A stretch of 64,000 nucleotides of DNA from Bdellovibrionales bacterium (GTDB lineage Bacteria; Bdellovibrionota; Bdellovibrionia; Bdellovibrionales; JAGQZY01), in assembly GCA_031426555.1 (NCBI GenBank), contig JANPLN010000057.1, forward strand, positions 8,706 to 72,705, given 5' to 3'. The notes beneath the pieces are model-generated. The model was given only the letters and a program-made list of their open reading frames with translations, did no database searches and was not told where the DNA came from. Below, piece after piece: positions 1 to 64,000 of this stretch. Every line of letters begins with the position of its first letter. Position 1 is the stretch's first letter. The position numbers were made by a program, and so were the translations under genes.

Positions 1-270
1 GGGCAGTTGGGAGTGAACGATATCCTGAGCCGTTCCTCACCGGTGCAGGTGAGTGGTGCCACATGGTCCCGCGTGGCAGCGGGTAACACTCACACCATTG
101 CACTTCGCAGTAATGGCTCAGTTTGGATTTGGGGAGACAACTCCACCGGACAGTTGGCGCAAAACGATCTGGTCAACCGCTCGTCGCCCGTCCAGGTGGG
201 TTCGCTCACAACATGGTTTGATGTTGCGGCATCAAGTTCCACATCCTATGGGATAAAAAACAATTCGTAA
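1..270 (+). CDS. C-terminal part of an RCC1/BLIP-II-like beta-propeller repeat protein (5' end outside window)
   Basis: Frame open from base 1 (GQLGVND...). RCC1-like repeats GQLG..RSSPVQV, VAAGNTHTIAL, GSVWIWGDNSTGQL. Confidence 0.85.
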   Translation, partial: GQLGVNDILSRSSPVQVSGATWSRVAAGNTHTIALRSNGSVWIWGDNSTGQLAQNDLVNRSSPVQVGSLTTWFDVAASSSTSYGIKNNS

Positions 271-286
271 ATGAGAAAGCAGTTAA

Positions 287-892
287 ATGGACACGCAAAA
301 ACTAAAACTCAATTTAGGCTGCGGCTATAAAAGAAAAGAAAATTTTGTCAACGTCGACATCGATCCTGCTTGTGAGCCACAAGTGACTCTCGATTTAGAA
401 AACGAAATTTGGCCTTGGGGCGATAATTCCGTTGACCAAATTCTTCTGCATCATGTGATGGAGCACTTGGGCGAAACAAAAAAACAATTTTTTCATATTA
501 TGAAGGAAATGTACCGAGTTTGTTGTAACCATGCGCAGATTCATATCGTTGTTCCTCACTACACCCACGAAAACTTTTGGCACGACTGCACGCACGTTCG
601 AGCCGTAACGCCTGTGGGCCTCGCTATGTTTTCTGTGCAACGAAATCTACAAACCATTGCTAACGGCGGCGATGAAAGTTGCTATGGGTTGCAGTTGGGT
701 GTGGATTTTTCGGTGGAGTCAGTGGTTTACAAACTCAAAGACCAGTTTGGTCGTGCGCTCGAACAAAAAAGCATCTCAGAAGAACAGATGCAGCACATGT
801 TTATGACACAAAATAATATTTGCGAGGCCATCGACATGCGCCTGAAAGTGATTAAGACTAAACAGGAACAGACTGCCGATGCAAAACTTTAA
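287..892 (+). CDS. Class I SAM-dependent methyltransferase (Methyltransf_11-like)
   Basis: LNLGCG motif I, NVD, HHVMEH and VVPH..DCTH, typical of glycan-locus methyltransferases. Confidence 0.8.
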   Translation: MDTQKLKLNLGCGYKRKENFVNVDIDPACEPQVTLDLENEIWPWGDNSVDQILLHHVMEHLGETKKQFFHIMKEMYRVCCNHAQIHIVVPHYTHENFWHDCTHVRAVTPVGLAMFSVQRNLQTIANGGDESCYGLQLGVDFSVESVVYKLKDQFGRALEQKSISEEQMQHMFMTQNNICEAIDMRLKVIKTKQEQTADAKL

Positions 893-1889
893 AACTATAA
901 ATGGTATTCCTCTTCTTGATCAACAGGTGCGAGCTGGTATCGAAGGTGATTTCGCTCGAGGTTGGGAGATTGCCGAAGAGCTTCGTCGAGTTTCGCCAGC
1001 CTGTCGTCGAGCGGCCTTTAACAGAGCTTGGTACATGATGATGCGCGGAGACCTACTAGAAGGTCTCACACTCTTAGACCAGGGGAGGTGGGAAAAAGTT
1101 TTTGGCGATCCTCCGCTGCCGACGTCAAAACCCATTTATCGCGACGAGGACTTAAAAGGAAGGTATCTTTTAATTTGCTCAGAGGGGGGATTGGGTGATG
1201 AGATCATCAACGCCCGATTTATTAAAGATTTTGTAGACCTCGGCGCCAAAGTTGTGATCACCTGTGATCCGGGACTTGCCAGCGTGTTTTCGCGCATCGA
1301 TGGCGTATCCGCTGTAATTGGCCATCGCCGCACTCCCGAAGTGCACCATGACTTTTGGGTGCCGGGAATGAGCGCCGCCCGTGTTCTCAATTACACCTAC
1401 GAAAAGCTCACTGGCGCTGCGTATCTTTGCGCAGATCCAAATTATGTTAAGAAATGGCAAAATTACTTCTTTGAAAATAAAATCGACGCGCGCATTGGCT
1501 TGCGGTTTTTTGGCAATCCAAAGTTTGAACACGAGCAACATCGACGTTTTCCTCCACAGTTATTGACCGATGCTCTAGCTGGAAGGCCGTGGGTGAATTT
1601 GCAGATCGAGCAGACAAATTTGCCACTGAAAAACTGGGAAGACACCTTGGCCGTGATCTCGCTTTTGGATTTGGTGATCACGTCGTGCACCAGCGTGGCC
1701 CACGCCAGTGCCGCCATGGGAAAAGAAACCTGGGTGGTCACGCCAGTATTGCCATATTATATTTGGGCGCTCCCTGGCGACACCTCGCCGTGGTACAAAT
1801 CAGTTCGTTTGTTCCGCCAGGAAAAATTTGGCCAGTGGGAATCGGTTTTCGAAAAAGTAAAACACGCTCTCGAACTTCGAAATTTTTAA
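879..1889 (+). CDS. GT-B glycosyltransferase, GT9/heptosyltransferase-like (TPR-associated type)
   Basis: EGGLGDEI..ARF and LDLVITSCTSVAHASAAMGK..W..SPWY.S.RLFRQ motifs. Overlaps the upstream gene. Confidence 0.75.
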   Translation: MQNFKTINGIPLLDQQVRAGIEGDFARGWEIAEELRRVSPACRRAAFNRAWYMMMRGDLLEGLTLLDQGRWEKVFGDPPLPTSKPIYRDEDLKGRYLLICSEGGLGDEIINARFIKDFVDLGAKVVITCDPGLASVFSRIDGVSAVIGHRRTPEVHHDFWVPGMSAARVLNYTYEKLTGAAYLCADPNYVKKWQNYFFENKIDARIGLRFFGNPKFEHEQHRRFPPQLLTDALAGRPWVNLQIEQTNLPLKNWEDTLAVISLLDLVITSCTSVAHASAAMGKETWVVTPVLPYYIWALPGDTSPWYKSVRLFRQEKFGQWESVFEKVKHALELRNF

Positions 1890-1905
1890 GCAAAGGAAAA
1901 ACTCA

Positions 1906-2622
1906 TTGAATAAAACTCGTAAGTCCCACGTCTTTGACCAGCATCTTCAATTAAATTTTAGTTACGACATGAACATCGAGTCGGCCTACGTTATTACCGT
2001 CGATGGCAATGCGGACTCCGAGCGTTTGGCCGAGCGCTGTTTAAAATCCTGCGAGCAGTTTAACATTCCGGCCAAAAGATGGTCGGCTTTTGATGGTACC
2101 CAGGGAGATATTAAAACCCCGGCGCATCTGGTGGGAAAAGATTATTTGAAGTGGTTTAAAGTTATCGACCCGCATCTTTCGCCCTCCGAACTCGCCTGTG
2201 CCCTGAGTCATATTTCTTTGTGGGCCCATTGTGTGCAAAACGATCGTCCGCTAGTGGTTTTGGAACACGATGCGGTGGTGATTGCCAACTTTCAAACTCA
2301 TCCGTTTTTTGGCTGTATTAATTATCTTGGGTGTATCGAGCAGATGGAACGAGGTTGGCCAGTGATTCCCACCCCACCTCACGCCACGCACGGAGCTAAT
2401 TACCACTTTATCTGCCGCGCCCACGCGTACTCCATTGATCCCGCGGTGGCAAAATCAATGTTGGCCTATGTTTTGCGCCAAGGAATTTGCGAAACGCTTG
2501 ATTTGATGTTGCGCGCTGACCTTTTTCCCATCGTGCAATTTGGTTTGGTGGCCTACGACGATTCCGGCGGAATCACCACCATTACTCATCGCAAACCCGA
2601 TCCGTTTGGTCAGGAAAGATAA
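1906..2622 (+). CDS. Glycosyltransferase family 25-like protein (paralog of 25724..26437)
   Basis: AYVIT, AFDG, ACALSHISLW..C, VVLEHDA, AHAYSI motifs. Confidence 0.7.
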   Translation: MNKTRKSHVFDQHLQLNFSYDMNIESAYVITVDGNADSERLAERCLKSCEQFNIPAKRWSAFDGTQGDIKTPAHLVGKDYLKWFKVIDPHLSPSELACALSHISLWAHCVQNDRPLVVLEHDAVVIANFQTHPFFGCINYLGCIEQMERGWPVIPTPPHATHGANYHFICRAHAYSIDPAVAKSMLAYVLRQGICETLDLMLRADLFPIVQFGLVAYDDSGGITTITHRKPDPFGQER

Positions 2623-2639
2623 CAGAAAAGATAAAGCTT

Positions 2640-4475
2640 TTATTTTTTTACGGCCAATACATTGTGGGTCATGGCTGTTCCAAATATATTTTCAGCTTTA
2701 TTTTTGAAATTATCAGGGTTGTACAGCGGCGTTAATTTTTCTTCGTAGTGGTAACCCCACTCGGTGAGCCGCTGTAAAATCTGAGTTCTTTGCGGCTCGC
2801 GATCAATCTCGATCCATAAAGTAGGCCGATGATTACGAATGGTTTTTTCCGCTCCTGCCAGTGCCTGTAACTCCATGCCTTCGATATCCATTTTAATAAA
2901 ATCTAATTTTGGTAAATCGAGATCATCGAGTTTTAAAAGAGGAATCGCCTGAGTTTGCGGCTCTTCGGTGACTTGCGTGGCGCCAAAATTGCCAACCTTG
3001 TTATAGTTGACTGGCGGCAGAAAACCAGTGCCTGTGGAATCGGACAGCCCCTCCGCGCGACACTCTAACCACGTCCACTGATGAGTCATACCATTCAGTT
3101 CGATGAGTTTTTTAAAAAACTCTTGTGGCTCAAAGGAGATCACTCGCCCCTGTGGCCCCACTTTTTCCGCCATCAAATACGAAAAATATCCAAGCTGCGC
3201 TCCCGCATCCACTGCAACATCACCAGGTTTTAAGTGCGCTAGAATGATTTCCGATTCTTGTTGCGAATATTCTCCGTAAACCTCTAACGCTTGCCCTACA
3301 AAATAATCATTGGGACAGATCACAATGTGGCCCAGTCGTGTGGGCGTTGTTTTCACAAGTTCCTTTTGTATCGGTGGGTGTTGGGGGTGGTACATTTGTT
3401 GGGGGCTGCGCAGATCGTTCCGTAGCGAAAACAGAGTGTCTATCTGCTCGCGCACCATTGATATTTCGGGTTCCCAGTCCATAAAATTTTTCTGGTTAAG
3501 CAGCGTCATGGAATTGTACCAGGGCGTTTTTTGCAAACCGGCTGCAAACTGATGGGAAAAAGTAAACCAACCGAAAAGACGGTTGAGCAACAACGTGGGA
3601 GTGCCCATGGCGGCAGCCAAATGGGCGGGGCCGGTATCCACGCTGATAAAAAAATCAATATTTGCACAAAACCCAGCGAGATCATTGGGCCCTTCGATTT
3701 GTGAGCTCACATCGATGAGATTTTGGTTCTGTAAGGGATTGTGCGAGTGGGTCCCCTGCATCGTCAAAAATTGGTAGTTTTTGTTTTGTAAAAGGGGCAA
3801 AAGCAGCGAGGCTCGGAGACTTCGGTATTGATCTTCGGCAAATTGCGGGTTGCCCTGCCAGATTAAACCCACCCGTGGTTTTTTAAATTGTAAGCGCGAG
3901 GCCCACTTTTGTGCGGACGCAAGCGGGCACGACAAAAACGGCTCGCCGCCAATTTGTTCATGCTGAAGAGCCAGCAGGCGAGGCGCACTGAGTGCCGGGA
4001 GCCACCAATCATAATCCACAAGCTCGGCAGCTTTGGGCGAGATCAGGTGCACGTCTGCAGGCAGACTGCGCAAAATTGGGAACATTTCCACTGGCGCTGC
4101 GAGCAAGACTTTTGCGCCCTTGTTTTGCAGTTGCATGACGAAACGACTAAAGCACACAATATCTCCCAAGCCGCCCTCTGAGGAAAGGAGCACGCGCTGG
4201 CCAAAAAGGGACGTGGTTCCATCCCAAAGTGGTTTTTGTTGGGTGATATAATCGCCGCCAAAAACTCCATGTCCCCGCACGCTATCAAAGAGTGCGAGCC
4301 CTTGTTGCCACTGGCCCACGGCAATTTTGAGTCGCGCCAAACAAAATCTCACCATCACGTTTTTTTGCTCCTGAACAAACAGCTCCTCGCAAAGTTGCAG
4401 AGCTTCTAAAAAAGCCCCATGGTAGGCGCGGTCGGCGATGAGTTTGAGGGTGGGTTCGAGAGCGAATTGTTGCAT
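2640..4475 (-). CDS. GT9-like glycosyltransferase fused to an FkbM-family methyltransferase
   Basis: N-part has EGGLGDIV and ISVDTGPAHLAAAMG. C-part has YGEYS, VDAGAQLG, SFEPQ, DFIKMDIEGMELQALAGA. Confidence 0.8.
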   Translation of the reverse strand: MQQFALEPTLKLIADRAYHGAFLEALQLCEELFVQEQKNVMVRFCLARLKIAVGQWQQGLALFDSVRGHGVFGGDYITQQKPLWDGTTSLFGQRVLLSSEGGLGDIVCFSRFVMQLQNKGAKVLLAAPVEMFPILRSLPADVHLISPKAAELVDYDWWLPALSAPRLLALQHEQIGGEPFLSCPLASAQKWASRLQFKKPRVGLIWQGNPQFAEDQYRSLRASLLLPLLQNKNYQFLTMQGTHSHNPLQNQNLIDVSSQIEGPNDLAGFCANIDFFISVDTGPAHLAAAMGTPTLLLNRLFGWFTFSHQFAAGLQKTPWYNSMTLLNQKNFMDWEPEISMVREQIDTLFSLRNDLRSPQQMYHPQHPPIQKELVKTTPTRLGHIVICPNDYFVGQALEVYGEYSQQESEIILAHLKPGDVAVDAGAQLGYFSYLMAEKVGPQGRVISFEPQEFFKKLIELNGMTHQWTWLECRAEGLSDSTGTGFLPPVNYNKVGNFGATQVTEEPQTQAIPLLKLDDLDLPKLDFIKMDIEGMELQALAGAEKTIRNHRPTLWIEIDREPQRTQILQRLTEWGYHYEEKLTPLYNPDNFKNKAENIFGTAMTHNVLAVKK

Positions 4476-4666
4476 CTCTAATTGGTCTCGAATGTGCGAG
4501 AGATAGTCAAGAACCTGATTTGTGAGTCATTCTGAATCATTTTGCAGAAAAATGTGTCTCAAAGTAGGAAATCACCTCGACGAACATAAGGTTCCGCGCA
4601 GCAAAGACCGACATGCAATTACCGTCGAAAGAGTTTTCTGCAGAATAACGGAATTGGGGGCTAGCC

Positions 4667-5896
4667 ATGCCATTAAGTTTTAAAAATAAAGTTTCCATTT
4701 TTTGTACGGCCACGCTCGCCATTCTTCTCTATCAGAATTGTTCACAAAACTTTAAGTCGGCCACAGCAAATCAAGCTTCAAACTCCAACGAAGGTAACAA
4801 CGGAGGATTGCAAACTCCTCCAACACCTTCGGGGCAACAACCATCGATGCCGCCACCCCCCGTGATTCCCAATGGAAAAACGGTGGATGTTTTTATGGCA
4901 AGTGGACACATGGCGCGCACGCTTTTTTCCTGTGACGACGGAAGAACGTGGCGCCATGATCAATCGCAAGACGACAGCGCTCGCTGCTGGGTAACGGGCG
5001 ATCCCAAATACGTTGAGTGCGATCACACAGCGTACTCATCGCGCGGTCTGACTCACGAGGACGGTCTATTTTTTACTAATTTTGGTTGGGGCGAAAACGG
5101 AAGTGTTCGACGCTCCATCGATGGAGTCAATTGGCAAATCATGCGCTCGAACGGGTGGGGCGGTGGAGTCTCTTACACGAATGGTTTACTTTTTTTGTTA
5201 TGGAACGGCGGAATCATTTCAGCCAATCAAGGCGATACTTGGCAAACTTTCGCAATGCAGCCCAGCAAAGGTTTTGATCATCCCTCGGTGGAAAAAATCG
5301 CAGACAACCGCCTCGCGATGATTGGCCGCGCCTCGGGAGTTAATAAAGTGGGAATCAGTTTGGATGGTGGTCTCACATGGAATTTGCCGGCCACCTTACA
5401 AGTCACCTGGCTTAAATCCATCATCGAAGGCAATGGCCGCATGGTCGGCATTGGCTATTTAGAACCCATGGGGCTTCCACCTGTTTCCTATTCTGCCATC
5501 TCAACAGATCAGGGCGCCACTTGGATGATTCGTGAGCAGACCGGCTTAAACGCCAATTGGGGACACTTAATTTTTGATGGCAGTCGATTTGTTACCTGGA
5601 GTTCCGGAAAACGCTGGCACAGCACAGATGGACTCTCTTGGACAAGTTCAGCTGTCATGATCGGCGATCGAGCTTCGAACTTTTCTGGACCTACAGCTTT
5701 CAATCCCACCACCGGTACCTACGCGCGCATTCTTGGCGGTTGGGGAAACAACTACGCTCGGCAAAAAGCCTATCGCTCGGGCGACGGAATTATTTGGCAA
5801 GAATTGCCGGCCTCAGCTTTTAACGGCGGACACCCTGTTGGCGAGATGATCCACGGTCAGATGGACACAGCTTTTTGTCAGGGAAGTGGCATGTGA
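4667..5896 (+). CDS. Lipoprotein with BNR/Asp-box-like beta-propeller repeats
   Basis: LYQNC lipobox, Pro-rich linker, repeated S.D.G.TW motifs (SCDDGRTW, SIDGVNW, SLDGGLTW, STDQGATW, STDGLSW). Confidence 0.75.
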   Translation: MPLSFKNKVSIFCTATLAILLYQNCSQNFKSATANQASNSNEGNNGGLQTPPTPSGQQPSMPPPPVIPNGKTVDVFMASGHMARTLFSCDDGRTWRHDQSQDDSARCWVTGDPKYVECDHTAYSSRGLTHEDGLFFTNFGWGENGSVRRSIDGVNWQIMRSNGWGGGVSYTNGLLFLLWNGGIISANQGDTWQTFAMQPSKGFDHPSVEKIADNRLAMIGRASGVNKVGISLDGGLTWNLPATLQVTWLKSIIEGNGRMVGIGYLEPMGLPPVSYSAISTDQGATWMIREQTGLNANWGHLIFDGSRFVTWSSGKRWHSTDGLSWTSSAVMIGDRASNFSGPTAFNPTTGTYARILGGWGNNYARQKAYRSGDGIIWQELPASAFNGGHPVGEMIHGQMDTAFCQGSGM

Positions 5897-6025
5897 AGTG
5901 CAATTCCTTGGATCAATGGCGTTCAATAATCATAATTTTAGATTGTTTCAAATCGAGTCATATTTTGTAACCAACAATCCCGTGGTGTATCGAAAAATTT
6001 TTCCGTCCAACTTTTGTCCAGAAAC

Positions 6026-6052
6026 TAAAGATCCCCGGGGTTAAACCGATAA
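6026..6052 (+). promoter_or_regulatory. sigma28/FliA-like promoter of fibre gene 1
   Basis: TAAAG-N14-ACCGATAA, 6 nt before GTG at 6059. Confidence 0.75.
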
Positions 6053-6058
6053 GCCAAT

Positions 6059-9000
6059 GTGGTGTTACGTCTGCAATATTACACAATAAAAAGTACATGG
6101 TACTTTCTTGGTTTGCTACTTTTTCTGCCAACTTTCGCACAAGCACAAACCGAGCCTCCGCAGTTTATGACTGTGGACGGGCGCCTTTATGATTCCACAA
6201 CGCCCGAAGATCCACTGCTTGATAATTCTGTTTTGATGAAAATCCAAATTTTAAATCCTACAAAAACTTGTATTTTGTACGAGGAGGAACAAACCGTAAG
6301 CACTTTGTCTTCCAACGGTTACTTCAACGTTCGTGTGGGTTCTCCTACTTCGGGCCCTGAATCATCAAAGCGCACCACCTCCACCATCGACGTTGGAAAT
6401 TCCATGATGGAGATTTTCCAAAACCAAAATGCGTCCATTGCGGGTAGAACTTCTGGCGGCGCAGGTTGCGGTTACTCACCAGCTGCAGGCGATACGCGAT
6501 ATTTTCGTTTTGTAGTCACTCCAAGCACCACGGGTGTAACGAGCACGCTGAGCCCTGACATGCAGATTGATTCTGTACCGCAGTCGTTGGTGGCAGAGAC
6601 GTTGCAAGGCATGACACCAGGAAATTTTGTGCAGACCAACACCGATGTAACGCAAGCGAAGGTGAATACACTTTTCGGTGCGAGCTACACCACACTGAGC
6701 GGTTTGTTGTCTGGTAGTAGTTCGCTGTATTTGCAAAACACCACAAATGGCACGGTGATTCCTAGCCGCGCGACGAGCCCCGTGGCTCCAACAGCAGGGC
6801 AGATCTGGTACGATAGCGACGATTTCGTGCTTCGCTACTACGATGGCACAACGGTTCTCACTCTCGGAACAAGCGGCGGAGATCCAACCAAGCTCCCGTT
6901 AGCTGGCGGAACCATGGCAGGCGCCATCAACATGGCCGGAAATGACATCACTGATTTGGGTCATGTGACCCAGGCTCCGCAAAGAACATTTCGTTTTGGC
7001 GTTTACACCACCGCTCAGCAGGCAACACTCATTGCAACGCCACTTGTGGCAGGCCACGAAGGCACGGTGTGGTACAACACCACCACCAATAAATTAATGT
7101 TTTGGGATGGAACTGCAGAGTTTGCAGTGTCGCCAGTGGACAGTGTGTTTGGCAGAACCGGTGCTGTTGTCGCAGTGGCCGGCGATTATACAGCGTCGCA
7201 AGTGACCAATGTGGCCTCTGGTGCCGTAACGGCAGTGACGGTGCAATCGGCAATCAACGAATTGGATACTGAGAAAGTAGCCAAAGCTGGCGACACCATG
7301 ACGGGAGCGCTCAATCTTGATAACGAGCAAGAGTTGCGGTTGTCCGAAGCCGACGGCAGCGGCGCAAACTTTGTGGCAATCAAAGCACTCGCGACATTGG
7401 GTGCAAACTACACACTCACACTGCCTCACGACGATGGAAACAGTGGTCAGTATTTACAAACCGATGGTAACGGAATTTTAACGTGGGTCACTCCCGCAGG
7501 TGTGGGTGAAACTAATACGGGAAGCAATCAAGGTGCAGCGGGAGTTGGAGTCTACGATGCAAAATCTGGTGTAGATCTCCAATTCAGAAACATCAATGCC
7601 GCTTCAAATAAAATCAACGTTGCACTAGATGCGGGCAACAAAGAAATTGACATTAACGTGAACGAGGTCAACTTAAACTCCGCTGTGATTCCAAATACGG
7701 CTGCAGGAACAATAGCTGCCACTAACGTGCAGGCTGCCATTAACGAACTGGACACAGAGAAAGTAGCAACCACACGTGCAATAAACACGGTAGCGGGTAG
7801 TGGGCTGACTGGTGGCGGAGACCTTTCTGCAGATCGCAGCTTAAGTGTAAACATCAACGGAACCACGGGCGAAACGGCAGTGGCCGGCGTTGACGAAATC
7901 TTAATCTATGATGTCAGTGCAACAGCTCTTCGCAAAATGACTCGCACAAACTTTGTGCTTAGCGAAACCGAAGTGGACGCAATGGTATCAAACAACGGCT
8001 TTCTCACAACAGAAGCCGATACATTAGCGACGGTCACAAGTCGTGGAGCTAATACAGCCACAAGCATCACATTAAACACACAAGCCCAAGCGCGCTTCGC
8101 TGATAGTGCTGGCGGTGAGTATGCGGCTATTCAGGCGCCAGCGACCATTGGGTCCAACTATATATTAACACTTCCAACAGATGACGGCATCGCAAACCAA
8201 GTCTTAACCACAGATGGTTCCGGCGTACTAAGCTGGACCTCCTTGGCAGCCGTCGGAGAATCCAACACCGCAAGTAACCAAGGTGCAGCGGGTGTAGGTC
8301 TTTACGATCTAAAAGCTGGAGTCGACCTCCAATTTAGAAACATCAATGCGGCGAGCAACAAAGTTAGTATAGCGCTTGATGCCGGAAACAAAGAAGTGGA
8401 CATCAATGTGAACGAAGCCAACCTCGCTCTTGGCAGCATACCAAACACAGTGGCCGGAACAATCGCTGCCACGAACGCTCAAGCCGCGATCAATGAACTC
8501 GATAGCGAAAAAGTAGCAAAAGCTGGCGACACCATCACGGGCGCATTAAACATCGACAACGAACAAGAGCTCCGGCTTTCCGAAGCCGACGGCAGTGGCG
8601 CAAATTACGTAGCCATCAAAGCTCTAACGACTTTAGGAGCTAACTACACACTCACGCTGCCGTCAAATGACGGCGACAGCGGCCAGTATTTACAAACCGA
8701 TGGTAACGGAGTTCTCGCCTGGGTAACGCCCGCAGGTGCGGGGGAAACCAACACGGCCAGCAACCAAGGAGCCGGCGGCATTGGCGTCTTTAAACAAAAA
8801 ACCACTTTTGATTTAGAATTCCGAAACATCAACGCCGCTTCAAATAAAATCAGCATAGCGCTGGATGCTGCTAACAACGAGATCGATATTAATGTGGGGG
8901 AGGCAAATTTAGATTTGGGAATAATTCCGAACACTCCGGCAGGGACAGTAGCAGCCACCACCGCACAAACAGCCATCAACGAACTCGACACAGATAAAGT

Positions 9001-11488
9001 TGCCAAAATCGGCGACTCTATGAGTGGTGCTCTCACATTCACGGCACAAAACCAAGCGCGCTTTGCCGACAGCGCAGGCGGCGAATACGTCGCCATTCAA
9101 GCTCCGGCAACCATCGGAACAAACTACGTCTTGACACTTCCGGATACAGCGGGCAGTGCCAGCCAAGTGTTGACGACCAACGGATCAGGCGTGCTCAGCT
9201 GGACAACACCGTCAACAACTCCGGCTGCAAATAGCCTGGATTTCACTCACTTTACTAACGCTATGACATTGGATGCAAGCACCGACATCGCGGCTTCTGG
9301 TACGAACGTTTTATCGATCACAAATTCGGGAACAGACAATTCATTTCGGGTGAATGACCAAACTTCCGACGCAACACCGTTTGTGATTGATGCAAGTGGT
9401 AGCGTAGGGATTGGAACGACCGCACCTGAATTTCAAGTCCATTCTGTATTACCGATCTCTGCCGCATTGCCTAACTTTGTTGCAGAGCTTCAGGGAAATA
9501 CAGCGGCCAATGCCTCGGCTTTTGTAGGGCGCCGGGCGAGAGACAGTGCTGGCACCCCAGCGGCAATTCAATCGGGTGATTCAATAGTTGTTTTTGGTGG
9601 ACGAGGTTATCATAGCGGAGGTTGGTCAGGAGGAAGCTCTGGCGCTTTAGTGATCGTGGCTGAAGAGAATTTCACCCCCACCAATCGAGGAACGAGCCTG
9701 CGTTTTACGAACACACCAAATGCCTCAACCGTCAACGCAACGCGAATGACGATTCAACAGGATGGTAGCGTTGGGATTGGAACTACGGTTCCCGGGACAT
9801 TGCTTGATGTTGCGGGCGCCATCACTTCACGTCCGTTTGGAACAGCCACTGGCCAAACAGGTCAATTGATCGTGCGCGAGCTTGCAGCTGGTGGCACCGA
9901 CACAGTAGCGATTCGTGCACCGGATTCTATTACTGCAAGTTATGTTCTCACACTGCCAGTCGACGCTGGAAGTTCCGGACAGTTGCTTCAAACAAATGGC
10001 AGTGGCGTTTTGAGTTGGGTGGGCGCTCCGATCACCGGCGGGACGTTTTTGGCCGGTGCCGGTTCAAACACTGCTCCTTCGATCAGTTTTGCGGCCGACA
10101 CCAATACTGGAATTTACAATCCCTATGATGGAGCGCTACGTATCACTTCCAATGACACGAATCTTTTTACAATCGATCTGAATGGTATTTACAGCACAAC
10201 TGGCATATACATCCGCCCCAGCGGCCCTACGTCTGAAGCATTCCCGCCATATACTTTTGTTGGCGACGAAGACACTGGAATTTTCCGCCCAGCGGCTAAC
10301 ATCCTAGGATTTTCAACCAACTCAACCGAAAAAATGCGCATTGATGCAAATGGTTTTGTTGGTATAGGAACAACAAATCCAGGAACAATTCTTGATGCCG
10401 CCGGGGCCATTACGTCACGTCCAAGCGGCACTGGCACAGGTCAAACCGGGCAATTGAGTTTGCGTGAACTCGCAGCGGGAGGGTCGGAGACTGCCACCAT
10501 TCGTGCACCCGACGCGATCGCAACAAGTTTTTCACTTACACTTCCGAACACTGCAGGAAGTTCAGGACAGTTGCTACAAACTGATGGTTCAGGGGCTTTG
10601 GCGTGGGCAAATTCGGAATCGTCGATCACGCTCGACAGTTTAGATTTCACTCATTTGGCTGATAATTTAACGTTGGATGCAAATACAGACATTGCTGTGA
10701 CGGGAGCAAACGCCTTTTCAGTTACAAACAGCGGAACAGCCAGTTCGTTCAGAGTCAATGATGCCGCCAGCGACACGACACCATTTGTTATTGACCCCGC
10801 TGGACAGGTGGGAATTGGGACTTCAACGCCGAGCAAGGCGCTTGATGTGGCTGGCGAAATCGTAAGTGCTGCGCAAATCTCTGCAAACAACACCGCATCC
10901 TCAGCAGGCGTGGAAATAGGTCTCGCGTTGCACAACCGGAATTCAAGTACTTCGGGACCCACCTCCGCAATTGAATTTAACACGGCAGCCGCCGTCGGTC
11001 GCAGTCAAATTCGGTCGGGACCCGAGGGGTCGTCGAGCACCGGGTTTATGTCGTTTATCACTCGGGATTCGGGCGCGATGGTCGAAAAAGTGCGAATCAC
11101 TTCGGTGGGTAACGTTGGTATTGGAACAACAACACCTGGAACAAATACAAAACTTGATGTCATCGGGCAAATCCGCAGTCCGTCATCTTCCATCTCCACA
11201 GGCTCTGTGGATTTTTTAGGAGGTAACACGGTGACGACATCATTTGACTGCGGATCCAACATTACTTTTGCTAATCTTCGGCAAGGAGGCAGTTACACGC
11301 TTATTGTTACAGGAACTGGCACAGCGCAATGCAATTTTAGCACCACCACCACAGGCGATGATGCAGCCACTGTAACGTATAGATTTCAACCTGCAAATGG
11401 GACGCGAGTTTCTTCGAGCCATAGTATCTATTCGTTACTCAGAGTGGGAAGCATCGTGTACGTGTCGTGGATTACTGGTTTTATATAG
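6059..11488 (+). CDS. Giant phage-tail-fibre-like adhesin 1 (Bdellovibrio MAT-like, 1809 aa)
   Basis: Signal peptide and N-domain shared with the other fibres (PPQFMTVDGRL..CILYEEEQ). Repeats YxLTLP..G..GQ.L.TDG.G.L.W, VGIGTT.P, VDSVFGRTGAV, QAAINELD. Confidence 0.85.
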   Translation: MVLRLQYYTIKSTWYFLGLLLFLPTFAQAQTEPPQFMTVDGRLYDSTTPEDPLLDNSVLMKIQILNPTKTCILYEEEQTVSTLSSNGYFNVRVGSPTSGPESSKRTTSTIDVGNSMMEIFQNQNASIAGRTSGGAGCGYSPAAGDTRYFRFVVTPSTTGVTSTLSPDMQIDSVPQSLVAETLQGMTPGNFVQTNTDVTQAKVNTLFGASYTTLSGLLSGSSSLYLQNTTNGTVIPSRATSPVAPTAGQIWYDSDDFVLRYYDGTTVLTLGTSGGDPTKLPLAGGTMAGAINMAGNDITDLGHVTQAPQRTFRFGVYTTAQQATLIATPLVAGHEGTVWYNTTTNKLMFWDGTAEFAVSPVDSVFGRTGAVVAVAGDYTASQVTNVASGAVTAVTVQSAINELDTEKVAKAGDTMTGALNLDNEQELRLSEADGSGANFVAIKALATLGANYTLTLPHDDGNSGQYLQTDGNGILTWVTPAGVGETNTGSNQGAAGVGVYDAKSGVDLQFRNINAASNKINVALDAGNKEIDINVNEVNLNSAVIPNTAAGTIAATNVQAAINELDTEKVATTRAINTVAGSGLTGGGDLSADRSLSVNINGTTGETAVAGVDEILIYDVSATALRKMTRTNFVLSETEVDAMVSNNGFLTTEADTLATVTSRGANTATSITLNTQAQARFADSAGGEYAAIQAPATIGSNYILTLPTDDGIANQVLTTDGSGVLSWTSLAAVGESNTASNQGAAGVGLYDLKAGVDLQFRNINAASNKVSIALDAGNKEVDINVNEANLALGSIPNTVAGTIAATNAQAAINELDSEKVAKAGDTITGALNIDNEQELRLSEADGSGANYVAIKALTTLGANYTLTLPSNDGDSGQYLQTDGNGVLAWVTPAGAGETNTASNQGAGGIGVFKQKTTFDLEFRNINAASNKISIALDAANNEIDINVGEANLDLGIIPNTPAGTVAATTAQTAINELDTDKVAKIGDSMSGALTFTAQNQARFADSAGGEYVAIQAPATIGTNYVLTLPDTAGSASQVLTTNGSGVLSWTTPSTTPAANSLDFTHFTNAMTLDASTDIAASGTNVLSITNSGTDNSFRVNDQTSDATPFVIDASGSVGIGTTAPEFQVHSVLPISAALPNFVAELQGNTAANASAFVGRRARDSAGTPAAIQSGDSIVVFGGRGYHSGGWSGGSSGALVIVAEENFTPTNRGTSLRFTNTPNASTVNATRMTIQQDGSVGIGTTVPGTLLDVAGAITSRPFGTATGQTGQLIVRELAAGGTDTVAIRAPDSITASYVLTLPVDAGSSGQLLQTNGSGVLSWVGAPITGGTFLAGAGSNTAPSISFAADTNTGIYNPYDGALRITSNDTNLFTIDLNGIYSTTGIYIRPSGPTSEAFPPYTFVGDEDTGIFRPAANILGFSTNSTEKMRIDANGFVGIGTTNPGTILDAAGAITSRPSGTGTGQTGQLSLRELAAGGSETATIRAPDAIATSFSLTLPNTAGSSGQLLQTDGSGALAWANSESSITLDSLDFTHLADNLTLDANTDIAVTGANAFSVTNSGTASSFRVNDAASDTTPFVIDPAGQVGIGTSTPSKALDVAGEIVSAAQISANNTASSAGVEIGLALHNRNSSTSGPTSAIEFNTAAAVGRSQIRSGPEGSSSTGFMSFITRDSGAMVEKVRITSVGNVGIGTTTPGTNTKLDVIGQIRSPSSSISTGSVDFLGGNTVTTSFDCGSNITFANLRQGGSYTLIVTGTGTAQCNFSTTTTGDDAATVTYRFQPANGTRVSSSHSIYSLLRVGSIVYVSWITGFI

Positions 11489-11547
11489 TCTGTACTTGGT
11501 TGACAGCAACCTTCTGAAACTTCAGAATTAAACTCTGAACGTTAAGG

Positions 11548-13929
11548 GTGATAATGATGTTAAAAAAAATAATTTTCTTTTTTCTCTTTTTCATTCTTCC
11601 GACGAGTTCCAGTTTTTCGTGGCAGTCCAATATTGCCTTTAAGCGCGTGGTGGCACCTTATGGTCTTTCGTATTCGACCGCGAACCCAAGTTACACTAAA
11701 TGGACGCCGATCACGAATAACACGGCTACCGTGCGGGGAACCTCACCGGTTACATTTAGCATTTCACCGGCACTCCCATCGGGCTTAAGCTTTAGTACAA
11801 CGACTGGTCTGATTAGTGGAACGCCCACGATTAAAGATATTGCGGGCACGACTTATACTATCACCGCCACCAATGGCGCTGGATCTGTGCAGGTGGCGAT
11901 GAACTTGGCGGTGGTTCTGTCGCCATACACATGGATGGGAACCACTTCTACAAATTGGCACACGGGTACTAATTGGCTTGGAGGCGCCGCTCCTTCAACA
12001 AATGCTCACAATGCTTTTTTCGACGACGAATGTGGCGCTAACGACGACGCTGTTATCAGTGCCGCCGTGACTGCACGGTCGATTCAACTTAAGTCTAACT
12101 TCAACGGAACAGTCACGCAGTCTCTAGGAGCTGGCAATACTTTGAGTGTAGGAACAAATCTTGATTCTACGCGCGGAGGTATTTCTGTGGATTCGGGAGC
12201 GTTTATCGGAGGGAACGCAAACATTCGGGCTGATTTTGTGGAGGCGAACGGAGGAAGCTTTACTGCAACCTCAGCAGAGCTCCGCGTGGGACACGTCTCG
12301 GGAACCCAACGGGCCGTCCAATTGCTGGCGGCGGGAGTTTTTAATCATAACAACGGACATCTGTATTTGGATAGCGGCGGAGACAATTCCTGCAATCGAT
12401 TTTTTTTAGATAAGGTTCTACCACTTTATAATTTTAGTTTTGATTGCGAAGATACAAATTCTGATAATGCCTGGAATGGTGCCGTTTCTGAATTTCAAGG
12501 GAGTGTTCCCACCATCACTGTGCAAAATGATTTAAACTTTTTAGATGGTGCAATCCGACTTGGAACGATTGAGTATGCCGGGACTGATGTTTCGTTCGCT
12601 TGTGATAGCCCAGTCACTCGCCGTTATTGTGCGGGTGAGAGACGATCAATAGACTCGAGTGGCACTAATTGGACCGTGCTAAGACTGCAAGGCGCCACGG
12701 CACAAACTTACACTTACCAGGATGGAGCCGGGATCGGCTTTTTGCTCACCATTAATAACGCGTCTGGTGTGACGCCTGCAAGTAGCCCCGGAAAACTGTA
12801 TTTAACAGCTCTAGATATTACTACGGGTGCTTTTACCGCACCTGCTGCAGAATTGGCTGTGGCAGAGAACATGGACACAAGCTTCGAATCACCAACTGTC
12901 ACTTTTAGGATATCTGCCGCAGGAAGTTTTATTCACAATAGCGGTACGGTGGCTTTTCGAGGAGACTCTGGATTCAATGTCGGAGATTTTGCAAGAATTG
13001 CGCCTGCGGCTTCGACTCTGACGTTTAATAATTTTATTCTTAATCATTCGAGGTCTAAACCATACCATTATGGAAAAACTCTCAACATTTCCTCGGGCAA
13101 AACCATAAATATACTGGGCGATTTGAGAGTAGCAGATGGGCGTATTGCGTCGGGTGGTGGTACAACTCTTGTGATTAAAGGAAACTATTACCGGGACTGC
13201 ACTGACTACGAGAGCACTGACCACCCATGCGCCGATGTGGACCGGGGTGTAAACAAGACTTTTGATAACCCGGGCAGTCAGCTTTTCTATGCAAGCAACA
13301 TAGACCCGGACTGCCAGGATTGTACTATGACGATAAATCCAGGTGCGGGAAACACCGTAACATTAAGCGGAAGAGCCGACTGGAACTGGAACGGTGTCGG
13401 TACGCCAAATGGAAACCTTACTGTGACCTCTGGTACCTTTCACATAGCAAGTGGTGCGAGTATGATTTTACGGAATAATCTTGTAATTAATGGCGCTATT
13501 ACGTGCGCAGCAGGCGAGTATATCCAGTATGGTGGGACTCTTACAGGAACTCCAGGTGCCGGTAACGATACGAATTGCTATCGGAACACTCCCACAGATG
13601 CCACTCACAGTGCAGTAGATTGGACTGACTTTTCGGGATTCTCTGGAAAACAAACATTCGCTGGCATTAAAAACGCGATCCTAGTTCGCATTTCAGTGGC
13701 CAATGTTGTAGGCGCACCAAACTTTCGCTATCGGGTCAATAAAGATACGGCTAACGGGAATCAAATCAACTCTATAGTGCCCGGATCGCCAGTCAGTATT
13801 TGGATGGCAAACAATCAACAGTTGGAATTCCAAGTTTGGGGCACGAGTGCAGATTCGGGCTTGTTTACAGTAGAGAACGCCTCCAACGCTAACGCACTTA
13901 TCGACTCTACGACAGGGACCGTTCCCTGA
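11548..13929 (+). CDS. Secreted Ig (He_PIG-like) plus beta-helix protein, putative fibre-1 partner
   Basis: Signal peptide, SISPALPSGLSFSTTTGLISGTPT Ig motif, TW.G.....W....NW.GG..P, Gly/Asn/Thr-rich beta-solenoid. Start may be 11554 or 11557. Confidence 0.65.
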   Translation: MIMMLKKIIFFFLFFILPTSSSFSWQSNIAFKRVVAPYGLSYSTANPSYTKWTPITNNTATVRGTSPVTFSISPALPSGLSFSTTTGLISGTPTIKDIAGTTYTITATNGAGSVQVAMNLAVVLSPYTWMGTTSTNWHTGTNWLGGAAPSTNAHNAFFDDECGANDDAVISAAVTARSIQLKSNFNGTVTQSLGAGNTLSVGTNLDSTRGGISVDSGAFIGGNANIRADFVEANGGSFTATSAELRVGHVSGTQRAVQLLAAGVFNHNNGHLYLDSGGDNSCNRFFLDKVLPLYNFSFDCEDTNSDNAWNGAVSEFQGSVPTITVQNDLNFLDGAIRLGTIEYAGTDVSFACDSPVTRRYCAGERRSIDSSGTNWTVLRLQGATAQTYTYQDGAGIGFLLTINNASGVTPASSPGKLYLTALDITTGAFTAPAAELAVAENMDTSFESPTVTFRISAAGSFIHNSGTVAFRGDSGFNVGDFARIAPAASTLTFNNFILNHSRSKPYHYGKTLNISSGKTINILGDLRVADGRIASGGGTTLVIKGNYYRDCTDYESTDHPCADVDRGVNKTFDNPGSQLFYASNIDPDCQDCTMTINPGAGNTVTLSGRADWNWNGVGTPNGNLTVTSGTFHIASGASMILRNNLVINGAITCAAGEYIQYGGTLTGTPGAGNDTNCYRNTPTDATHSAVDWTDFSGFSGKQTFAGIKNAILVRISVANVVGAPNFRYRVNKDTANGNQINSIVPGSPVSIWMANNQQLEFQVWGTSADSGLFTVENASNANALIDSTTGTVP

Positions 13930-13931
13930 AG

Positions 13932-15575
13932 TTAATTTCTCAAAAGGAGAGGAAGTGGATCCTTAAACGTCGACAACCGGTATTTTGGCAAACCCTTTTT
14001 GAGTGATTGATCAATCGTATAATTACCTACAATGGAAAGGTCACCGCGAGTGACATACCCATAACCACCCAAGTTGCTAAGATTAACGTTCATGGCTCCC
14101 AGGTCGGATCGCCCGTAAACTTGGGACTCAAGGGAGTTATCCTCATAGTCAGCAGCCGACAGCCCCATTGCCTGCAAAATAGTTACGAGCAATCGGTTGT
14201 ATAAAACGCCCTGATAATTGTTGGAAAAATTTTCGCTGCCCAAAGTGCTAGTAAACTCGTCCGCACCGTTTGCTGGTTTTGATTTATCACCATAATCAAT
14301 GTACTGCCCTGAATTGATTTTTCCGCCGGCATTTCCAATTAACATCACGGGGTGCGAAAGATAGCCATGAACTTGTCCGTTTTCGTAGCTATTCATGATG
14401 AGTGAATTGTATAAGAACGATTTCCCATTGGAAGGATCGATGACGCTGGATAAATTTTGAACAAGCGGTGCCAATATATGGCGAATCACACCGTTTTGTC
14501 GTTCGGCCATACGTTGCCACTGGTACTTGCCATTGACTAAGCTAAACGGCTGGTGACTGGTGGTTCCGTGCTCGAAATTTTCGCCATCAAACAGTCCTCC
14601 GATGGGGCCGGTCCCTATGGTAAATACGCGACCCGTGTCGCACAGTATAGCCGCAGTGATCATATCTGCTACAACCTTACCAACCGCCGCACTTTCGTTG
14701 GCACTGGCCACATTGCCCATTTTTACTAAACTTTTGTGTTTACAGCTCGCGGTTGTGCTTTGCAAAAGTCCTTTTTGTACATCGCTCCATTTATCTACTG
14801 CATTATCTAAAACCAGTTTATCATCGGAGCTTATGTTTCGACTGTTTCGAACGCGTTTGTAGTCTTCGAGCACGCGAGAAAGTACATCCATTTTAGGATG
14901 CGGTTTTGCACTTTCTCCAGCTTCCGGAAACGTGCCATTAGAAAAAAGCGCATTATAAATACCAGAAATATAATAACTTGAAGCTGCCTTCGTAGCCGTA
15001 TCGGCAGTGGCCGCATAAGACCAACTTTCAATGTGACCTGCGGGCCCCCAAAAATTTATAGGCAAGCCTTTAGGGTTGAAAGATTTATGGTTATTTAAAA
15101 AATGATCAATTGTTGGAATTAGTTTGAGCTTTCCTCGAGTGTCTGAGCTAGATGGAAGACCGCCCAGAACTTGACTGTTGTCATGTCCGTACCGAAAGAT
15201 AAAATCTAAGCCTCTTAAAATATTAATGCTTTCCACAAATGGACTCAGTGCCGTCCCCGCAACCATAGAGAGATTTGAACTATTGGTGGGTACGAAGTCC
15301 CGCAAAGCTTGATGATAAATGTTATGGTGACTGCCACCAACCACGTGCACTTGACTTGGTGGAGGAAGGTTATTCATGCTGTGTGAAGACATTCGCGGAA
15401 ACCAAGCGCCATTACGTCCGATGTCGTAGTTTGAAAGAATGGAAATGAATCTACGGGGAATTTCGGCTGTTTGGGCCCAAACTGTGCGCGGTAGCATGGA
15501 AGCTAGGAAGGGAATGGGTAAGGAGGTTCCAACTCCTTGCAAAAACATCCGTCGGCTTTGTTTTGTAAGCTTCAT
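13932..15575 (-). CDS. DUF1552-family protein (twin-Arg N-terminus)
   Basis: SRRMFLQGVG..L.IPFL.S, TIDH, A..CD..RV, G.AGG.I..GQYIDY, YNRLLVTILQAMG. Coupled to the DUF1592-type gene. Confidence 0.75.
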   Translation of the reverse strand: MKLTKQSRRMFLQGVGTSLPIPFLASMLPRTVWAQTAEIPRRFISILSNYDIGRNGAWFPRMSSHSMNNLPPPSQVHVVGGSHHNIYHQALRDFVPTNSSNLSMVAGTALSPFVESINILRGLDFIFRYGHDNSQVLGGLPSSSDTRGKLKLIPTIDHFLNNHKSFNPKGLPINFWGPAGHIESWSYAATADTATKAASSYYISGIYNALFSNGTFPEAGESAKPHPKMDVLSRVLEDYKRVRNSRNISSDDKLVLDNAVDKWSDVQKGLLQSTTASCKHKSLVKMGNVASANESAAVGKVVADMITAAILCDTGRVFTIGTGPIGGLFDGENFEHGTTSHQPFSLVNGKYQWQRMAERQNGVIRHILAPLVQNLSSVIDPSNGKSFLYNSLIMNSYENGQVHGYLSHPVMLIGNAGGKINSGQYIDYGDKSKPANGADEFTSTLGSENFSNNYQGVLYNRLLVTILQAMGLSAADYEDNSLESQVYGRSDLGAMNVNLSNLGGYGYVTRGDLSIVGNYTIDQSLKKGLPKYRLSTFKDPLPLLLRN

Positions 15576-15577
15576 AA

Positions 15578-17665
15578 TTACTCCAACTTTCTAAATCTGA
15601 ATTGTCGTATGACCGTAGAACTTTTAAAGAAATCCTGTAAGGAGCTATCTGCATCTAAGCTTTGATACATTCTTTTCATGGCGCAGGAGTTGATACTTTG
15701 CGGCATTTCTGGCAGCTGGTGCGCATACGCATAATAATTTTTAACTAAACAACTTTTAAAATCTTTAGTTTCTGCAAGGACCTGGCTGAGCTCAATTCCG
15801 CCGTCGACCTGTCGATTAACACCCATGGCGACCTGTAAATCCACTTTCGCATCTGTGGGTAATTCATTGACAAGATTTCCTGCAGCATTGAAAACGGGTT
15901 CTATGTCTTGATACATTCCAAAGGAATTATATTTGCTAAAAGCAAAGCCGATGGGATTGATCTGGCTATGGCAGGATATGCACTGCGGTCCTGACGTTTT
16001 ATTGTGAAAAAGCGTTCGTGTGGTCCCTACGCCGTCCAGAGCTGGCGGAATGATTTCCGAGGACAAGTTGGGAGGCGGATCTGCGATTTTTGAGCAAAGC
16101 AGCGAGTTGCGAATATGTATGGAACGATGAATGGGATTCTCTGAGTGTCCCCCCGTAAAAAGCATCGCCGCTCGAGTCAACAACCCCCCGCGTTCCCCTG
16201 CAGGGAAACGAACAGCATTCGTGTCGCTGATATTGTTGGGCGCCGGGGTTGCCTGATTGTAAATCTTCATCAAGTCAGGAGTCCGAGCTAAAGAAATATT
16301 CGAGGTGAATAGATCCTTTACCGTCTTGTTGCTTTCACGAATGTAATTAACAAGGTCAACCACTTCAGTGATCATTGAAGTACGAAGTTCTTCGTTGGGA
16401 TTTATTCCAGTAGTTAAAAGTTTAAATTTGTTGTGACTTTGAAAACTGTAATTTGGAAGTTTATCAAGACGGAGCCATTCTTTAGTGAACTGATTGATTG
16501 ATGGCGCCATTTTATCACTTGCATAAGACAATGCCGAAAGAAACGCCGATTCTTCTATTAAATCTTTTGTAGCAGCCAGTTTGAGCAAATTTTCGTCGGG
16601 AAACGAATTGTTGTAAATTAAGGAAAGTCGACGGGCAATGGCATAAGAAGAGAGCCGATAAACTGTCACGGTTCCTCCAGGCAGAATGTCCACGTAGGGA
16701 TGAAAGATAAACTGTGGCGACACCAAGGCGCGAAAAATAATGTTTTCCAAGGCTATCTTAGTGGTTCCTGCCTGGCTAAATTCGTTTACAAAGCCCTCAA
16801 GCTCATTGTTGGAATTGAGACTGTTTTCCTCGACGGGGCGGCCATAAATTCGTAAAAGGAGATTCTTAACGAAGGCGTAGCGACAGGCCGGCGACAAAGT
16901 GTCGAGATTGGTATAAGTGCATGAACCCGGCTCATAGCCCACATATGTGCTTACAGTTTTCGCTATTTGTGCGGAGCTTGTTAACTCCATGGCTACCTCT
17001 TCTGCGATTTCGAAAAAGACTTTGGAGTGCGATGCGGAAAAATTATTGTCACCAGTCGTGTAGGCTCCGCCGCCATCGTTTGGAATTCTATTCAAAACGT
17101 TCTTGGTATTAAGAAACTGCAGCGTTGAAACGTCGCCCAAAGAGCGAGACATAAAGTTTTTTAGAGAATTGAAATATTGAATTTTTGAAAGTTTAGTGGC
17201 GCTGAGTTTATCGGGTGCTTCGTTTTGGTTGCACAAAAATGGTATATTAGCACCGGAATCGATCATTGTAATCCAGTTGACGAGAGTTAAAAAATCTTCG
17301 CTTGGAATTGGCCCCTTTGGCGGCATGTTTGATGTTTGCCCATTCCCGTTGTACACACTTGGGGTCGAATTATGCAGTCGATAAATTAACTTCGATTCGT
17401 TAGGCTTCCCCGGAATAATCAGACCTTTCGAAATGATTTCCAGTTCGCTCATGGCGGCTAGATTTAAAAAACTTGCCGAACCACCGACGCTGTGGCAAGC
17501 ATTGCAATTTTTCTCTAGTGTTAGTTTAGCAGCTTCGAAACGAGCGAGGGAGGATTGAGATACGTTATTGCCAGTGATGGCCTTCATGGGTTGGCCACAG
17601 TTTTGATATGACGTAGTGGTGAAAATAAATAGAGCAATCAGCAAAGGTTTTTTGAACTTTAGCAA
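15578..17665 (-). CDS. Cytochrome c lipoprotein with DUF1587/1595/1592/1588-type (PSD) domains
   Basis: YQNC lipobox, CNACH and CISCH heme motifs, LS..QY.NS, SPQF, RGGLLT, PIHR. Likely TTG start at 17665 after a GGGGG RBS (ORF track start 17716). Confidence 0.75.
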   Translation of the reverse strand: MLKFKKPLLIALFIFTTTSYQNCGQPMKAITGNNVSQSSLARFEAAKLTLEKNCNACHSVGGSASFLNLAAMSELEIISKGLIIPGKPNESKLIYRLHNSTPSVYNGNGQTSNMPPKGPIPSEDFLTLVNWITMIDSGANIPFLCNQNEAPDKLSATKLSKIQYFNSLKNFMSRSLGDVSTLQFLNTKNVLNRIPNDGGGAYTTGDNNFSASHSKVFFEIAEEVAMELTSSAQIAKTVSTYVGYEPGSCTYTNLDTLSPACRYAFVKNLLLRIYGRPVEENSLNSNNELEGFVNEFSQAGTTKIALENIIFRALVSPQFIFHPYVDILPGGTVTVYRLSSYAIARRLSLIYNNSFPDENLLKLAATKDLIEESAFLSALSYASDKMAPSINQFTKEWLRLDKLPNYSFQSHNKFKLLTTGINPNEELRTSMITEVVDLVNYIRESNKTVKDLFTSNISLARTPDLMKIYNQATPAPNNISDTNAVRFPAGERGGLLTRAAMLFTGGHSENPIHRSIHIRNSLLCSKIADPPPNLSSEIIPPALDGVGTTRTLFHNKTSGPQCISCHSQINPIGFAFSKYNSFGMYQDIEPVFNAAGNLVNELPTDAKVDLQVAMGVNRQVDGGIELSQVLAETKDFKSCLVKNYYAYAHQLPEMPQSINSCAMKRMYQSLDADSSLQDFFKSSTVIRQFRFRKLE

Positions 17666-17712
17666 ATTTGCCCCCCTGTGTACGGATCTAAGTCCCGTTT
17701 TATATACGAATA

Positions 17713-17740
17713 TCATCGGTACTCAAGCATGGAAACTTAA
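17713..17740 (-). promoter_or_regulatory. sigma28-like promoter of the cytochrome/DUF1552 pair
   Basis: Minus strand TTAAGTTT...ACCGATGA, divergent from the fibre-2 promoter. Confidence 0.5.
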
Positions 17741-17839
17741 TCTATTCCAAGGAAACGTTTCAGAATGAGACGCAAGACCTTCCTAAGTCTCCGAAAAGCG
17801 TTTCATAATAGTTATTCCGCATAACTTTTCTCCAGAAAC

Positions 17840-17866
17840 TTAAGGTTCTCGTTATAAGGCCGATAC
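17840..17866 (+). promoter_or_regulatory. sigma28-like promoter of fibre gene 2
   Basis: TTAAG-N14-GCCGATAC, 6 nt before GTG at 17873. Confidence 0.75.
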
Positions 17867-17872
17867 GTTAAT

Positions 17873-20800
17873 GTGGTGCTACGTCTGCAATTTTACACAT
17901 TAAAACGTACAACGTACTTACTAGGTTTGCTCCTGACTTTGCCATCTGTTGCAACAGCGCAAACCGAGCCTCCGCAGTTTATGACTGTGGATGGGCGGCT
18001 TTACGATTCCAACACTCCTGAAGATCCGCTTCTCGATAATTCCGTGCTGATGCAAATCCAAGTTTTAAACCCTGCAAAAACTTGTATTTTGTACGAAGAA
18101 GAACAAACGGTAAGTACTCTTAGTTCCAATGGATATTTTAATGTTCGTGTAGGTTCTCCCACCTCAGGCGGCGATTCGCTAAAACGCACCACAAACGATA
18201 GCGGAAATTCGATGATGGAGGTTTTCCAGAACCAAGCGGCGGTGATTGCCGGCAGAACTTCGGGTGGCGCGGTTTGTAGTTTTACACCGTCAGCTGGAGA
18301 CTCACGGCACTTTCGTTTTACGGTCACACCGAGCACCACTGGTGTGACGAGCACGCTTTCCCCAGACATGGCCATCGACTCGGTTCCACAGTCGTTAGTG
18401 GCAGAGACGTTACAGGGCATGACACCAACGGATTTCGTGCAAACGAACACCAATGTGACGCAGGCTAAAGTCAACTCGCTGTTTGGCGCAAGCTATGCGG
18501 GCCTTACCGGATTACTCGCTGGTAGCAGTTCGCTGTATTTACAAAACACCACAAATGGCACCGTAATTCCAGGTCGCACCACCAATCCGTTAACGCCGTC
18601 GGCAGGACAGATCTGGTACGATAGCGACGATAATGTTCTGCGCTACTACGACGGCACCATTGTTCAGACTTTAAGCTCTGGAAGCTCGGATCCCACGAAG
18701 CTTCCTTTAGCTGGCGGAACCATGGCCGGCGCCATCGACATGGGCACAAACGACATCACAGACATCGGCCACATGACCCAAGCAGCTCAACGAACCTTTC
18801 GCTTCGGCGCTTACACCACCGCTCAGCAAGCGACGTTGGTAGCAACTCCGCTTGTCGCGGGTCACGAAGGAACTGTGTGGTACAACACTACCACCAACAA
18901 ACTGATGTTCTGGGATGGCACTGCGGAATTTGCCGTGGCTCCGGTGGACAGCGTGTTTGGAAGAACGGGTGCAGTTGTTGCTGCTGCGAGTGATTATGAT
19001 GCCAATCAAATCGACAACACGGCAGCAGGCACTATTGCCGCGACGGACGTGCAAGCGGCCATTAACGAACTTGATTCTGAAAAAGTAGCCAAAGCCGGCG
19101 ACACGATGACTGGCCAACTGAACATGGGTCCCAAAGGTGTAGCTGCAGGCGACGGCGGAGCCATTGCGTTTACCGAACTTGCGGCAGGTGGAACAAACAC
19201 AGCAAAAGTTCGCGCCCCAGATGCGCTCGGCGCAAATTATGTCCTTACACTTCCAGCAAACGATGGCGACAGCGGACAGTATTTGCAAACGGACGGTAAC
19301 GGCGTCCTCTCGTGGGTCACTCCAGCGGGAGTTGGCGAAACCAACACCGCAAGCAATCAAGGTGCTGGTGGCGTGGGCGTGTTTAAACAAAAAACTACCT
19401 TTGATTTGGAATTCCGCAACATCAATGCCGCAAGCAATAAAGTCAGCGTTGCTCTCGATGCCGGTAATAACGAGATCGACATCAACGTCGCTGAAGCCAA
19501 TTTGGATCCGGCTGTGATTCCAAATACAGCTGCCGGCACAATTGCAGCGACGAATGTTCAAGCAGCCATTAACGAACTTGATTCTGAAAAAGTCGCAAGC
19601 ACTCGCGCCATTAACACTGCTGCAGGCAGCGGACTCGCTGGCGGCGGAGATCTCTCAGCCGATCGCAGTTTAAGCGTAAACATCACCGGCACAGCCGCCG
19701 AAACAGCAGTTGCCGGTACCGACGAAATCCTGATCTACGATGCAAGCGCCACAGCACTGCGTAAAATGACTCGAACAAATTTCGTGCTCAGCGAAACCGA
19801 AGTGGACGCCATGGTGTCTAACAACGGCTACCTCAGTGCAGAGGTCGACACATTAGCGACAGTGACAGGTCGTGGTGCAACAACCGCCACAAGTATTACT
19901 TTAAACACTCAGGCTCAAGCCCGTTTCGCCGATAGCGCAGGCGGTGAGTACGCAGCCATTCAAGCTCCAGCGACGATTGGCTCAAACTACGTTCTCACGT
20001 TACCAGACGCCGCAGGAACTAACGGCCAAGTGCTTTCCACAAACGGTTCAGGAGTTCTCAGTTGGATTGCCATTCCTTCAGCCCCCGTAACATCGGTGTT
20101 TGGTAGATCAGGTGCCGTCGTAGCGGCAGCGAGCGATTACGATGCCAACCAAATCGACAATACACCTGCAGGTTCCATTGCCGCAAATGATGTACAAGCT
20201 GCGATCAACGAACTCGACAGCGAAAAAGTCGCAAAAGCTGGCGACACGATGACTGGCCAACTGAACATGGGTCCAAAAGGTGTAGCTGCCGGTGACGGCG
20301 GAGCCATTGCGTTTACCGAACTTGCGGCCGGTGGAACAAACACAGCCACAGTTCGCGCACCCGATGCGCTCGGCGCAAACTATGTGCTGACCCTTCCATT
20401 AAACGATGGCGATAGTGGACAATACTTACAGACTGACGGAAATGGTGTACTGGCATGGGTCACTCCAGCGGGAGTGGGCGAAACCAACACCGCAAGCAAC
20501 CAAGGCGCAGGTGGAGTAGGCGTATTTAAACAAAAAACCACATTTGATTTGGAATTCCGAAACATCAACGCCGCAAGCAATAAAATCACCGTGGCTCTCG
20601 ATGCCGGTAACAACGAGATCGACATCAACGTTGCTGAAGCCAATTTGAATTTAGGAGCCATTCCGAATACGCCTGCAGGAACGATTGCGGCTACAAACGC
20701 ACAAGCAGCGATTAACGAACTCGATAGTGAAAAAGTCGCAAGCGCTCGCGCAATCAATACGGCTGCAGGCAGTGGCTTAAGCGGTGGCGGAGATCTTTCA

Positions 20801-23800
20801 GCCGATCGCAGTTTAAGTGTGAACATCAACGGAATCACAGCGGAAACCACTGCGGCCGCGAACGATGAATTACTAATATACGACACGAGCGCGACAGCGC
20901 TCAGAAAAATGGCCAGAAGTGATTTTTTAACCGGCTATTTAACTGCCGAAGCAGACACACTTGCCTCTGTAACAGGTCGAGGCGCAACAACCGCCACAAG
21001 CATCACATTAGCCACACAAGCTCAAGCCCGTTTCGCCGACAGTGCGGGCGGCGAGTACGCAGCCATTCAAGCTCCGGCGACCATTAGCACAAACTATGTT
21101 CTTACGTTACCAGACACCGCAGGAACGAACGGCCAACTGCTTTCCACAAACGGTTCAGGAGTTCTGAGCTGGATTGCCATTCCTTCAGCCCCGGTAACAT
21201 CGGTATTTAGCAGAACGGGTGCGGTGGTAGCGACAGCGAGCGATTACGATGCCAATCAAATCGACAACACGCCCGCAGGTGCTATTGCCGCCAGTGATGT
21301 TCAAGCAGCGATCAACGAACTTGACACAGAAAAAGTCGCGAAAGCCGGCGACACAATGACCGGTGCACTAAATATAGATAACGAACAAGAATTACGACTC
21401 TCCGAAGCCGATGGCAGCGGTGCAAATTACGTGGCCATCAAAGCGCTTACCACATTGGGTGCGAACTACACGTTAACACTTCCAGCTGACGCCGGTGCAG
21501 TGAACCAAGTGCTTACGACAAATGGCAGCGGAGTTCTCAGTTGGACAACGCCTGCAGCCGTCGGCGAAACCAACACAGCAAGCAACCAAGGGGTTGGCGG
21601 TGTTGGATTTTACGACGCTAAATCTGGCGTGGATTTGCAATTTAGAAATCTAAATGCAGCAAGCAATAAAGTGAGTGTCGCATTGGATGCAGCAAACAAA
21701 GAAATTGATATCAATGTGAATGAAGCCAATTTTGATCCCGCAGTGATTCCGACCACTGCAGCGGGTACAATTGCTGCAACCAATGTTCAAGCCGCGATCA
21801 ACGAACTCGACAGCGAAAAAGTAGCCAAAGCTGGCGACACCATGACTGGCCAACTGAGCATGGGTCCAAAAGGTGTAGCTCCAGGTGACGGCGGAGCCAT
21901 TGCGTTTACCGAACTTGCTGCAGGTGGAACAAACACAGCAATCGTTCGCGCACCCGACGCCCTCGGCGCAAACTATTTGCTGACACTTCCAGCAAACGAC
22001 GGCGACAGCGGACAGTATTTGCAAACTGACGGAAACGGTGTACTTTCATGGGTCACTCCTGCTGGAGTGGGCGAAACCAATACGGCGAGCAACCAAGGTG
22101 CGGGTGGCGTTGGAGTATTTAAACAAAAAACCACTTTTGATTTAGAATTCCGAAACATCAATGCAGCCAGCAACAAAATCAGCGTGGCCCTCGATGTCGC
22201 TAATAACGAAATCGACATCAACCTTGCCGAAGCCAATTTGGATTTGGGTGCAATTCCAAATACACCTGCAGGTACGATTGCCGCGACGACGGCGCAAGCA
22301 GCGATCAACGAACTCGATATAGACAAGGTTGCAAAAACCGGCGATTCTATGAGCGGAGCATTGACATTTGCAGCGCAAAACCAAACGCGCTTTGCCGATA
22401 GCGCAGGCGGCGAGTACGCAGCCATTCAAGCTCCTGCCACCATTGGTACGAATTATGTGCTCACGCTTCCCGACACTGCAGGAAGTGCCAGCCAAGTTTT
22501 GACCACCAACGGCTCCGGGGTGCTGAGTTGGACAACACCATCAACGACTCCGGGTGCGGATAGTTTAGATTTTACCCTTTTTGCAGACGCAATGACGTTA
22601 GATGCAAGCACGGACATCGCGGCCTCAGGCACCAACGTACTTTCCATTACCAATGGTGGCACGGGAAATTCCTTTGTCGTCAACGATGTGGCCAGTGATA
22701 CAAGTCCTTTCGTAATCGATGCCAGCGGAAATGTGGGTATTGGAACCACAGTTCCGGGCACACCTCTTGATGTCGTAGGCGCCATCACTTCGCGCCCGGG
22801 CGGCATAGCCACGGGCCAAACAGGACAGCTCATCCTGCGTGAGCTTGTGGCGAATGGTGTTAATACATTCACTCTCAGAGCACCTGACACTTTAACAACA
22901 GACCGTGTTTTGACATTCCCGGATTCAAACGGAACGACAGGACAAGTGCTGCAAACAGATGGTGCGGGTGTTCTTTCATGGGCTACACCGTCAGCGGCAG
23001 GAATTACTGCGTTGACGGGAGATGTAACTGCTTCCGGTTCAGGTTCCGTGGTAGCAACAATTGCAAATAATACCGTAACAGATGCGAAATTTCGTCAAGG
23101 AGCAGCGCGGTCTGTGGTAGGAGTGACAGGGAATTCAACGGCGAATGTGGCAGACATTCAAGGTACGGCTAATCAGGTCCTTCGCGTGAACGGTTCGGGA
23201 ACGGCACTTGCGTTTGGCGCAATCGACTTATCATCTTCCGCGGCAGTGACCGGCGCCCTTGGCGTAACAAACGGTGGTACAGGTCAAACGACAGCAAATG
23301 CGGCGTTCAATGCTCTTGCTCCCAATCAGGCAGCAAATAACGGTCGATTTTTGACAACGGATGGAACAAATACCAGCTGGGCTGCGCCCGGCACGAGGCT
23401 ATCGAATTTGACCTCGGCGATAGCGACTAACACTCTCGCTAATGGCGACTTTGGCCAAATCTGGGATTGGGATGGCCTAACGTCGCAAACAGCGATGAGA
23501 TTAAGAACAAATTCCGCGACAAGTGGGACTCTCTTAAGTTTAACAAACAGTTATAACAACGCGAGTTCGGCTGGAAGGGTGCTTAAAATAGATGTCACAG
23601 GCACTTCCAACGCCGCTGTACCGTTCATGATTACAAACGCCGGAACTGCAAACACGCTTCGCTTGAATGATGACGGTACTGACACTGATGCAACTCCTTT
23701 TGTCGTGGATGCGAATGGAAACGTCGGTATTGGAACAACGGGTCCCGGAACAATCCTCGATGTGGCTGGTGCGATCACATCGCGTCCGTTCGGAACCACG

Positions 23801-25573
23801 ACTGGACAAACAGGACAGCTGATCATGCGCGAGCTTGTGGCAGGTGGTACCGACACCGTAGCGATTCGTGCACCGGATGCCATAGGAACAAGCTACGCGC
23901 TCACGCTTCCGGCAACTGCGGGTGCAGCGAACCAAGTTTTAACCACAGACGGCGCAGGAATTTTAAGTTGGACATCCGGTGGCGCAGCTTCTATTGCAAA
24001 TAACAGTTTGAATTTTGATAAATTTATTGATGCGATGACACTTGATGCAAGCACTGATATTGCGGCCACGGGCACGAACGTGCTTTCCATTACGAATTCC
24101 GGAACGGGAGATTCCTTCCGCGTTAACGACTCTGCAGGAGATACGTCTCCTTTCTTGATTGATGCAGACGGTGATGTTGGGATTGGTACGACAGTTCCTG
24201 ATGTGCCATTTCATTTTATAAATAGTGCTTCGAAGCCGTTCAAAATAGAGCGAAATACACCAGACAACATTCCTGCGGAATTTACTTTGTACAAGCAGCG
24301 AGGTATTGGCTCCGTACCTTCAGATGACACGGAGTATGCGCGAATCAACTTTGATTACGTAGATGGTGGCCCCGTACAGAGAACGGCTGCCACAATAGCA
24401 GCCTCTGTCGATGGAAGTGTCGGGGTCAATGATACGCCTTCGCGCCTCGGTTTCTTCACAACGCTTGATGGAACAAATACGAATGTTGAACGCATGAGAA
24501 TTACGAATACCGGAAGCGTTAGTATAGGGACCTCGGCACCAGGAACACTTTTAGATGTGGCCGGTGCGATCACATCGCGTCCGTTCGGAACCACGACTGG
24601 ACAAACGGGACAACTGATCATGCGTGAACTTGCAGCCAGTGGCACCGACACTGTAGCGATTCGTGCGCCGGATGCCATTGGAACAAGTTATTCTTTAACG
24701 CTGCCAACAACTGCGGGAAGTTCGGGACAAGTGCTACGTACGGACGGTGCGGGGCTACTGACGTGGGTGAACAGCGATGCTGGTATCACTGCTGACGTTT
24801 TAGACTTTACTCAGTTTTCAGATACGATGACCTTGGACGCTAGCACCAATATCGCAGCCTCTGGGACTAATGTGCTTTCCATCACCAACACTGGCACAGG
24901 AGATTCATTTCGTGTGAACGATGAAGCGGGCGATACAACGCCATTTGTTGTCGATGCAAGCGGGAGTGTGGGAGTTGGCACAACAACGCCCGGAAATGCT
25001 TTGCACATTGCCAACGGTTCTGTCCGCGTTCAGCCCGATGCAAGTTGGAGCTCGGGTGACGTTGCAAGAATTTTCTTTGGTGATACTGCGAAATTAATTC
25101 GTGGAAATTTTAATGGCTCTTTGGATATTGTCTCAGAAAATACGTTATCTCTATTCTCAGATAACACAGAAAGAATAAGGATTGCCACCAGCACAGGTTT
25201 TGTCGGAATTGGCACAACGTCTCCTCGCGGCCTCCTCGATGTTAACGGAACCATCGTGATGAAGCCTTCCACCTCCAACGCCGGAGCGACAATTGATTTC
25301 GGCACCGGAAATCTTCAGCACACGGCGCTGGATTGCCAGGCGTTTATTTTACACAACATGAAAGATGGTGGGTCTTACACCTTAGCGGTCAAGGGCACAA
25401 CAGTTGCTACTTGCAGTTTTACCGCTTTTTCCGATGCCGGAGGTTCGCAGTACGCTGGTGTCAATGTGCACATGCCGGTGGACCACGCGGCGACCATCAC
25501 AGGTAGGCACACCATCTATACGTTTTTAGTGATGGGTGGCGATGTGTATATTACCTGGATGCCGGGGCTTTAA
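17873..25573 (+). CDS. Giant phage-tail-fibre-like adhesin 2 (MAT-like, 2566 aa)
   Basis: Same N-domain and repeat modules as fibres 1 and 3, with more copies. C-terminal IDFGTGN..HNMKDGGSYTLAV domain. Confidence 0.85.
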   Translation: MVLRLQFYTLKRTTYLLGLLLTLPSVATAQTEPPQFMTVDGRLYDSNTPEDPLLDNSVLMQIQVLNPAKTCILYEEEQTVSTLSSNGYFNVRVGSPTSGGDSLKRTTNDSGNSMMEVFQNQAAVIAGRTSGGAVCSFTPSAGDSRHFRFTVTPSTTGVTSTLSPDMAIDSVPQSLVAETLQGMTPTDFVQTNTNVTQAKVNSLFGASYAGLTGLLAGSSSLYLQNTTNGTVIPGRTTNPLTPSAGQIWYDSDDNVLRYYDGTIVQTLSSGSSDPTKLPLAGGTMAGAIDMGTNDITDIGHMTQAAQRTFRFGAYTTAQQATLVATPLVAGHEGTVWYNTTTNKLMFWDGTAEFAVAPVDSVFGRTGAVVAAASDYDANQIDNTAAGTIAATDVQAAINELDSEKVAKAGDTMTGQLNMGPKGVAAGDGGAIAFTELAAGGTNTAKVRAPDALGANYVLTLPANDGDSGQYLQTDGNGVLSWVTPAGVGETNTASNQGAGGVGVFKQKTTFDLEFRNINAASNKVSVALDAGNNEIDINVAEANLDPAVIPNTAAGTIAATNVQAAINELDSEKVASTRAINTAAGSGLAGGGDLSADRSLSVNITGTAAETAVAGTDEILIYDASATALRKMTRTNFVLSETEVDAMVSNNGYLSAEVDTLATVTGRGATTATSITLNTQAQARFADSAGGEYAAIQAPATIGSNYVLTLPDAAGTNGQVLSTNGSGVLSWIAIPSAPVTSVFGRSGAVVAAASDYDANQIDNTPAGSIAANDVQAAINELDSEKVAKAGDTMTGQLNMGPKGVAAGDGGAIAFTELAAGGTNTATVRAPDALGANYVLTLPLNDGDSGQYLQTDGNGVLAWVTPAGVGETNTASNQGAGGVGVFKQKTTFDLEFRNINAASNKITVALDAGNNEIDINVAEANLNLGAIPNTPAGTIAATNAQAAINELDSEKVASARAINTAAGSGLSGGGDLSADRSLSVNINGITAETTAAANDELLIYDTSATALRKMARSDFLTGYLTAEADTLASVTGRGATTATSITLATQAQARFADSAGGEYAAIQAPATISTNYVLTLPDTAGTNGQLLSTNGSGVLSWIAIPSAPVTSVFSRTGAVVATASDYDANQIDNTPAGAIAASDVQAAINELDTEKVAKAGDTMTGALNIDNEQELRLSEADGSGANYVAIKALTTLGANYTLTLPADAGAVNQVLTTNGSGVLSWTTPAAVGETNTASNQGVGGVGFYDAKSGVDLQFRNLNAASNKVSVALDAANKEIDINVNEANFDPAVIPTTAAGTIAATNVQAAINELDSEKVAKAGDTMTGQLSMGPKGVAPGDGGAIAFTELAAGGTNTAIVRAPDALGANYLLTLPANDGDSGQYLQTDGNGVLSWVTPAGVGETNTASNQGAGGVGVFKQKTTFDLEFRNINAASNKISVALDVANNEIDINLAEANLDLGAIPNTPAGTIAATTAQAAINELDIDKVAKTGDSMSGALTFAAQNQTRFADSAGGEYAAIQAPATIGTNYVLTLPDTAGSASQVLTTNGSGVLSWTTPSTTPGADSLDFTLFADAMTLDASTDIAASGTNVLSITNGGTGNSFVVNDVASDTSPFVIDASGNVGIGTTVPGTPLDVVGAITSRPGGIATGQTGQLILRELVANGVNTFTLRAPDTLTTDRVLTFPDSNGTTGQVLQTDGAGVLSWATPSAAGITALTGDVTASGSGSVVATIANNTVTDAKFRQGAARSVVGVTGNSTANVADIQGTANQVLRVNGSGTALAFGAIDLSSSAAVTGALGVTNGGTGQTTANAAFNALAPNQAANNGRFLTTDGTNTSWAAPGTRLSNLTSAIATNTLANGDFGQIWDWDGLTSQTAMRLRTNSATSGTLLSLTNSYNNASSAGRVLKIDVTGTSNAAVPFMITNAGTANTLRLNDDGTDTDATPFVVDANGNVGIGTTGPGTILDVAGAITSRPFGTTTGQTGQLIMRELVAGGTDTVAIRAPDAIGTSYALTLPATAGAANQVLTTDGAGILSWTSGGAASIANNSLNFDKFIDAMTLDASTDIAATGTNVLSITNSGTGDSFRVNDSAGDTSPFLIDADGDVGIGTTVPDVPFHFINSASKPFKIERNTPDNIPAEFTLYKQRGIGSVPSDDTEYARINFDYVDGGPVQRTAATIAASVDGSVGVNDTPSRLGFFTTLDGTNTNVERMRITNTGSVSIGTSAPGTLLDVAGAITSRPFGTTTGQTGQLIMRELAASGTDTVAIRAPDAIGTSYSLTLPTTAGSSGQVLRTDGAGLLTWVNSDAGITADVLDFTQFSDTMTLDASTNIAASGTNVLSITNTGTGDSFRVNDEAGDTTPFVVDASGSVGVGTTTPGNALHIANGSVRVQPDASWSSGDVARIFFGDTAKLIRGNFNGSLDIVSENTLSLFSDNTERIRIATSTGFVGIGTTSPRGLLDVNGTIVMKPSTSNAGATIDFGTGNLQHTALDCQAFILHNMKDGGSYTLAVKGTTVATCSFTAFSDAGGSQYAGVNVHMPVDHAATITGRHTIYTFLVMGGDVYITWMPGL

Positions 25574-25723
25574 TTCCCGCTCGCTGAAGCAGCCAGCAGC
25601 ATGCCAGAGTTCCACGGGTCCTAACGCAAAGGTCCACTTTTAAAATCTTGCTCGTAGAATCCATTGAGTTAGCATTTATAAGCGCACTTATTAGATCAAC
25701 AGCTGAAGGAACGGGCAGCCTTT

Positions 25724-26437
25724 ATGGAAGAAAAATTTAAAAAAATCACCCATGAGCCATCACTTGAACTAAATTTTTCGTTCAATATGGAAATCGAGTC
25801 GGCCTATGTGATCACTCTGCGCGGGCACGAAACCTCCGAGCGCCTTGCAAGGAGATGTTTAGAGTCGGCAAAAAACCACAATATGCCGATAAAACTCTGG
25901 CCAGCCTATGACGGCACCTCGGGTGAGATCAAAACGCCCCATGAATTTCAAAACCAAAACTTCATGCGATGGTTTAAGGTTTTAGACCCCCACCTGTCTC
26001 CCACCGAAGTGGCGTGTTCACTGAGTCATATTTCGTTGTGGGCCCGCTGTGTAGAAATGGACAGACCTATCATAATCCTCGAGCACGACGCCATCGTTGT
26101 GGCGCCGTTTAAAGTTCATCCGCTGTTTAGTTGTATCACGTACCTTGGAAGCTACGAGCAAGCCAAGCAACAGTGGGCGGTGGTTCCAACACCGCCACAC
26201 GGAAGCCACGGTGCCAATTACCATTTTATCTGTCGTGCGCATGCGTATTCGATTGATCCGTTTGTGGCAAAAAATATGCTGGCCCATGTTCTCCGTCATG
26301 GAATTTGTGAGTCCCTTGACCTTATGCTGAGGGCGGATCTGTTTCCTGTTCTGCAAGTGGGCCTCATTGCGTATGATGAGCCAGAAGGCACAACAATTGT
26401 AAATCGCAAACGCGATCCCTACGGCACCAACCGCTAG
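25724..26437 (+). CDS. Glycosyltransferase family 25-like protein (paralog of 1906..2622)
   Basis: AYVITL, ACSLSHISLW, ILEHDA. Long identical stretches with 1906..2622, e.g. HGANYHFICRAHAYSIDP. Confidence 0.7.
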   Translation: MEEKFKKITHEPSLELNFSFNMEIESAYVITLRGHETSERLARRCLESAKNHNMPIKLWPAYDGTSGEIKTPHEFQNQNFMRWFKVLDPHLSPTEVACSLSHISLWARCVEMDRPIIILEHDAIVVAPFKVHPLFSCITYLGSYEQAKQQWAVVPTPPHGSHGANYHFICRAHAYSIDPFVAKNMLAHVLRHGICESLDLMLRADLFPVLQVGLIAYDEPEGTTIVNRKRDPYGTNR

Positions 26438-26672
26438 GGAGAAACATGCAGCGAAAACCAAACCGTTCCAGCGTGGTGCAAATTGGTACCAAGCCCTTCA
26501 CGTCTCAGTCTGAGTCAATCGAGCCCGTAATATGCATCTTTTGACGGGTTTATTTTCTCAATATGGAACGACTTAGTGATTCAGATTAAGACGAAAGATG
26601 CGGCGTCTTTTGCGGTTGGCAAATAATCAGGCGCTTCGGCGGCGGAATCGCCATTAACTTTCGTCCAGAGCC

Positions 26673-26699
26673 TTTATATTTACCGAAAAAAACCGATAG
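26673..26699 (+). promoter_or_regulatory. sigma28-like promoter of fibre gene 3
   Basis: TTTAT-N14-ACCGATAG, 6 nt before GTG at 26706. Upstream AACTTT..TCCAGA box shared with fibres 1 and 2. Confidence 0.6.
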
Positions 26700-26705
26700 G
26701 TTAAG

Positions 26706-29700
26706 GTGATGTTACGGTTTTATTTTTCTTTTTTAAAAAGTCTTTTGTGCTTTTTCGGTTTGTGCCTTTTTCTGCCAATTCTTGCAACAGCACAAACTGA
26801 GCCACCGCAGTTTATGACTGTGGATGGGCGGCTTTATGATTCCACCACGCCTGAAGATCCACTCTTAGATAATTCCGTGTTGATGAAAATTCAAATTCTC
26901 AATCCTGCAAAAACTTGTATTTTGTACGAGGAAGAACAAACGGTGAGCACGCTGTCTTCGAACGGATATTTTAATGTTCGTGTGGGATCTCCAACAGCCG
27001 GGGCGGAGTCTTTAAAGCGCACCACGGCCACCATCGATGTTGGAAATTCCATGATGGAAGTGTTTCAGAATCAAAACGCAAGCATCCCTGGAAAAACTGC
27101 GGGCGGTGCAGGTTGCGGATACATTCCGGCGGCTGGCGACACGCGATACTTTCGCTTTGTCGTTACTCCGAGCACCACGGCTGTAACGAGTACGCTGTCG
27201 CCTGATATGCAAATTGATTCCGTACCGCAGTCTTTGGTTGCAGAAACCTTGCAAGGCATGACTCCCTCGAATTTCGTGCAAACAAACACCGACGTGACGC
27301 AAGCAAAAGTGAACACATTGTTTGGAGCAAGTTATGCGGGCTTGACTGGATTGCTTGCCGGTAGCAGTTCTCTGTATTTACAAAATACAACAAACGGCAC
27401 GGTCATTCCAAACCGTGCGACGAATCCGGCCTCACCCACAGCGGGACAAATTTGGTACGATAGCGACGACTTCGTACTTCGCTACTACGACGGCACAAGT
27501 GTCTTAACACTTGGCACGAGTGGTGGCGATCCCACCAAGCTTCCGTTAGCTGGCGGGACAATGTCGGGTGCCATCGACATGGCCACCAACGACATCACCG
27601 ATATTGGTCACATGACTCAGGCTGCGCAAAGAACATTTCGTTTTGGCGTGTACACCACAGCTCAACAAGCGACGCTTGTTGCGACTCCACTTGTTGCAGG
27701 TCACGAAGGTACTGTGTGGTACAACACCACCACCAACAAATTAATGTTCTGGGATGGCACTGCAGAATCTGCAGTAAGTCCTGTTGACAGTGTGTTTGGC
27801 AGAACGGGTGCTGTCGTAGCGGCAGCGAGCGATTACGATGCCGTGCAAATTGATAACACTCCTGCTGGTGCCGTAGCGGCAGTGACTGCTCAGGCAGCCA
27901 TCGACGAATTGGATTCCGAAAAAGTCGCTAAAGCCGGCGATACGATGACTGGCCAACTGAATATGGGTCCAAGAGGTGTAGCTGCGGGCGATGGCGGAGC
28001 CATTGCGTTTACCGAACTTGCGGCAGGTGGAACAAACACAGCAACAGTTCGCGCCCCAGATGCGCTCGGTGCCAATTATGTCCTTACACTTCCCGCAAAC
28101 GATGGCGACAGCGGTCAGTATTTGCAAACTGATGGAAACGGGATTCTCGCGTGGGTCACTCCAGCTGGAGTTGGCGAAACCAACACCGCAAGCAACCAAG
28201 GTGTCGGCGGCGTTGGAGTTTACGACGCCAAGTCGGGCGTGGATTTACAATTTAGAAACATCAATGCCGCAAGCAACAAAGTTAGCGTAGCCTTGGATGC
28301 AGCAAACAAAGAAGTAGACATCAATGTAAATGAAGCCAATTTGGATTTAGCTTCAATTCCAAACACCCCTGCGGGAACGATTGCGGCTACAAACGCGCAA
28401 GCTGCCATTAACGAACTTGATTCTGAAAAAGTCGCAACCGCTCGCGCCATCAATACGGCAGCAAACAGCGGACTCGCTGGCGGCGGAGATCTTTCAGCCG
28501 ATCGCAGTTTAAGCGTAAACATCACCGGCACAACCGCTGAAACAGCAGTGGCCGGTACCGACGAAATTCTCATCTACGATGCAAGCGCCACAGCACTCAG
28601 AAAAATGGCTCGAACAAATTTCGTGCTCAGCGAAACCGAAGTGGACGCCATGGTGTCTAACAACGGCTACCTCAGTGCAGAGGTCGACACATTAGCGACA
28701 GTGACAGGCCGCGGTGCAACAACCGCCACAAGTATTACTTTAAACACTCAGGCTCAAGCGCGTTTTGCTGACAGCGCAGGCGGCGAGTACGCAGCCATTC
28801 AAGCTCCGGCGACGATTGGCGCAAACTATGTTCTTACGTTGCCAGACTCCGCAGGAGCTAACGGCCAAGTGCTTTCCACAAACGGTTCCGGAGTTCTCAG
28901 TTGGATTGCCATTCCATCAGCTCCCGTAACAACGGTGTTTGGCAGAACCGGCGCAGTTTTGGCAGTGGCGGGAGATTACACAGCGGCGCAAGTTACAAAC
29001 GTAGCTGGTGGTTCCGTAGCGGCAGTGACAGTTCAGGCAGCGATCGACGAGCTGGATGCAGAAAAAGTGGCAAAAACTGGTGATTCAGTCAGCGGAGCTA
29101 TCACGTTTGCCACACAAAACCAGGCTCGATTTGCCGACAGCGCGGGTGGTGAGTACGCAGCTATTCAGGCACCGACCACCATCGGTGCAAACTATGTTCT
29201 CACTCTTCCAGACACAGCGGGCAGTGCGAGCCAAGTTTTAACTACAAACGGGGCGGGGGTACTTAGTTGGACTACCCCATCCACTGTTCCTGCGGCAAAT
29301 AGTTTAGACTTTACTCACTTTGTTGATGCGATGACCCTCGATGCATCGACCGATATTGCAGTTACAGGCACGCGAGTGTTTTCAATTACAAATTCCGGCA
29401 CAGGAAATTCGTTTTTAGTCAACGATGTAGCGAGTGATACAAGTCCCTTCGTGATTGATCAGAGCGGAAGCGTTGGTATCGGAACTACAGCGCCGGAGTT
29501 TTCAGTCCATAACGTGACTCCAATTGCGGATTCAACACCATCCTACGTTGTAGATGCTCAGGGAAATACCGCATCCACCGGACCTGCTTTTATTGGTCGC
29601 CGCGCCCGCGACAGCGCAGGAACTCCTTCGGCATTGCAGACAGGTGACGTTATTGCGGTATTTGGCGCACGAGGATACATCGGAGGTTCTTGGGCAACGG

Positions 29701-31385
29701 GGAGCTCAGCATCCATTGCCATGACAGCTCAAGAAAACTTTACTGGATCTGCTCGTGGCACGGCCATTGATTTCCAAACCACAGCCTTGGGATCCAATGG
29801 ACGGACTACAAAAATGTATCTTACTGGAGATGGATCTTTAGGGCTTGGCACAACCGGTCCCGCCACATTGCTTGACGTGGCTGGGGCGATCACTTCAAGA
29901 CCCAATGGCACAGGCACCGGCCAAACCGGGCAACTGATCCTGCGCGAGCTTGCCGTCGGAGGATCCGAAGCGGCAACTCTGCGTGCACCGGATGCAATAA
30001 CTACAAGCTATGTTCTTACGCTTCCGACATCAGCAGGAAGTTCAGGACAGTTGCTACAGACCGACGGTACGGGAGTTTTAAGCTGGGTTACTGCCGCTGC
30101 GGCAGTGGTAGATGACAGTTTGAGTTTTGATAAGTTTGCAGATTCAATGACATTAGATGTAAGCACGGATATTTCTGCCACTGGTACAAATGTTTTTTCG
30201 ATTACTAATTCTGGGACAGGAGATTCGTTGCGTGTAAACGATGAGGCCGCAGACGCAAGTCCATTTGTTATCACTGCTGCAGGAAATGTGGGTATAGGAA
30301 CAACAACTCCTGCGAACAGGTTGTCAGTGCAAGACGGTGGAATTTCTATTTCAGGTGATATGAGTGTTACGGATCCACAAATAAATATAAACCCAACAGA
30401 TAATCTGACATTTTATACAAATACGGTGGACGAGCGAAAACTGCGCATGTCCATGGCTGCATCTGCAGATACCACCTTCGGATACCAGATTGCATGGTTA
30501 AATAACAACGGAACCCAAAGAAGAGTTGGTGCACTTTACCATAAAGACGGCGATGTTTTTTTTCCTCAGGGAAGTCTTGCTGTCGGAAAGACTTTTCCTA
30601 CTTCACGCTTGGATGTCGCTGGAGCCATAACTTCACGTCCAAACGGAACGGGCACAGGACAAACAGGCCAAATCCTCATGCTCGAACTATTAGCTAACGG
30701 AGCACATAGCGCGACAATTCGTGCGCCCGATTCAATTTCTGCAAACTACACATTAACGTTGCCAGGGGATGATGGCACTAACGGCCAAGTGCTACAAACA
30801 AATGGCAGTGGAGTGCTCAGCTGGGTCAGTTCGGTCGCTCCCGCCGCCGACTCCCTCGATTTTACACACTTCTCCGATACTATGAGCTTGGATGACTCAA
30901 CCGATATTGCCGCAAGCGGTACAAATGTACTTTCCCTCACTAATACCGGCACAGGAAATTCTTTCGTAGTTAACGATGTGGCGAGTGATGCGACTCCCTT
31001 TGTAATTGATCAGAACGGAAATGTGGGCATTGGAACAACTGCTCCGCGAGCGTCACTTGATGTGAACGGAGCAATAACCTCTAAGGCCTCGCTCAGTGTG
31101 GCCTCAACAACTGTCAATTATCTCAGTAACAACCTTGCTCACACCACCCAAAACTGCCAGGCCTATGCTCTGTGGAATTTAAAAGACGGTGCGAATTACA
31201 CGTTTGCGGTGCAGGGCACCTCCTCGTCGACGTGCTCTTTCACCGCCTTTTCGGACGCCGGCGTGACGCCGCTTGCGGTTCGGCTCCCACCGGGACATTC
31301 AGCTACGTACGGTACGTTTCAGACACTTTATTCGTTCGTGGTTCTGGGCACCACAGTCTTTGTCGCCTGGGTAACGGGATACTGA
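26706..31385 (+). CDS. Giant phage-tail-fibre-like adhesin 3 (MAT-like, 1559 aa)
   Basis: Shared N-domain and modules. C-terminal domain similar to fibre 2 (CQAY.L.NLKDGANYTFAV..CSFTAFSDAG). Confidence 0.85.
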   Translation: MMLRFYFSFLKSLLCFFGLCLFLPILATAQTEPPQFMTVDGRLYDSTTPEDPLLDNSVLMKIQILNPAKTCILYEEEQTVSTLSSNGYFNVRVGSPTAGAESLKRTTATIDVGNSMMEVFQNQNASIPGKTAGGAGCGYIPAAGDTRYFRFVVTPSTTAVTSTLSPDMQIDSVPQSLVAETLQGMTPSNFVQTNTDVTQAKVNTLFGASYAGLTGLLAGSSSLYLQNTTNGTVIPNRATNPASPTAGQIWYDSDDFVLRYYDGTSVLTLGTSGGDPTKLPLAGGTMSGAIDMATNDITDIGHMTQAAQRTFRFGVYTTAQQATLVATPLVAGHEGTVWYNTTTNKLMFWDGTAESAVSPVDSVFGRTGAVVAAASDYDAVQIDNTPAGAVAAVTAQAAIDELDSEKVAKAGDTMTGQLNMGPRGVAAGDGGAIAFTELAAGGTNTATVRAPDALGANYVLTLPANDGDSGQYLQTDGNGILAWVTPAGVGETNTASNQGVGGVGVYDAKSGVDLQFRNINAASNKVSVALDAANKEVDINVNEANLDLASIPNTPAGTIAATNAQAAINELDSEKVATARAINTAANSGLAGGGDLSADRSLSVNITGTTAETAVAGTDEILIYDASATALRKMARTNFVLSETEVDAMVSNNGYLSAEVDTLATVTGRGATTATSITLNTQAQARFADSAGGEYAAIQAPATIGANYVLTLPDSAGANGQVLSTNGSGVLSWIAIPSAPVTTVFGRTGAVLAVAGDYTAAQVTNVAGGSVAAVTVQAAIDELDAEKVAKTGDSVSGAITFATQNQARFADSAGGEYAAIQAPTTIGANYVLTLPDTAGSASQVLTTNGAGVLSWTTPSTVPAANSLDFTHFVDAMTLDASTDIAVTGTRVFSITNSGTGNSFLVNDVASDTSPFVIDQSGSVGIGTTAPEFSVHNVTPIADSTPSYVVDAQGNTASTGPAFIGRRARDSAGTPSALQTGDVIAVFGARGYIGGSWATGSSASIAMTAQENFTGSARGTAIDFQTTALGSNGRTTKMYLTGDGSLGLGTTGPATLLDVAGAITSRPNGTGTGQTGQLILRELAVGGSEAATLRAPDAITTSYVLTLPTSAGSSGQLLQTDGTGVLSWVTAAAAVVDDSLSFDKFADSMTLDVSTDISATGTNVFSITNSGTGDSLRVNDEAADASPFVITAAGNVGIGTTTPANRLSVQDGGISISGDMSVTDPQININPTDNLTFYTNTVDERKLRMSMAASADTTFGYQIAWLNNNGTQRRVGALYHKDGDVFFPQGSLAVGKTFPTSRLDVAGAITSRPNGTGTGQTGQILMLELLANGAHSATIRAPDSISANYTLTLPGDDGTNGQVLQTNGSGVLSWVSSVAPAADSLDFTHFSDTMSLDDSTDIAASGTNVLSLTNTGTGNSFVVNDVASDATPFVIDQNGNVGIGTTAPRASLDVNGAITSKASLSVASTTVNYLSNNLAHTTQNCQAYALWNLKDGANYTFAVQGTSSSTCSFTAFSDAGVTPLAVRLPPGHSATYGTFQTLYSFVVLGTTVFVAWVTGY

Positions 31386-31386
31386 T

Positions 31387-34068
31387 ATGAAGCGGAGAAT
31401 CGTTTTTTTTTATCTCCTGATATTTTCATACATTGCCCCAATTCAATCCTCAAACGCTCAAATGACGTTTTTTTCATCCTGGCAAGCGCGGGATCTCCGC
31501 CTCACTTTTACAACAACCGCACAAACGGTTTTTAACAAAAACTGCTCGGCCAGTGTGAGTGTGCGCACGGGAATTGGAACAAGCTTTCCGATAAACGTTG
31601 AAGCTCCTCTCTTTGTCAATTTGAGTAGTAGTAGTGGCACGATGGAATTTTTCTCCGACGAGTCCTGTACGACCTCGGTGGCAGCAGTTACTATTTCTAC
31701 AGGGAGTAACACGTCTTCATTTTATTTTCGAGACTCCGCCGTTACGGGTGCGACAACTTTAACTGCGAGCGCGGCCGGCTACCTCGATGCGACTCAGGCA
31801 GCGACGCTGACCTCTAATCCTTTCTTGTGGACTGGTGCAACAAGCTCCGTCTGGTCCCTCGGTGCAAATTGGTCTGGCCTCACCGCACCCTCATCGGGCA
31901 ACATTGCCGTGTTTGACGGCGGTTGCGTTAACTGCAATACCACATTTACAGCCCATGTGAATGTGCGAGGTTTAAGATTAGATTCGGGTTACTCGGGAAC
32001 GATTCAACAGGATACGACCTATAATTTTACTATCGGCGCTTCGGGGTATGTTCAGGTTGCCGGCACTTTTGCTGGTTCAACCGCCGCCAGCCGTACATTC
32101 AGCGTGTTCGATGGTAGGTCCACCATCGCTGGCGGTAGCTTTACGACTCCCGCCGGAACACTCACCGTCACAAATGGGTGGCGAATATTAGGTAGCCCCA
32201 CCTTCTTAGCACGAGCTGGTTCCACTTTAAATCTAGAGTGTATGTCCACAGGCTATGACTGTAACGGAGGGGGGGTAGACTACGTTTCCGGCACTGTCGT
32301 TTATGAAAATGTGGCGATCAAAGGGCTTAGTTTTATAAACCTCAAATCGAGTGTGTGGACCGTTGACGGCGATCTCACTATAGGGGACCCGAACGGAAGC
32401 AACCGGCCTGTTTACAACGGAAGGTTCAATGTGAAGGGCGATGTCATCGCCTCGGGTCAGGGTAACCGCGGTGATGCGATTATTAATTTGGTTGGGTCCC
32501 CGGCGGGCCAAACGATCATCGGTGGCAACATCGGTTTGCCGTTTATAGAGATCAATGCTGGCATCCATCCAGTCACTTTATCCGGAATCGTAAAAGCGAG
32601 TTCCTACGCCTTTTATAGTGCCGGCGTTTTCACCACGGCAGGGTCTACCTTAGTCATTGGGTGTTTAGAGAGTAATTCCTCCAATTGCACCGAGGTCAAA
32701 AATATCGTTCCCGGGACCGTCACATATAATAACGTCACCTTTCAAACCTATCGCGATTTCTTTGAACTCGGTGGAGGCATTTTCAATATCGATGGCAATT
32801 TGTTGATTTCGACCACTGGCGGTGCAAATTATGGACGGATCAACACTGGGACATTAAAGGTTAAGGGGAATGTTAGTAATGCGGGGACGGGCGGGGATGG
32901 CAGTGCCGTGATCGAGTTGATTGGCAATCCTCTCGGTCAAACCCTTAGTGGAATCGTTGGAGCCATTTACCCGTACATCGAAATCGCGACAGGGGGGAAT
33001 GATGTCACACTCTCTGGATTCATTCGGGTTCAAGGATGGACGGTCACTTCGATCGATGAACTCACAGCGACCGGTTCGACACTCAACATCACATGCCTCA
33101 GCACCAATGTCTCCTGCTATTCAAGTGCCGTGCCTCTTGTGCCTGGAACGGTTAACTACAATAACGTAACAATCTCAGGGCTGCGAACAGGCTACAACCT
33201 GGGTGGCGGCACCTTCAATGTAACAGGCGATTTTACATTTGGCGGGCAGGATTCCCAAGCGGCGAGTAACTATCTTGCCAACGGAACAATCAATGTGACT
33301 GGTCAGCAAATTATTCAAAATAACTTTGGCATGCGTGGCTCCGCGGTCATTAAGGTCGCAGGTCATGCATCCGGGCAGACCATTACAGGAAACAGCCAGA
33401 TGTTTCCCATCATCGAGATCGATGCCGGGTTAAATAACGTGACTTTATCTGGCGGTATTTACGCTATCGGCTGGCGCATGACGACTGTTGGCACGTTCAC
33501 GACTACAGGCTCCACATTACAATTTCGCTGTCCTACAAGTGTTGCTGGAGAGTGTTTTCAGACAACCGTCAACCTGATTCCCGGCACTGTCACCTACAAC
33601 AATGTCGATTTTGTAGGGTCTCGAACTAATTATGATTTGGGCGGAACCTGGAACGTGAGTGGCAATTTATCATTTGGCGACGCAAGTCAAAACACCCGCA
33701 CATTAAGTAACGGGATCTTGCGCGCAACGGGAGATGTGACGATCTCGAACAATGGTCATATTGGTAACGCGCAACTGCAGTTTGTGGGCGGTGGTAGCGT
33801 GAATGTGTCGATTGCAGGCGGTGCGGTGCGACCCACAGGATTAATAACCGTCGCCAAAACGGGTGGTGGATCGGTAACCCAAACAAGCAGCGTTTCCTGG
33901 AGCTCCACCGGTCAAGACATGACCATCACCTCCGGAAGTTGGATCCAGAATACCTTTTCGTTAACGGTAAATGATGTATTGACCATTGGTGCAGGGACTA
34001 CATTAAATCGAAGTGGCGCTACACTAATTTACGGCTCTCTTTCAAACAGCGGAACATTGATCCCGTGA
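31387..34068 (+). CDS. Secreted Ig-like plus repeated beta-helix protein, putative fibre-3 partner
   Basis: Starts 1 nt after the fibre-3 stop. Signal peptide, WTG...W....NWSG, about 3.5 copies of a ~145-aa repeat (GTVTYNNV..GQTI.G..P.IEI..G..VTLSG..GSTL..C..C). Confidence 0.7.
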   Translation: MKRRIVFFYLLIFSYIAPIQSSNAQMTFFSSWQARDLRLTFTTTAQTVFNKNCSASVSVRTGIGTSFPINVEAPLFVNLSSSSGTMEFFSDESCTTSVAAVTISTGSNTSSFYFRDSAVTGATTLTASAAGYLDATQAATLTSNPFLWTGATSSVWSLGANWSGLTAPSSGNIAVFDGGCVNCNTTFTAHVNVRGLRLDSGYSGTIQQDTTYNFTIGASGYVQVAGTFAGSTAASRTFSVFDGRSTIAGGSFTTPAGTLTVTNGWRILGSPTFLARAGSTLNLECMSTGYDCNGGGVDYVSGTVVYENVAIKGLSFINLKSSVWTVDGDLTIGDPNGSNRPVYNGRFNVKGDVIASGQGNRGDAIINLVGSPAGQTIIGGNIGLPFIEINAGIHPVTLSGIVKASSYAFYSAGVFTTAGSTLVIGCLESNSSNCTEVKNIVPGTVTYNNVTFQTYRDFFELGGGIFNIDGNLLISTTGGANYGRINTGTLKVKGNVSNAGTGGDGSAVIELIGNPLGQTLSGIVGAIYPYIEIATGGNDVTLSGFIRVQGWTVTSIDELTATGSTLNITCLSTNVSCYSSAVPLVPGTVNYNNVTISGLRTGYNLGGGTFNVTGDFTFGGQDSQAASNYLANGTINVTGQQIIQNNFGMRGSAVIKVAGHASGQTITGNSQMFPIIEIDAGLNNVTLSGGIYAIGWRMTTVGTFTTTGSTLQFRCPTSVAGECFQTTVNLIPGTVTYNNVDFVGSRTNYDLGGTWNVSGNLSFGDASQNTRTLSNGILRATGDVTISNNGHIGNAQLQFVGGGSVNVSIAGGAVRPTGLITVAKTGGGSVTQTSSVSWSSTGQDMTITSGSWIQNTFSLTVNDVLTIGAGTTLNRSGATLIYGSLSNSGTLIP

Positions 34069-34281
34069 TCAGTCGAGCTAGGCTCAATTTCTTGCTTGGC
34101 GTTAAGGGTTTCGCACCAATATGGCTGCAAAAATCTGGTCAAAAAAATTTGAATCGACCTAATTTGATACAACAATAGTCGGTTTTTGCGAGTCGTCTCG
34201 GCCTGAGACGACAAAAGTCGAGTCCTCTCGCCCTACCAAGATTTAGTTAATGAACTTGGGTATTCACGCCGAAAAAGACTA

Positions 34282-35391
34282 GTGGTGCGTATAAGTTCAA
34301 TTATTTTCACAGCCGTTTTTTCAGTTATTTTCGTCGTGTCGGCGTTCGCCGTAGAAGACGTGCCGCAAAGTTTTACTTTGGACGGTCGCCTTTACAATTC
34401 CGCAACGCCCACTAGTCCGCTTTTAGATTCTGGAACTTTTCGCATTCAGATTTTAAATCCTGATCAAACCTGTATTTTGTATGAAGAGTCGCAAACGTTT
34501 AATACCATTACCTCCGATGGGTATTTTAATTTACGCATTGGTGGAATTACCGGAGCAGTGAAGCGCGACACCGCTGACAGAAATAATTCTTTGGCTACAG
34601 TTTTCTCGAACACTTCGGCTGTCGCGATCCCGGGCAAGCTAGCTTCGGATCTGGTCACAAATTGCTCGTACACCGGCGCCTCTGGTCACGTTCGTCGCGT
34701 GCGAGTGATTGTGACGGGGAGTGATCTCGTAGCGCGGGCCCTGTCGCCCGACATGATTTTAGATTCCGTACCGAATGCCGTGGATGCTGAAACTGCAGAG
34801 AGTTTACAAGGTTTAACGCGCAACCAAGTTCTCGTACTTGGAGCAGGTTCTCTTTCGCAAGCAAACGTGGAGAATATTTTCTCTGCAATCAACTATCCAA
34901 TTCTTACGGGCCTTTTGGGCGGCACGAGTCCAAACCACGTACAGACGGATGCCAACGGTGCAAGTCTCCCTGACTTTGCATGGAATCCTGTAGCTCCCGT
35001 CGCTGGTCAAATTTGGTACGACACGGCTACGAACACGATCAAATACAAAGACAACACCGTCGTGATTAAGACCGTCGGAGTAAGCGGAGGTGCTGTAACA
35101 TCGATCACCGCAGGTGCGGGCCTTACCGGTGGCACGATAACTTCGACGGGCACTATCGCTCTTGATACGGTTGGCACTGCTGGAACTTTTACAAAAGTCA
35201 CAACCGATGCCTACGGTAGATTATCGAGCGGGACATCACTCGTTGAAGCCGATATTCCAATTTTGTCGACAGCCGGTAAAGTTTCAGGCAGTGCGATCAA
35301 CACCGGCACGATCGCTGGGAACACGGTGATCAGCACCACGGGCGCCATCGGTACTTCGAGCTCCGTAAGCGCTCGCACTTTCGATGCTTAA
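34282..35391 (+). pseudogene. Truncated fourth fibre gene (N-domain plus start of shaft, 369 aa)
   Basis: Homologous N-domain (PQSFTLDGRLY..CILYEESQ..LSPDM.LDSVP) and VTTDAYGR fibre motif. Ends abruptly with no C-terminal domain, followed by AT-rich DNA. Confidence 0.6.
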
Positions 35392-35923
35392 AAAGTATAG
35401 AATTGCTACTGAGTGTAGGTTCCGATTCTAATAGATTTACATCTGACAGTCGAAGGTCTCTCTAACGAAACTAACAACAAGTCTTTGATGAGTTTCGAAA
35501 AAAGATTGCAGGAACTTGCCGAAGTTCATACTATATTTTCGAAAATTAAAAATTAGGTAGGTAGTCGGTGAAGGGTAGGCGTTTAGAAATTTGATGACTC
35601 TCTGTCATTGCTTAGACCCGCTAGAACCAATCGAGCCGAAGAGATATGTTTAGTATTAAACTGATTGTAGACGATTTCAGTTTACTCCTGCTGCGCCTGC
35701 TTTGCAAAATTATCAGATAAAATGCAAGTATTTCGAATGCTTAGGGTGATGTAAGAATTTGAATAGTGAGCCTAATAAAATATCGTCGAAATGTCTATTG
35801 AGGATACATATTTTAGACCCCCTCTTTCTTTTTTTTAAAATATAGCTTATAACCAGTTTTCTACCGCAACTTCAAAGCGCAAAAAAAAAGAAAATGTTTA
35901 ACAAATTTAACTCAGGAGAAAGT

Positions 35924-36256
35924 ATGAAGATTCTGATTTTAACGGCAATTACAGTTTTAAGCTCAATGGCCTTTGCAACCGATTTATGTTTTGATAACGT
36001 TTCGGACCAAGTGAAGTTCGAAATTGGGAAAATGAGCGGAGCAAAGGATGTCGAGCTTAAAGATGTTGAATTAGTTTTTAAGGCTGGAAATGTGGCTATT
36101 TATAAAGTTTCGACAAATCTTATGAGTATTACCGATGCCGCCTTTACGGGTGACTGGTTAGTGAGTGTACAGCTTCCATCAAAGACCGAAATGAGTGTTA
36201 TGGAATGCACCCTTACGGCCATCGAAGTTGAGCAGGTTTCTAACCTTACAAAATAA
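35924..36256 (+). CDS. Small secreted hypothetical protein
   Basis: AGGAG RBS, signal peptide MKILILTAITVLSSMAFA, two Cys. Confidence 0.65.
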   Translation: MKILILTAITVLSSMAFATDLCFDNVSDQVKFEIGKMSGAKDVELKDVELVFKAGNVAIYKVSTNLMSITDAAFTGDWLVSVQLPSKTEMSVMECTLTAIEVEQVSNLTK

Positions 36257-36407
36257 ACTCTTGATCGCAGACAGGAGTCGCGATTCGTCAGGCTTTTTTA
36301 CGTCTCAGTTTACGTTCTAAACTGAGACACTCGAGACGAAAGGGGTTTTTGGATTTAATCTAGATCCCTTGTGTGATATCCTTGAATCGGTTCTCGGGGG
36401 TGAGTGT

Positions 36408-37724
36408 ATGTTCAGAATTTTTGTTCTGTTTATTTGTATAAGTTTATTAGTTGTAGGATTTCAAAATTGTGGAAATGACTTTAAATCCTCAGTTCTAAGC
36501 AATAACCAATCACCAAGCGATTCCCCCGATTGTCTCGAAATCCAGTGTTCTGCTGGACAGGAAGTTGCATGTGATGTGGCAAACGGTTCCGGGGTAAAAG
36601 TGTGGACTGGTTCCGACTACGGCATGTGTGCCGTTAAGAGCTGCCTTTCTGGTTACCAAATATTACAAACCTACTGTGTTCCTGTTCCGCCTGCGCAACC
36701 CTTCGTACCAAAACCAGAAAGCTTGAGAGCCTCCGCTCAAAAGTATAATCTTTTTATGGGAACGGCGATCCATCCCCATTTGTTAACTTTAGAGCCAATG
36801 TACGCACAAACCGTTGCCGAGAATTACAATCTTATCGTGGCGACAAACGTGATGAAGTGGCAGCCGCTTCGCCCTGCCGAGAATACTTATGATTTCAAAA
36901 TAGCCGATGAGTTGGTTGAGTTTGCAATACGCTATCATCAAAAAGTGCACGGCCATACGTTGGTGTGGCATAATCAAAACCCACCGTGGCTCGTCAACGG
37001 CAGCTTTTCTGCCACCGAAAAACAAATGCTTTTAAAAAATCACATTCAAACGGTGATGAAACATTTTAAAGAAAAGTATCCTGAAACAATAATATCGTGG
37101 GACGTTGTGAATGAAGCATTTCTCAATAGCAACGCCGAAGTTTCAGCAAGTTCGGACGGTGGATACCGTAAAACAATTTGGTCTGATATATACGCCTCGC
37201 CCGAGGAGTACATTCGACAATCGTTTTTATGGGCTCGCGAGGCAGACCCTGCGGCACTTTTATATTACAATGATTTCAGCAACGAAGACTTGGGTGCGAA
37301 ATCCACGGCAATTTATTTGATGGTGCAAAAACTAAAGTCGCAGGGAACACCCATCGACGTGGTAGGCATGCAAGTGCATTTGAGCACAGATTACGGAGTT
37401 CCTACAGTGGCCACCCTTCGGCAAAACATAGCACGATTAAAAGCCATCGGTGTGAAGGTGCACTTTACAGAACTTGATGCGCGAACCAACAGCGCTGACG
37501 GGATTAGCGCCATAGAATCGCAAAAGCAGACTCAAATTTACGCCAATATTGTCGATGCCTGCCGGTTGGAGGCGGGCACATGTCTCGGTGTGACAACCTG
37601 GGGATTCACCGAAAAACACTCTTGGATTCCACAATTTTTCCCTGGCTATTCGGCATCACTACCGTTTGATCTGAACTACAAGCCCACTGCCAACTTCGAG
37701 ACTATTAAAAGTCGGCTGCCATAA
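36408..37724 (+). CDS. GH10 endo-beta-1,4-xylanase-family lipoprotein
   Basis: FQNC lipobox, Cys-rich linker, NVMKW, HGHTLVWH, WDVVNEA (acid/base), YNDF, FTELD (nucleophile), TTWG. Confidence 0.9.
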   Translation: MFRIFVLFICISLLVVGFQNCGNDFKSSVLSNNQSPSDSPDCLEIQCSAGQEVACDVANGSGVKVWTGSDYGMCAVKSCLSGYQILQTYCVPVPPAQPFVPKPESLRASAQKYNLFMGTAIHPHLLTLEPMYAQTVAENYNLIVATNVMKWQPLRPAENTYDFKIADELVEFAIRYHQKVHGHTLVWHNQNPPWLVNGSFSATEKQMLLKNHIQTVMKHFKEKYPETIISWDVVNEAFLNSNAEVSASSDGGYRKTIWSDIYASPEEYIRQSFLWAREADPAALLYYNDFSNEDLGAKSTAIYLMVQKLKSQGTPIDVVGMQVHLSTDYGVPTVATLRQNIARLKAIGVKVHFTELDARTNSADGISAIESQKQTQIYANIVDACRLEAGTCLGVTTWGFTEKHSWIPQFFPGYSASLPFDLNYKPTANFETIKSRLP

Positions 37725-38062
37725 TATCGCCGTAGAATTATTCTTTCCTGGCTCAAGCGGATCCGCTAAGTTTCTAAAGTACGCTTCTAGGTTCATTGAT
37801 GCACGGCTGGTCAGAATTGCGACCGCCAAACTACTCATTCTTTGGCTTCAATAGTGCAAATGCCGGGAGCTGGTTGTCTGAAAGCGCGGGTATTGGCTTG
37901 CGTGCGGATGCAATCATTGGACTCCAGCTTTGCGCCCGCAGTCCGAAGTAACAAAAAAAGGAGATCCTCTAATTCGGAAATCGGTAAGTCCTGTTAGCTA
38001 GGTGAACCTTTTATTCACCCTAAGAACTCCAATTTCTCTATCGGAAAAAAAAATTCTAAAAT

Positions 38063-38091
38063 GCGAAGGGCAGAAATGATTCTGCCTTCGC
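38063..38091 (-). terminator. Probable intrinsic terminator
   Basis: GCGAAG(G)GCAGAA-atga-TTCTGCCTTCGC hairpin with a T-rich tail on the minus strand, just after the stop at 38100. Confidence 0.5.
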
Positions 38092-38099
38092 GGTTTGTC

Positions 38100-38525
38100 T
38101 TAGTTGAGAGCCAATCTTAAGTTGTGCGGATTGACTTTGCAGTTGCCCTGCATCGATTGACCTTTAACTTCGATCTGTCCGACGACAGAGCCATGGCTCG
38201 CTAACACATCGATCGCATTGATCGTAATCTTAAAATCGCGATTTGCAGATTCAGCCACGATTGAGGCACCTTGAACTACTAACTGAGAAGATTCATTCAA
38301 ACTCGTAATCACTTTGATTGGCTCAAAGGAAACATCAAAATCGTTGACGTGATTAGAGAAACCCATTTTTAGTCCGCTATCTGTAAGGATCAAGGCCGCA
38401 GTGCCTTCGCCTTCCTTAAGGGGTCCAAGTTCAAAGCAGCTGAGGACTGTTGTATCAATAACACCTACTCCTGATCCGCCTCCAGCGTGCGCTCCTTTTG
38501 TTTTTACAAACTGATCATCAGCTTG
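38100..38525 (-). pseudogene. Frameshifted remnant of a secreted hypothetical protein
   Basis: 97-aa ORF with no good start. An upstream shifted frame reads ADDQFVKTKGAHAGGGSGVGVIDTTVLSCFELGP. Confidence 0.4.
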
Positions 38526-38751
38526 CTTGAGTTAGTATTATTAATAAGAAAGTGTTTTATCAACGTGCCAATTATCGCGTTTTTGATCTGATTTGATTTG
38601 ATTCGAAAAAACATCTGTTCTTAACCTAGTGCCGAAGAGTCTAAGTTCTGAGCACTGATTATATTAACCCCTAAAAACTGTTTTAAAATGAGAATTTAAA
38701 AGGCTCAAATCAAAAACAATCCCTAATAACAAAAACCTTCTGGATCAAGAT

Positions 38752-38778
38752 CAAAGTTATTAATTACAAAACCGATGG
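38752..38778 (+). promoter_or_regulatory. sigma28-like promoter
   Basis: CAAAG-N14-ACCGATGG, 6 nt before ATG at 38785. Confidence 0.65.
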
Positions 38779-38784
38779 ACAAAT

Positions 38785-39648
38785 ATGAGTGTAAAGACGA
38801 AAGTTATTATTCTTAGCATGGCAACAGCGAGTTTAATTTTTTATCAAAATTGCTCGCAAAATTTTGAATCATCCACAGTAAAGTCCGCACAAGCATACTG
38901 CTTACTCGGGTTTAGGTCGCGATGCAGAAGATGGCTGGTTTTTTACAAGCTTTTGAGCGGAGGTCTTGTTTCTAGTGACCAAGGCATGACGTGGCAAAAA
39001 CTTTCTCCATCACCGAGTGCAGGTTTTCATCATCCAATGGTAGAGCGCCTTTCCGAAAATCGTTTGGCTATGATAGGTCTAAGTACAGGAACAAATATTT
39101 TGGGAATCAGTCTTGACGGCGGGTTGAGTTGGAGTACGCCACCCACACTCCAAGTGCCTTGGCTCAAAGCTATCAAAGAGGGTAACGGAAGAATGGTGGC
39201 TCTAGGATATCTTGCACCTACCAGTGGAACACCGGTATCGTACTCTGCAGTTTCTTTGGATCAAGGAAAAACATGGACAATTCAACAGCATAGCGAGTTT
39301 AGTGCAAACTGGGCTAACCTATTATTCACTGGAACCCAGTTCATCGCTTGGAGTTCGGGTAAGCGTTGGCACAGTAACGATGGAGTGACCTGGGCAAGCT
39401 CTAACGTAATGATCGGAACCACTCCCTCCGCATTTGGAGGACCCACTGCATACAATCCAACCACAAAAACATTTGCGCGCATTCTTGGTGGCTGGGGAAA
39501 TAATTACGCCAGGCAAAAAGCTTATCGCTCTCTAGATGGTATTATTTGGCATGAACTATCAAGCACTGCCTTTAAGGGGGGACACCCCATACGAAAAATG
39601 ATAAATGCACAAATGGATACAGCTTACTGCCCAGTAACCGGTTTATAA
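38785..39648 (+). pseudogene. Internally deleted paralog of BNR lipoprotein 4667..5896
   Basis: YQNC N-terminus and C-terminal ~230 aa align with 4667..5896 (ARILGGWGNNYARQKAYRS identical). The middle is missing and 38894-38953 is homologous only in the +1 frame. Confidence 0.7.
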
Positions 39649-39691
39649 AGAATGTTAGCCAATCAAGATGCGAGTTGGGAAGGTCAGACTA

Positions 39692-40555
39692 CTATTTGCT
39701 AAAAAGTCCGAGACATAAAAAAGCTCTTGGTTTCGCAGAGGGTGCCAAGCCAACCATAACTCGCAAGTCGCGTAATCTTTCAAGGAGAGCGTTAATGCGT
39801 TCTTCATCAAATTTGAGCCCATTGAGCGCTAGTCGAACCTGAGTGTCGCTTACAGTATCTATTTTTTTTATTTCGGTTGCTGACAACGCGGGTCTATCAA
39901 ATTCAAAAGTTTTGTGAGTATAATTTTTAGCAGTCCAAAAGCCAAAACTGTATCCATGATCAATAAGAATCAATCGCCCCTGCGCCAACCCAAAATTTCC
40001 GCTATGTCGATCCGCTTCACTGATAAGAGTATCAAAAAACACAAGACTTGAAATTTGCGATGGCGAAAGTTCTGGCCTTGGCTTCAATCCATCAATATAC
40101 AACTGTATTGAGTGACTTTGGCCATCAAGCATGCGTAAAGCCGTAATTGGTACTCGATTGAAACCGAAAAGTCTATCTAACCTATAAGCCGCGACTTCTG
40201 CCTCTGCTGCAAATAGAGACTGCCCATCTCTTGCAAACATCTGCTTTTTAAGAATACCAGTGATTCCATTTTTAAAAAATACCTTTCGAGCCTCTTGATT
40301 TGATTTGCCGTCGAGCGATCCCGTTGTATCAAAAGTAAAATCGCCGGTCTGTAACTCAACAATTACTTTTTTTTCAAGTTTTTCTGCATTAGCAACATCT
40401 CCAGATTCTAAGAGGTTCCATATTTCGAGTTGCAGTTTTTGTTTTACTTCCAAACTATTACCAACCGATAGGCTCGGAGCGAGAAACAAAAAAAATAGTA
40501 AAATAATTCTGAAATTAAAGCTTACAAACAAGAAAGTAGAAACTAGTTTAAGCAT
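39692..40555 (-). CDS. Secreted PI3/PI4-kinase-like (atypical kinase fold) protein
   Basis: Hydrophobic N-terminus, EVAAYRLDRLFGFNRVP, FDTLISEADRHSGN (catalytic DRH..N), LIDHG. Confidence 0.7.
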   Translation of the reverse strand: MLKLVSTFLFVSFNFRIILLFFLFLAPSLSVGNSLEVKQKLQLEIWNLLESGDVANAEKLEKKVIVELQTGDFTFDTTGSLDGKSNQEARKVFFKNGITGILKKQMFARDGQSLFAAEAEVAAYRLDRLFGFNRVPITALRMLDGQSHSIQLYIDGLKPRPELSPSQISSLVFFDTLISEADRHSGNFGLAQGRLILIDHGYSFGFWTAKNYTHKTFEFDRPALSATEIKKIDTVSDTQVRLALNGLKFDEERINALLERLRDLRVMVGLAPSAKPRAFLCLGLFSK

Positions 40556-40723
40556 TTCGTCCCCCGATAACTTAATTCTAAAATTATCATAAGAGCTAAA
40601 ACACTAATAGGAAAAAGCCAAAAATACACGCACTGGTCTCAAACTCGAATAGCAACCTGCCTCAAAATGAAACAGATCAATATATATGTAGCATGCGTCT
40701 ACAACAACGTTTGCTGAAAACTC

Positions 40724-41065
40724 TCAACCCGGCGGCCACGAAAGTAAGCGGCCACCTAAAATATGAATATGCAAATGATAAACGGTCTGCCCGCCATTTG
40801 CATTCGTGTTTATCACAAGCCGATATCCATCCGAAGCCAAGCCCAGCTGTGCCGCGATCTCGCTGGCTTTCATCATCAAGTGGCCCATAATCCCTTTGTC
40901 GTGCAGAAGATGCAGCCTAGCCATGGACTCGATGGGCTTTTTAGGAATCAACAGCACATGCACAGGCGCCTGGGGATTTACATCTTTAAAGGCCAGGCAA
41001 ACCTCGTCTTCGTAAACAATATCGGCTGGAATTTCGCGGTTGATGATTTTTGTAAATATGCTCAT
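40724..41065 (-). CDS. hinT: Histidine triad nucleotide-binding protein
   Basis: MSIFTKII.REIPADIVYED, DVNPQAPVHVL, GQTVYHLHIHILGGR...WPPG. True start ATG 41065. Confidence 0.92.
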   Translation of the reverse strand: MSIFTKIINREIPADIVYEDEVCLAFKDVNPQAPVHVLLIPKKPIESMARLHLLHDKGIMGHLMMKASEIAAQLGLASDGYRLVINTNANGGQTVYHLHIHILGGRLLSWPPG

Positions 41066-41075
41066 ACTCTTAGGT

Positions 41076-42146
41076 ATGAAACAATGGATCGAAAAAAACA
41101 AACCTTATTTTCCGGCAGAATTCTTTATTGGAGGTTTTGTCTTCGATCTCGTAACGCTTTCGCGGATTGACGAAAACTTTCAGTTGATTCAGCAATTTGT
41201 TTATCTGGTAGTTATTGGTTTTTTGCTGATCTTCGAAAAATCCCAGCGGGTGGAAAAATGGTTCGCCACGGGGTTTTTGAATAAAATCTGGATTTATCGC
41301 TACGAAGTTATTCATTTTCTCCTTGGCTCGTTGCTCAGTGTGTACACGATTTTTTATTTTAAAAGTGCTTCGATCTGGAGTTCGTTTATTTTTATCGGCG
41401 CACTGTCTGCGCTGATGGTGCTCAATGAGTTCAAAAAAATCAAAGGACTGGGAGGCTTTTTACGCTTCTCGATGTTCTCGCTGTGCTCTTGCTCTTACTT
41501 TATTTATTTGGTGCCCATCATCTGGCAGCACTTGGGATTTTTCCCCTTTGTGTTCTCATTGATACTGTCGGGTATTTTTTATTATTGCTTTTTTTATTTG
41601 ATTTCGAAAAACCAAAATGTAACGTCGCGACAGTTATTTGTCGAAGTGCTAACTCCCGGTATCATCGTGCATGTTTTGTTTCTTGTACTTTATGTGGTTC
41701 GCTTTATTCCGCCCATTCCTCTCTCCGTAGAAAAAATGGGCGTCTATCACCAAATTAGCAAGCAGCAGGATCAGTACGTTTTGCAATACGATCGGCCGTG
41801 GTACTTGTTTTGGCAGCGGGGAGCACAAACATTTGTCGCTGCCCCAGAGGACAAAATCCATTGTTTCGTTAGTATCTTTGCACCGTCGTTTTTTCGCGAG
41901 CAGGTAAAAATGGAGTGGTACTTAGAAACCGCCCGGGGTTGGCAAAAAACCGACGCCATTCCATTTCAAATTTCTGGGGGCCGCGATCAGGGGTTTCGCG
42001 GGTACACCGTAAAAAGTCGTTTTGACGCCGGTGAATGGCAAGTTCGTGTGGTCACCTCTGACGACCGCGAAATGGGACGAATTTATTTTACTGTAATTAA
42101 ACAAGAGCTCGATCCAGCACGCGAGTTTAAAACCGATCTTTATTAA
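41076..42146 (+). CDS. DUF2914-domain multi-pass membrane protein
   Basis: About 8 TM helices, then IPPIPLS, IFAP, GGRDQGFRGYTVK, G.WQV.V.T.D.RE.GR. Confidence 0.75.
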   Translation: MKQWIEKNKPYFPAEFFIGGFVFDLVTLSRIDENFQLIQQFVYLVVIGFLLIFEKSQRVEKWFATGFLNKIWIYRYEVIHFLLGSLLSVYTIFYFKSASIWSSFIFIGALSALMVLNEFKKIKGLGGFLRFSMFSLCSCSYFIYLVPIIWQHLGFFPFVFSLILSGIFYYCFFYLISKNQNVTSRQLFVEVLTPGIIVHVLFLVLYVVRFIPPIPLSVEKMGVYHQISKQQDQYVLQYDRPWYLFWQRGAQTFVAAPEDKIHCFVSIFAPSFFREQVKMEWYLETARGWQKTDAIPFQISGGRDQGFRGYTVKSRFDAGEWQVRVVTSDDREMGRIYFTVIKQELDPAREFKTDLY

Positions 42147-42160
42147 AAAGTGCCGTGTGA

Positions 42161-42553
42161 TTACGTCGGCCCGTCGCAATTGAGAACAGGCGCACCCCAG
42201 TTCTCACCAATCAAAGAAATCACCACATCGCACTTGCGCCAGTGCACAACAGATTCATCCATGTTGTGGCCCATGCCCACATCAAAGGCCAAACGAAACA
42301 AAGTTTCCTGAGGCGTGTACAGGGACGGCAGCTGGCTTTCGGCCTCGAGGTTTTGCAGTTCGATCACCCTGGGCGTCCACAGCAGGGAGGTTTTTTCGTT
42401 GATCGAAGTAAACGACATCTGCTTTTGAATATTAAAATAAATACTGTTCATCACTTTCAGCGGAACTGGATTGCTCGAAATCTGAGCAGATGCGCTAAGG
42501 CAAGAGAGGGCAGTAGCCGTTATCAACGTAATACAAAAAATTAAAAATTTCAT
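42161..42553 (-). CDS. Small secreted hypothetical protein
   Basis: GGGG RBS, signal peptide, C-terminal Cys pair. Confidence 0.6.
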   Translation of the reverse strand: MKFLIFCITLITATALSCLSASAQISSNPVPLKVMNSIYFNIQKQMSFTSINEKTSLLWTPRVIELQNLEAESQLPSLYTPQETLFRLAFDVGMGHNMDESVVHWRKCDVVISLIGENWGAPVLNCDGPT

Positions 42554-42644
42554 AAGCCCCCTGGTGCTACTTCATAGACTACTTTAAGTTGTATGTTTTT
42601 GGGGTTGTAAAATAACTGAGCGGTTGGGTTTTGCAACTCAGTTG

Positions 42645-43556
42645 TTAAAAGTTAATAAACGACAGCAGCACAAACTCAGTGTGCTCGGGCTTAAATTGGC
42701 CCACGTTGCTGATACTTCCGGCACGGGCTTGGGAAAAACCCCAAATCGGCACAACGTTTTGCACGTTAAATAAGAACGAAAAATTTCGGTTGAGGGTGTA
42801 GCGAACCGAAGGACCCACTTTCACAGAGTGTTCACCGTAACGTTGATCCCGTGCGCGGGTGGTGTTGTTGGTGTTCGATTTATTATACCAGTCATCTTCT
42901 GTTCCAATATAGGCACCGATAAACAGTTTTGGATCTGCCTTGTACCAAAGTGATAAACGCTGATCCAGCTCCCAGCTTTTCGTATGGGTGTCTCCCCCGG
43001 TGTCGGGATTGGTGTACACGGTGAGCGAGTGCATATTATGCGTGATGATGGGCCAGTACTCGAGCTGGAAGTCTTTATTGATATATCTGGAGGCAATGGC
43101 GTCAAAACGAAGTCCCACAATTTTTCGCTGCACCCACGAGTACTTGCTAGTTGGTATTTCAATTCGGTAACGAGAAAACACTTCGATGTCTCCAGGAAGA
43201 AGTGTGGCGCTTACTGTATAGTCGACTAAAACGTCGGCACCACTCACGCCCTGGGGCTGCACATCGTCGCCGTCGAAGCTATTAAAACCGGCGGTGTTAT
43301 AAATAAACGGAAGGCGAAGGGCCCAGTGGGTACCATAGGACGTAGAGGTATTTATCGAAAGATAATTATAGCTCGAAATCATGGCACCGCCATCTTGGGC
43401 CGAAGATGATTCCATGGATGCCAAACTAAACGCATTGAACCAGTAACTGCGGTCGCTATCAATCGAAGTTTCGAGGGCCGAAACATTGGCAAGCGCTGGG
43501 CAGACGCCGAGTAAAACGCCGAGTGAGATTAAAATTGCAATGATTCCGTATTTCAT
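42645..43556 (-). CDS. Putative outer-membrane beta-barrel protein
   Basis: Signal peptide from MKYG, alternating aromatic beta-strands, terminal Phe (LLSFINF). Confidence 0.55.
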   Translation of the reverse strand: MKYGIIAILISLGVLLGVCPALANVSALETSIDSDRSYWFNAFSLASMESSSAQDGGAMISSYNYLSINTSTSYGTHWALRLPFIYNTAGFNSFDGDDVQPQGVSGADVLVDYTVSATLLPGDIEVFSRYRIEIPTSKYSWVQRKIVGLRFDAIASRYINKDFQLEYWPIITHNMHSLTVYTNPDTGGDTHTKSWELDQRLSLWYKADPKLFIGAYIGTEDDWYNKSNTNNTTRARDQRYGEHSVKVGPSVRYTLNRNFSFLFNVQNVVPIWGFSQARAGSISNVGQFKPEHTEFVLLSFINF

Positions 43557-43721
43557 GCCAAGCCCCCAGTGCCAACAATAACGAACCCACAGATTTAAGG
43601 AGGCCCCGCCGGAATAGCAAGGGTTTTCGCGCAGGGAAGAACAAGATAGAAGTTTTTGCAATGCTCCAAACACAAAAAAACCAAATACTCACGAAAGGCC
43701 TCTTGAAAACCCAGTTGTTCC

Positions 43722-44879
43722 ATGCAAAGTTCCAAGCCACGTATTTTGGGCGTGTATCAGGGGGATGGCGTGCGCGGGTCTAAATCATTTAAGTTCACAA
43801 TTGCTTTGCTGTTTTGCTTATCAAGTTTCGCCTGCGTACAAAAGCCAAAGCCGGTTTTTTCGGCAAAGGCCCCTCCGCTTGCGGGCACGGTCACTGTAAT
43901 GACCTTTAACGTGCAAAACCTTTTCGACACCGACGACGATCCCGAAAAAAACGACGAAGCCTTTTTACCTTTAGATAAAAAAACCGCCCTCGTGCGATCC
44001 GCTTGCTACGAAAGCAATCAAGAAAACGCCTACTACCTAAAAGAATGTCTCACCAACGACTGGAACGAGCGCATTCTAAAGATGAAAATGAAGCGCCTCA
44101 CCGACGTGGTTCGACAGATCAAAGACGGGCGCGGTCCCGATGTTCTCATCTTGCAAGAGGTTGAGAACGTAAAAATTCTCGATCGTTGGCGCACGGAATA
44201 CTTGGGAGCGATGAATTACAAGCCGGCTCTCCTTATCGAGGGTCCGGACAAGCGCGGCATCGACGTAGGTATTCTTACTCGGCTCGAATCTGCAGGTCCC
44301 ACAACCTTGCATTTGATTCCTTACAAGGCCAACGAGGCTCTTAAAGCCGATCAAATCCGCCCAACCCGCGGTATCTTAGAATCCACATTAGCTTTGCCAG
44401 ACGGCACGCCTCTCACAGTCTTGGGTCTCCACTTTCCATCCCAGGGAGCTCCCACTGAAACTCGGAAACAGGCGGTGGATTTTATCAATGTGATTCGAAC
44501 AAAACTACCGGCCGACCGCATGGTGATTGTTGGCGGGGATTTTAATATTACGTCTGATGAAGATGCTAAATCAGGTTACGTTTCGCGAACTTTGGCAAGT
44601 AACTGGGGCGTGTCGCACATGATGGGCTGCACAGGATGTTTAGGAACAACCTACTATCCAAAAAACCAGACGTGGTCGTTCTTCGACATTCTCCTTGTAA
44701 CGCCCGGCTTGAAGCCCGATGGAACGTCGCCTTGGAAAGTGTTACCCGAAAGTATTCGCATCGAAAATAACAGTGTTTATCACACCAATCGTTATGGAAG
44801 TCCGGCGCGTTTTAATGAAAATCGTAAAGATGGCGTTTCGGATCACTGGCCGATGGTTTTAGATATTATCAAAAGATAG
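43722..44879 (+). CDS. Endonuclease/exonuclease/phosphatase (EEP) family lipoprotein
   Basis: FAC lipobox, TFNVQNLFD, LQEVEN, RGIDVG, GDFN, SDHWP. Start may be GTG 43770. Confidence 0.85.
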   Translation: MQSSKPRILGVYQGDGVRGSKSFKFTIALLFCLSSFACVQKPKPVFSAKAPPLAGTVTVMTFNVQNLFDTDDDPEKNDEAFLPLDKKTALVRSACYESNQENAYYLKECLTNDWNERILKMKMKRLTDVVRQIKDGRGPDVLILQEVENVKILDRWRTEYLGAMNYKPALLIEGPDKRGIDVGILTRLESAGPTTLHLIPYKANEALKADQIRPTRGILESTLALPDGTPLTVLGLHFPSQGAPTETRKQAVDFINVIRTKLPADRMVIVGGDFNITSDEDAKSGYVSRTLASNWGVSHMMGCTGCLGTTYYPKNQTWSFFDILLVTPGLKPDGTSPWKVLPESIRIENNSVYHTNRYGSPARFNENRKDGVSDHWPMVLDIIKR

Positions 44880-44890
44880 TTGGGGGATTT

Positions 44891-45856
44891 ATGATTAAAT
44901 TATTTTTACCGTTAACAATTGCTTTGTTTGTTGTGGCCTGTGGACCGCGCGATGTGGCCAATGGTGGCAGAAATGGCAATGGCGGTGGACCTGGACAACA
45001 AGGCGGCGCCGGCGGCGGAAACGCAAAACTCGCGTTCACGGTGCAAGACGACGGTGAGCGCGCAGAAACCTGCCCCACAAAAAATCAAGATTACAAAAAC
45101 ATCATTGTCTCCGAAGACGATCTTGAAGGCGTATTGGATGGCACCATCAAAGCCGTTATCGAGCCGGGAAATCGCAACTGCTTCCGCGTTGGAACCGTTG
45201 TTCAGCTAAAAACTGATTTTTCGTCAGACGAAGTTCAAGCAGATGTTGTGGTCGTTAAAACTGAAGGTATTGCGCTTTCGAAGTTAGCAAAAAAACATGC
45301 CGAGGCTTTTGCTATGACCGTTGGCGAATTAAAAGATCGCGGTCAGGAGTTAATTGACGCCATCGAGGCGCAAAAAAAATTCCGTCCTGAGGGAATGGTC
45401 AATATTACCTATTTTAAAACTGCGGGTGCTGACAATAATGGAAATGTTAAAAATACCGAGATCGAATTGTCCACGACTGTGTACACAAAAGCTGGCGAGC
45501 GGCCGGCATCGTGTACTTCAAAATCCAAATGGACGCGAATTTCGATTCCCGCCGAGCAAGATGAAAATCTAAAATCAGGCAAAGTGATCGCCTGGTACTC
45601 GCCTGGCGAAAAAAATTGTTTCGAAGTGGGGTCTGAAATCGAGGTTAAAGAGCAAGTTGGGCCTGCGCGCGCCATCCTAAGAGTATCGCGAATCGAAGTG
45701 GTCCCCTCTGCACAATTGAGTTCCATTCATGCTCGGTCGATGAGCATGAACCTTGACGATGTTAAGCTGTTGGTGAACCAGGATGAAGAATTGATCAATT
45801 TCGTTTTCTTTGATTACGTAATGACCCCATCTGCGCAGGAACTTCTTAAGCCATAA
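44891..45856 (+). CDS. Lipoprotein with two internal ASCH/PUA-like repeats
   Basis: VVAC lipobox, Gly/Asn linker, duplicated unit GER...C...G...A...PG..NCF.VG...HA. Confidence 0.55.
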   Translation: MIKLFLPLTIALFVVACGPRDVANGGRNGNGGGPGQQGGAGGGNAKLAFTVQDDGERAETCPTKNQDYKNIIVSEDDLEGVLDGTIKAVIEPGNRNCFRVGTVVQLKTDFSSDEVQADVVVVKTEGIALSKLAKKHAEAFAMTVGELKDRGQELIDAIEAQKKFRPEGMVNITYFKTAGADNNGNVKNTEIELSTTVYTKAGERPASCTSKSKWTRISIPAEQDENLKSGKVIAWYSPGEKNCFEVGSEIEVKEQVGPARAILRVSRIEVVPSAQLSSIHARSMSMNLDDVKLLVNQDEELINFVFFDYVMTPSAQELLKP

Positions 45857-45960
45857 CGCATTGCCAAATTTAATCATTAGTGCATAATTCCGCAGTCTTG
45901 GGAGTTGTTTTTAATTCTCGGGCCGATTAAGTTAACCGTCTAACTTGATCTTCAAGTTGT

Positions 45961-46037
45961 GGTGTCGTAGCTCAGTTGGATAGAGCATCTGCCTTCTAAG
46001 CAGACGGTCGCACGTTCGAATCGTGCCGACATCACCA
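45961..46037 (+). tRNA. tRNA-Arg(TCT)
   Basis: GGTGTCG/CGACATC acceptor stem, D-arm GCTCAGTTGGATAGAGC, anticodon arm TCTGC-CTTCTAA-GCAGA, GTTCGAA T-loop, encoded CCA. Confidence 0.97.
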
Positions 46038-46040
46038 GTT

Positions 46041-46232
46041 CTACTTCTCAGCTACAATTTTATAACGTAGGTTTTTGCGCGAAGAATTTGCGATCAACGA
46101 TAAAAATAAAATAAAGAAAAACAGTATGATCTGCAGTTTCGCAGTGTCAGTGGCAACCGAAGCCGCACCAGAGTACCCCATAGCGGCCGAAAATAAACCG
46201 GTAAACAAAAATGTAAAAGCCAATCGAAGCAC
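46041..46232 (-). CDS. DUF1328 (UPF0391)-like small membrane protein
   Basis: MLR.A..FL......A.MG..G.A..A...AK..I.LF pattern, AAGGAG RBS. Confidence 0.6.
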   Translation of the reverse strand: MLRLAFTFLFTGLFSAAMGYSGAASVATDTAKLQIILFFFILFLSLIANSSRKNLRYKIVAEK

Positions 46233-46265
46233 GGCAAGCTCCTTTTTTAAGGGATTAGTAAGGGA

Positions 46266-46400
46266 TTAGACAGGGTCAAAAGACGAAGAAAGAGTTGTAA
46301 ATTCGTTTTTCAACTCATACTTTTCCTTGTTAACGACGTAAAGGTTTGGGTTTTTAAAATACTCTTTGGCGTAGACTAAAAACGCTGAATGTAAGCTCAT
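46266..46400 (-). CDS. Putative 44-aa small protein (below ORF-track cutoff)
   Basis: AGGAGG RBS before ATG. Sequence MSLHSAFLVYAKEYFKNPNLYVVNKEKYELKNEFTTLSSSFDPV. Confidence 0.4.
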   Translation of the reverse strand: MSLHSAFLVYAKEYFKNPNLYVVNKEKYELKNEFTTLSSSFDPV

Positions 46401-46561
46401 ACTTCCTCCTGAGGGTTACTAACTCGCTTAGAATAGGCTTAATTGGCATTTGAGACTTCTACTTACATTGGAACCTGTGTGGAGATTTCTACACATCCAG
46501 CTAGAAACTTTTTAATTTCGGCCTTTTAGTTTAAAGTCGGCCCACAAAGCGGAGGACAACG

Positions 46562-47248
46562 ATGAAGCGAGTGTTACTAGTCGAAGATGCAAAAGAGATT
46601 CAGTTAATGGTGGTTCACGCACTGCAGTTGATTGCTGATGTGACCTGGGTTTCTGATTTGGCCACGGCTCGCGAAACTATCAAACGCGATGAATTTGACA
46701 TCTATCTTTTGGACGTAGAGTTGCCCGACGGAAGAGGCTTTGAGCTTTGTTCAACGATCCAGCAGGCCAATCCGCAATCGCCCATTATCTTTTTAACGGC
46801 CCATAGTGAGCTTTCAGACAAAGTGATGGGATTTGCCGTGGGCGCCGATGATTACATCACGAAACCGTTTGATTCCATCGAGCTTCGCGCGCGTGTAGAA
46901 GCACGACTTAAAAAAATGGATCTGTTTAAGCACTCTGCTGATATTTTGAAATGGAAAAGCCTCAAAATTAACAAATCAAGACAAGAAGTGCATGTTCTCG
47001 AAGGCAAGCAGGATGTGAAAGTCGATTTGACTTCGCTAGAATTTAAATTGCTGTCTTACCTCGCAAATCGCCCCCATGAAGTTGTTCATCGCGATGAAAT
47101 TTTGGATCAGCTGTGGGGCACGGACGTACATGTGTACGCCCGCTCAGTGGACACTCACATTAGCAAGTTACGAAAGAAACTGGGATTAGCATCTAGCTCT
47201 ATTCAGTCGATTCATGGAACCGGTTACAAATTTTCTCCAGACCAGTAA
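46562..47248 (+). CDS. OmpR/PhoB-family response regulator (orphan)
   Basis: LLVED, LLDVELPD, FLTA, GADDYITKPF, winged helix RSVDTHISKLRKKL..IQSIHGTGYKF. Confidence 0.92.
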   Translation: MKRVLLVEDAKEIQLMVVHALQLIADVTWVSDLATARETIKRDEFDIYLLDVELPDGRGFELCSTIQQANPQSPIIFLTAHSELSDKVMGFAVGADDYITKPFDSIELRARVEARLKKMDLFKHSADILKWKSLKINKSRQEVHVLEGKQDVKVDLTSLEFKLLSYLANRPHEVVHRDEILDQLWGTDVHVYARSVDTHISKLRKKLGLASSSIQSIHGTGYKFSPDQ

Positions 47249-47253
47249 AAAGA

Positions 47254-47454
47254 TCAGACTTTATGTGGGTGGGATTTGTCGGCATGGGTCTCTTCGAGCT
47301 TGTCGCCAAGATCATGAACTTTCTGACCAACTCCTGGCAAACCGACATCGGAAATTTTATGGCCTACTTTTTCAATGGCGTCTCCAACCGAATTGCGCCA
47401 TGGTTTTCCATTTTTTCCGTTTCCAACGATGGGGTTTTTTGAATCTTTTTGCAT
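47254..47454 (-). CDS. Small hydrophilic protein (stress-protein-like)
   Basis: AGGAGG RBS before MQKDSK, amphipathic GDAIEKVG..GQKVHDLGDKLE. Confidence 0.55.
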   Translation of the reverse strand: MQKDSKNPIVGNGKNGKPWRNSVGDAIEKVGHKISDVGLPGVGQKVHDLGDKLEETHADKSHPHKV

Positions 47455-47701
47455 GTTGTATTTCCTCCTGCTCAAACGAGCTGTTGTGCTTCATTGTAAT
47501 GCAGGCTCTTTAAAACGCTTTGCTGTTCCTTGAAGGTCATTTGCAAATATCCACACAAATACAAAATCATGAGCTTTTGAACATTAGACGGGTGGTGTCG
47601 TAATTTTTTTTGTTTAATTTACAAAACATTTGAAAAATTGTTTCAAAATAATCGGAGGGCCATTAAATCTTAGTCTTCAAGTTCTGGGGGGGACTAATTA
47701 T

Positions 47702-48799
47702 ATGAAAACTTTGATATTTTGCGTTTTCTTCCTGCTGCAAATAACCACGGCATCGGCGGGGACTTTTTTAGATTTTGCAGAAACTTCACTTTTTGATCCT
47801 AGCACCACACAGCGGATCGGTTTGGAAGTAGAGCTCACCGGGCTTACGCAGCAGGAGATCGGTGAAGAGCTGCAAAAAGCCCTCGGGGGAACACTCAAAT
47901 GGGTCACCATCATGGAGGACAATCTCAATTCTCAAACTCGTAAAATCGAAACCTATCCTGTTCATGAACTGCATTTAGTAAACTCGTCGATGGTGGCTGA
48001 CGTGATCATTAAGCCCGAAGACAATGTCACTGAAAATGCAGATATGGCCGAGCAAAAAGCGCGCACTCGCATCTACGAAATCGTAACGCCTCCCATTTAT
48101 TACGAGCAAGCCATTCCATTGCAAGCCGCTTTGGAGAGCATGCAATTAAAGGGCGCTCAAGGAACAAAAGACGGGCACGCCGTCGCCATCCAAATCAATA
48201 TCGAGATGGGCCAAGGCGATCCAAAGAAAATTTCTGCCCTTAAAATCTTGGCGATCCTGCGCAACTACTTAAAGCCCGAACATCGCGCATCCATTGCCTA
48301 CGAGCTCCAAGCGCCGGCCTTTCGACAAATGTATTTGGGCTTGTATACGCCGGGGATGATGTCGCGAATTTTGGATACGCACTACCGACCTTCGAACAAA
48401 CAGTTCTTTTTTGATTTTATGTATCGTCAATCCTTAGAACTCTTTGGTGTTCGTGAGGCTTGGATCATGCCCGAAGCGCAAGCGCGCAAAGTCTTACAGT
48501 CGATCCTTGCGCAAAGACCTTTTGATGAAATCCTTCCTGTGATGAAATGGAATTACATCCGCGCCTCTGCGGTGCTGATGTTTTTGTATCCTAAGGATTG
48601 GCTGAGTCGCTATCTCCACAGCACAACCTGGTTTCATCAATATCCTATTCTTGAATTTCGTGAGGCAAATAGCGATTTTTTACTCTTAAAACGCCTCAAA
48701 CAATTTTTAGGCATCGTTCAGTACAGCGAGACCCATGGCGATATTGTTTGGTCGGAGAGACTGTCGCAACTTCAATGTAGACAGCTGTTTGCCAAGTAA
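47702..48799 (+). CDS. Secreted amidoligase-like (COOH-NH2 ligase fold) protein
   Basis: Signal peptide, RIGLEVEL, EIVTPP, IQINI, LEFRE motifs, GGGGG RBS. Confidence 0.6.
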   Translation: MKTLIFCVFFLLQITTASAGTFLDFAETSLFDPSTTQRIGLEVELTGLTQQEIGEELQKALGGTLKWVTIMEDNLNSQTRKIETYPVHELHLVNSSMVADVIIKPEDNVTENADMAEQKARTRIYEIVTPPIYYEQAIPLQAALESMQLKGAQGTKDGHAVAIQINIEMGQGDPKKISALKILAILRNYLKPEHRASIAYELQAPAFRQMYLGLYTPGMMSRILDTHYRPSNKQFFFDFMYRQSLELFGVREAWIMPEAQARKVLQSILAQRPFDEILPVMKWNYIRASAVLMFLYPKDWLSRYLHSTTWFHQYPILEFREANSDFLLLKRLKQFLGIVQYSETHGDIVWSERLSQLQCRQLFAK

Positions 48800-48835
48800 G
48801 TAGTGTGTCCTCACGACATTTGCAGCCGAGACGTT

Positions 48836-49720
48836 ATGCAGCACCTATTTTTAAAATTCTACCAGTTATTATTTTTATTATTCTTTTTGCCTAGTTGTTC
48901 CCATTTATTTTTGCAACCCTCTAAAATTGATTATACTGTGCACTGGAAAGAGCGCAGCGAGCATATCCAGGACGGTTTTTTCCAAAGCAAGAATGGGACG
49001 AAGCTGCATTACTGGCTGATGGGATGGAAAAACACAAAGCCAAAGGCGGTGGTTTTACAGTTTCACGGAAACGCCGAAAATATGACGTCCCATGGAATGA
49101 GTTTAGGCTGGCTCACACATCACAACCTGCAGGTTCTATCGTTTGACTATCAGGGCTACGGAAAGAGTTACGGGGAGAAGTCCGTAACCAACGCCCTGGA
49201 AGACTGCTACGCCGCCATTCAAATGGCTACGGAGCACGCGCAAAAACTCAACGTCCCACTGGTTCTGTATGGCCAAAGTCTCGGTGGAAGTTTGCTGTTA
49301 AAAACTCTGAAAGATCACCCACAACCGTTGAATCCAGAGTGGAATCCAAATCTTGTGATCGTAGAATCCGCATTCTATTCGTATCCAATGATCGCCCGCG
49401 AAAAACTAGCCAACTTTTTTATCACGTGGCCTCTCCAATGGATGGCCTACGTGCTACTGCCATCAAGCTACAACCCAGGCGGCAAAGATTTAAAAAATCT
49501 AGCCCACATGTCATTTTTGTTTCTGTATTCAGAAGACGACCCCATAGTACCCATCCACCACGGCCGACTGCTGTATGAAGAAATCCCATCCAAAGATAAA
49601 ACCTTCTGGAGCTACCCCGAATCCGCCCACATCGCCTACGCCTACGTCAACAAAGGCGCCAACAAACTCAAACTCCTAAACTTCATCCTCGAAAAAACCA
49701 CCCCAACGCCAACCAAGTAA
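48836..49720 (+). CDS. Alpha/beta hydrolase lipoprotein
   Basis: LPSC lipobox, FHGNAEN, FDYQGYGKS, GQSLGG nucleophile, D and H catalytic positions. Confidence 0.85.
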   Translation: MQHLFLKFYQLLFLLFFLPSCSHLFLQPSKIDYTVHWKERSEHIQDGFFQSKNGTKLHYWLMGWKNTKPKAVVLQFHGNAENMTSHGMSLGWLTHHNLQVLSFDYQGYGKSYGEKSVTNALEDCYAAIQMATEHAQKLNVPLVLYGQSLGGSLLLKTLKDHPQPLNPEWNPNLVIVESAFYSYPMIAREKLANFFITWPLQWMAYVLLPSSYNPGGKDLKNLAHMSFLFLYSEDDPIVPIHHGRLLYEEIPSKDKTFWSYPESAHIAYAYVNKGANKLKLLNFILEKTTPTPTK

Positions 49721-49898
49721 AACTGAGTCCTTAATTTAATTCTTATTTCTTTTTTCTAAAAAATTCAGTTTTTAAATGGTTCTAAAAACGAGTTCCGCAG
49801 GCTCCTGCCGAGGACTGTTCGAGGCTTTTAGGACTATTTAAAAACTGAATTTTTTAGAAAAAAGAAATAAGAATTAAATTAAGGACTCAGTTTTACTT
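49715..49898. repeat. Long inverted repeat element A
   Basis: 49715-49777 pairs perfectly with 49836-49898 (63 bp), extendable to 73 bp with two G-T pairs. Structured 38-nt loop. Confidence 0.95.
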
Positions 49899-52875
49899 TG
49901 CGGATGACGTGGTTATTTCTGTCACTGATGTAAAGATCGCCTTGGTCGTCGAAAGAAACGTCCACAGGGTTGTTAAGTGGAACTGTGGTTGCACCAACGC
50001 CCTCTTGCTCCATGCCCGCAGGACCGCCAGAGAGGTTGACGGCCACAGGGCGCCCGGCCACCGTGTTCACACGCCCATCGGTGCGGTTGATACAGCGCAC
50101 GTTGTGGCGACCAAAGTTTGCAAAACACAATCGACCATTGAAATAATCCAGCCCCATGGGATTGTCACAGCGTGAGCTCGTGGCGAGAATATTTTCGGAA
50201 GTGCTTCCGCCGGTTCCAGAAAAACACGCGATGGTCACCACACGTCCGGGGTCGATGGTTTGCGGGCCAAAAGTCACCTGTGAGGCGCTTCGATTCCAGT
50301 AGCGAATTTTGTTGTTAAAAGTGTCGGAGATGATCAAATTTCCAAACTCATCTATAGCGATGCCATGTGGTCTGTTCATTTCCAAAGCGGCAACCAAAAG
50401 GTCGTGGCCGCTGTCGGTGGGTGTGACGTCTCCGCAGTTGCCAAGAACAAACGAAGTGTTGCCAAGAGTATCCACTTTTTTTACGCAGTGGTTAAATTGA
50501 TCGACAACAAAAATTTCCATGCTGCCGGCATTGTTGTACGCGATGACGTCTGAAGGAAAATTCATCAGCGAAGAGAGAGCCACTCCGGCGGGACCGTTTC
50601 CAGCAGCCACAGCGTAGTTTCCCGCGATGCTTGAAACAAGGTCGTCGGGGATATAGATGCTCGCGTAGTTGTCGGGCGTTGTTTTACGATTCCATACCCG
50701 CAGATTATGCACTCGTGAATTGAGTTGCAACAAACTTCCATCCGGAAAAAGGCCGATCCCATTCATCTGGTTATTTGTTCCATTGAGGGCCGTAAACATC
50801 AAAGCATTGGTCGGAAAATCGTTATCGAGAACGGGATTTCCCTGACCGCGGCCAAGGGCGGTGACAACACGACCGTATTTATCAATGCTGCGAATTCGAC
50901 TGTTATCCTGATCAACAAAGAACAACGTATCTGTGGAGTTTTCGTAAACCAGTCCATTGGGTCGATTAAAAATATAACCAAGAGTTGGTTTTTGGTTGTC
51001 GCCGTTAAATCCGCTACGTCCATTGCCCGATCCAACAACAACTTCAACGCTGTTGTCTGTGAGATTTAAGCGACGTAAACGATAGTTGTTGTAATCGCTA
51101 AAAACCAGAAAGTTACTGTCAGTGGGATCCACAGTGAGCATGTAGGGTTCACTGATTTGCGCATTGTTAATGGCTATGTCGGAGCCATTGTAGCCTGCGG
51201 CAATGTTAGTGAAACGACCGGTTGTTTTCTGTGTGATGGTGATGCCGCCAATGGTGACGTCGGCTGCTGAGTTATTGGAAAGGTAAAAACGATCGTTGTT
51301 CCCGTCGCGAATATTAAAATAAATAAGATCACCAAGAACGGCCAAACCACTGGGACTTCCTATTGCGATGGCTAAACTGTTTCCACTTACGGTAGCGCCA
51401 CCGGCACCGGTTCCGATGATGGTGCGAACTGTATTTGCAGCCACAGTCGTCGCGCTGGCTGTTGCGGTCCAGAAAAGTTTTCCAACTCCAGTGAGGTTTA
51501 CTAGGCGAATACGGTGCTGCGCCATATGTGCTACATAAATTCCGTCGGCATTGACGACGATGTCGTACGGGCTTTGCCCGCCCGCGGCCGTCGGTGCTGA
51601 GCCGTCGGCTCCCATGGTGTTTGTGCCATTTCCATAAACGGTATAAGCTAAGTCTGTGGCAATGTCCCAGCGCTTAACGCGATGACTGCCATAACAGGCC
51701 ACGTAAAGACTTCCGGAGTACATGTAGAGAGTCGTGGGGGTGGTGCATTGATGTGTAGAGGCGGGAGCACCATCAACATTACTTGCGGCTGCGCCCATGC
51801 CTGTGTACATCATTCCCGAAGCATCCACATAGCGAACACGATTCCCGGTATGATCAGAGATGTAGAGTATCTCTCCGACATCATCATACCAAAGTCCGCG
51901 AGGGCGGTTGATGGCTGTGACAGTAGCCATTCCGTCTGCACCGGTAGAATACTCGCCAGTGCCGGCGACCACTTTAAAAGTGTTTGCAGGGATTGTGGTA
52001 CCAGCGCGATCTACCGACGACGCTGTTCTGTTCCAGTACCACACGACGGCGTTATCGTAGTCAGCAATAAAGTAATTTCCGAGAGCATCCTGAACTTGTG
52101 CGATGGGACGAATGCGAATGGAGGTTGGATTGGTTGCAGGGTTTTCATTGTCTCCGAGGCTGGGATTGCCACCGTAAGTACAAATTTGTCCTTGAGTGAG
52201 AACGTTACAGGCTTGTGGAAAGTGATTCACTTCGACGGTCCAAGAAAACGTATCGCTAGCACTGCCGTCGTTGACCACCACCGAAACGGTGGCGGCGCCG
52301 ACATAGGCGATATAACCTGTGAGGGTGGCACTGTTGCCAGAGCCGATGAGCAGTCCTGAGGCCGCACCATTTAAGAGCCACGTGTATGTCAGCGTATCTG
52401 CGTTAGCATCGGTGCCGGCTGCGGTAATGAGGATGCTCGATCCCACCGACACTTTTGGCATTCCCGTCGTCACGCCTGTGACGCTGGGTGGAGAATTGAT
52501 TTTAACGTTCCAAATTTTTTGTGCACTGGTTTCGCCGTCGGCCGCTTGCATTCGAAGAGTATGATTTCCTATATTCCCACCGTGAGCCAGCACCGTGTGT
52601 GTGTCTGTGATGTTCGATTGATTCACACCATCAAAATACCAGGAGTAGGTAAGGGTTCCGCCAAATGGTGCAACCACATCCACTTCAAACAACTGGTTGT
52701 TGCCCAGTTCGATAATGATAGGGTCCCCTTGGGGATCAAAATCTTCGATGGTGACGCTATCAACATTGGAATTGCCGCCGCCGCCACTTTGCAATAGATC
52801 AAGACTGTCATCTTTTTTACAAGATAAGATAAGGAACGTTGATAGTACCAAGATGAAACGTACAGCAAACACCAT
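49879..52875 (-). CDS. Large lipoprotein with Ig-like domains and NHL beta-propeller repeats (adhesin-like)
   Basis: LILSC lipobox from ATG 52875, Ig-like TLTYSW/TLTYTW, many NHL repeats (P.G...D..GN..I.D..N..IR). Confidence 0.8.
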   Translation of the reverse strand: MVFAVRFILVLSTFLILSCKKDDSLDLLQSGGGGNSNVDSVTIEDFDPQGDPIIIELGNNQLFEVDVVAPFGGTLTYSWYFDGVNQSNITDTHTVLAHGGNIGNHTLRMQAADGETSAQKIWNVKINSPPSVTGVTTGMPKVSVGSSILITAAGTDANADTLTYTWLLNGAASGLLIGSGNSATLTGYIAYVGAATVSVVVNDGSASDTFSWTVEVNHFPQACNVLTQGQICTYGGNPSLGDNENPATNPTSIRIRPIAQVQDALGNYFIADYDNAVVWYWNRTASSVDRAGTTIPANTFKVVAGTGEYSTGADGMATVTAINRPRGLWYDDVGEILYISDHTGNRVRYVDASGMMYTGMGAAASNVDGAPASTHQCTTPTTLYMYSGSLYVACYGSHRVKRWDIATDLAYTVYGNGTNTMGADGSAPTAAGGQSPYDIVVNADGIYVAHMAQHRIRLVNLTGVGKLFWTATASATTVAANTVRTIIGTGAGGATVSGNSLAIAIGSPSGLAVLGDLIYFNIRDGNNDRFYLSNNSAADVTIGGITITQKTTGRFTNIAAGYNGSDIAINNAQISEPYMLTVDPTDSNFLVFSDYNNYRLRRLNLTDNSVEVVVGSGNGRSGFNGDNQKPTLGYIFNRPNGLVYENSTDTLFFVDQDNSRIRSIDKYGRVVTALGRGQGNPVLDNDFPTNALMFTALNGTNNQMNGIGLFPDGSLLQLNSRVHNLRVWNRKTTPDNYASIYIPDDLVSSIAGNYAVAAGNGPAGVALSSLMNFPSDVIAYNNAGSMEIFVVDQFNHCVKKVDTLGNTSFVLGNCGDVTPTDSGHDLLVAALEMNRPHGIAIDEFGNLIISDTFNNKIRYWNRSASQVTFGPQTIDPGRVVTIACFSGTGGSTSENILATSSRCDNPMGLDYFNGRLCFANFGRHNVRCINRTDGRVNTVAGRPVAVNLSGGPAGMEQEGVGATTVPLNNPVDVSFDDQGDLYISDRNNHVIRKVKLSP

Positions 52876-52883
52876 CGGTTTTC

Positions 52884-52911
52884 TTATCGGACGAAAGTCC
52901 TGAAAACTAAA
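52884..52911 (-). promoter_or_regulatory. Internal sigma28-like promoter of the NHL lipoprotein
   Basis: Minus strand TTTAGTTT...TCCGATAA, 8 nt before ATG 52875. Confidence 0.5.
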
Positions 52912-53461
52912 ACTCAAGGCCCGCCCCCAGCAAGAGGTTGATTTGTGTGGCCTTGCCTTCGTCGGCGCCAAAAAGCATATCGTATCGAGTTTCGAAATTT
53001 AAAAACCAGTCTGTCCCAATTTGATAATCCACGCCTGCAGCTAAACCAGTGCCTAAAAATGTGGTCGAAAAAATAAAGTTAAAAGTTCTTTGGCGAAGGT
53101 GAAGGCCCACATAGGGTCGCCAGATTTCAGTCATGGAGATTTTAACATTTTCGGTCTGTGTGACAGTGCTCGTGGCCGCCGTGAAAGGGTAGTAATTGGC
53201 ACCGGCGTCGATACCAAATCCCTGACTTCCCGAAATACCATCACTCATAATCATGTTGAAACCTAAACAAGCATTTAAACTTTCTGTGGCGGCGTAAGAT
53301 AATTGCAGGCTGTAAGCACCAACACCAGACGCAGAATCATCATTGGCGCGAATACCCGAGGTTGCAAATGACCATGTCCCTGCTTTGGCAGATAGCTGAA
53401 AGTTTTCAGCCCACGCTGCTGGAAGTTGAATCATAAAAAGGTAGAAAAAAAGCAGTCTCAT
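52907..53461 (-). CDS. Small outer-membrane beta-barrel (OmpA/OmpW-like)
   Basis: Signal peptide, amphipathic strands, RPYVGL, GVDYQI...FLNFETRY, C-terminal GAGLEF. Confidence 0.75.
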   Translation of the reverse strand: MRLLFFYLFMIQLPAAWAENFQLSAKAGTWSFATSGIRANDDSASGVGAYSLQLSYAATESLNACLGFNMIMSDGISGSQGFGIDAGANYYPFTAATSTVTQTENVKISMTEIWRPYVGLHLRQRTFNFIFSTTFLGTGLAAGVDYQIGTDWFLNFETRYDMLFGADEGKATQINLLLGAGLEF

Positions 53462-55119
53462 TACGCGGCTTTCTCTTCGCTTTGCGGAGTTGCATCGATC
53501 CGAGCTACGACGGCGTCCATGATCGATCGAACTTTTCGTTTTGCCAAAGTCTTTTGTTCTAAAATTGCATTACCTTTGGGCTGCTGAGCAAAAATCTCGC
53601 GCAATCGAAAGCGTTGGCGATCGGTAAGACTTTCAAAGAGCTTGTGTCCTTCTACGCGTTCACAATCTGGAAGAATAAACGAAAGCTCTTGTACTGGTAT
53701 CTCCTGAATGACTAAGTTAAATTGTTCTTGGTTTAAGTCGAAAAATTTGTAAAAAGGTGTTCGCTTGGCATGCAAAGGAGACTGGGGAGAGAGGGCTTTG
53801 TAAAACTCTCTTTCATCCCATGTGTTCGCATGATCTAAATATTTTTCGATTTCAGTTTCGTTAAAAAATGAGTCGATGGACTGGGCGTTTCTTAAAGGTT
53901 TAATGTCTAAGGATTTTTGCTGCACTTGTTTAATGGTGGTTGGAGAAATTTTTGCTTTTGTAGTTTGCGGTTCAATAAACTGTGCCCAATTGCCGGGAAA
54001 TAACTTCTTACAAACACGCACCGACTTATTTACCGGCAGCAGATGTAGAATTGGTGCCGACGTCTGAAATGGATAGTCGCGGAAGACAGTTTCCAGTTCT
54101 TCTTCGTTCAGTCGGTTTAAAATTAAAGCGAAATCTTTAGTCTCAGCGTCCATTAAAGAGGTAGTACTCAGCAATTGATTCTTAATTTTGAGGCGATGCA
54201 ACTTGTGGAGAACTTCGAGCGAGTCCCCGGACACTTGCGGTGCCGTCGCTAGCGCTGTAAACCACCAATCACCCACACCAAAAGCAAACAGCTCTTTTAG
54301 CTTCTCTTTTTTCATCTCGGCAAACAAAGCGGTCATTGCGGTTGGATTCTGTGTTCCTTCTTCTTCCAAAAAGTCCATGAGATCAATGGAAGGACGCTCA
54401 AAGAGGTCTTTTGTTTCCTCGAAGACCTCTTTGTAAAGGCGGCGCGCTTCGTAAGAACTATCATGCCGTCCTGCGGACGGTGCTAAAGTCTTTGGAGCCG
54501 TTGCCGCGGAAAAATTTTGTGAGGCCAAACTTTGAGTTGATTTTCCAATTTCTGAGATGGGAGTCGAAAGTCCTTTAATTAAACTTCGCACACTCCATTG
54601 CATGAGGACAAACAACCCGATGAGTCCCGCGGCAACCATTCCCAAAATAAACTTCCACCAGTTAACGGCCTCTTGGATAGGACCTGGGACAATGGGTTTG
54701 GGTGGTATTTTTTTGATCTCAATTTTATCAGAGGCTGTAGAAAGTTTTAAAAATTCAAAAAGTTGGTTATGGAGTGCATTTAACTCGTTGGCTTCCATTT
54801 CGGTTTCGAGATCAACTTTGATGGCAACTTTGTCAACGTAGCTGATAAGTGTACTGAGAGGAACGTCCTGCTTAGACCAGATATCTTGTTCCTTGTCGAC
54901 AACATCAAAATATGGCAAGTTTTCGGACTGGGATTTTTTGCTCTCAGGCTTATCAATGTTGACGATAGCAAGTACTGTGAAAGGTTGATTTGGAAAACGA
55001 CTTTGAATAAATTTCGAAGTTCTTTCGGTGTAGTAATCTTCCACTTCCGAAACGCGATTTGCAAAAGCCAACGGCGTGGAGAGAATAATTAATAGGACGA
55101 GGGAGTAAAGGTGTTTCAT
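53461..55119 (-). CDS. Membrane protein with FliF-ring-like periplasmic domain and FliG-like C-terminal domain
   Basis: Signal peptide, periplasmic alpha/beta domain, one TM (WWKFILGMVAAGLIGLFVLMQW), helical cytoplasmic part ending FYKFFDLNQEQFNLVIQEIPVQELSFIL...KLFESLTDRQRFRLRE (FliG_C-like pattern). Confidence 0.55.
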   Translation of the reverse strand: MKHLYSLVLLIILSTPLAFANRVSEVEDYYTERTSKFIQSRFPNQPFTVLAIVNIDKPESKKSQSENLPYFDVVDKEQDIWSKQDVPLSTLISYVDKVAIKVDLETEMEANELNALHNQLFEFLKLSTASDKIEIKKIPPKPIVPGPIQEAVNWWKFILGMVAAGLIGLFVLMQWSVRSLIKGLSTPISEIGKSTQSLASQNFSAATAPKTLAPSAGRHDSSYEARRLYKEVFEETKDLFERPSIDLMDFLEEEGTQNPTAMTALFAEMKKEKLKELFAFGVGDWWFTALATAPQVSGDSLEVLHKLHRLKIKNQLLSTTSLMDAETKDFALILNRLNEEELETVFRDYPFQTSAPILHLLPVNKSVRVCKKLFPGNWAQFIEPQTTKAKISPTTIKQVQQKSLDIKPLRNAQSIDSFFNETEIEKYLDHANTWDEREFYKALSPQSPLHAKRTPFYKFFDLNQEQFNLVIQEIPVQELSFILPDCERVEGHKLFESLTDRQRFRLREIFAQQPKGNAILEQKTLAKRKVRSIMDAVVARIDATPQSEEKAA

Positions 55120-56078
55120 TGGTCGTCTCCAGTATCTTGAGAATCATTTAAAAACTTGTATAAAAAGTTATTGTGAATCCAGTTAGATTTCTTCACTTGT
55201 GATTTTTTAGCTTCTGATTGTCGTACTTCTTTTTCTTTGATAAAGCTCGCAGTCGTGCGAGTTTTAGAGCGGGCAGGCAGCCATTGAACTTGTGAGGGCA
55301 GTAGCTCGCTCATGTTATTGCAGTTAATTTTGGCTGCTGGCTGCATTTCACAAAGGGTACGGAACTTGATGGATTCGTTTTCGAGAGCCTGATTATGAAT
55401 CCGTTCGGTGCTGTCCAACGGTTCGATCACGATGACAATCTTTCGGTCGGACTTTCGAACTGCAGCCGGCAACCGTCTTTCGGAGTGTTCCGTTTCACCG
55501 TAACCTCCAATTCGCATGTCTGATAGCTTAAGACCTCGTTCCTTCAGGTAGCGAATCGCAGAAATCGAACGAAAAGCAGAAAGTTCAAGATTGTCTTTAT
55601 AAATAGGGTGTTTTCCAGGAGATTTGTTGTCGGTGTAACCACGCACCACGTAACGAAACTGCCCAGTGAAATCCTTTGCTTTGGTAGCAAAAGTTGTCAG
55701 AGCTTTCTTTCCCTCATCGGTAAGATCGATAGCGCCGGCCTCAAAAAATGATATTCCTGGAAACTCAATAATCAGTTTATTACCCACCTGCAAGGGCAAC
55801 ACCTCGACATCTTTGGCTAAAGGATGAAAGAGAGCGAGGGGAACTTCTTGTTGGCTTTGTTGTTCCTTGGGAGTGTCTGTGGTTTTTAACTGATTTTTAA
55901 ATTTATCGAGCAATATCTGAATATTTAAAGGATCATTTTTGACATTAAAAAAAATAACAAAAAATCCCAAAAGAAGCGTTACCATATCCCCATAACTGAT
56001 TTCCCAGTTATTATGGATCTCAGCAGTATGCAGCTGAGATCGGATTCGAAAGCTTTTTCGGGCATTATTTGTCTTCAT
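55116..56078 (-). CDS. motB: MotB/PomB-family stator subunit
   Basis: WEISYGDMVTLLLGFFV TM with conserved Asp. OmpA-like PG-binding domain GYTD..NLELSAFR..GYGE..DRKIVIVI. Confidence 0.85.
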   Translation of the reverse strand: MKTNNARKSFRIRSQLHTAEIHNNWEISYGDMVTLLLGFFVIFFNVKNDPLNIQILLDKFKNQLKTTDTPKEQQSQQEVPLALFHPLAKDVEVLPLQVGNKLIIEFPGISFFEAGAIDLTDEGKKALTTFATKAKDFTGQFRYVVRGYTDNKSPGKHPIYKDNLELSAFRSISAIRYLKERGLKLSDMRIGGYGETEHSERRLPAAVRKSDRKIVIVIEPLDSTERIHNQALENESIKFRTLCEMQPAAKINCNNMSELLPSQVQWLPARSKTRTTASFIKEKEVRQSEAKKSQVKKSNWIHNNFLYKFLNDSQDTGDDQ

Positions 56079-56860
56079 ACTGCTTCTTTAAGTCCTAACA
56101 AGTCTATTTTTTTATTTTTTTCTAAATAACTATTCATCATTTCCTGCACGGCGAGTGGCGAACGTTTTTCGCAAATCATTAATATGCCTTCCAGGAGTAA
56201 CTCTTTGCGAATTTTTTCGCCGTCGGCTTTGGAAGCGAAATGTTCAGCAAAGGGTATCAATACAAAGTTCGCTAACAGAAGTCCGTAGAGTGTGGCGATA
56301 AGAGCAAGAGCCATTTTGAGGCCAACTTCGGCAGAGCTCACATTGGCACCCATACCCCGCATCATATTAATCAACCCTAAAACAGTACCTACGAGTCCAA
56401 AAGCGGGGGGATATTTTGCTAGATTTCGCAAAATGGTTACGTTTTTTTCTTCTCGTTGTCGTTCCCGATATATTCTTTCTGTGAGTACGTCGCGAATCTC
56501 ATCTTGCGAAAGACCAGCAACAATCATGTCCGCTCCATCGCGTAACATTTCGTGAGCTTCCTTGTCTTGCGCCAAGCCTTTTAAGTGGGCAGAGTTTGTG
56601 ATGGACAGCGAAGCGGCTTGAATAATTTTTTGTGCATCAAAGGCGTAATCCTCTTTTGCTGTTTTTGAAAGCGCAGGCAGGGATTTTATCATGTTCCAGC
56701 AATCTTTGGCGGAATAGGAAATCATGGAAACGGCAACAGTTCCACCGAGAACAACAAGCAGTGCCACGTGGTCAAAGTAAAACTCAAATTGACCACCCAA
56801 AAGTGAGAGAACTGTTTGTACCAAAGCGACAATGGTTGCAATACCAAGTAAGTGAAACAC
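56075..56860 (-). CDS. motA: MotA/PomA-family stator subunit
   Basis: ALLVVLGGT, PPAFGLVGTVLGLI, MALALIATLYG..LAN...PFA, EGIL.I.....P. Confidence 0.88.
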   Translation of the reverse strand: MFHLLGIATIVALVQTVLSLLGGQFEFYFDHVALLVVLGGTVAVSMISYSAKDCWNMIKSLPALSKTAKEDYAFDAQKIIQAASLSITNSAHLKGLAQDKEAHEMLRDGADMIVAGLSQDEIRDVLTERIYRERQREEKNVTILRNLAKYPPAFGLVGTVLGLINMMRGMGANVSSAEVGLKMALALIATLYGLLLANFVLIPFAEHFASKADGEKIRKELLLEGILMICEKRSPLAVQEMMNSYLEKNKKIDLLGLKEAV

Positions 56861-57480
56861 TATAGACCTCCGCTGGAGGATGAGTTTGCGGGCTGTCGCG
56901 TAAGGCGATCCAAAATAACTCGTGTTTCCACATTTTCGGGTTCTAAAGTGAGAGCCTTTTGATAGGCATTAATGGATTCCATAGTTTTTCCCTGAAGATA
57001 GTAATTGTTACCTAAAAGATTCCAACCCACGGAAAAATACGGATACGTATTTAGCATACTGCGTGTGAGCACTTCGGCCTGAATATATTCTTTTTTAAGG
57101 AGTGATGATTGTATTTGTGCCACTTGCCGAGCTATGGATTCGATGGTTGCCTTAACGTCGGGATCGTTGAGTTTTAATTCGGCTTTCGAAATTTCTTGTA
57201 GCTTCACAGATACCTCGCCGCTAGCGGAAAGGGCTCTTTTTTCGAGCATAATTTTTTGCTGTAAAAAATCAGGTTTGCTGACTTCGATCGTAAAGCCTTC
57301 GGGAAGAGAGCGGAGTTGATCATGGCTGAGTTGCAGTGGAGTGACACCCAGTTTTTGTGCACCATTAAGTGTATGAAGCGTGACTTCGGCCTCGGGAGGT
57401 GTGGAGTTCACACGCAGCGACAGGCTGCTGCAGTTGACGATAAATAACAAGAATATAAAACCCAGAATAATCTGAAACAT
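56860..57480 (-). CDS. PEGA-domain plus TPR lipoprotein
   Basis: IVNC lipobox, VNSTPPEAEV..LGVTPL (PEGA), WNLLGNNYY..G....SINAYQKAL.LEP (TPR), GAGGTG RBS. Confidence 0.8.
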   Translation of the reverse strand: MFQIILGFIFLLFIVNCSSLSLRVNSTPPEAEVTLHTLNGAQKLGVTPLQLSHDQLRSLPEGFTIEVSKPDFLQQKIMLEKRALSASGEVSVKLQEISKAELKLNDPDVKATIESIARQVAQIQSSLLKKEYIQAEVLTRSMLNTYPYFSVGWNLLGNNYYLQGKTMESINAYQKALTLEPENVETRVILDRLTRQPANSSSSGGL

Positions 57481-57605
57481 GGTTCACCTCGGTCTAATCC
57501 ATGTCTCAAGTCGGTAAAATGCTAAGAAAATTCAATGGTAAGTGAAAAACTTTGGTCCGAAGTCGTAAGAATCCGGACCTAGAGACTGACAAAAGTCAGG
57601 GGGGA

Positions 57606-58211
57606 TTAGTTCACTTCAAATTGTGTCGAAGCGAAATTAGGATCTGTTTGCTTTTCGGGCTGGTAAGGGTTGCACTGGGCTTGTCTTTCAACGGGATAAC
57701 AAACATGGACTTTCCACTTGTCGCCCGACTTCAGAGCATGCACCAGGTAAGGAGCTTCATCAGAGTCCTTGGGAGACAGTGGAACGAGCACGAAGGGACG
57801 ATTTTTCCCTTTTCCAATGCCAGTGTCTTTATCGTAACCCATTTTCCAAATCAGCTTTTGCTGGCGACCCTCAAGAACTTCCATTTGCCATTGATTAATG
57901 TGAATCAGTTCATAGTTATCCACAGAACCAAACTTCATGGGGGTGGAAAAATCAAACTCATGTTTTTCTTCGATGGTCGGTGGGCAGATAAAGCGATCGT
58001 GGGTTGAAAAGAATTTTTTAGTCTTTTCATAAAAGGTATCGGCTTCGGTGATAAGAGTATCCGGGCCCTCTTGCTTAATTTGTTTTAGGAGCTTTGTTTG
58101 TTGCAACGACAAACAAGGCAGGGTCTCGTAGGACTTGGCGATATGCCAAGATTCGTAGGCGTTGGCCGTCGAAACTGAAATCAATGCGGTTATAAATAAT
58201 ACTGCTTTCAT
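57606..58211 (-). CDS. Secreted hypothetical protein
   Basis: GAGGAG RBS, signal peptide ending ANA, four Cys. Confidence 0.65.
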   Translation of the reverse strand: MKAVLFITALISVSTANAYESWHIAKSYETLPCLSLQQTKLLKQIKQEGPDTLITEADTFYEKTKKFFSTHDRFICPPTIEEKHEFDFSTPMKFGSVDNYELIHINQWQMEVLEGRQQKLIWKMGYDKDTGIGKGKNRPFVLVPLSPKDSDEAPYLVHALKSGDKWKVHVCYPVERQAQCNPYQPEKQTDPNFASTQFEVN

Positions 58212-58224
58212 GGTTTGTTCTCCT

Positions 58225-59367
58225 CTATCTGACTAAAAACGTAATGGGTTGACTGATGGCTTTACCGTAGTCGGCACTTATGGAAATCGCTTTAAATTCA
58301 TAGGTGTCACCGGGCACAAGGTTAAAGATTCTCACCGAGTGAGCCGGGCGTAAACGGTTGTCGGCGATGGTGAGGAGTTCTTCGCCTGTTCTTAAATTCT
58401 TATAAACAACCTGTGAAGAGGCCGGGATGTCGGTTGTCCACGAAAAGCTTACAAAGCCCTCGAGATTTGCAATGTTGGCAAATCCAGAAATCACTGGGAC
58501 AGTTCCCTGTGTGCAAGGATTAAATAGAGCATAGCCAGGCAAATTCCAGTTGTCTGCAGAAATAGGCTTCCAGCCGCGAGCCAGAAGTTCGTTATACGCA
58601 GGTTGTGCCTGAGAATTGTTGTTGTAGTCAAAAAACAGATTATTCCCGGTATTGCCACAGCGTGGCTCCGGTGTTGTACTCGCGTCGACTTTTCTCCATA
58701 GAGGTATCAACGAAATATGGTACCTTGGCCCTTGGTAGTAATTCAATTTTACAACCAATTCGGTATCCCGCGCCATTTGGATTCTTTGTCCGCAACCGAG
58801 GCGTGTTGGATGATCTCCATCATTGTTAACAACAGTTTGATAGACGCCGTCTTGATCGCGAACTTGCATGACAGCGCCATCATCAGACAGCAAAGCCAAT
58901 TCGTATTCGCCTTCGGCGTCACTGGGCGCAAGTTTTAAAATTGAGTTTACACTCAACGCAAAAAACTCGTTCAAGGTATTTTGCGAATCGTCTTGGATGC
59001 TTGTGCCTGTCTCCGAAGGAAATCCTAAAGAGAACACGCGCGTCGGAATATCCAGTTTGGAAAAAAATAGATTCTGTTGTGATTTTTGACCCTGCTCTAT
59101 ATATTCGTTGACCGTATACCAGCGATTTTGTCCAGTTCCGCGATAGTGTAATGTCGCTATCATACCGTCATTTGGACCAGGATTACCTGGATCAAAAGGA
59201 TCGCAAACAACCTTATTTAAAGGATAGAGATTTGTGTCGAAGGTCGCGAGCGGCCCCTCTTCCGGGTTGTTAGCAGTCAAAGTGGCAGAACCTTGATTGT
59301 TGGTAAAACAACCTTGGAGTAAAAGAGCAGCGAGGATATACGGCAACACCAACATAGATTTTTTCAT
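58225..59367 (-). CDS. PA14-domain plus fibronectin-III-like lipoprotein
   Basis: LQGC lipobox, YELALLSDDGA..NDGDH..YYQGP (PA14), SWTTD.PA.SQV.Y...HSV....L.P..TY.F (FN3). Confidence 0.75.
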   Translation of the reverse strand: MKKSMLVLPYILAALLLQGCFTNNQGSATLTANNPEEGPLATFDTNLYPLNKVVCDPFDPGNPGPNDGMIATLHYRGTGQNRWYTVNEYIEQGQKSQQNLFFSKLDIPTRVFSLGFPSETGTSIQDDSQNTLNEFFALSVNSILKLAPSDAEGEYELALLSDDGAVMQVRDQDGVYQTVVNNDGDHPTRLGCGQRIQMARDTELVVKLNYYQGPRYHISLIPLWRKVDASTTPEPRCGNTGNNLFFDYNNNSQAQPAYNELLARGWKPISADNWNLPGYALFNPCTQGTVPVISGFANIANLEGFVSFSWTTDIPASSQVVYKNLRTGEELLTIADNRLRPAHSVRIFNLVPGDTYEFKAISISADYGKAISQPITFLVR

Positions 59368-59676
59368 AAACTCAATCCTTTTTCTCCCCCGGCAACATCC
59401 ATAGATTAACGAATTATTTACACAAAGACGAATTTCTCAGGATGAGACTTTTGCTGAAGTGGTAAAAAGTTCTACACAATAGCTAGAAAAACGGGTGCAA
59501 CGTCCGATGCAAAAAAGAGTGTCTAGTTGGTCAACAAAAGCAAAATCTTTAGAGGGCTTAGCTTGCATTCAGCAAGAAATGGATCTAAAAAATAGAATCC
59601 TAGAATGATGCACGCGACATCCCGCATCTATTCGAATACTCCATGACATTTTATTAGCACCTAATAGTATGGAGCC

Positions 59677-61038
59677 ATGGCCGAACAGTTAACCACCGTC
59701 AATCCTTACAACTCACAAAAAATTCAAACCTACACCTACCACAGCTCATCAACGGTGATTGAGGCCGTGCAAAGCAGTCACTGGGTCTTCCAACGCTGGT
59801 CTTTGCTTTCGGTGAACGAACGGAAGGATTTGCTTGGGCGTTTAAAGCTTGAGATCGCTCAAAGAAAAGATGATTTGGCGCTAGCTATCAGCCGCGAAAT
59901 GGGCAAACCCATTTTACAAGCCGGAACCGAAATCGAAAAAAGCATGCAATTGATCGAGTATTGTTTGTTGACCGCTGAAGACTTATTTAAAGAGGTTCGA
60001 GGCAAGCACCATATTCAGTTTAAAGCGCCGCTAGGTGTGGTTTATGGAATCATGCCGTGGAACTTTCCCGTTTGGCAAACATTGCGTTTTGCGATTCCGG
60101 CCCTCCTTGCAGGGAATGCGGTTCTACTAAAGCCTGCAGACAACGTAGCTGGCACGGCGACGTTGTTACAGGAGGCGTTTAACAAAGTCGCAGGGCTTGA
60201 AAATGTTTTTACAACTTTATTTTTAAAGCACGCCACCTCCGACGAAGTGATTGCAAATCCGTTAGTGCGCGGTGTGAGCTTTACGGGTAGCACGCGCGCT
60301 GGAAAAGAAGTGGCCAAGGTTGCGGGTGAGGCGCTTAAAAAGTGCGTCTTCGAGTTGGGTGGCAACGATGCCTACATCATCTGTGAAGATGCCGACGTGG
60401 CGCTAGCGGCACAAAAGGTCTATCAAGGGCGAATCCTCAATTCGGGACAGAGTTGTATTTCGGCAAAACGAATTCTCGTTCATAAAAATATCGAAACTGA
60501 ATTTTTAGAAAAATTAATTTTCTTTGTGAAAGATATCCAATTTGGTGACCCACAGTTGCCAAAAAATTTGATCGGCCCCCTGGCCCGAAAAGATCTTGTC
60601 GATCAATTGCACAAGCAAGTTCAGGTGGCTTTGTCCCAAGGGGCCCACTTGCTTTATCAAAAAGAAATCCCTAAGGAACTGCAGGGCCATAATTTTTTTG
60701 CCCCAACAATTCTCACGCAAGTTCCACAAAACGGTTCACCTCACTTCGACGAATTTTTTGGCCCCGTGTTTTCCATTTGTACGTTCGAGACCGACGAGGA
60801 AGCACTAAAGCTAGCGAATCAGTCGCCCTTCGGTTTGGGAGGCGCCGTGTTTACAAAAAACAAAGAGCGCGCCAAAAAGTTGGCCTTGGGAATGGAAACC
60901 GGCTCCATAGCGATCAATGACTACCTCAAGTCGGCTCCCGATAGACCCTTCGGCGGCATCAAAAACTCCGGCTACGGCTGCGAACTCGGCGAACCCGGCT
61001 TCTTCGAATTCACCCACAACAAGGTGATTGTCTTCTAA
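59677..61038 (+). CDS. NAD(P)-dependent aldehyde dehydrogenase, succinate-semialdehyde dehydrogenase-like
   Basis: GIMPWNFP, LKPA, FTGST, FELGG, NSGQSCIS (catalytic Cys), EFFGP, PFGGIKNSGYG. Confidence 0.9.
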   Translation: MAEQLTTVNPYNSQKIQTYTYHSSSTVIEAVQSSHWVFQRWSLLSVNERKDLLGRLKLEIAQRKDDLALAISREMGKPILQAGTEIEKSMQLIEYCLLTAEDLFKEVRGKHHIQFKAPLGVVYGIMPWNFPVWQTLRFAIPALLAGNAVLLKPADNVAGTATLLQEAFNKVAGLENVFTTLFLKHATSDEVIANPLVRGVSFTGSTRAGKEVAKVAGEALKKCVFELGGNDAYIICEDADVALAAQKVYQGRILNSGQSCISAKRILVHKNIETEFLEKLIFFVKDIQFGDPQLPKNLIGPLARKDLVDQLHKQVQVALSQGAHLLYQKEIPKELQGHNFFAPTILTQVPQNGSPHFDEFFGPVFSICTFETDEEALKLANQSPFGLGGAVFTKNKERAKKLALGMETGSIAINDYLKSAPDRPFGGIKNSGYGCELGEPGFFEFTHNKVIVF

Positions 61039-61041
61039 CAA

Positions 61042-61153
61042 TTTGAATTTTCAAACTTTTTTTGTGTCAGTCCTCGCCCCTCCGGGTCTGCGGAACTCGT
61101 TTTTAAGTAATATTTAATTAAAAAACACAAAAACAAAAGTTTGAAAATCCAAA
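61042..61153. repeat. Inverted repeat element B sharing its core with element A
   Basis: Arms 61042-61067 and 61125-61153 (1 mismatch, 3-nt indel). Core 61068-61105 is the reverse complement of TAAAAACGAGTTCCGCAG-N11-CGAGGACTG. Confidence 0.85.
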
Positions 61154-61394
61154 AAGCTATCCGTTGGCTTAAAATATTTGCAGCCACAAATTATCTGACG
61201 TTATTGCCTTGGATCTGGCGTTTGCTCTTTTTAAAAATAATGGCCATTCTTTCTAAGCGAGTTTTAACAAAGTTCTTGGAGTTACTTCCGAGAACTAGGT
61301 CACGATGCCTATAAGTTCATAAACGTAAGCTGTGCATTTATACAGTGTTACTATCACACGACGCCTGAAATAGGATTAGGACATATTCTGGTGC

Positions 61395-62765
61395 CTAAGG
61401 TCGAATGACAGTGCCCTTGGTGTTGTTTCCAAAAATACCATTATCACTCTCATCATAAAGATTTGTTTGATTACTCCGAAGCAATACGGTCGGAGATGGA
61501 TTGTGTTCAAAAACACTTTTTCCAATTTCAACGACTGTTTCAGGAATAATGATACGACTTATGTTATTTTTTGCGAAAGTCCAGGTACCTATAATTTTAA
61601 GACCGTTATGCAATGTGACCTGATTTAATCGATTTTTACTAAATGCTGAATTCGCTATAAGGGTGACTGATCCTGGAATTTCTACTGTCGTTAAAAGGTT
61701 ATCACGAAATGCCGCAATGGAAATCATCGTAACCGTATCAGGAATTGTGATAGATCGAAGGCGATTAGCCGTGAATATTCCCAATGGTATTTGAGTCATC
61801 CACCGCGGAAAAATAAAGCGCTCCATAAGATTATCAGCGAATGCACTCTCACCGATTTCGACAACGGTTTCGGGGAGTACAATAGATGTTAATTGGTTGT
61901 TATAAAATCCTCCCTTACCGATTTTAAGTAAAGTCTCTGGAACTTCCAAAGTGGATATTTTATTGTAGGAGAAAGAAAATTCGCCAATCCTAAGTAAAGT
62001 TGGAGGAATTATCAATTCTGAGATTTCATCCTTTGCAAAGGCACCTGCTCCAATGCTTCGGATATGGTCAGGAATATCTAGTTGTTCTATCTTATTTCCT
62101 TTAAATATTTCAGTTGGAATATAGGTCAAAGACTCAGGTATATGAAATCTAGTAATTTGATTATTTTCAAAAATACCGCCATACCACTCTTCAACAGTAG
62201 GTGGTAGATCAACGAAAGTAAGGTTATTATCTGCGAAAGCAGTGTAACTGATTACCTTAACCGAGGGCGGAATTTTAATCTCTGTAAGGTCGTTGTTTTC
62301 AAATGCACTAGTACCTATATATTTCAGAGAACTGGGTAATTCAACTCGCGCAAGATGGTTATCGCGAAACGCACGGTGCCCAATAAATTCTACCCCGGGT
62401 GGTATATGCACTGATGTAAGGCCTTTTCCAGAAAATGCATTGTCAGCGATTATGGTCACACCAGGGGGTATAATAACGTTTCGCTCATCACATATAAAAT
62501 AATTTAATTTTCCATCTTTTATCTTGAAGCAATCAAGATTGGTGGATTGACTGGGGGATGCGTTTGAGGGCTCGCTATTGCCTTTATCAGCGCCAATGGA
62601 CACGTGGCTGACATCACTTGTGGCCCCCGGAGAATTTGTCGGCACAGAAGGCTCATTGCTGATTTCTTTATTTTGAGATTCAGCAGATTTGTTGTCCGCT
62701 TTGTCAAAGCATGCCGAAAGGCAAACCAAGAGAGGTACCAGAGCAGTGATTCGTGAAATGTTCAT
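61395..62765 (-). CDS. BspA/TpLRR-type leucine-rich-repeat lipoprotein
   Basis: LSAC lipobox from MNISR, about 15 repeats of LTS..IP..V..IG..AF..N. Confidence 0.9.
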   Translation of the reverse strand: MNISRITALVPLLVCLSACFDKADNKSAESQNKEISNEPSVPTNSPGATSDVSHVSIGADKGNSEPSNASPSQSTNLDCFKIKDGKLNYFICDERNVIIPPGVTIIADNAFSGKGLTSVHIPPGVEFIGHRAFRDNHLARVELPSSLKYIGTSAFENNDLTEIKIPPSVKVISYTAFADNNLTFVDLPPTVEEWYGGIFENNQITRFHIPESLTYIPTEIFKGNKIEQLDIPDHIRSIGAGAFAKDEISELIIPPTLLRIGEFSFSYNKISTLEVPETLLKIGKGGFYNNQLTSIVLPETVVEIGESAFADNLMERFIFPRWMTQIPLGIFTANRLRSITIPDTVTMISIAAFRDNLLTTVEIPGSVTLIANSAFSKNRLNQVTLHNGLKIIGTWTFAKNNISRIIIPETVVEIGKSVFEHNPSPTVLLRSNQTNLYDESDNGIFGNNTKGTVIRP

Positions 62766-63150
62766 TTTTTTCTCCAGAAGAAAATCAATTATAAAATTTA
62801 AATTTTGATCACGTAGTAGAACAATACCATATTTGGAAATAGATTTCACCTGTGATGATTTTACACAGATTGCCCAAAAACTGCATTCCCTTTTGAATAG
62901 AGTTCAACCTGTCGTAAAAACCCATTAAATCATCATTTTTCTTTAAATGCGAGTACCCTTGGGCGGCGAAGCGATTTCTGCGAAGTTCCGAGTGCAGTTT
63001 CCAACGCACATATCGAAATTCTATATTTCTTTTCAGCGCGGTCTTTGATCACAAAGCTAAGGTTTGCAGCGCGCCAACTGGCTACTAAAGTTCTAAAGAC
63101 ATGACCAGGCTCAGGCAATAATAATCCTGCTCAACCAAGCGTACACACTT

Positions 63151-63312
63151 TTTTGGGATTTATTTCCTGAATTTTATTGAATCTTTTAAAGGGTTCTTTT
63201 TTAGACCTCTCGCAAACACGATGTTTCGAGCTGCGAGCGAGTCCAGGGATGGACGCGTCTTAAAAAGAACCCTTTAAAAGATTCAATAAAATTCAGGAAA
63301 TAAGTCCCAAAA
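63151..63312. repeat. Long inverted repeat element C
   Basis: 63151-63206 vs 63257-63312 match at 54/56. The 50-nt loop holds two small hairpins (AAACA-CGA-TGTTT and GTCCA-GGGA-TGGAC). Confidence 0.93.
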
Positions 63313-63317
63313 TGCTT

Positions 63318-64000
63318 TTAGTAGAATTCTCGCAAGCTGTCTCTGAGGGCAGTCTCGGTGGGGCGCAGGTCTGTTTCGGTGAGGGCGACAAGTGGCGTTT
63401 TTGGCATGTGCAGTTGATCGATGAGATTGCTGTTCACGCTGTTGTAATAAAATAATCCGGTGAGGAATTCGTTTTTTTGTCGGCTTTCAAAAAGAACGCT
63501 GAGGGCTTGTTTGGCGTCGCTCACGTCGTGGGCGCGAGCGTCTACTTTTTTGAGGGTGAGTAGAGAGCCATCATGCATTTGAATGGTTTTTGTTTCGCCG
63601 TCGGCATAGTCCACGGCAATTTCGGGAGTGGGTGCTATGTAGCCCAGTTCTTGCAAAGGCACATTGAGCTCTTTCACCATGTCGTAGCTCTTTGTCGATC
63701 CGTTATGATTGGCAAAGGTGATACACGGCGAGATGATATCAATCACTGCGGTGCCGTTATGCTGAAGCGCCGAACGTAAAAGCGGAACAAGCTGTTTGGC
63801 ATCGCCCGAAAACGAACGGGCCACAAAACTACAGCCCAGTTCGATGGAAAGAGCGCAAAGATCGATGGACTGAAATTGGTTCGTCTGACCCGCTTTCAGC
63901 GTGGAGCCTTTATCTGCCGTGGCCGAAAACTGTCCCTTGGTGAGTCCGTAAACGCCGTTGTTTTCGATGATGTACACCATGGGTAAGTTGCGACGGATCA
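63318..64000 (-). CDS. 2-oxoacid:ferredoxin oxidoreductase beta subunit (5' part outside window)
   Basis: ENNGVYGLTKGQFSAT, FVARSFSGD, IDIISPCITF. Confidence 0.9.
   Translation of the reverse strand, partial: IRRNLPMVYIIENNGVYGLTKGQFSATADKGSTLKAGQTNQFQSIDLCALSIELGCSFVARSFSGDAKQLVPLLRSALQHNGTAVIDIISPCITFANHNGSTKSYDMVKELNVPLQELGYIAPTPEIAVDYADGETKTIQMHDGSLLTLKKVDARAHDVSDAKQALSVLFESRQKNEFLTGLFYYNSVNSNLIDQLHMPKTPLVALTETDLRPTETALRDSLREFY

Follow-up and report, generated by a model that had tools for sequence, protein, structure and literature searches.

The gene at 53461..55119 of the window (the whole stretch of 64,000 nucleotides analyzed here) encodes a protein, here called X, which is probably a natural single-chain fusion, one part being homologous to the last third of FliF (RBM3, TM2, and tail) and the other to FliG with all of its domains (N, M, and C). 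It would form an export-less, switchless rotor with a dedicated stator. A predicted fold, profile comparison, and gene data are the basis for the architecture of X, its homology to the two flagellar proteins, the lineage of dedicated stators, and the conserved gene module around it. Together with the adjacent motA and motB, X has the appearance of a pared-down rotary motor separate from the flagellum. The module consists of the following genes, listed in the order of transcription.

56860..57480, minus strand: lipoprotein combining a PEGA-like domain (N-terminal) with TPR repeats (C-terminal), the first gene of the module
56075..56860, minus strand: MotA/PomA-like stator A subunit of a divergent flagellar type, 261 amino acids (PF01618, 8.8e-27)
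55116..56078, minus strand: MotB-like stator B subunit, 320 amino acids, with plug, transmembrane helix, and OmpA-like peptidoglycan-binding domain
53461..55119, minus strand: X, RBM3-TM-FliG-like protein, 552 amino acids, ATG start
52907..53461, minus strand: small outer-membrane beta-barrel protein with signal peptide, 184 amino acids (PF13505 OMP_b-brl, 4.2e-07)
49879..52875, minus strand: NHL-repeat and Ig-like lipoprotein (Pfam TEN_NHL, 2.7e-13; NHL, 3e-11)

The open reading frame of X lies exactly where an earlier note on this DNA had placed it, on the minus strand with an ATG start and 552 codons, and the peptide stretches cited there are found in its translation. An alignment with 16 full-length relatives spans 24 to 91% identity, and the wider family comprises 241 clusters at 50% identity (E ≤ 0.001), 171 of which are found at E ≤ 1e-30. 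X is present in 56 of 401 Bdellovibrionota genomes, always as a single copy, showing that it is a genuine conserved gene and no chance reading frame. Our literature search for the X family found no paper. Leads from a protein atlas point to similar candidate fusions of FliF_C and FliG in Elusimicrobiota, Cloacimonadota, Pseudomonadota, and Myxococcota.

The full set of six genes, in the order TPR/PEGA lipoprotein, MotA, MotB, X, small outer-membrane barrel, and NHL-repeat lipoprotein, recurs in the window and in 17 extended loci. The core MotA-MotB-X-barrel arrangement is found in 28 of 30 loci, the exceptions being one contig end and one locus without a match to the barrel protein. At the upstream end, the TPR/PEGA lipoprotein (Pfam TPR_1, 2e-07; TPR_11; TPR_CcmH_CycH; a weak PEGA match) has a homologue in all 18 extended loci, with a lipobox recognized by a simple regular expression in 13 of the 18 N termini. 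Downstream of X, 29 of the 30 short loci encode the small barrel, as do 15 of the 18 extended ones, and members of the NHL family, 1,000 to 2,450 amino acids long and mostly carrying a lipobox, occur in 17 of the 18 extended loci. The listed reading frame of the NHL protein in the window starts at position 52971 (TTG); translation more likely begins with an ATG at 52875, behind which come the lipobox ILSC and a tether rich in Gly. The genes are tightly packed: the stop codon of the TPR/PEGA gene overlaps the motA start (TAGTG), ATGA overlaps join motA to motB and motB to X, and the barrel gene starts within the X stop codon (TAATG). Thus, X is translationally coupled to motA-motB. No fliM, fliN, export-gate, rod, or hook genes lie near X, and no other flagellar genes were found elsewhere in the 64-kb window. 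The stator pair and the conserved envelope module, both absent from the earlier note, strengthen the rotor reading.

The stator genes themselves belong to the flagellar type. The window MotA matches the NCBIfam model of PomA at 1.9e-37 with 129 bits, against a curated cutoff of 341, and stays below every curated cutoff. A profile built from 16 X-linked MotAs matches flagellar-type structures over the full length (6ysf_E, 4.3e-46; 8ucs_C, 7e-46; PomA, 1.2e-35), and in a tree with TolQ/ExbB as the outgroup the X-linked MotAs of 16 genomes form one clade (support 99/99) within the flagellar-type MotAs. The window MotB carries the expected domains (Pfam MotB_plug, 4.1e-08; OmpA, 8.8e-09) and a nonconserved tail rich in Lys, Ser, and Gln, and it is subthreshold for the NCBIfam MotD/MotB models (MotD, 76 bits versus 283). 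As in the flagellar stator, MotA is of the four-TMH kind and MotB combines a plug with an OmpA domain.

Reading X from its N terminus, we distinguish the following parts.

55060..55119, minus strand: residues 1 to 20, predicted Sec-type signal peptide with cleavage at AFA/N, read from the sequence
54697..55059, minus strand: residues 21 to 141, periplasmic alpha-beta-beta-alpha-beta domain resembling FliF RBM3 in the AlphaFold2 model
54859..54957, minus strand: residues 55 to 87, conserved acidic loop (L68, P69, [YF]70, D79, W81, D82) where FliF has its beta-collar
54595..54663, minus strand: residues 153 to 175, single transmembrane helix, a hydrophobic stretch followed by basic residues (cytoplasmic side)
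54172..54459, minus strand: residues 221 to 316, first FliG-type armadillo domain (FliG_N position) and long connecting helix
53785..54147, minus strand: residues 325 to 445, armadillo region resembling the FliG middle domain, including an MgtE_N-like stretch
53491..53763, minus strand: residues 453 to 543, FliG_C-like domain
53578..53628, minus strand: residues 498 to 514, predicted torque helix, its charge pattern conserved

The N-terminal segment, MKHLYSLVLLIILSTPLAFA followed by NRV, has the appearance of a cleavable signal peptide, and a small residue at −3 together with Ala at −1 is kept in 14 of 17 relatives in the alignment, suggesting that it would be removed at AFA/N. The N-terminal transmembrane anchor of FliF is absent from X. 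The mature periplasmic part is a single domain of about 130 residues, for which AlphaFold2 predicts helices at 23 to 41 and 110 to 124 and strands at 47 to 54, 97 to 104, and 132 to 137. Its best structural matches are FliF RBM3 domains: 8z5v_A (Z 11.4, rmsd 3.2 Å, 98 residues aligned), 7cg7_A (Z 11.1), and 6sd1_A (Z 10.8), with 18 PDB entries at Z 10.0 to 11.4 and 93 to 110 aligned residues, or 19 at Z 9.5 to 11.4. Residues 14 to 141 superpose on RBM3 of Vibrio and Salmonella FliF and cover both halves of the split domain (for example, model residues 18 to 141 against FliF 231 to 438). The alpha-beta-beta-alpha-beta fold is widespread, and the nearest unrelated fold to residues 14 to 141 is OsmC, at Z 8.3 (OsmC-like proteins, Z 7 to 8.3). 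Local profile-profile alignment with hhalign (142 X-family, 28 FliF, and 24 FliG sequences) aligned the X family with FliF at a P value of 6.5e-5, colinearly from X 19 to 240 and FliF 210 to 507, which includes RBM3, the transmembrane helix, and the cytoplasmic tail.

With the Pfam profiles recommended as a check in the earlier note, X reaches no gathering score for YscJ_FliF_C or FliG. For YscJ_FliF_C there was no match in the window protein at E ≤ 1 and none among 86 relatives at E ≤ 0.01; a weak match (E 0.0058, 18.4 bits versus a cutoff of 23.8) lies within the X homologue of one genome, G041. Given that this model is silent in X, the RBM3 assignment is based on structure prediction and a single comparison of profiles, along with weak leads.

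The insertion that splits the RBM3-like fold sits between strands beta1 and beta2, precisely at the site of the FliF beta-collar, and with 33 residues it agrees with the much shortened collar that had been proposed; in FliF the collar takes up roughly 110 residues, as estimated from the hhalign gap. AlphaFold2 models this acidic loop with low confidence (pLDDT 37 to 45), and its columns are strongly conserved among 133 X sequences (W81 in 133, P69 in 132, L68 in 129, D/E79 in 124, and D/E82 in 115). The claim that further FliF parts are missing also holds: the periplasmic part is a single domain, with no RBM1 or RBM2, and the SctJ-like model PF01514 does not match X. A single hydrophobic segment agrees with the one transmembrane helix described before; it lies within a model helix at 155 to 184 and pairs with FliF TM2 in hhalign.

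Modeling of four copies of residues 21 to 141 together gave an ipSAE of 0.43 (runs 0.43, 0.43, and 0.45) against 0.00 for the best control, with contacts agreeing to at least 91% between runs and partner pLDDT of at least 74. The periplasmic domains of X are thus predicted to self-associate. The value is barely above the mark of 0.42; in the calibration, 20 of 30 proteins whose structures are one-chain pairs attained this mark, as did 1 of 23 solved as single chains, counts that are only a rough guide for X, modeled with its own alignment and in four copies instead of the calibration's two. The score is blind to the difference between a ring, which in FliF has ∼33 to 34 subunits, and a small oligomer, and passing the mark may reflect resemblance to solved FliF rings.

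This leaves room for a different, in our view unlikely, reading in which X works as a monomer or in small oligomers and transmits force the way TonB or TolA does: MotAB would grip the cytoplasmic FliG_C domain and move or strain X, and the periplasmic domain would hand the energy to the TPR lipoprotein, the outer-membrane barrel, or the NHL protein. Consistent with it, the module holds envelope proteins and no rod or filament, and the predicted self-association, just over the mark, does not show a closed ring. TonB and TolA partners, however, engage their stator by a transmembrane helix and are not known to use a FliG torque helix. Moreover, every top structural match of the periplasmic domain is an RBM3 of ring-forming FliF, and X keeps the three FliG domains, which polymerize into a ring in flagella. 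As far as the account in PMC12505986 extends, motors of the MotA/ExbB family elsewhere do use single-pass partners and outer-membrane targets.

The remaining part of X, behind the transmembrane helix, comprises about 377 mainly helical residues in the model, close to the ∼370 described before. When the whole model was searched with Foldseek, all five matches with E ≤ 0.001 were full-length FliG chains, aligned over 320 to 349 columns; identity to FliG in structural alignments is ∼15%. In hhalign, X 160 to 544 pairs with FliG 23 to 336 (P value 0.0016). The three-domain N-M-C armadillo architecture of FliG, ∼330 residues long, is present in the predicted structure. Folded alone, residues 215 to 332 reach a pLDDT of 85, and their top match among 48,161 chains is FliG 3hjl_A (Z 8.1, 104 residues aligned) compared with 5.5 for the best non-FliG chain; other matches to FliG ARM_M/ARM_C have Z 4.3 to 5.3. 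Model residues 328 to 542 align with FliG 104 to 320 (8wo5_B5, Z 11.9, 192 residues). The strongest match is that of residues 453 to 542, as modeled, to Thermotoga maritima FliG_C (1qc7_B, Z 12.8, rmsd 1.7 Å, 88 of 89 residues), and X also matches the MotAB-bound FliG 8ucs_H (Z 11.0, rmsd 2.0 Å). The pLDDT of this region is mostly 85 to 91, and a PDB profile search finds FliG_C at E 0.0086. Taken with the RBM3 superpositions, the structural check on RBM and FliG folds turned out in favor of the proposed fusion, and the order FliF(RBM3)-TM-FliG is supported by the AlphaFold2 superpositions as well as by hhalign to both FliF and FliG.

The FliG models of Pfam have no match in the window protein at E ≤ 1, and its sole Pfam match is MgtE_N (residues 327 to 382, E 0.0022, 19 bits versus a cutoff of 25.9), a model that also matches 10 of 17 and 8 of 86 relatives. 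It is therefore conceivable, if very improbable, that the cytoplasmic part is a mere MgtE_N-like helical domain, with a Mg2+-sensing or regulatory role, on a membrane anchor and without torque function. The MgtE N-terminal domain and the FliG middle domain have their helical fold in common, yet the MgtE structure 2yvx_A matches only at Z 3.8 (residues 215 to 332) in X, whose FliG matches are far stronger and extend over ∼320 residues, and MgtE has a CBS pair and a transporter domain, neither of which is matched in X. The commonest Pfam match among the relatives is FliG_C (10 of 17 at E ≤ 0.1; 26 of 86 at E ≤ 0.01, best 6.1e-08), the C-terminal 90 residues have the FliG_C fold with torque-helix charges conserved, and the gene is coupled to motAB. 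A match to MgtE_N and nothing else, which the earlier note had considered, is not what we found, as the model matches FliF RBM3 and FliG.

The charge pattern of the predicted torque helix is retained across 133 X sequences, with D/E500 in 114, K/R501 in 132, K/R503 in 103, D/E508 in 84, K/R511 in 99, and D/E514 in 102. In the torque helix of T. maritima FliG, the Arg aligns with position 501 and the first of the Asp residues with position 508, the second acid facing a hydrophobic residue, and we take these positions to be equivalent to R281 and D288/D289 in E. coli numbering. These are the charges named for the E. coli torque helix in the sections of PMC12505986 used here. Likewise, the invariant R453-x-P455-F456 and F460 of X pair with the MFxF hinge of FliG. 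The FliM-binding motifs are not kept: the EHPQ columns of EHPQR face variable X residues 350 to 353 (D/P, Q/K, E/D, and E/D), and the GG columns of GGxG face non-Gly columns in hhalign, registers that are approximate given the remoteness of the alignment. On the stator side, the MotA residues facing FliG are an Arg and a Glu, R90 and E98 in E. coli. By counting in the printed alignment, their counterparts in PomA (8bri_A, Arg88 and Glu96) lie opposite Ile and Ala in the window MotA, where the alignment is poor, and these columns vary among the 16 X-linked MotAs. Judged from the aligned residues, the charged pair is not evidently kept; other charged residues of the window MotA lie nearby (K94, D99, E101, D108, and D111).

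The genome that carries X also encodes a separate fliF-fliG pair on contig C9 and a canonical flagellar motA on contig C39, which passes its curated cutoff (280.5 versus 237). FliF is found in all 55 other X-bearing genomes compared with 28 of 46 genomes sampled evenly across the phylum, and X-bearing genomes have one to four flagellar-type MotA matches each, the X-linked copy included. Both observations would fit X and its MotAB being accessories of the ordinary flagellar motor, e.g., additional stators with a scaffolding or parking ring; TPR proteins do scaffold stators in some flagella, as PflA and PflB do in Campylobacter. We nevertheless consider this improbable. The module lies outside any flagellar gene cluster, in a window with no other flagellar genes; where both places are listed, X and fliF either lie on separate contigs or share one at a distance of 12 kb to more than 2 Mb; X occurs in only 56 of the 401 genomes; and we know of no place in known basal bodies for a second FliF/FliG-like ring. 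Shared ancestry alone may account for the cooccurrence with FliF, since flagella are general in the families that carry X.

Compared with known systems, X is closest to the flagellar FliF, FliG, and MotA/MotB set, with which it shares the RBM3 fold, TM2, a cytoplasmic tail colinear with that of FliF, the three FliG domains including FliG_C, and a conserved torque-helix Arg and acid. Flagellar FliF and FliG are two chains, the soluble FliG being encoded by a gene of its own alongside fliF, fliM, and fliN, whereas X is one chain that lacks TM1, RBM1, and RBM2, has its FliG part fused behind the transmembrane helix, and neighbors motA, motB, the barrel, and the lipoproteins. Engineered FliF-FliG fusions of Salmonella and Vibrio resemble X as covalent 1:1 chains; those of Salmonella can be functional. 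In contrast to X, which is natural, lacks two-thirds of FliF, and has its own stator genes, they are laboratory constructs with full-length FliF in a complete flagellum. The Vibrio fusion chains 8z4d and 8z4g are among the structural matches of X, and the accounts consulted describe that fusion as forming rings whose S-ring (RBM3) structure has been solved (10.1101/2023.02.06.527414, PMC11481574).

A natural fusion of a shortened FliF to a FliG-like sequence, likewise without a full flagellum, was described for Chlamydiaceae (Bergeron 2016). It is ∼330 amino acids long and has both transmembrane helices, RBM2, another RBM-like region, and a cytosolic part that is only FliG_M-like; the parts of the description used here include no FliG_C torque domain and no linked MotAB (PMC4768692). 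Judged by this published description, its architecture differs from that of X. ExbBD-TonB, TolQR-TolA, AglRQS-Glt, GldLM, and ZorAB share with X an ion-driven stator-like unit encoded beside a specific partner and envelope proteins and, on our reading of X, a nonflagellar output. TPR proteins and outer-membrane barrels also accompany the Agl-Glt gliding machinery. These systems use TolQ/ExbB-type or other A subunits, with partners that engage via transmembrane or periplasmic shafts, whereas the X system has a flagellar-type A subunit and a partner that carries a FliG torque domain.

Returning to X as a rotor, we infer a ring, its rotation, the direction of force, and an output as follows. Once the signal peptide is cleaved off, X would be left with a periplasmic RBM3 domain, one transmembrane helix, and a cytoplasmic FliG part. 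The RBM3 domains could pack side by side into an inner-membrane ring like the flagellar S-ring, with the FliG-like domains forming a cytoplasmic ring below and pointing their charged torque helices outward. Cotranscribed MotA/MotB units would be anchored to the peptidoglycan by the OmpA-like domain of MotB, and ion flow would turn the MotA pentamers, which would push on the torque helices of X and rotate the ring. Lacking RBM1/RBM2, the beta-collar, the export gate, the rod, and the FliM-binding motif, such a machine would be an export-less, switchless rotor. By way of the conserved acidic loop in the periplasm, its output would probably reach the envelope proteins conserved along with X, namely, the TPR/PEGA lipoprotein, the small barrel, and the giant protein with NHL repeats. 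More tentatively, with chances somewhat short of even, the module as a whole may be a free-standing, nonflagellar, ion-driven rotary machine, in which a high-order RBM3-TM-FliG ring in the inner membrane is turned by its own MotA/MotB lineage and coupled via an acidic periplasmic crown and the TPR/PEGA lipoprotein to the outer-membrane barrel and the giant NHL lipoprotein.

To our knowledge, all work to date on the interface at which MotA meets the FliG torque helix has been done within the full flagellum, where ∼25 other proteins are needed for assembly. If our reading is true, a one-chain rotor that occurs naturally and has a stator of its own would be a minimal system for structural and single-molecule torque work. 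It would also be a living case of a flagellar-type rotor and stator working without a type III export apparatus, rod, or switch, and evidence that a FliF-FliG-MotAB core can be useful without export gate, rod, hook, or switch, which bears on the evolution of the flagellar motor. What filament-less rotor proteins do is a question raised in the portion of bioRxiv 10.1101/2024.12.05.626484 that we consulted. For the predatory Bdellovibrionota, X would point to an uncharacterized envelope machine, a new kind of envelope-spanning rotor that may serve, e.g., in moving a surface adhesin, in surface motility, or in prey contact.

The minus-strand ORF at positions 53461 to 55119 encodes a protein of 552 residues, referred to here as X. 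Its gene is fourth in a compact operon on the minus strand:

Genes of the operon containing X, in gene order
56860-57480, minus strand: TPR/PEGA lipoprotein (Pfam)
56075-56860, minus strand: MotA/PomA-like protein (PF01618, 8.8e-27)
55116-56078, minus strand: MotB-like protein (MotB_plug and OmpA domain)
53461-55119, minus strand: X, predicted RBM3-TM-FliG protein
52907-53461, minus strand: outer membrane (OM) beta-barrel of 184 amino acids (PF13505)
Likely start 52875, minus strand: NHL-repeat lipoprotein, ∼30 nt past the barrel gene

From the TPR/PEGA gene to the barrel gene, the junctions read TAGTG, ATGA, ATGA, and TAATG; a scan for promoters and terminators was uninformative, its counts being the same as in shuffled sequence. 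Among sequencing runs, this DNA was listed for a DNA run of a freshwater sediment metagenome, which may be its source, and for no RNA run. Among 30 loci viewed with 1.5-kb flanks, MotA and MotB lie ahead of X in 29, the remaining locus ending at a contig end, the barrel gene comes after X in 29, and an NHL protein is present in 21. Clustering of the window together with 17 loci with 8-kb flanks placed the TPR protein and X in all 18, MotA, MotB, and the NHL protein in 17 each, and the barrel in 15. The single miss of MotA and MotB is due to crude ORF picking, since tblastn detects both in the genome concerned (that of locus L032). The stator of X is dedicated to it and co-inherited with it. 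The NHL-repeat ORF as listed (49879 to 52971) starts at a TTG, which makes it share 65 nt with the barrel gene; translation from the ATG at 52875 would yield a normal lipoprotein signal (ILSC) and then a Gly-rich tether. NHL homologues have 1000 to 2450 amino acids, most with a lipobox and a Gly-rich linker. The MotB-like protein carries a Lys/Ser/Gln-rich extension of ∼100 residues C terminal of its OmpA domain (residues ∼221 to 320, window 55116 to 55420), which is absent from most homologues (205 to 360 amino acids).

A word-indexed search retrieved 16 full-length X relatives of 552 to 581 amino acids, and the same type of search with a profile of 133 X sequences returned none beyond these. 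An exhaustive profile search over 1.84 billion representatives yielded 241 clusters at an E value of ≤0.001, with 207 at ≤1e-10 and 171 at ≤1e-30; among the 150 matches listed, nearly all have 540 to 630 amino acids and align end to end. This conservation, in the relatives and the 241 clusters, rules out that X is a chance ORF. The relatives are named “hypothetical protein” in their sources or not at all. A locus search with the single protein gave one locus, in a metagenome-assembled genome of an uncultured member of the Pseudobdellovibrionaceae, and a profile search of the phylum found X as one copy per carrier in 56 of 401 sampled genomes and 37 of 203 genera. Two of the 56 matches are partial and may be broken or contig-cut copies: G111:C107:13099-13791 covers profile positions 331 to 558 and has an in-frame TAG, and G344:C68:7347-7883 covers only positions 1 to 168 (E value of 3.7e-10). 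One carrier, G164, stands alone among the 26 genomes sampled from its genus, so the distribution of the module is uneven at that level too.

The earlier note had described X as an apparent FliF(RBM3)-TM-FliG fusion with a cleavable signal peptide, and the peptide stretches that it quoted are indeed found in the sequence. X begins with MKHLYSLVLLIILSTPLAFA, and NRV follows the probable cleavage site. This N terminus resembles a Sec signal peptide, and 14 of the 17 relatives in the alignment keep the Ala at −1 and a small residue at −3. The single hydrophobic segment spans residues 153 to 175 and has basic residues after it, and the remaining ∼377 residues are helical according to the AlphaFold2 model. 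In HMM searches, Pfam FliG_C was detected in 10 of 17 relatives at an E value of ≤0.1 and in 26 of 86 at ≤0.01 (best, 6.1e-08), whereas YscJ_FliF_C was found in 0 of 86 at ≤0.01, with a weak match in one further homologue (18.4 bits versus a cutoff of 23.8). HMM evidence is weak for the FliF part. The X-family profile also matched Thermotoga maritima FliG_C in the PDB (E value of 0.0086). Searched singly against Pfam and NCBIfam, X itself gave only a sub-threshold MgtE_N match at residues 327 to 382; an MgtE-type regulator was considered and rejected.

The AlphaFold2 model of X, built on a 17-sequence alignment, has a mean pLDDT of 74 and is confident except in the linkers. A Foldseek search of the PDB with this model gave five matches at an E value of ≤0.001, all of them full-length FliG chains with 320 to 349 aligned columns, and many FliF MS-ring chains came next (probability, 1.00; E values of 0.14 to 0.4). 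Comparison with VIA-align, run on Foldseek's best 971 chains, matched the two ends of X as the earlier note had proposed, with Z scores of up to 11.4 for FliF RBM3 and 12.8 for FliG_C:

Structural matches of the X model (VIA-align)
X 453-542: FliG_C, 1qc7_B; Z 12.8, rmsd 1.7 Å, 88 of 89 aligned
X 455-542: FliG_C of the MotAB-bound complex, 8ucs_H; Z 11.0, rmsd 2.0 Å, 86 of 88 aligned
X 328-542: FliG middle and C domains, 8wo5_B5 (104-320); Z 11.9, rmsd 9.9 Å, 192 aligned
X 14-141: Vibrio FliF RBM3, 8z5v_A (255-452); Z 11.4, rmsd 3.2 Å, 98 aligned
X 18-141: Salmonella FliF RBM3, 6sd1_A (231-438); Z 10.8, rmsd 3.1 Å, 96 aligned

The FliF matches cover both halves of the split RBM3, and the best unrelated fold to the periplasmic domain is OsmC (Z 8.3), the RBM fold being a common one. 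In the model, this domain consists of helix 23-41, strand 47-54, loop 55-87, strand 97-104, helix 110-124, and strand 132-137, with the loop taking the position of the FliF beta-collar. Residues 215 to 332, folded alone with 36 relatives, reached a pLDDT of 85, and their best match in an unbiased VIA-align comparison with 48,161 chains was the full-length FliG 3hjl_A (Z 8.1, 104 aligned), followed by the next non-FliG chain at Z 5.5 and other FliG armadillo domains at Z 4.3 to 5.3. Foldseek on this region alone gave nothing at an E value of ≤0.001, its FliG rows having E values of 2.6 to 5.2.

Local hhalign comparisons of 142 X-family members with 28 FliF of the phylum and 24 FliG pointed in the same direction. 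X aligned with FliF in one colinear stretch over RBM3, TM2, and the tail (X 19-240 with FliF 210-507; P = 6.5e-5, probability of 64%) and with FliG over X 160-544 and FliG 23-336 (P = 0.0016, probability of 16%). The RBM3-TM-FliG reading thus holds on predicted structure and remote profile signals, which support it as both the architecture and the homology of X.

Column counts over 133 X-family members show that the charges of the predicted torque helix are kept, with D/E500 in 114, K/R501 in 132, K/R503 in 103, D/E508 in 84, K/R511 in 99, and D/E514 in 102. In a HMMER alignment, X 501 lies opposite the torque-helix Arg and X 508 opposite the first Asp of T. maritima FliG_C, residues that we take to be E. 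coli R281 and D288. R281 and D288 are named as stator contacts in PMC12505986. The near-invariant R453-x-P455-F456 and F460 align with the FliG MFxF hinge in hhalign. No FliM-binding site is evident in X, where the columns opposite FliG EHPQ and GG are variable. The acidic periplasmic loop holds strongly conserved positions (L68 in 129, P69 in 132, D/E79 in 124, W81 in 133, and D/E82 in 115). Few parts of the family are better conserved than loop 55-87 (window 54859 to 54957), yet its pLDDT is 37 to 45; the loop may serve for docking or form a metal-binding crown.

Modeled as four copies with a 133-row alignment, X 21-141 is predicted to self-associate. The ipSAE was 0.43 (runs, 0.43, 0.43, and 0.45), with 0.00 as the highest value among three controls. 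Of proteins with solved structures, 20 of 30 one-chain pairs and 1 of 23 single chains reach the mark of 0.42, a calibration that applies only roughly to X, because X was run with a custom alignment and in four copies, versus two in the calibration. Contact agreement between runs was at least 91% and partner pLDDT at least 74, with one copy predicted to use helix 1 and strand 1 for contacts with helices 1 and 2 in its neighbor. Since FliF RBM3 rings have already been solved, this pass may reflect likeness to them. The copies are thus predicted to bind each other, a score that does not imply a closed ring.

A profile of 16 X-linked MotAs gave full-length PDB matches to flagellar MotA/PomA (6ysf_E, 4.3e-46; 8ucs_C, 7e-46; 8bri_A, 1.2e-35). 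A maximum-likelihood tree that included them was computed on 43 rows; five identical rows had been removed beforehand, and two TolQ/ExbB rows formed the outgroup. The 17 X-linked rows, representing 16 genes (the window gene twice, with different starts), form one clade with a support of 99/99, nested in flagellar-type MotAs, with a different paralogue group from the phylum as its sister. Judged by sequence, the X-linked MotA is a flagellar-type protein; the stator-side Arg/Glu with which PomA faces FliG are not evidently retained in the X-linked MotAs. The same genome has an ordinary fliF-fliG pair on contig C9 and, on contig C39, a MotA that passes the curated flagellar-stator cutoff (280.5 bits versus 237), and the other six MotA/ExbB proteins tested in it are TolQ/ExbB-like. 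With a canonical motA elsewhere, the reading of the X-linked MotAB as the flagellar stator itself was rejected. FliF is present in 55 of 55 other X-bearing genomes versus 28 of 46 genomes when the phylum is sampled evenly, an excess that may simply reflect which families carry X. The complete 3.77-Mb genome G164 has three flagellar-type MotA paralogues beyond the X-linked one (places listed in this genome, C1:128390, 2913422, 3173282, and 1086008).

No further flagellar genes were found within the 64-kb window. It also contains four very large plus-strand ORFs (6059-11488, 17873-25573, 26706-31385, and 31387-34068; 1809, 2566, 1559, and 893 amino acids), in which Pfam found nothing at an E value of ≤1e-5 and whose stretches have a G+C content of ∼0.52 versus 0.43 to 0.47. 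On the minus strand, at 13932 to 17716, a DUF1552 (HXXSHH) protein adjoins a DUF1588/DUF1592 (PSCyt3/PSD4) protein; a GH10 glycoside hydrolase lies at 36369 to 37724 (E value of 1.2e-88) and a BspA-type leucine-rich-repeat protein at 61395 to 62849 (E value of 2.1e-71).

Engineered FliF-FliG fusions are reported to build rings (10.1101/2023.02.06.527414, PMC11481574), and S-ring structures of such fusions are among the VIA-align matches to X. A natural chlamydial fusion of ∼330 amino acids has been described, in which RBM2 and an RBM-like region are combined with two TM segments and a cytosolic tail that is FliG_M-like only (Bergeron 2016, PMC4768692). Both kinds of fusion differ from X, which has RBM3 alone, a signal peptide in place of TM1, a complete FliG part that includes a torque helix, and MotAB of its own. 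Searches of the openly accessible full-text literature turned up these engineered and chlamydial fusions but no description of an RBM3-TM-FliG protein with linked motAB. Leads from a protein atlas include clusters with automatic names in which FliG_C, FliG_M, and YscJ_FliF_C occur together, from Pseudomonadota, Elusimicrobiota, Cloacimonadota, and Myxococcota, as well as stand-alone YscJ_FliF_C proteins of ∼220 amino acids. If these leads are true, the architecture of X is widespread and simply unstudied. The atlas clusters nearest to the N-terminal 185 residues of X, leads with scores all below 0.9, are stand-alone proteins of ∼217 to 242 amino acids from Elusimicrobiota, Pseudomonadota, and Fidelibacterota, with YscJ_FliF_C in 25 to 89% of members. 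Such stand-alone clusters hint at split forms of the X system.

The mechanism that we propose has its basis in the topology elements, the predicted FliF-RBM3 and FliG folds, the torque-helix charges, the dedicated stator, the translational coupling, and the conserved envelope partners. The signal peptide of X would be removed, its RBM3 domains would assemble into an S-ring-like ring with the FliG domains as a ring below, and peptidoglycan-anchored MotA5B2 units would rotate the X ring. Because the FliM contacts are missing, this would be a rotor without a switch, and the acidic crown at the collar position would link it to the TPR/PEGA lipoprotein, the OM barrel, and the NHL lipoprotein. Counting against this mechanism are the weak HMM evidence for the FliF part, the commonness of the RBM fold, the stator-side Arg/Glu that are not evidently retained, and the presence of FliF in every other X-bearing genome. 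That X is a ring driven by its own stator is a well-founded reading, and we consider it moderately probable. The X module would then be a minimal, non-flagellar use of rotor and stator parts of the flagellar kind.
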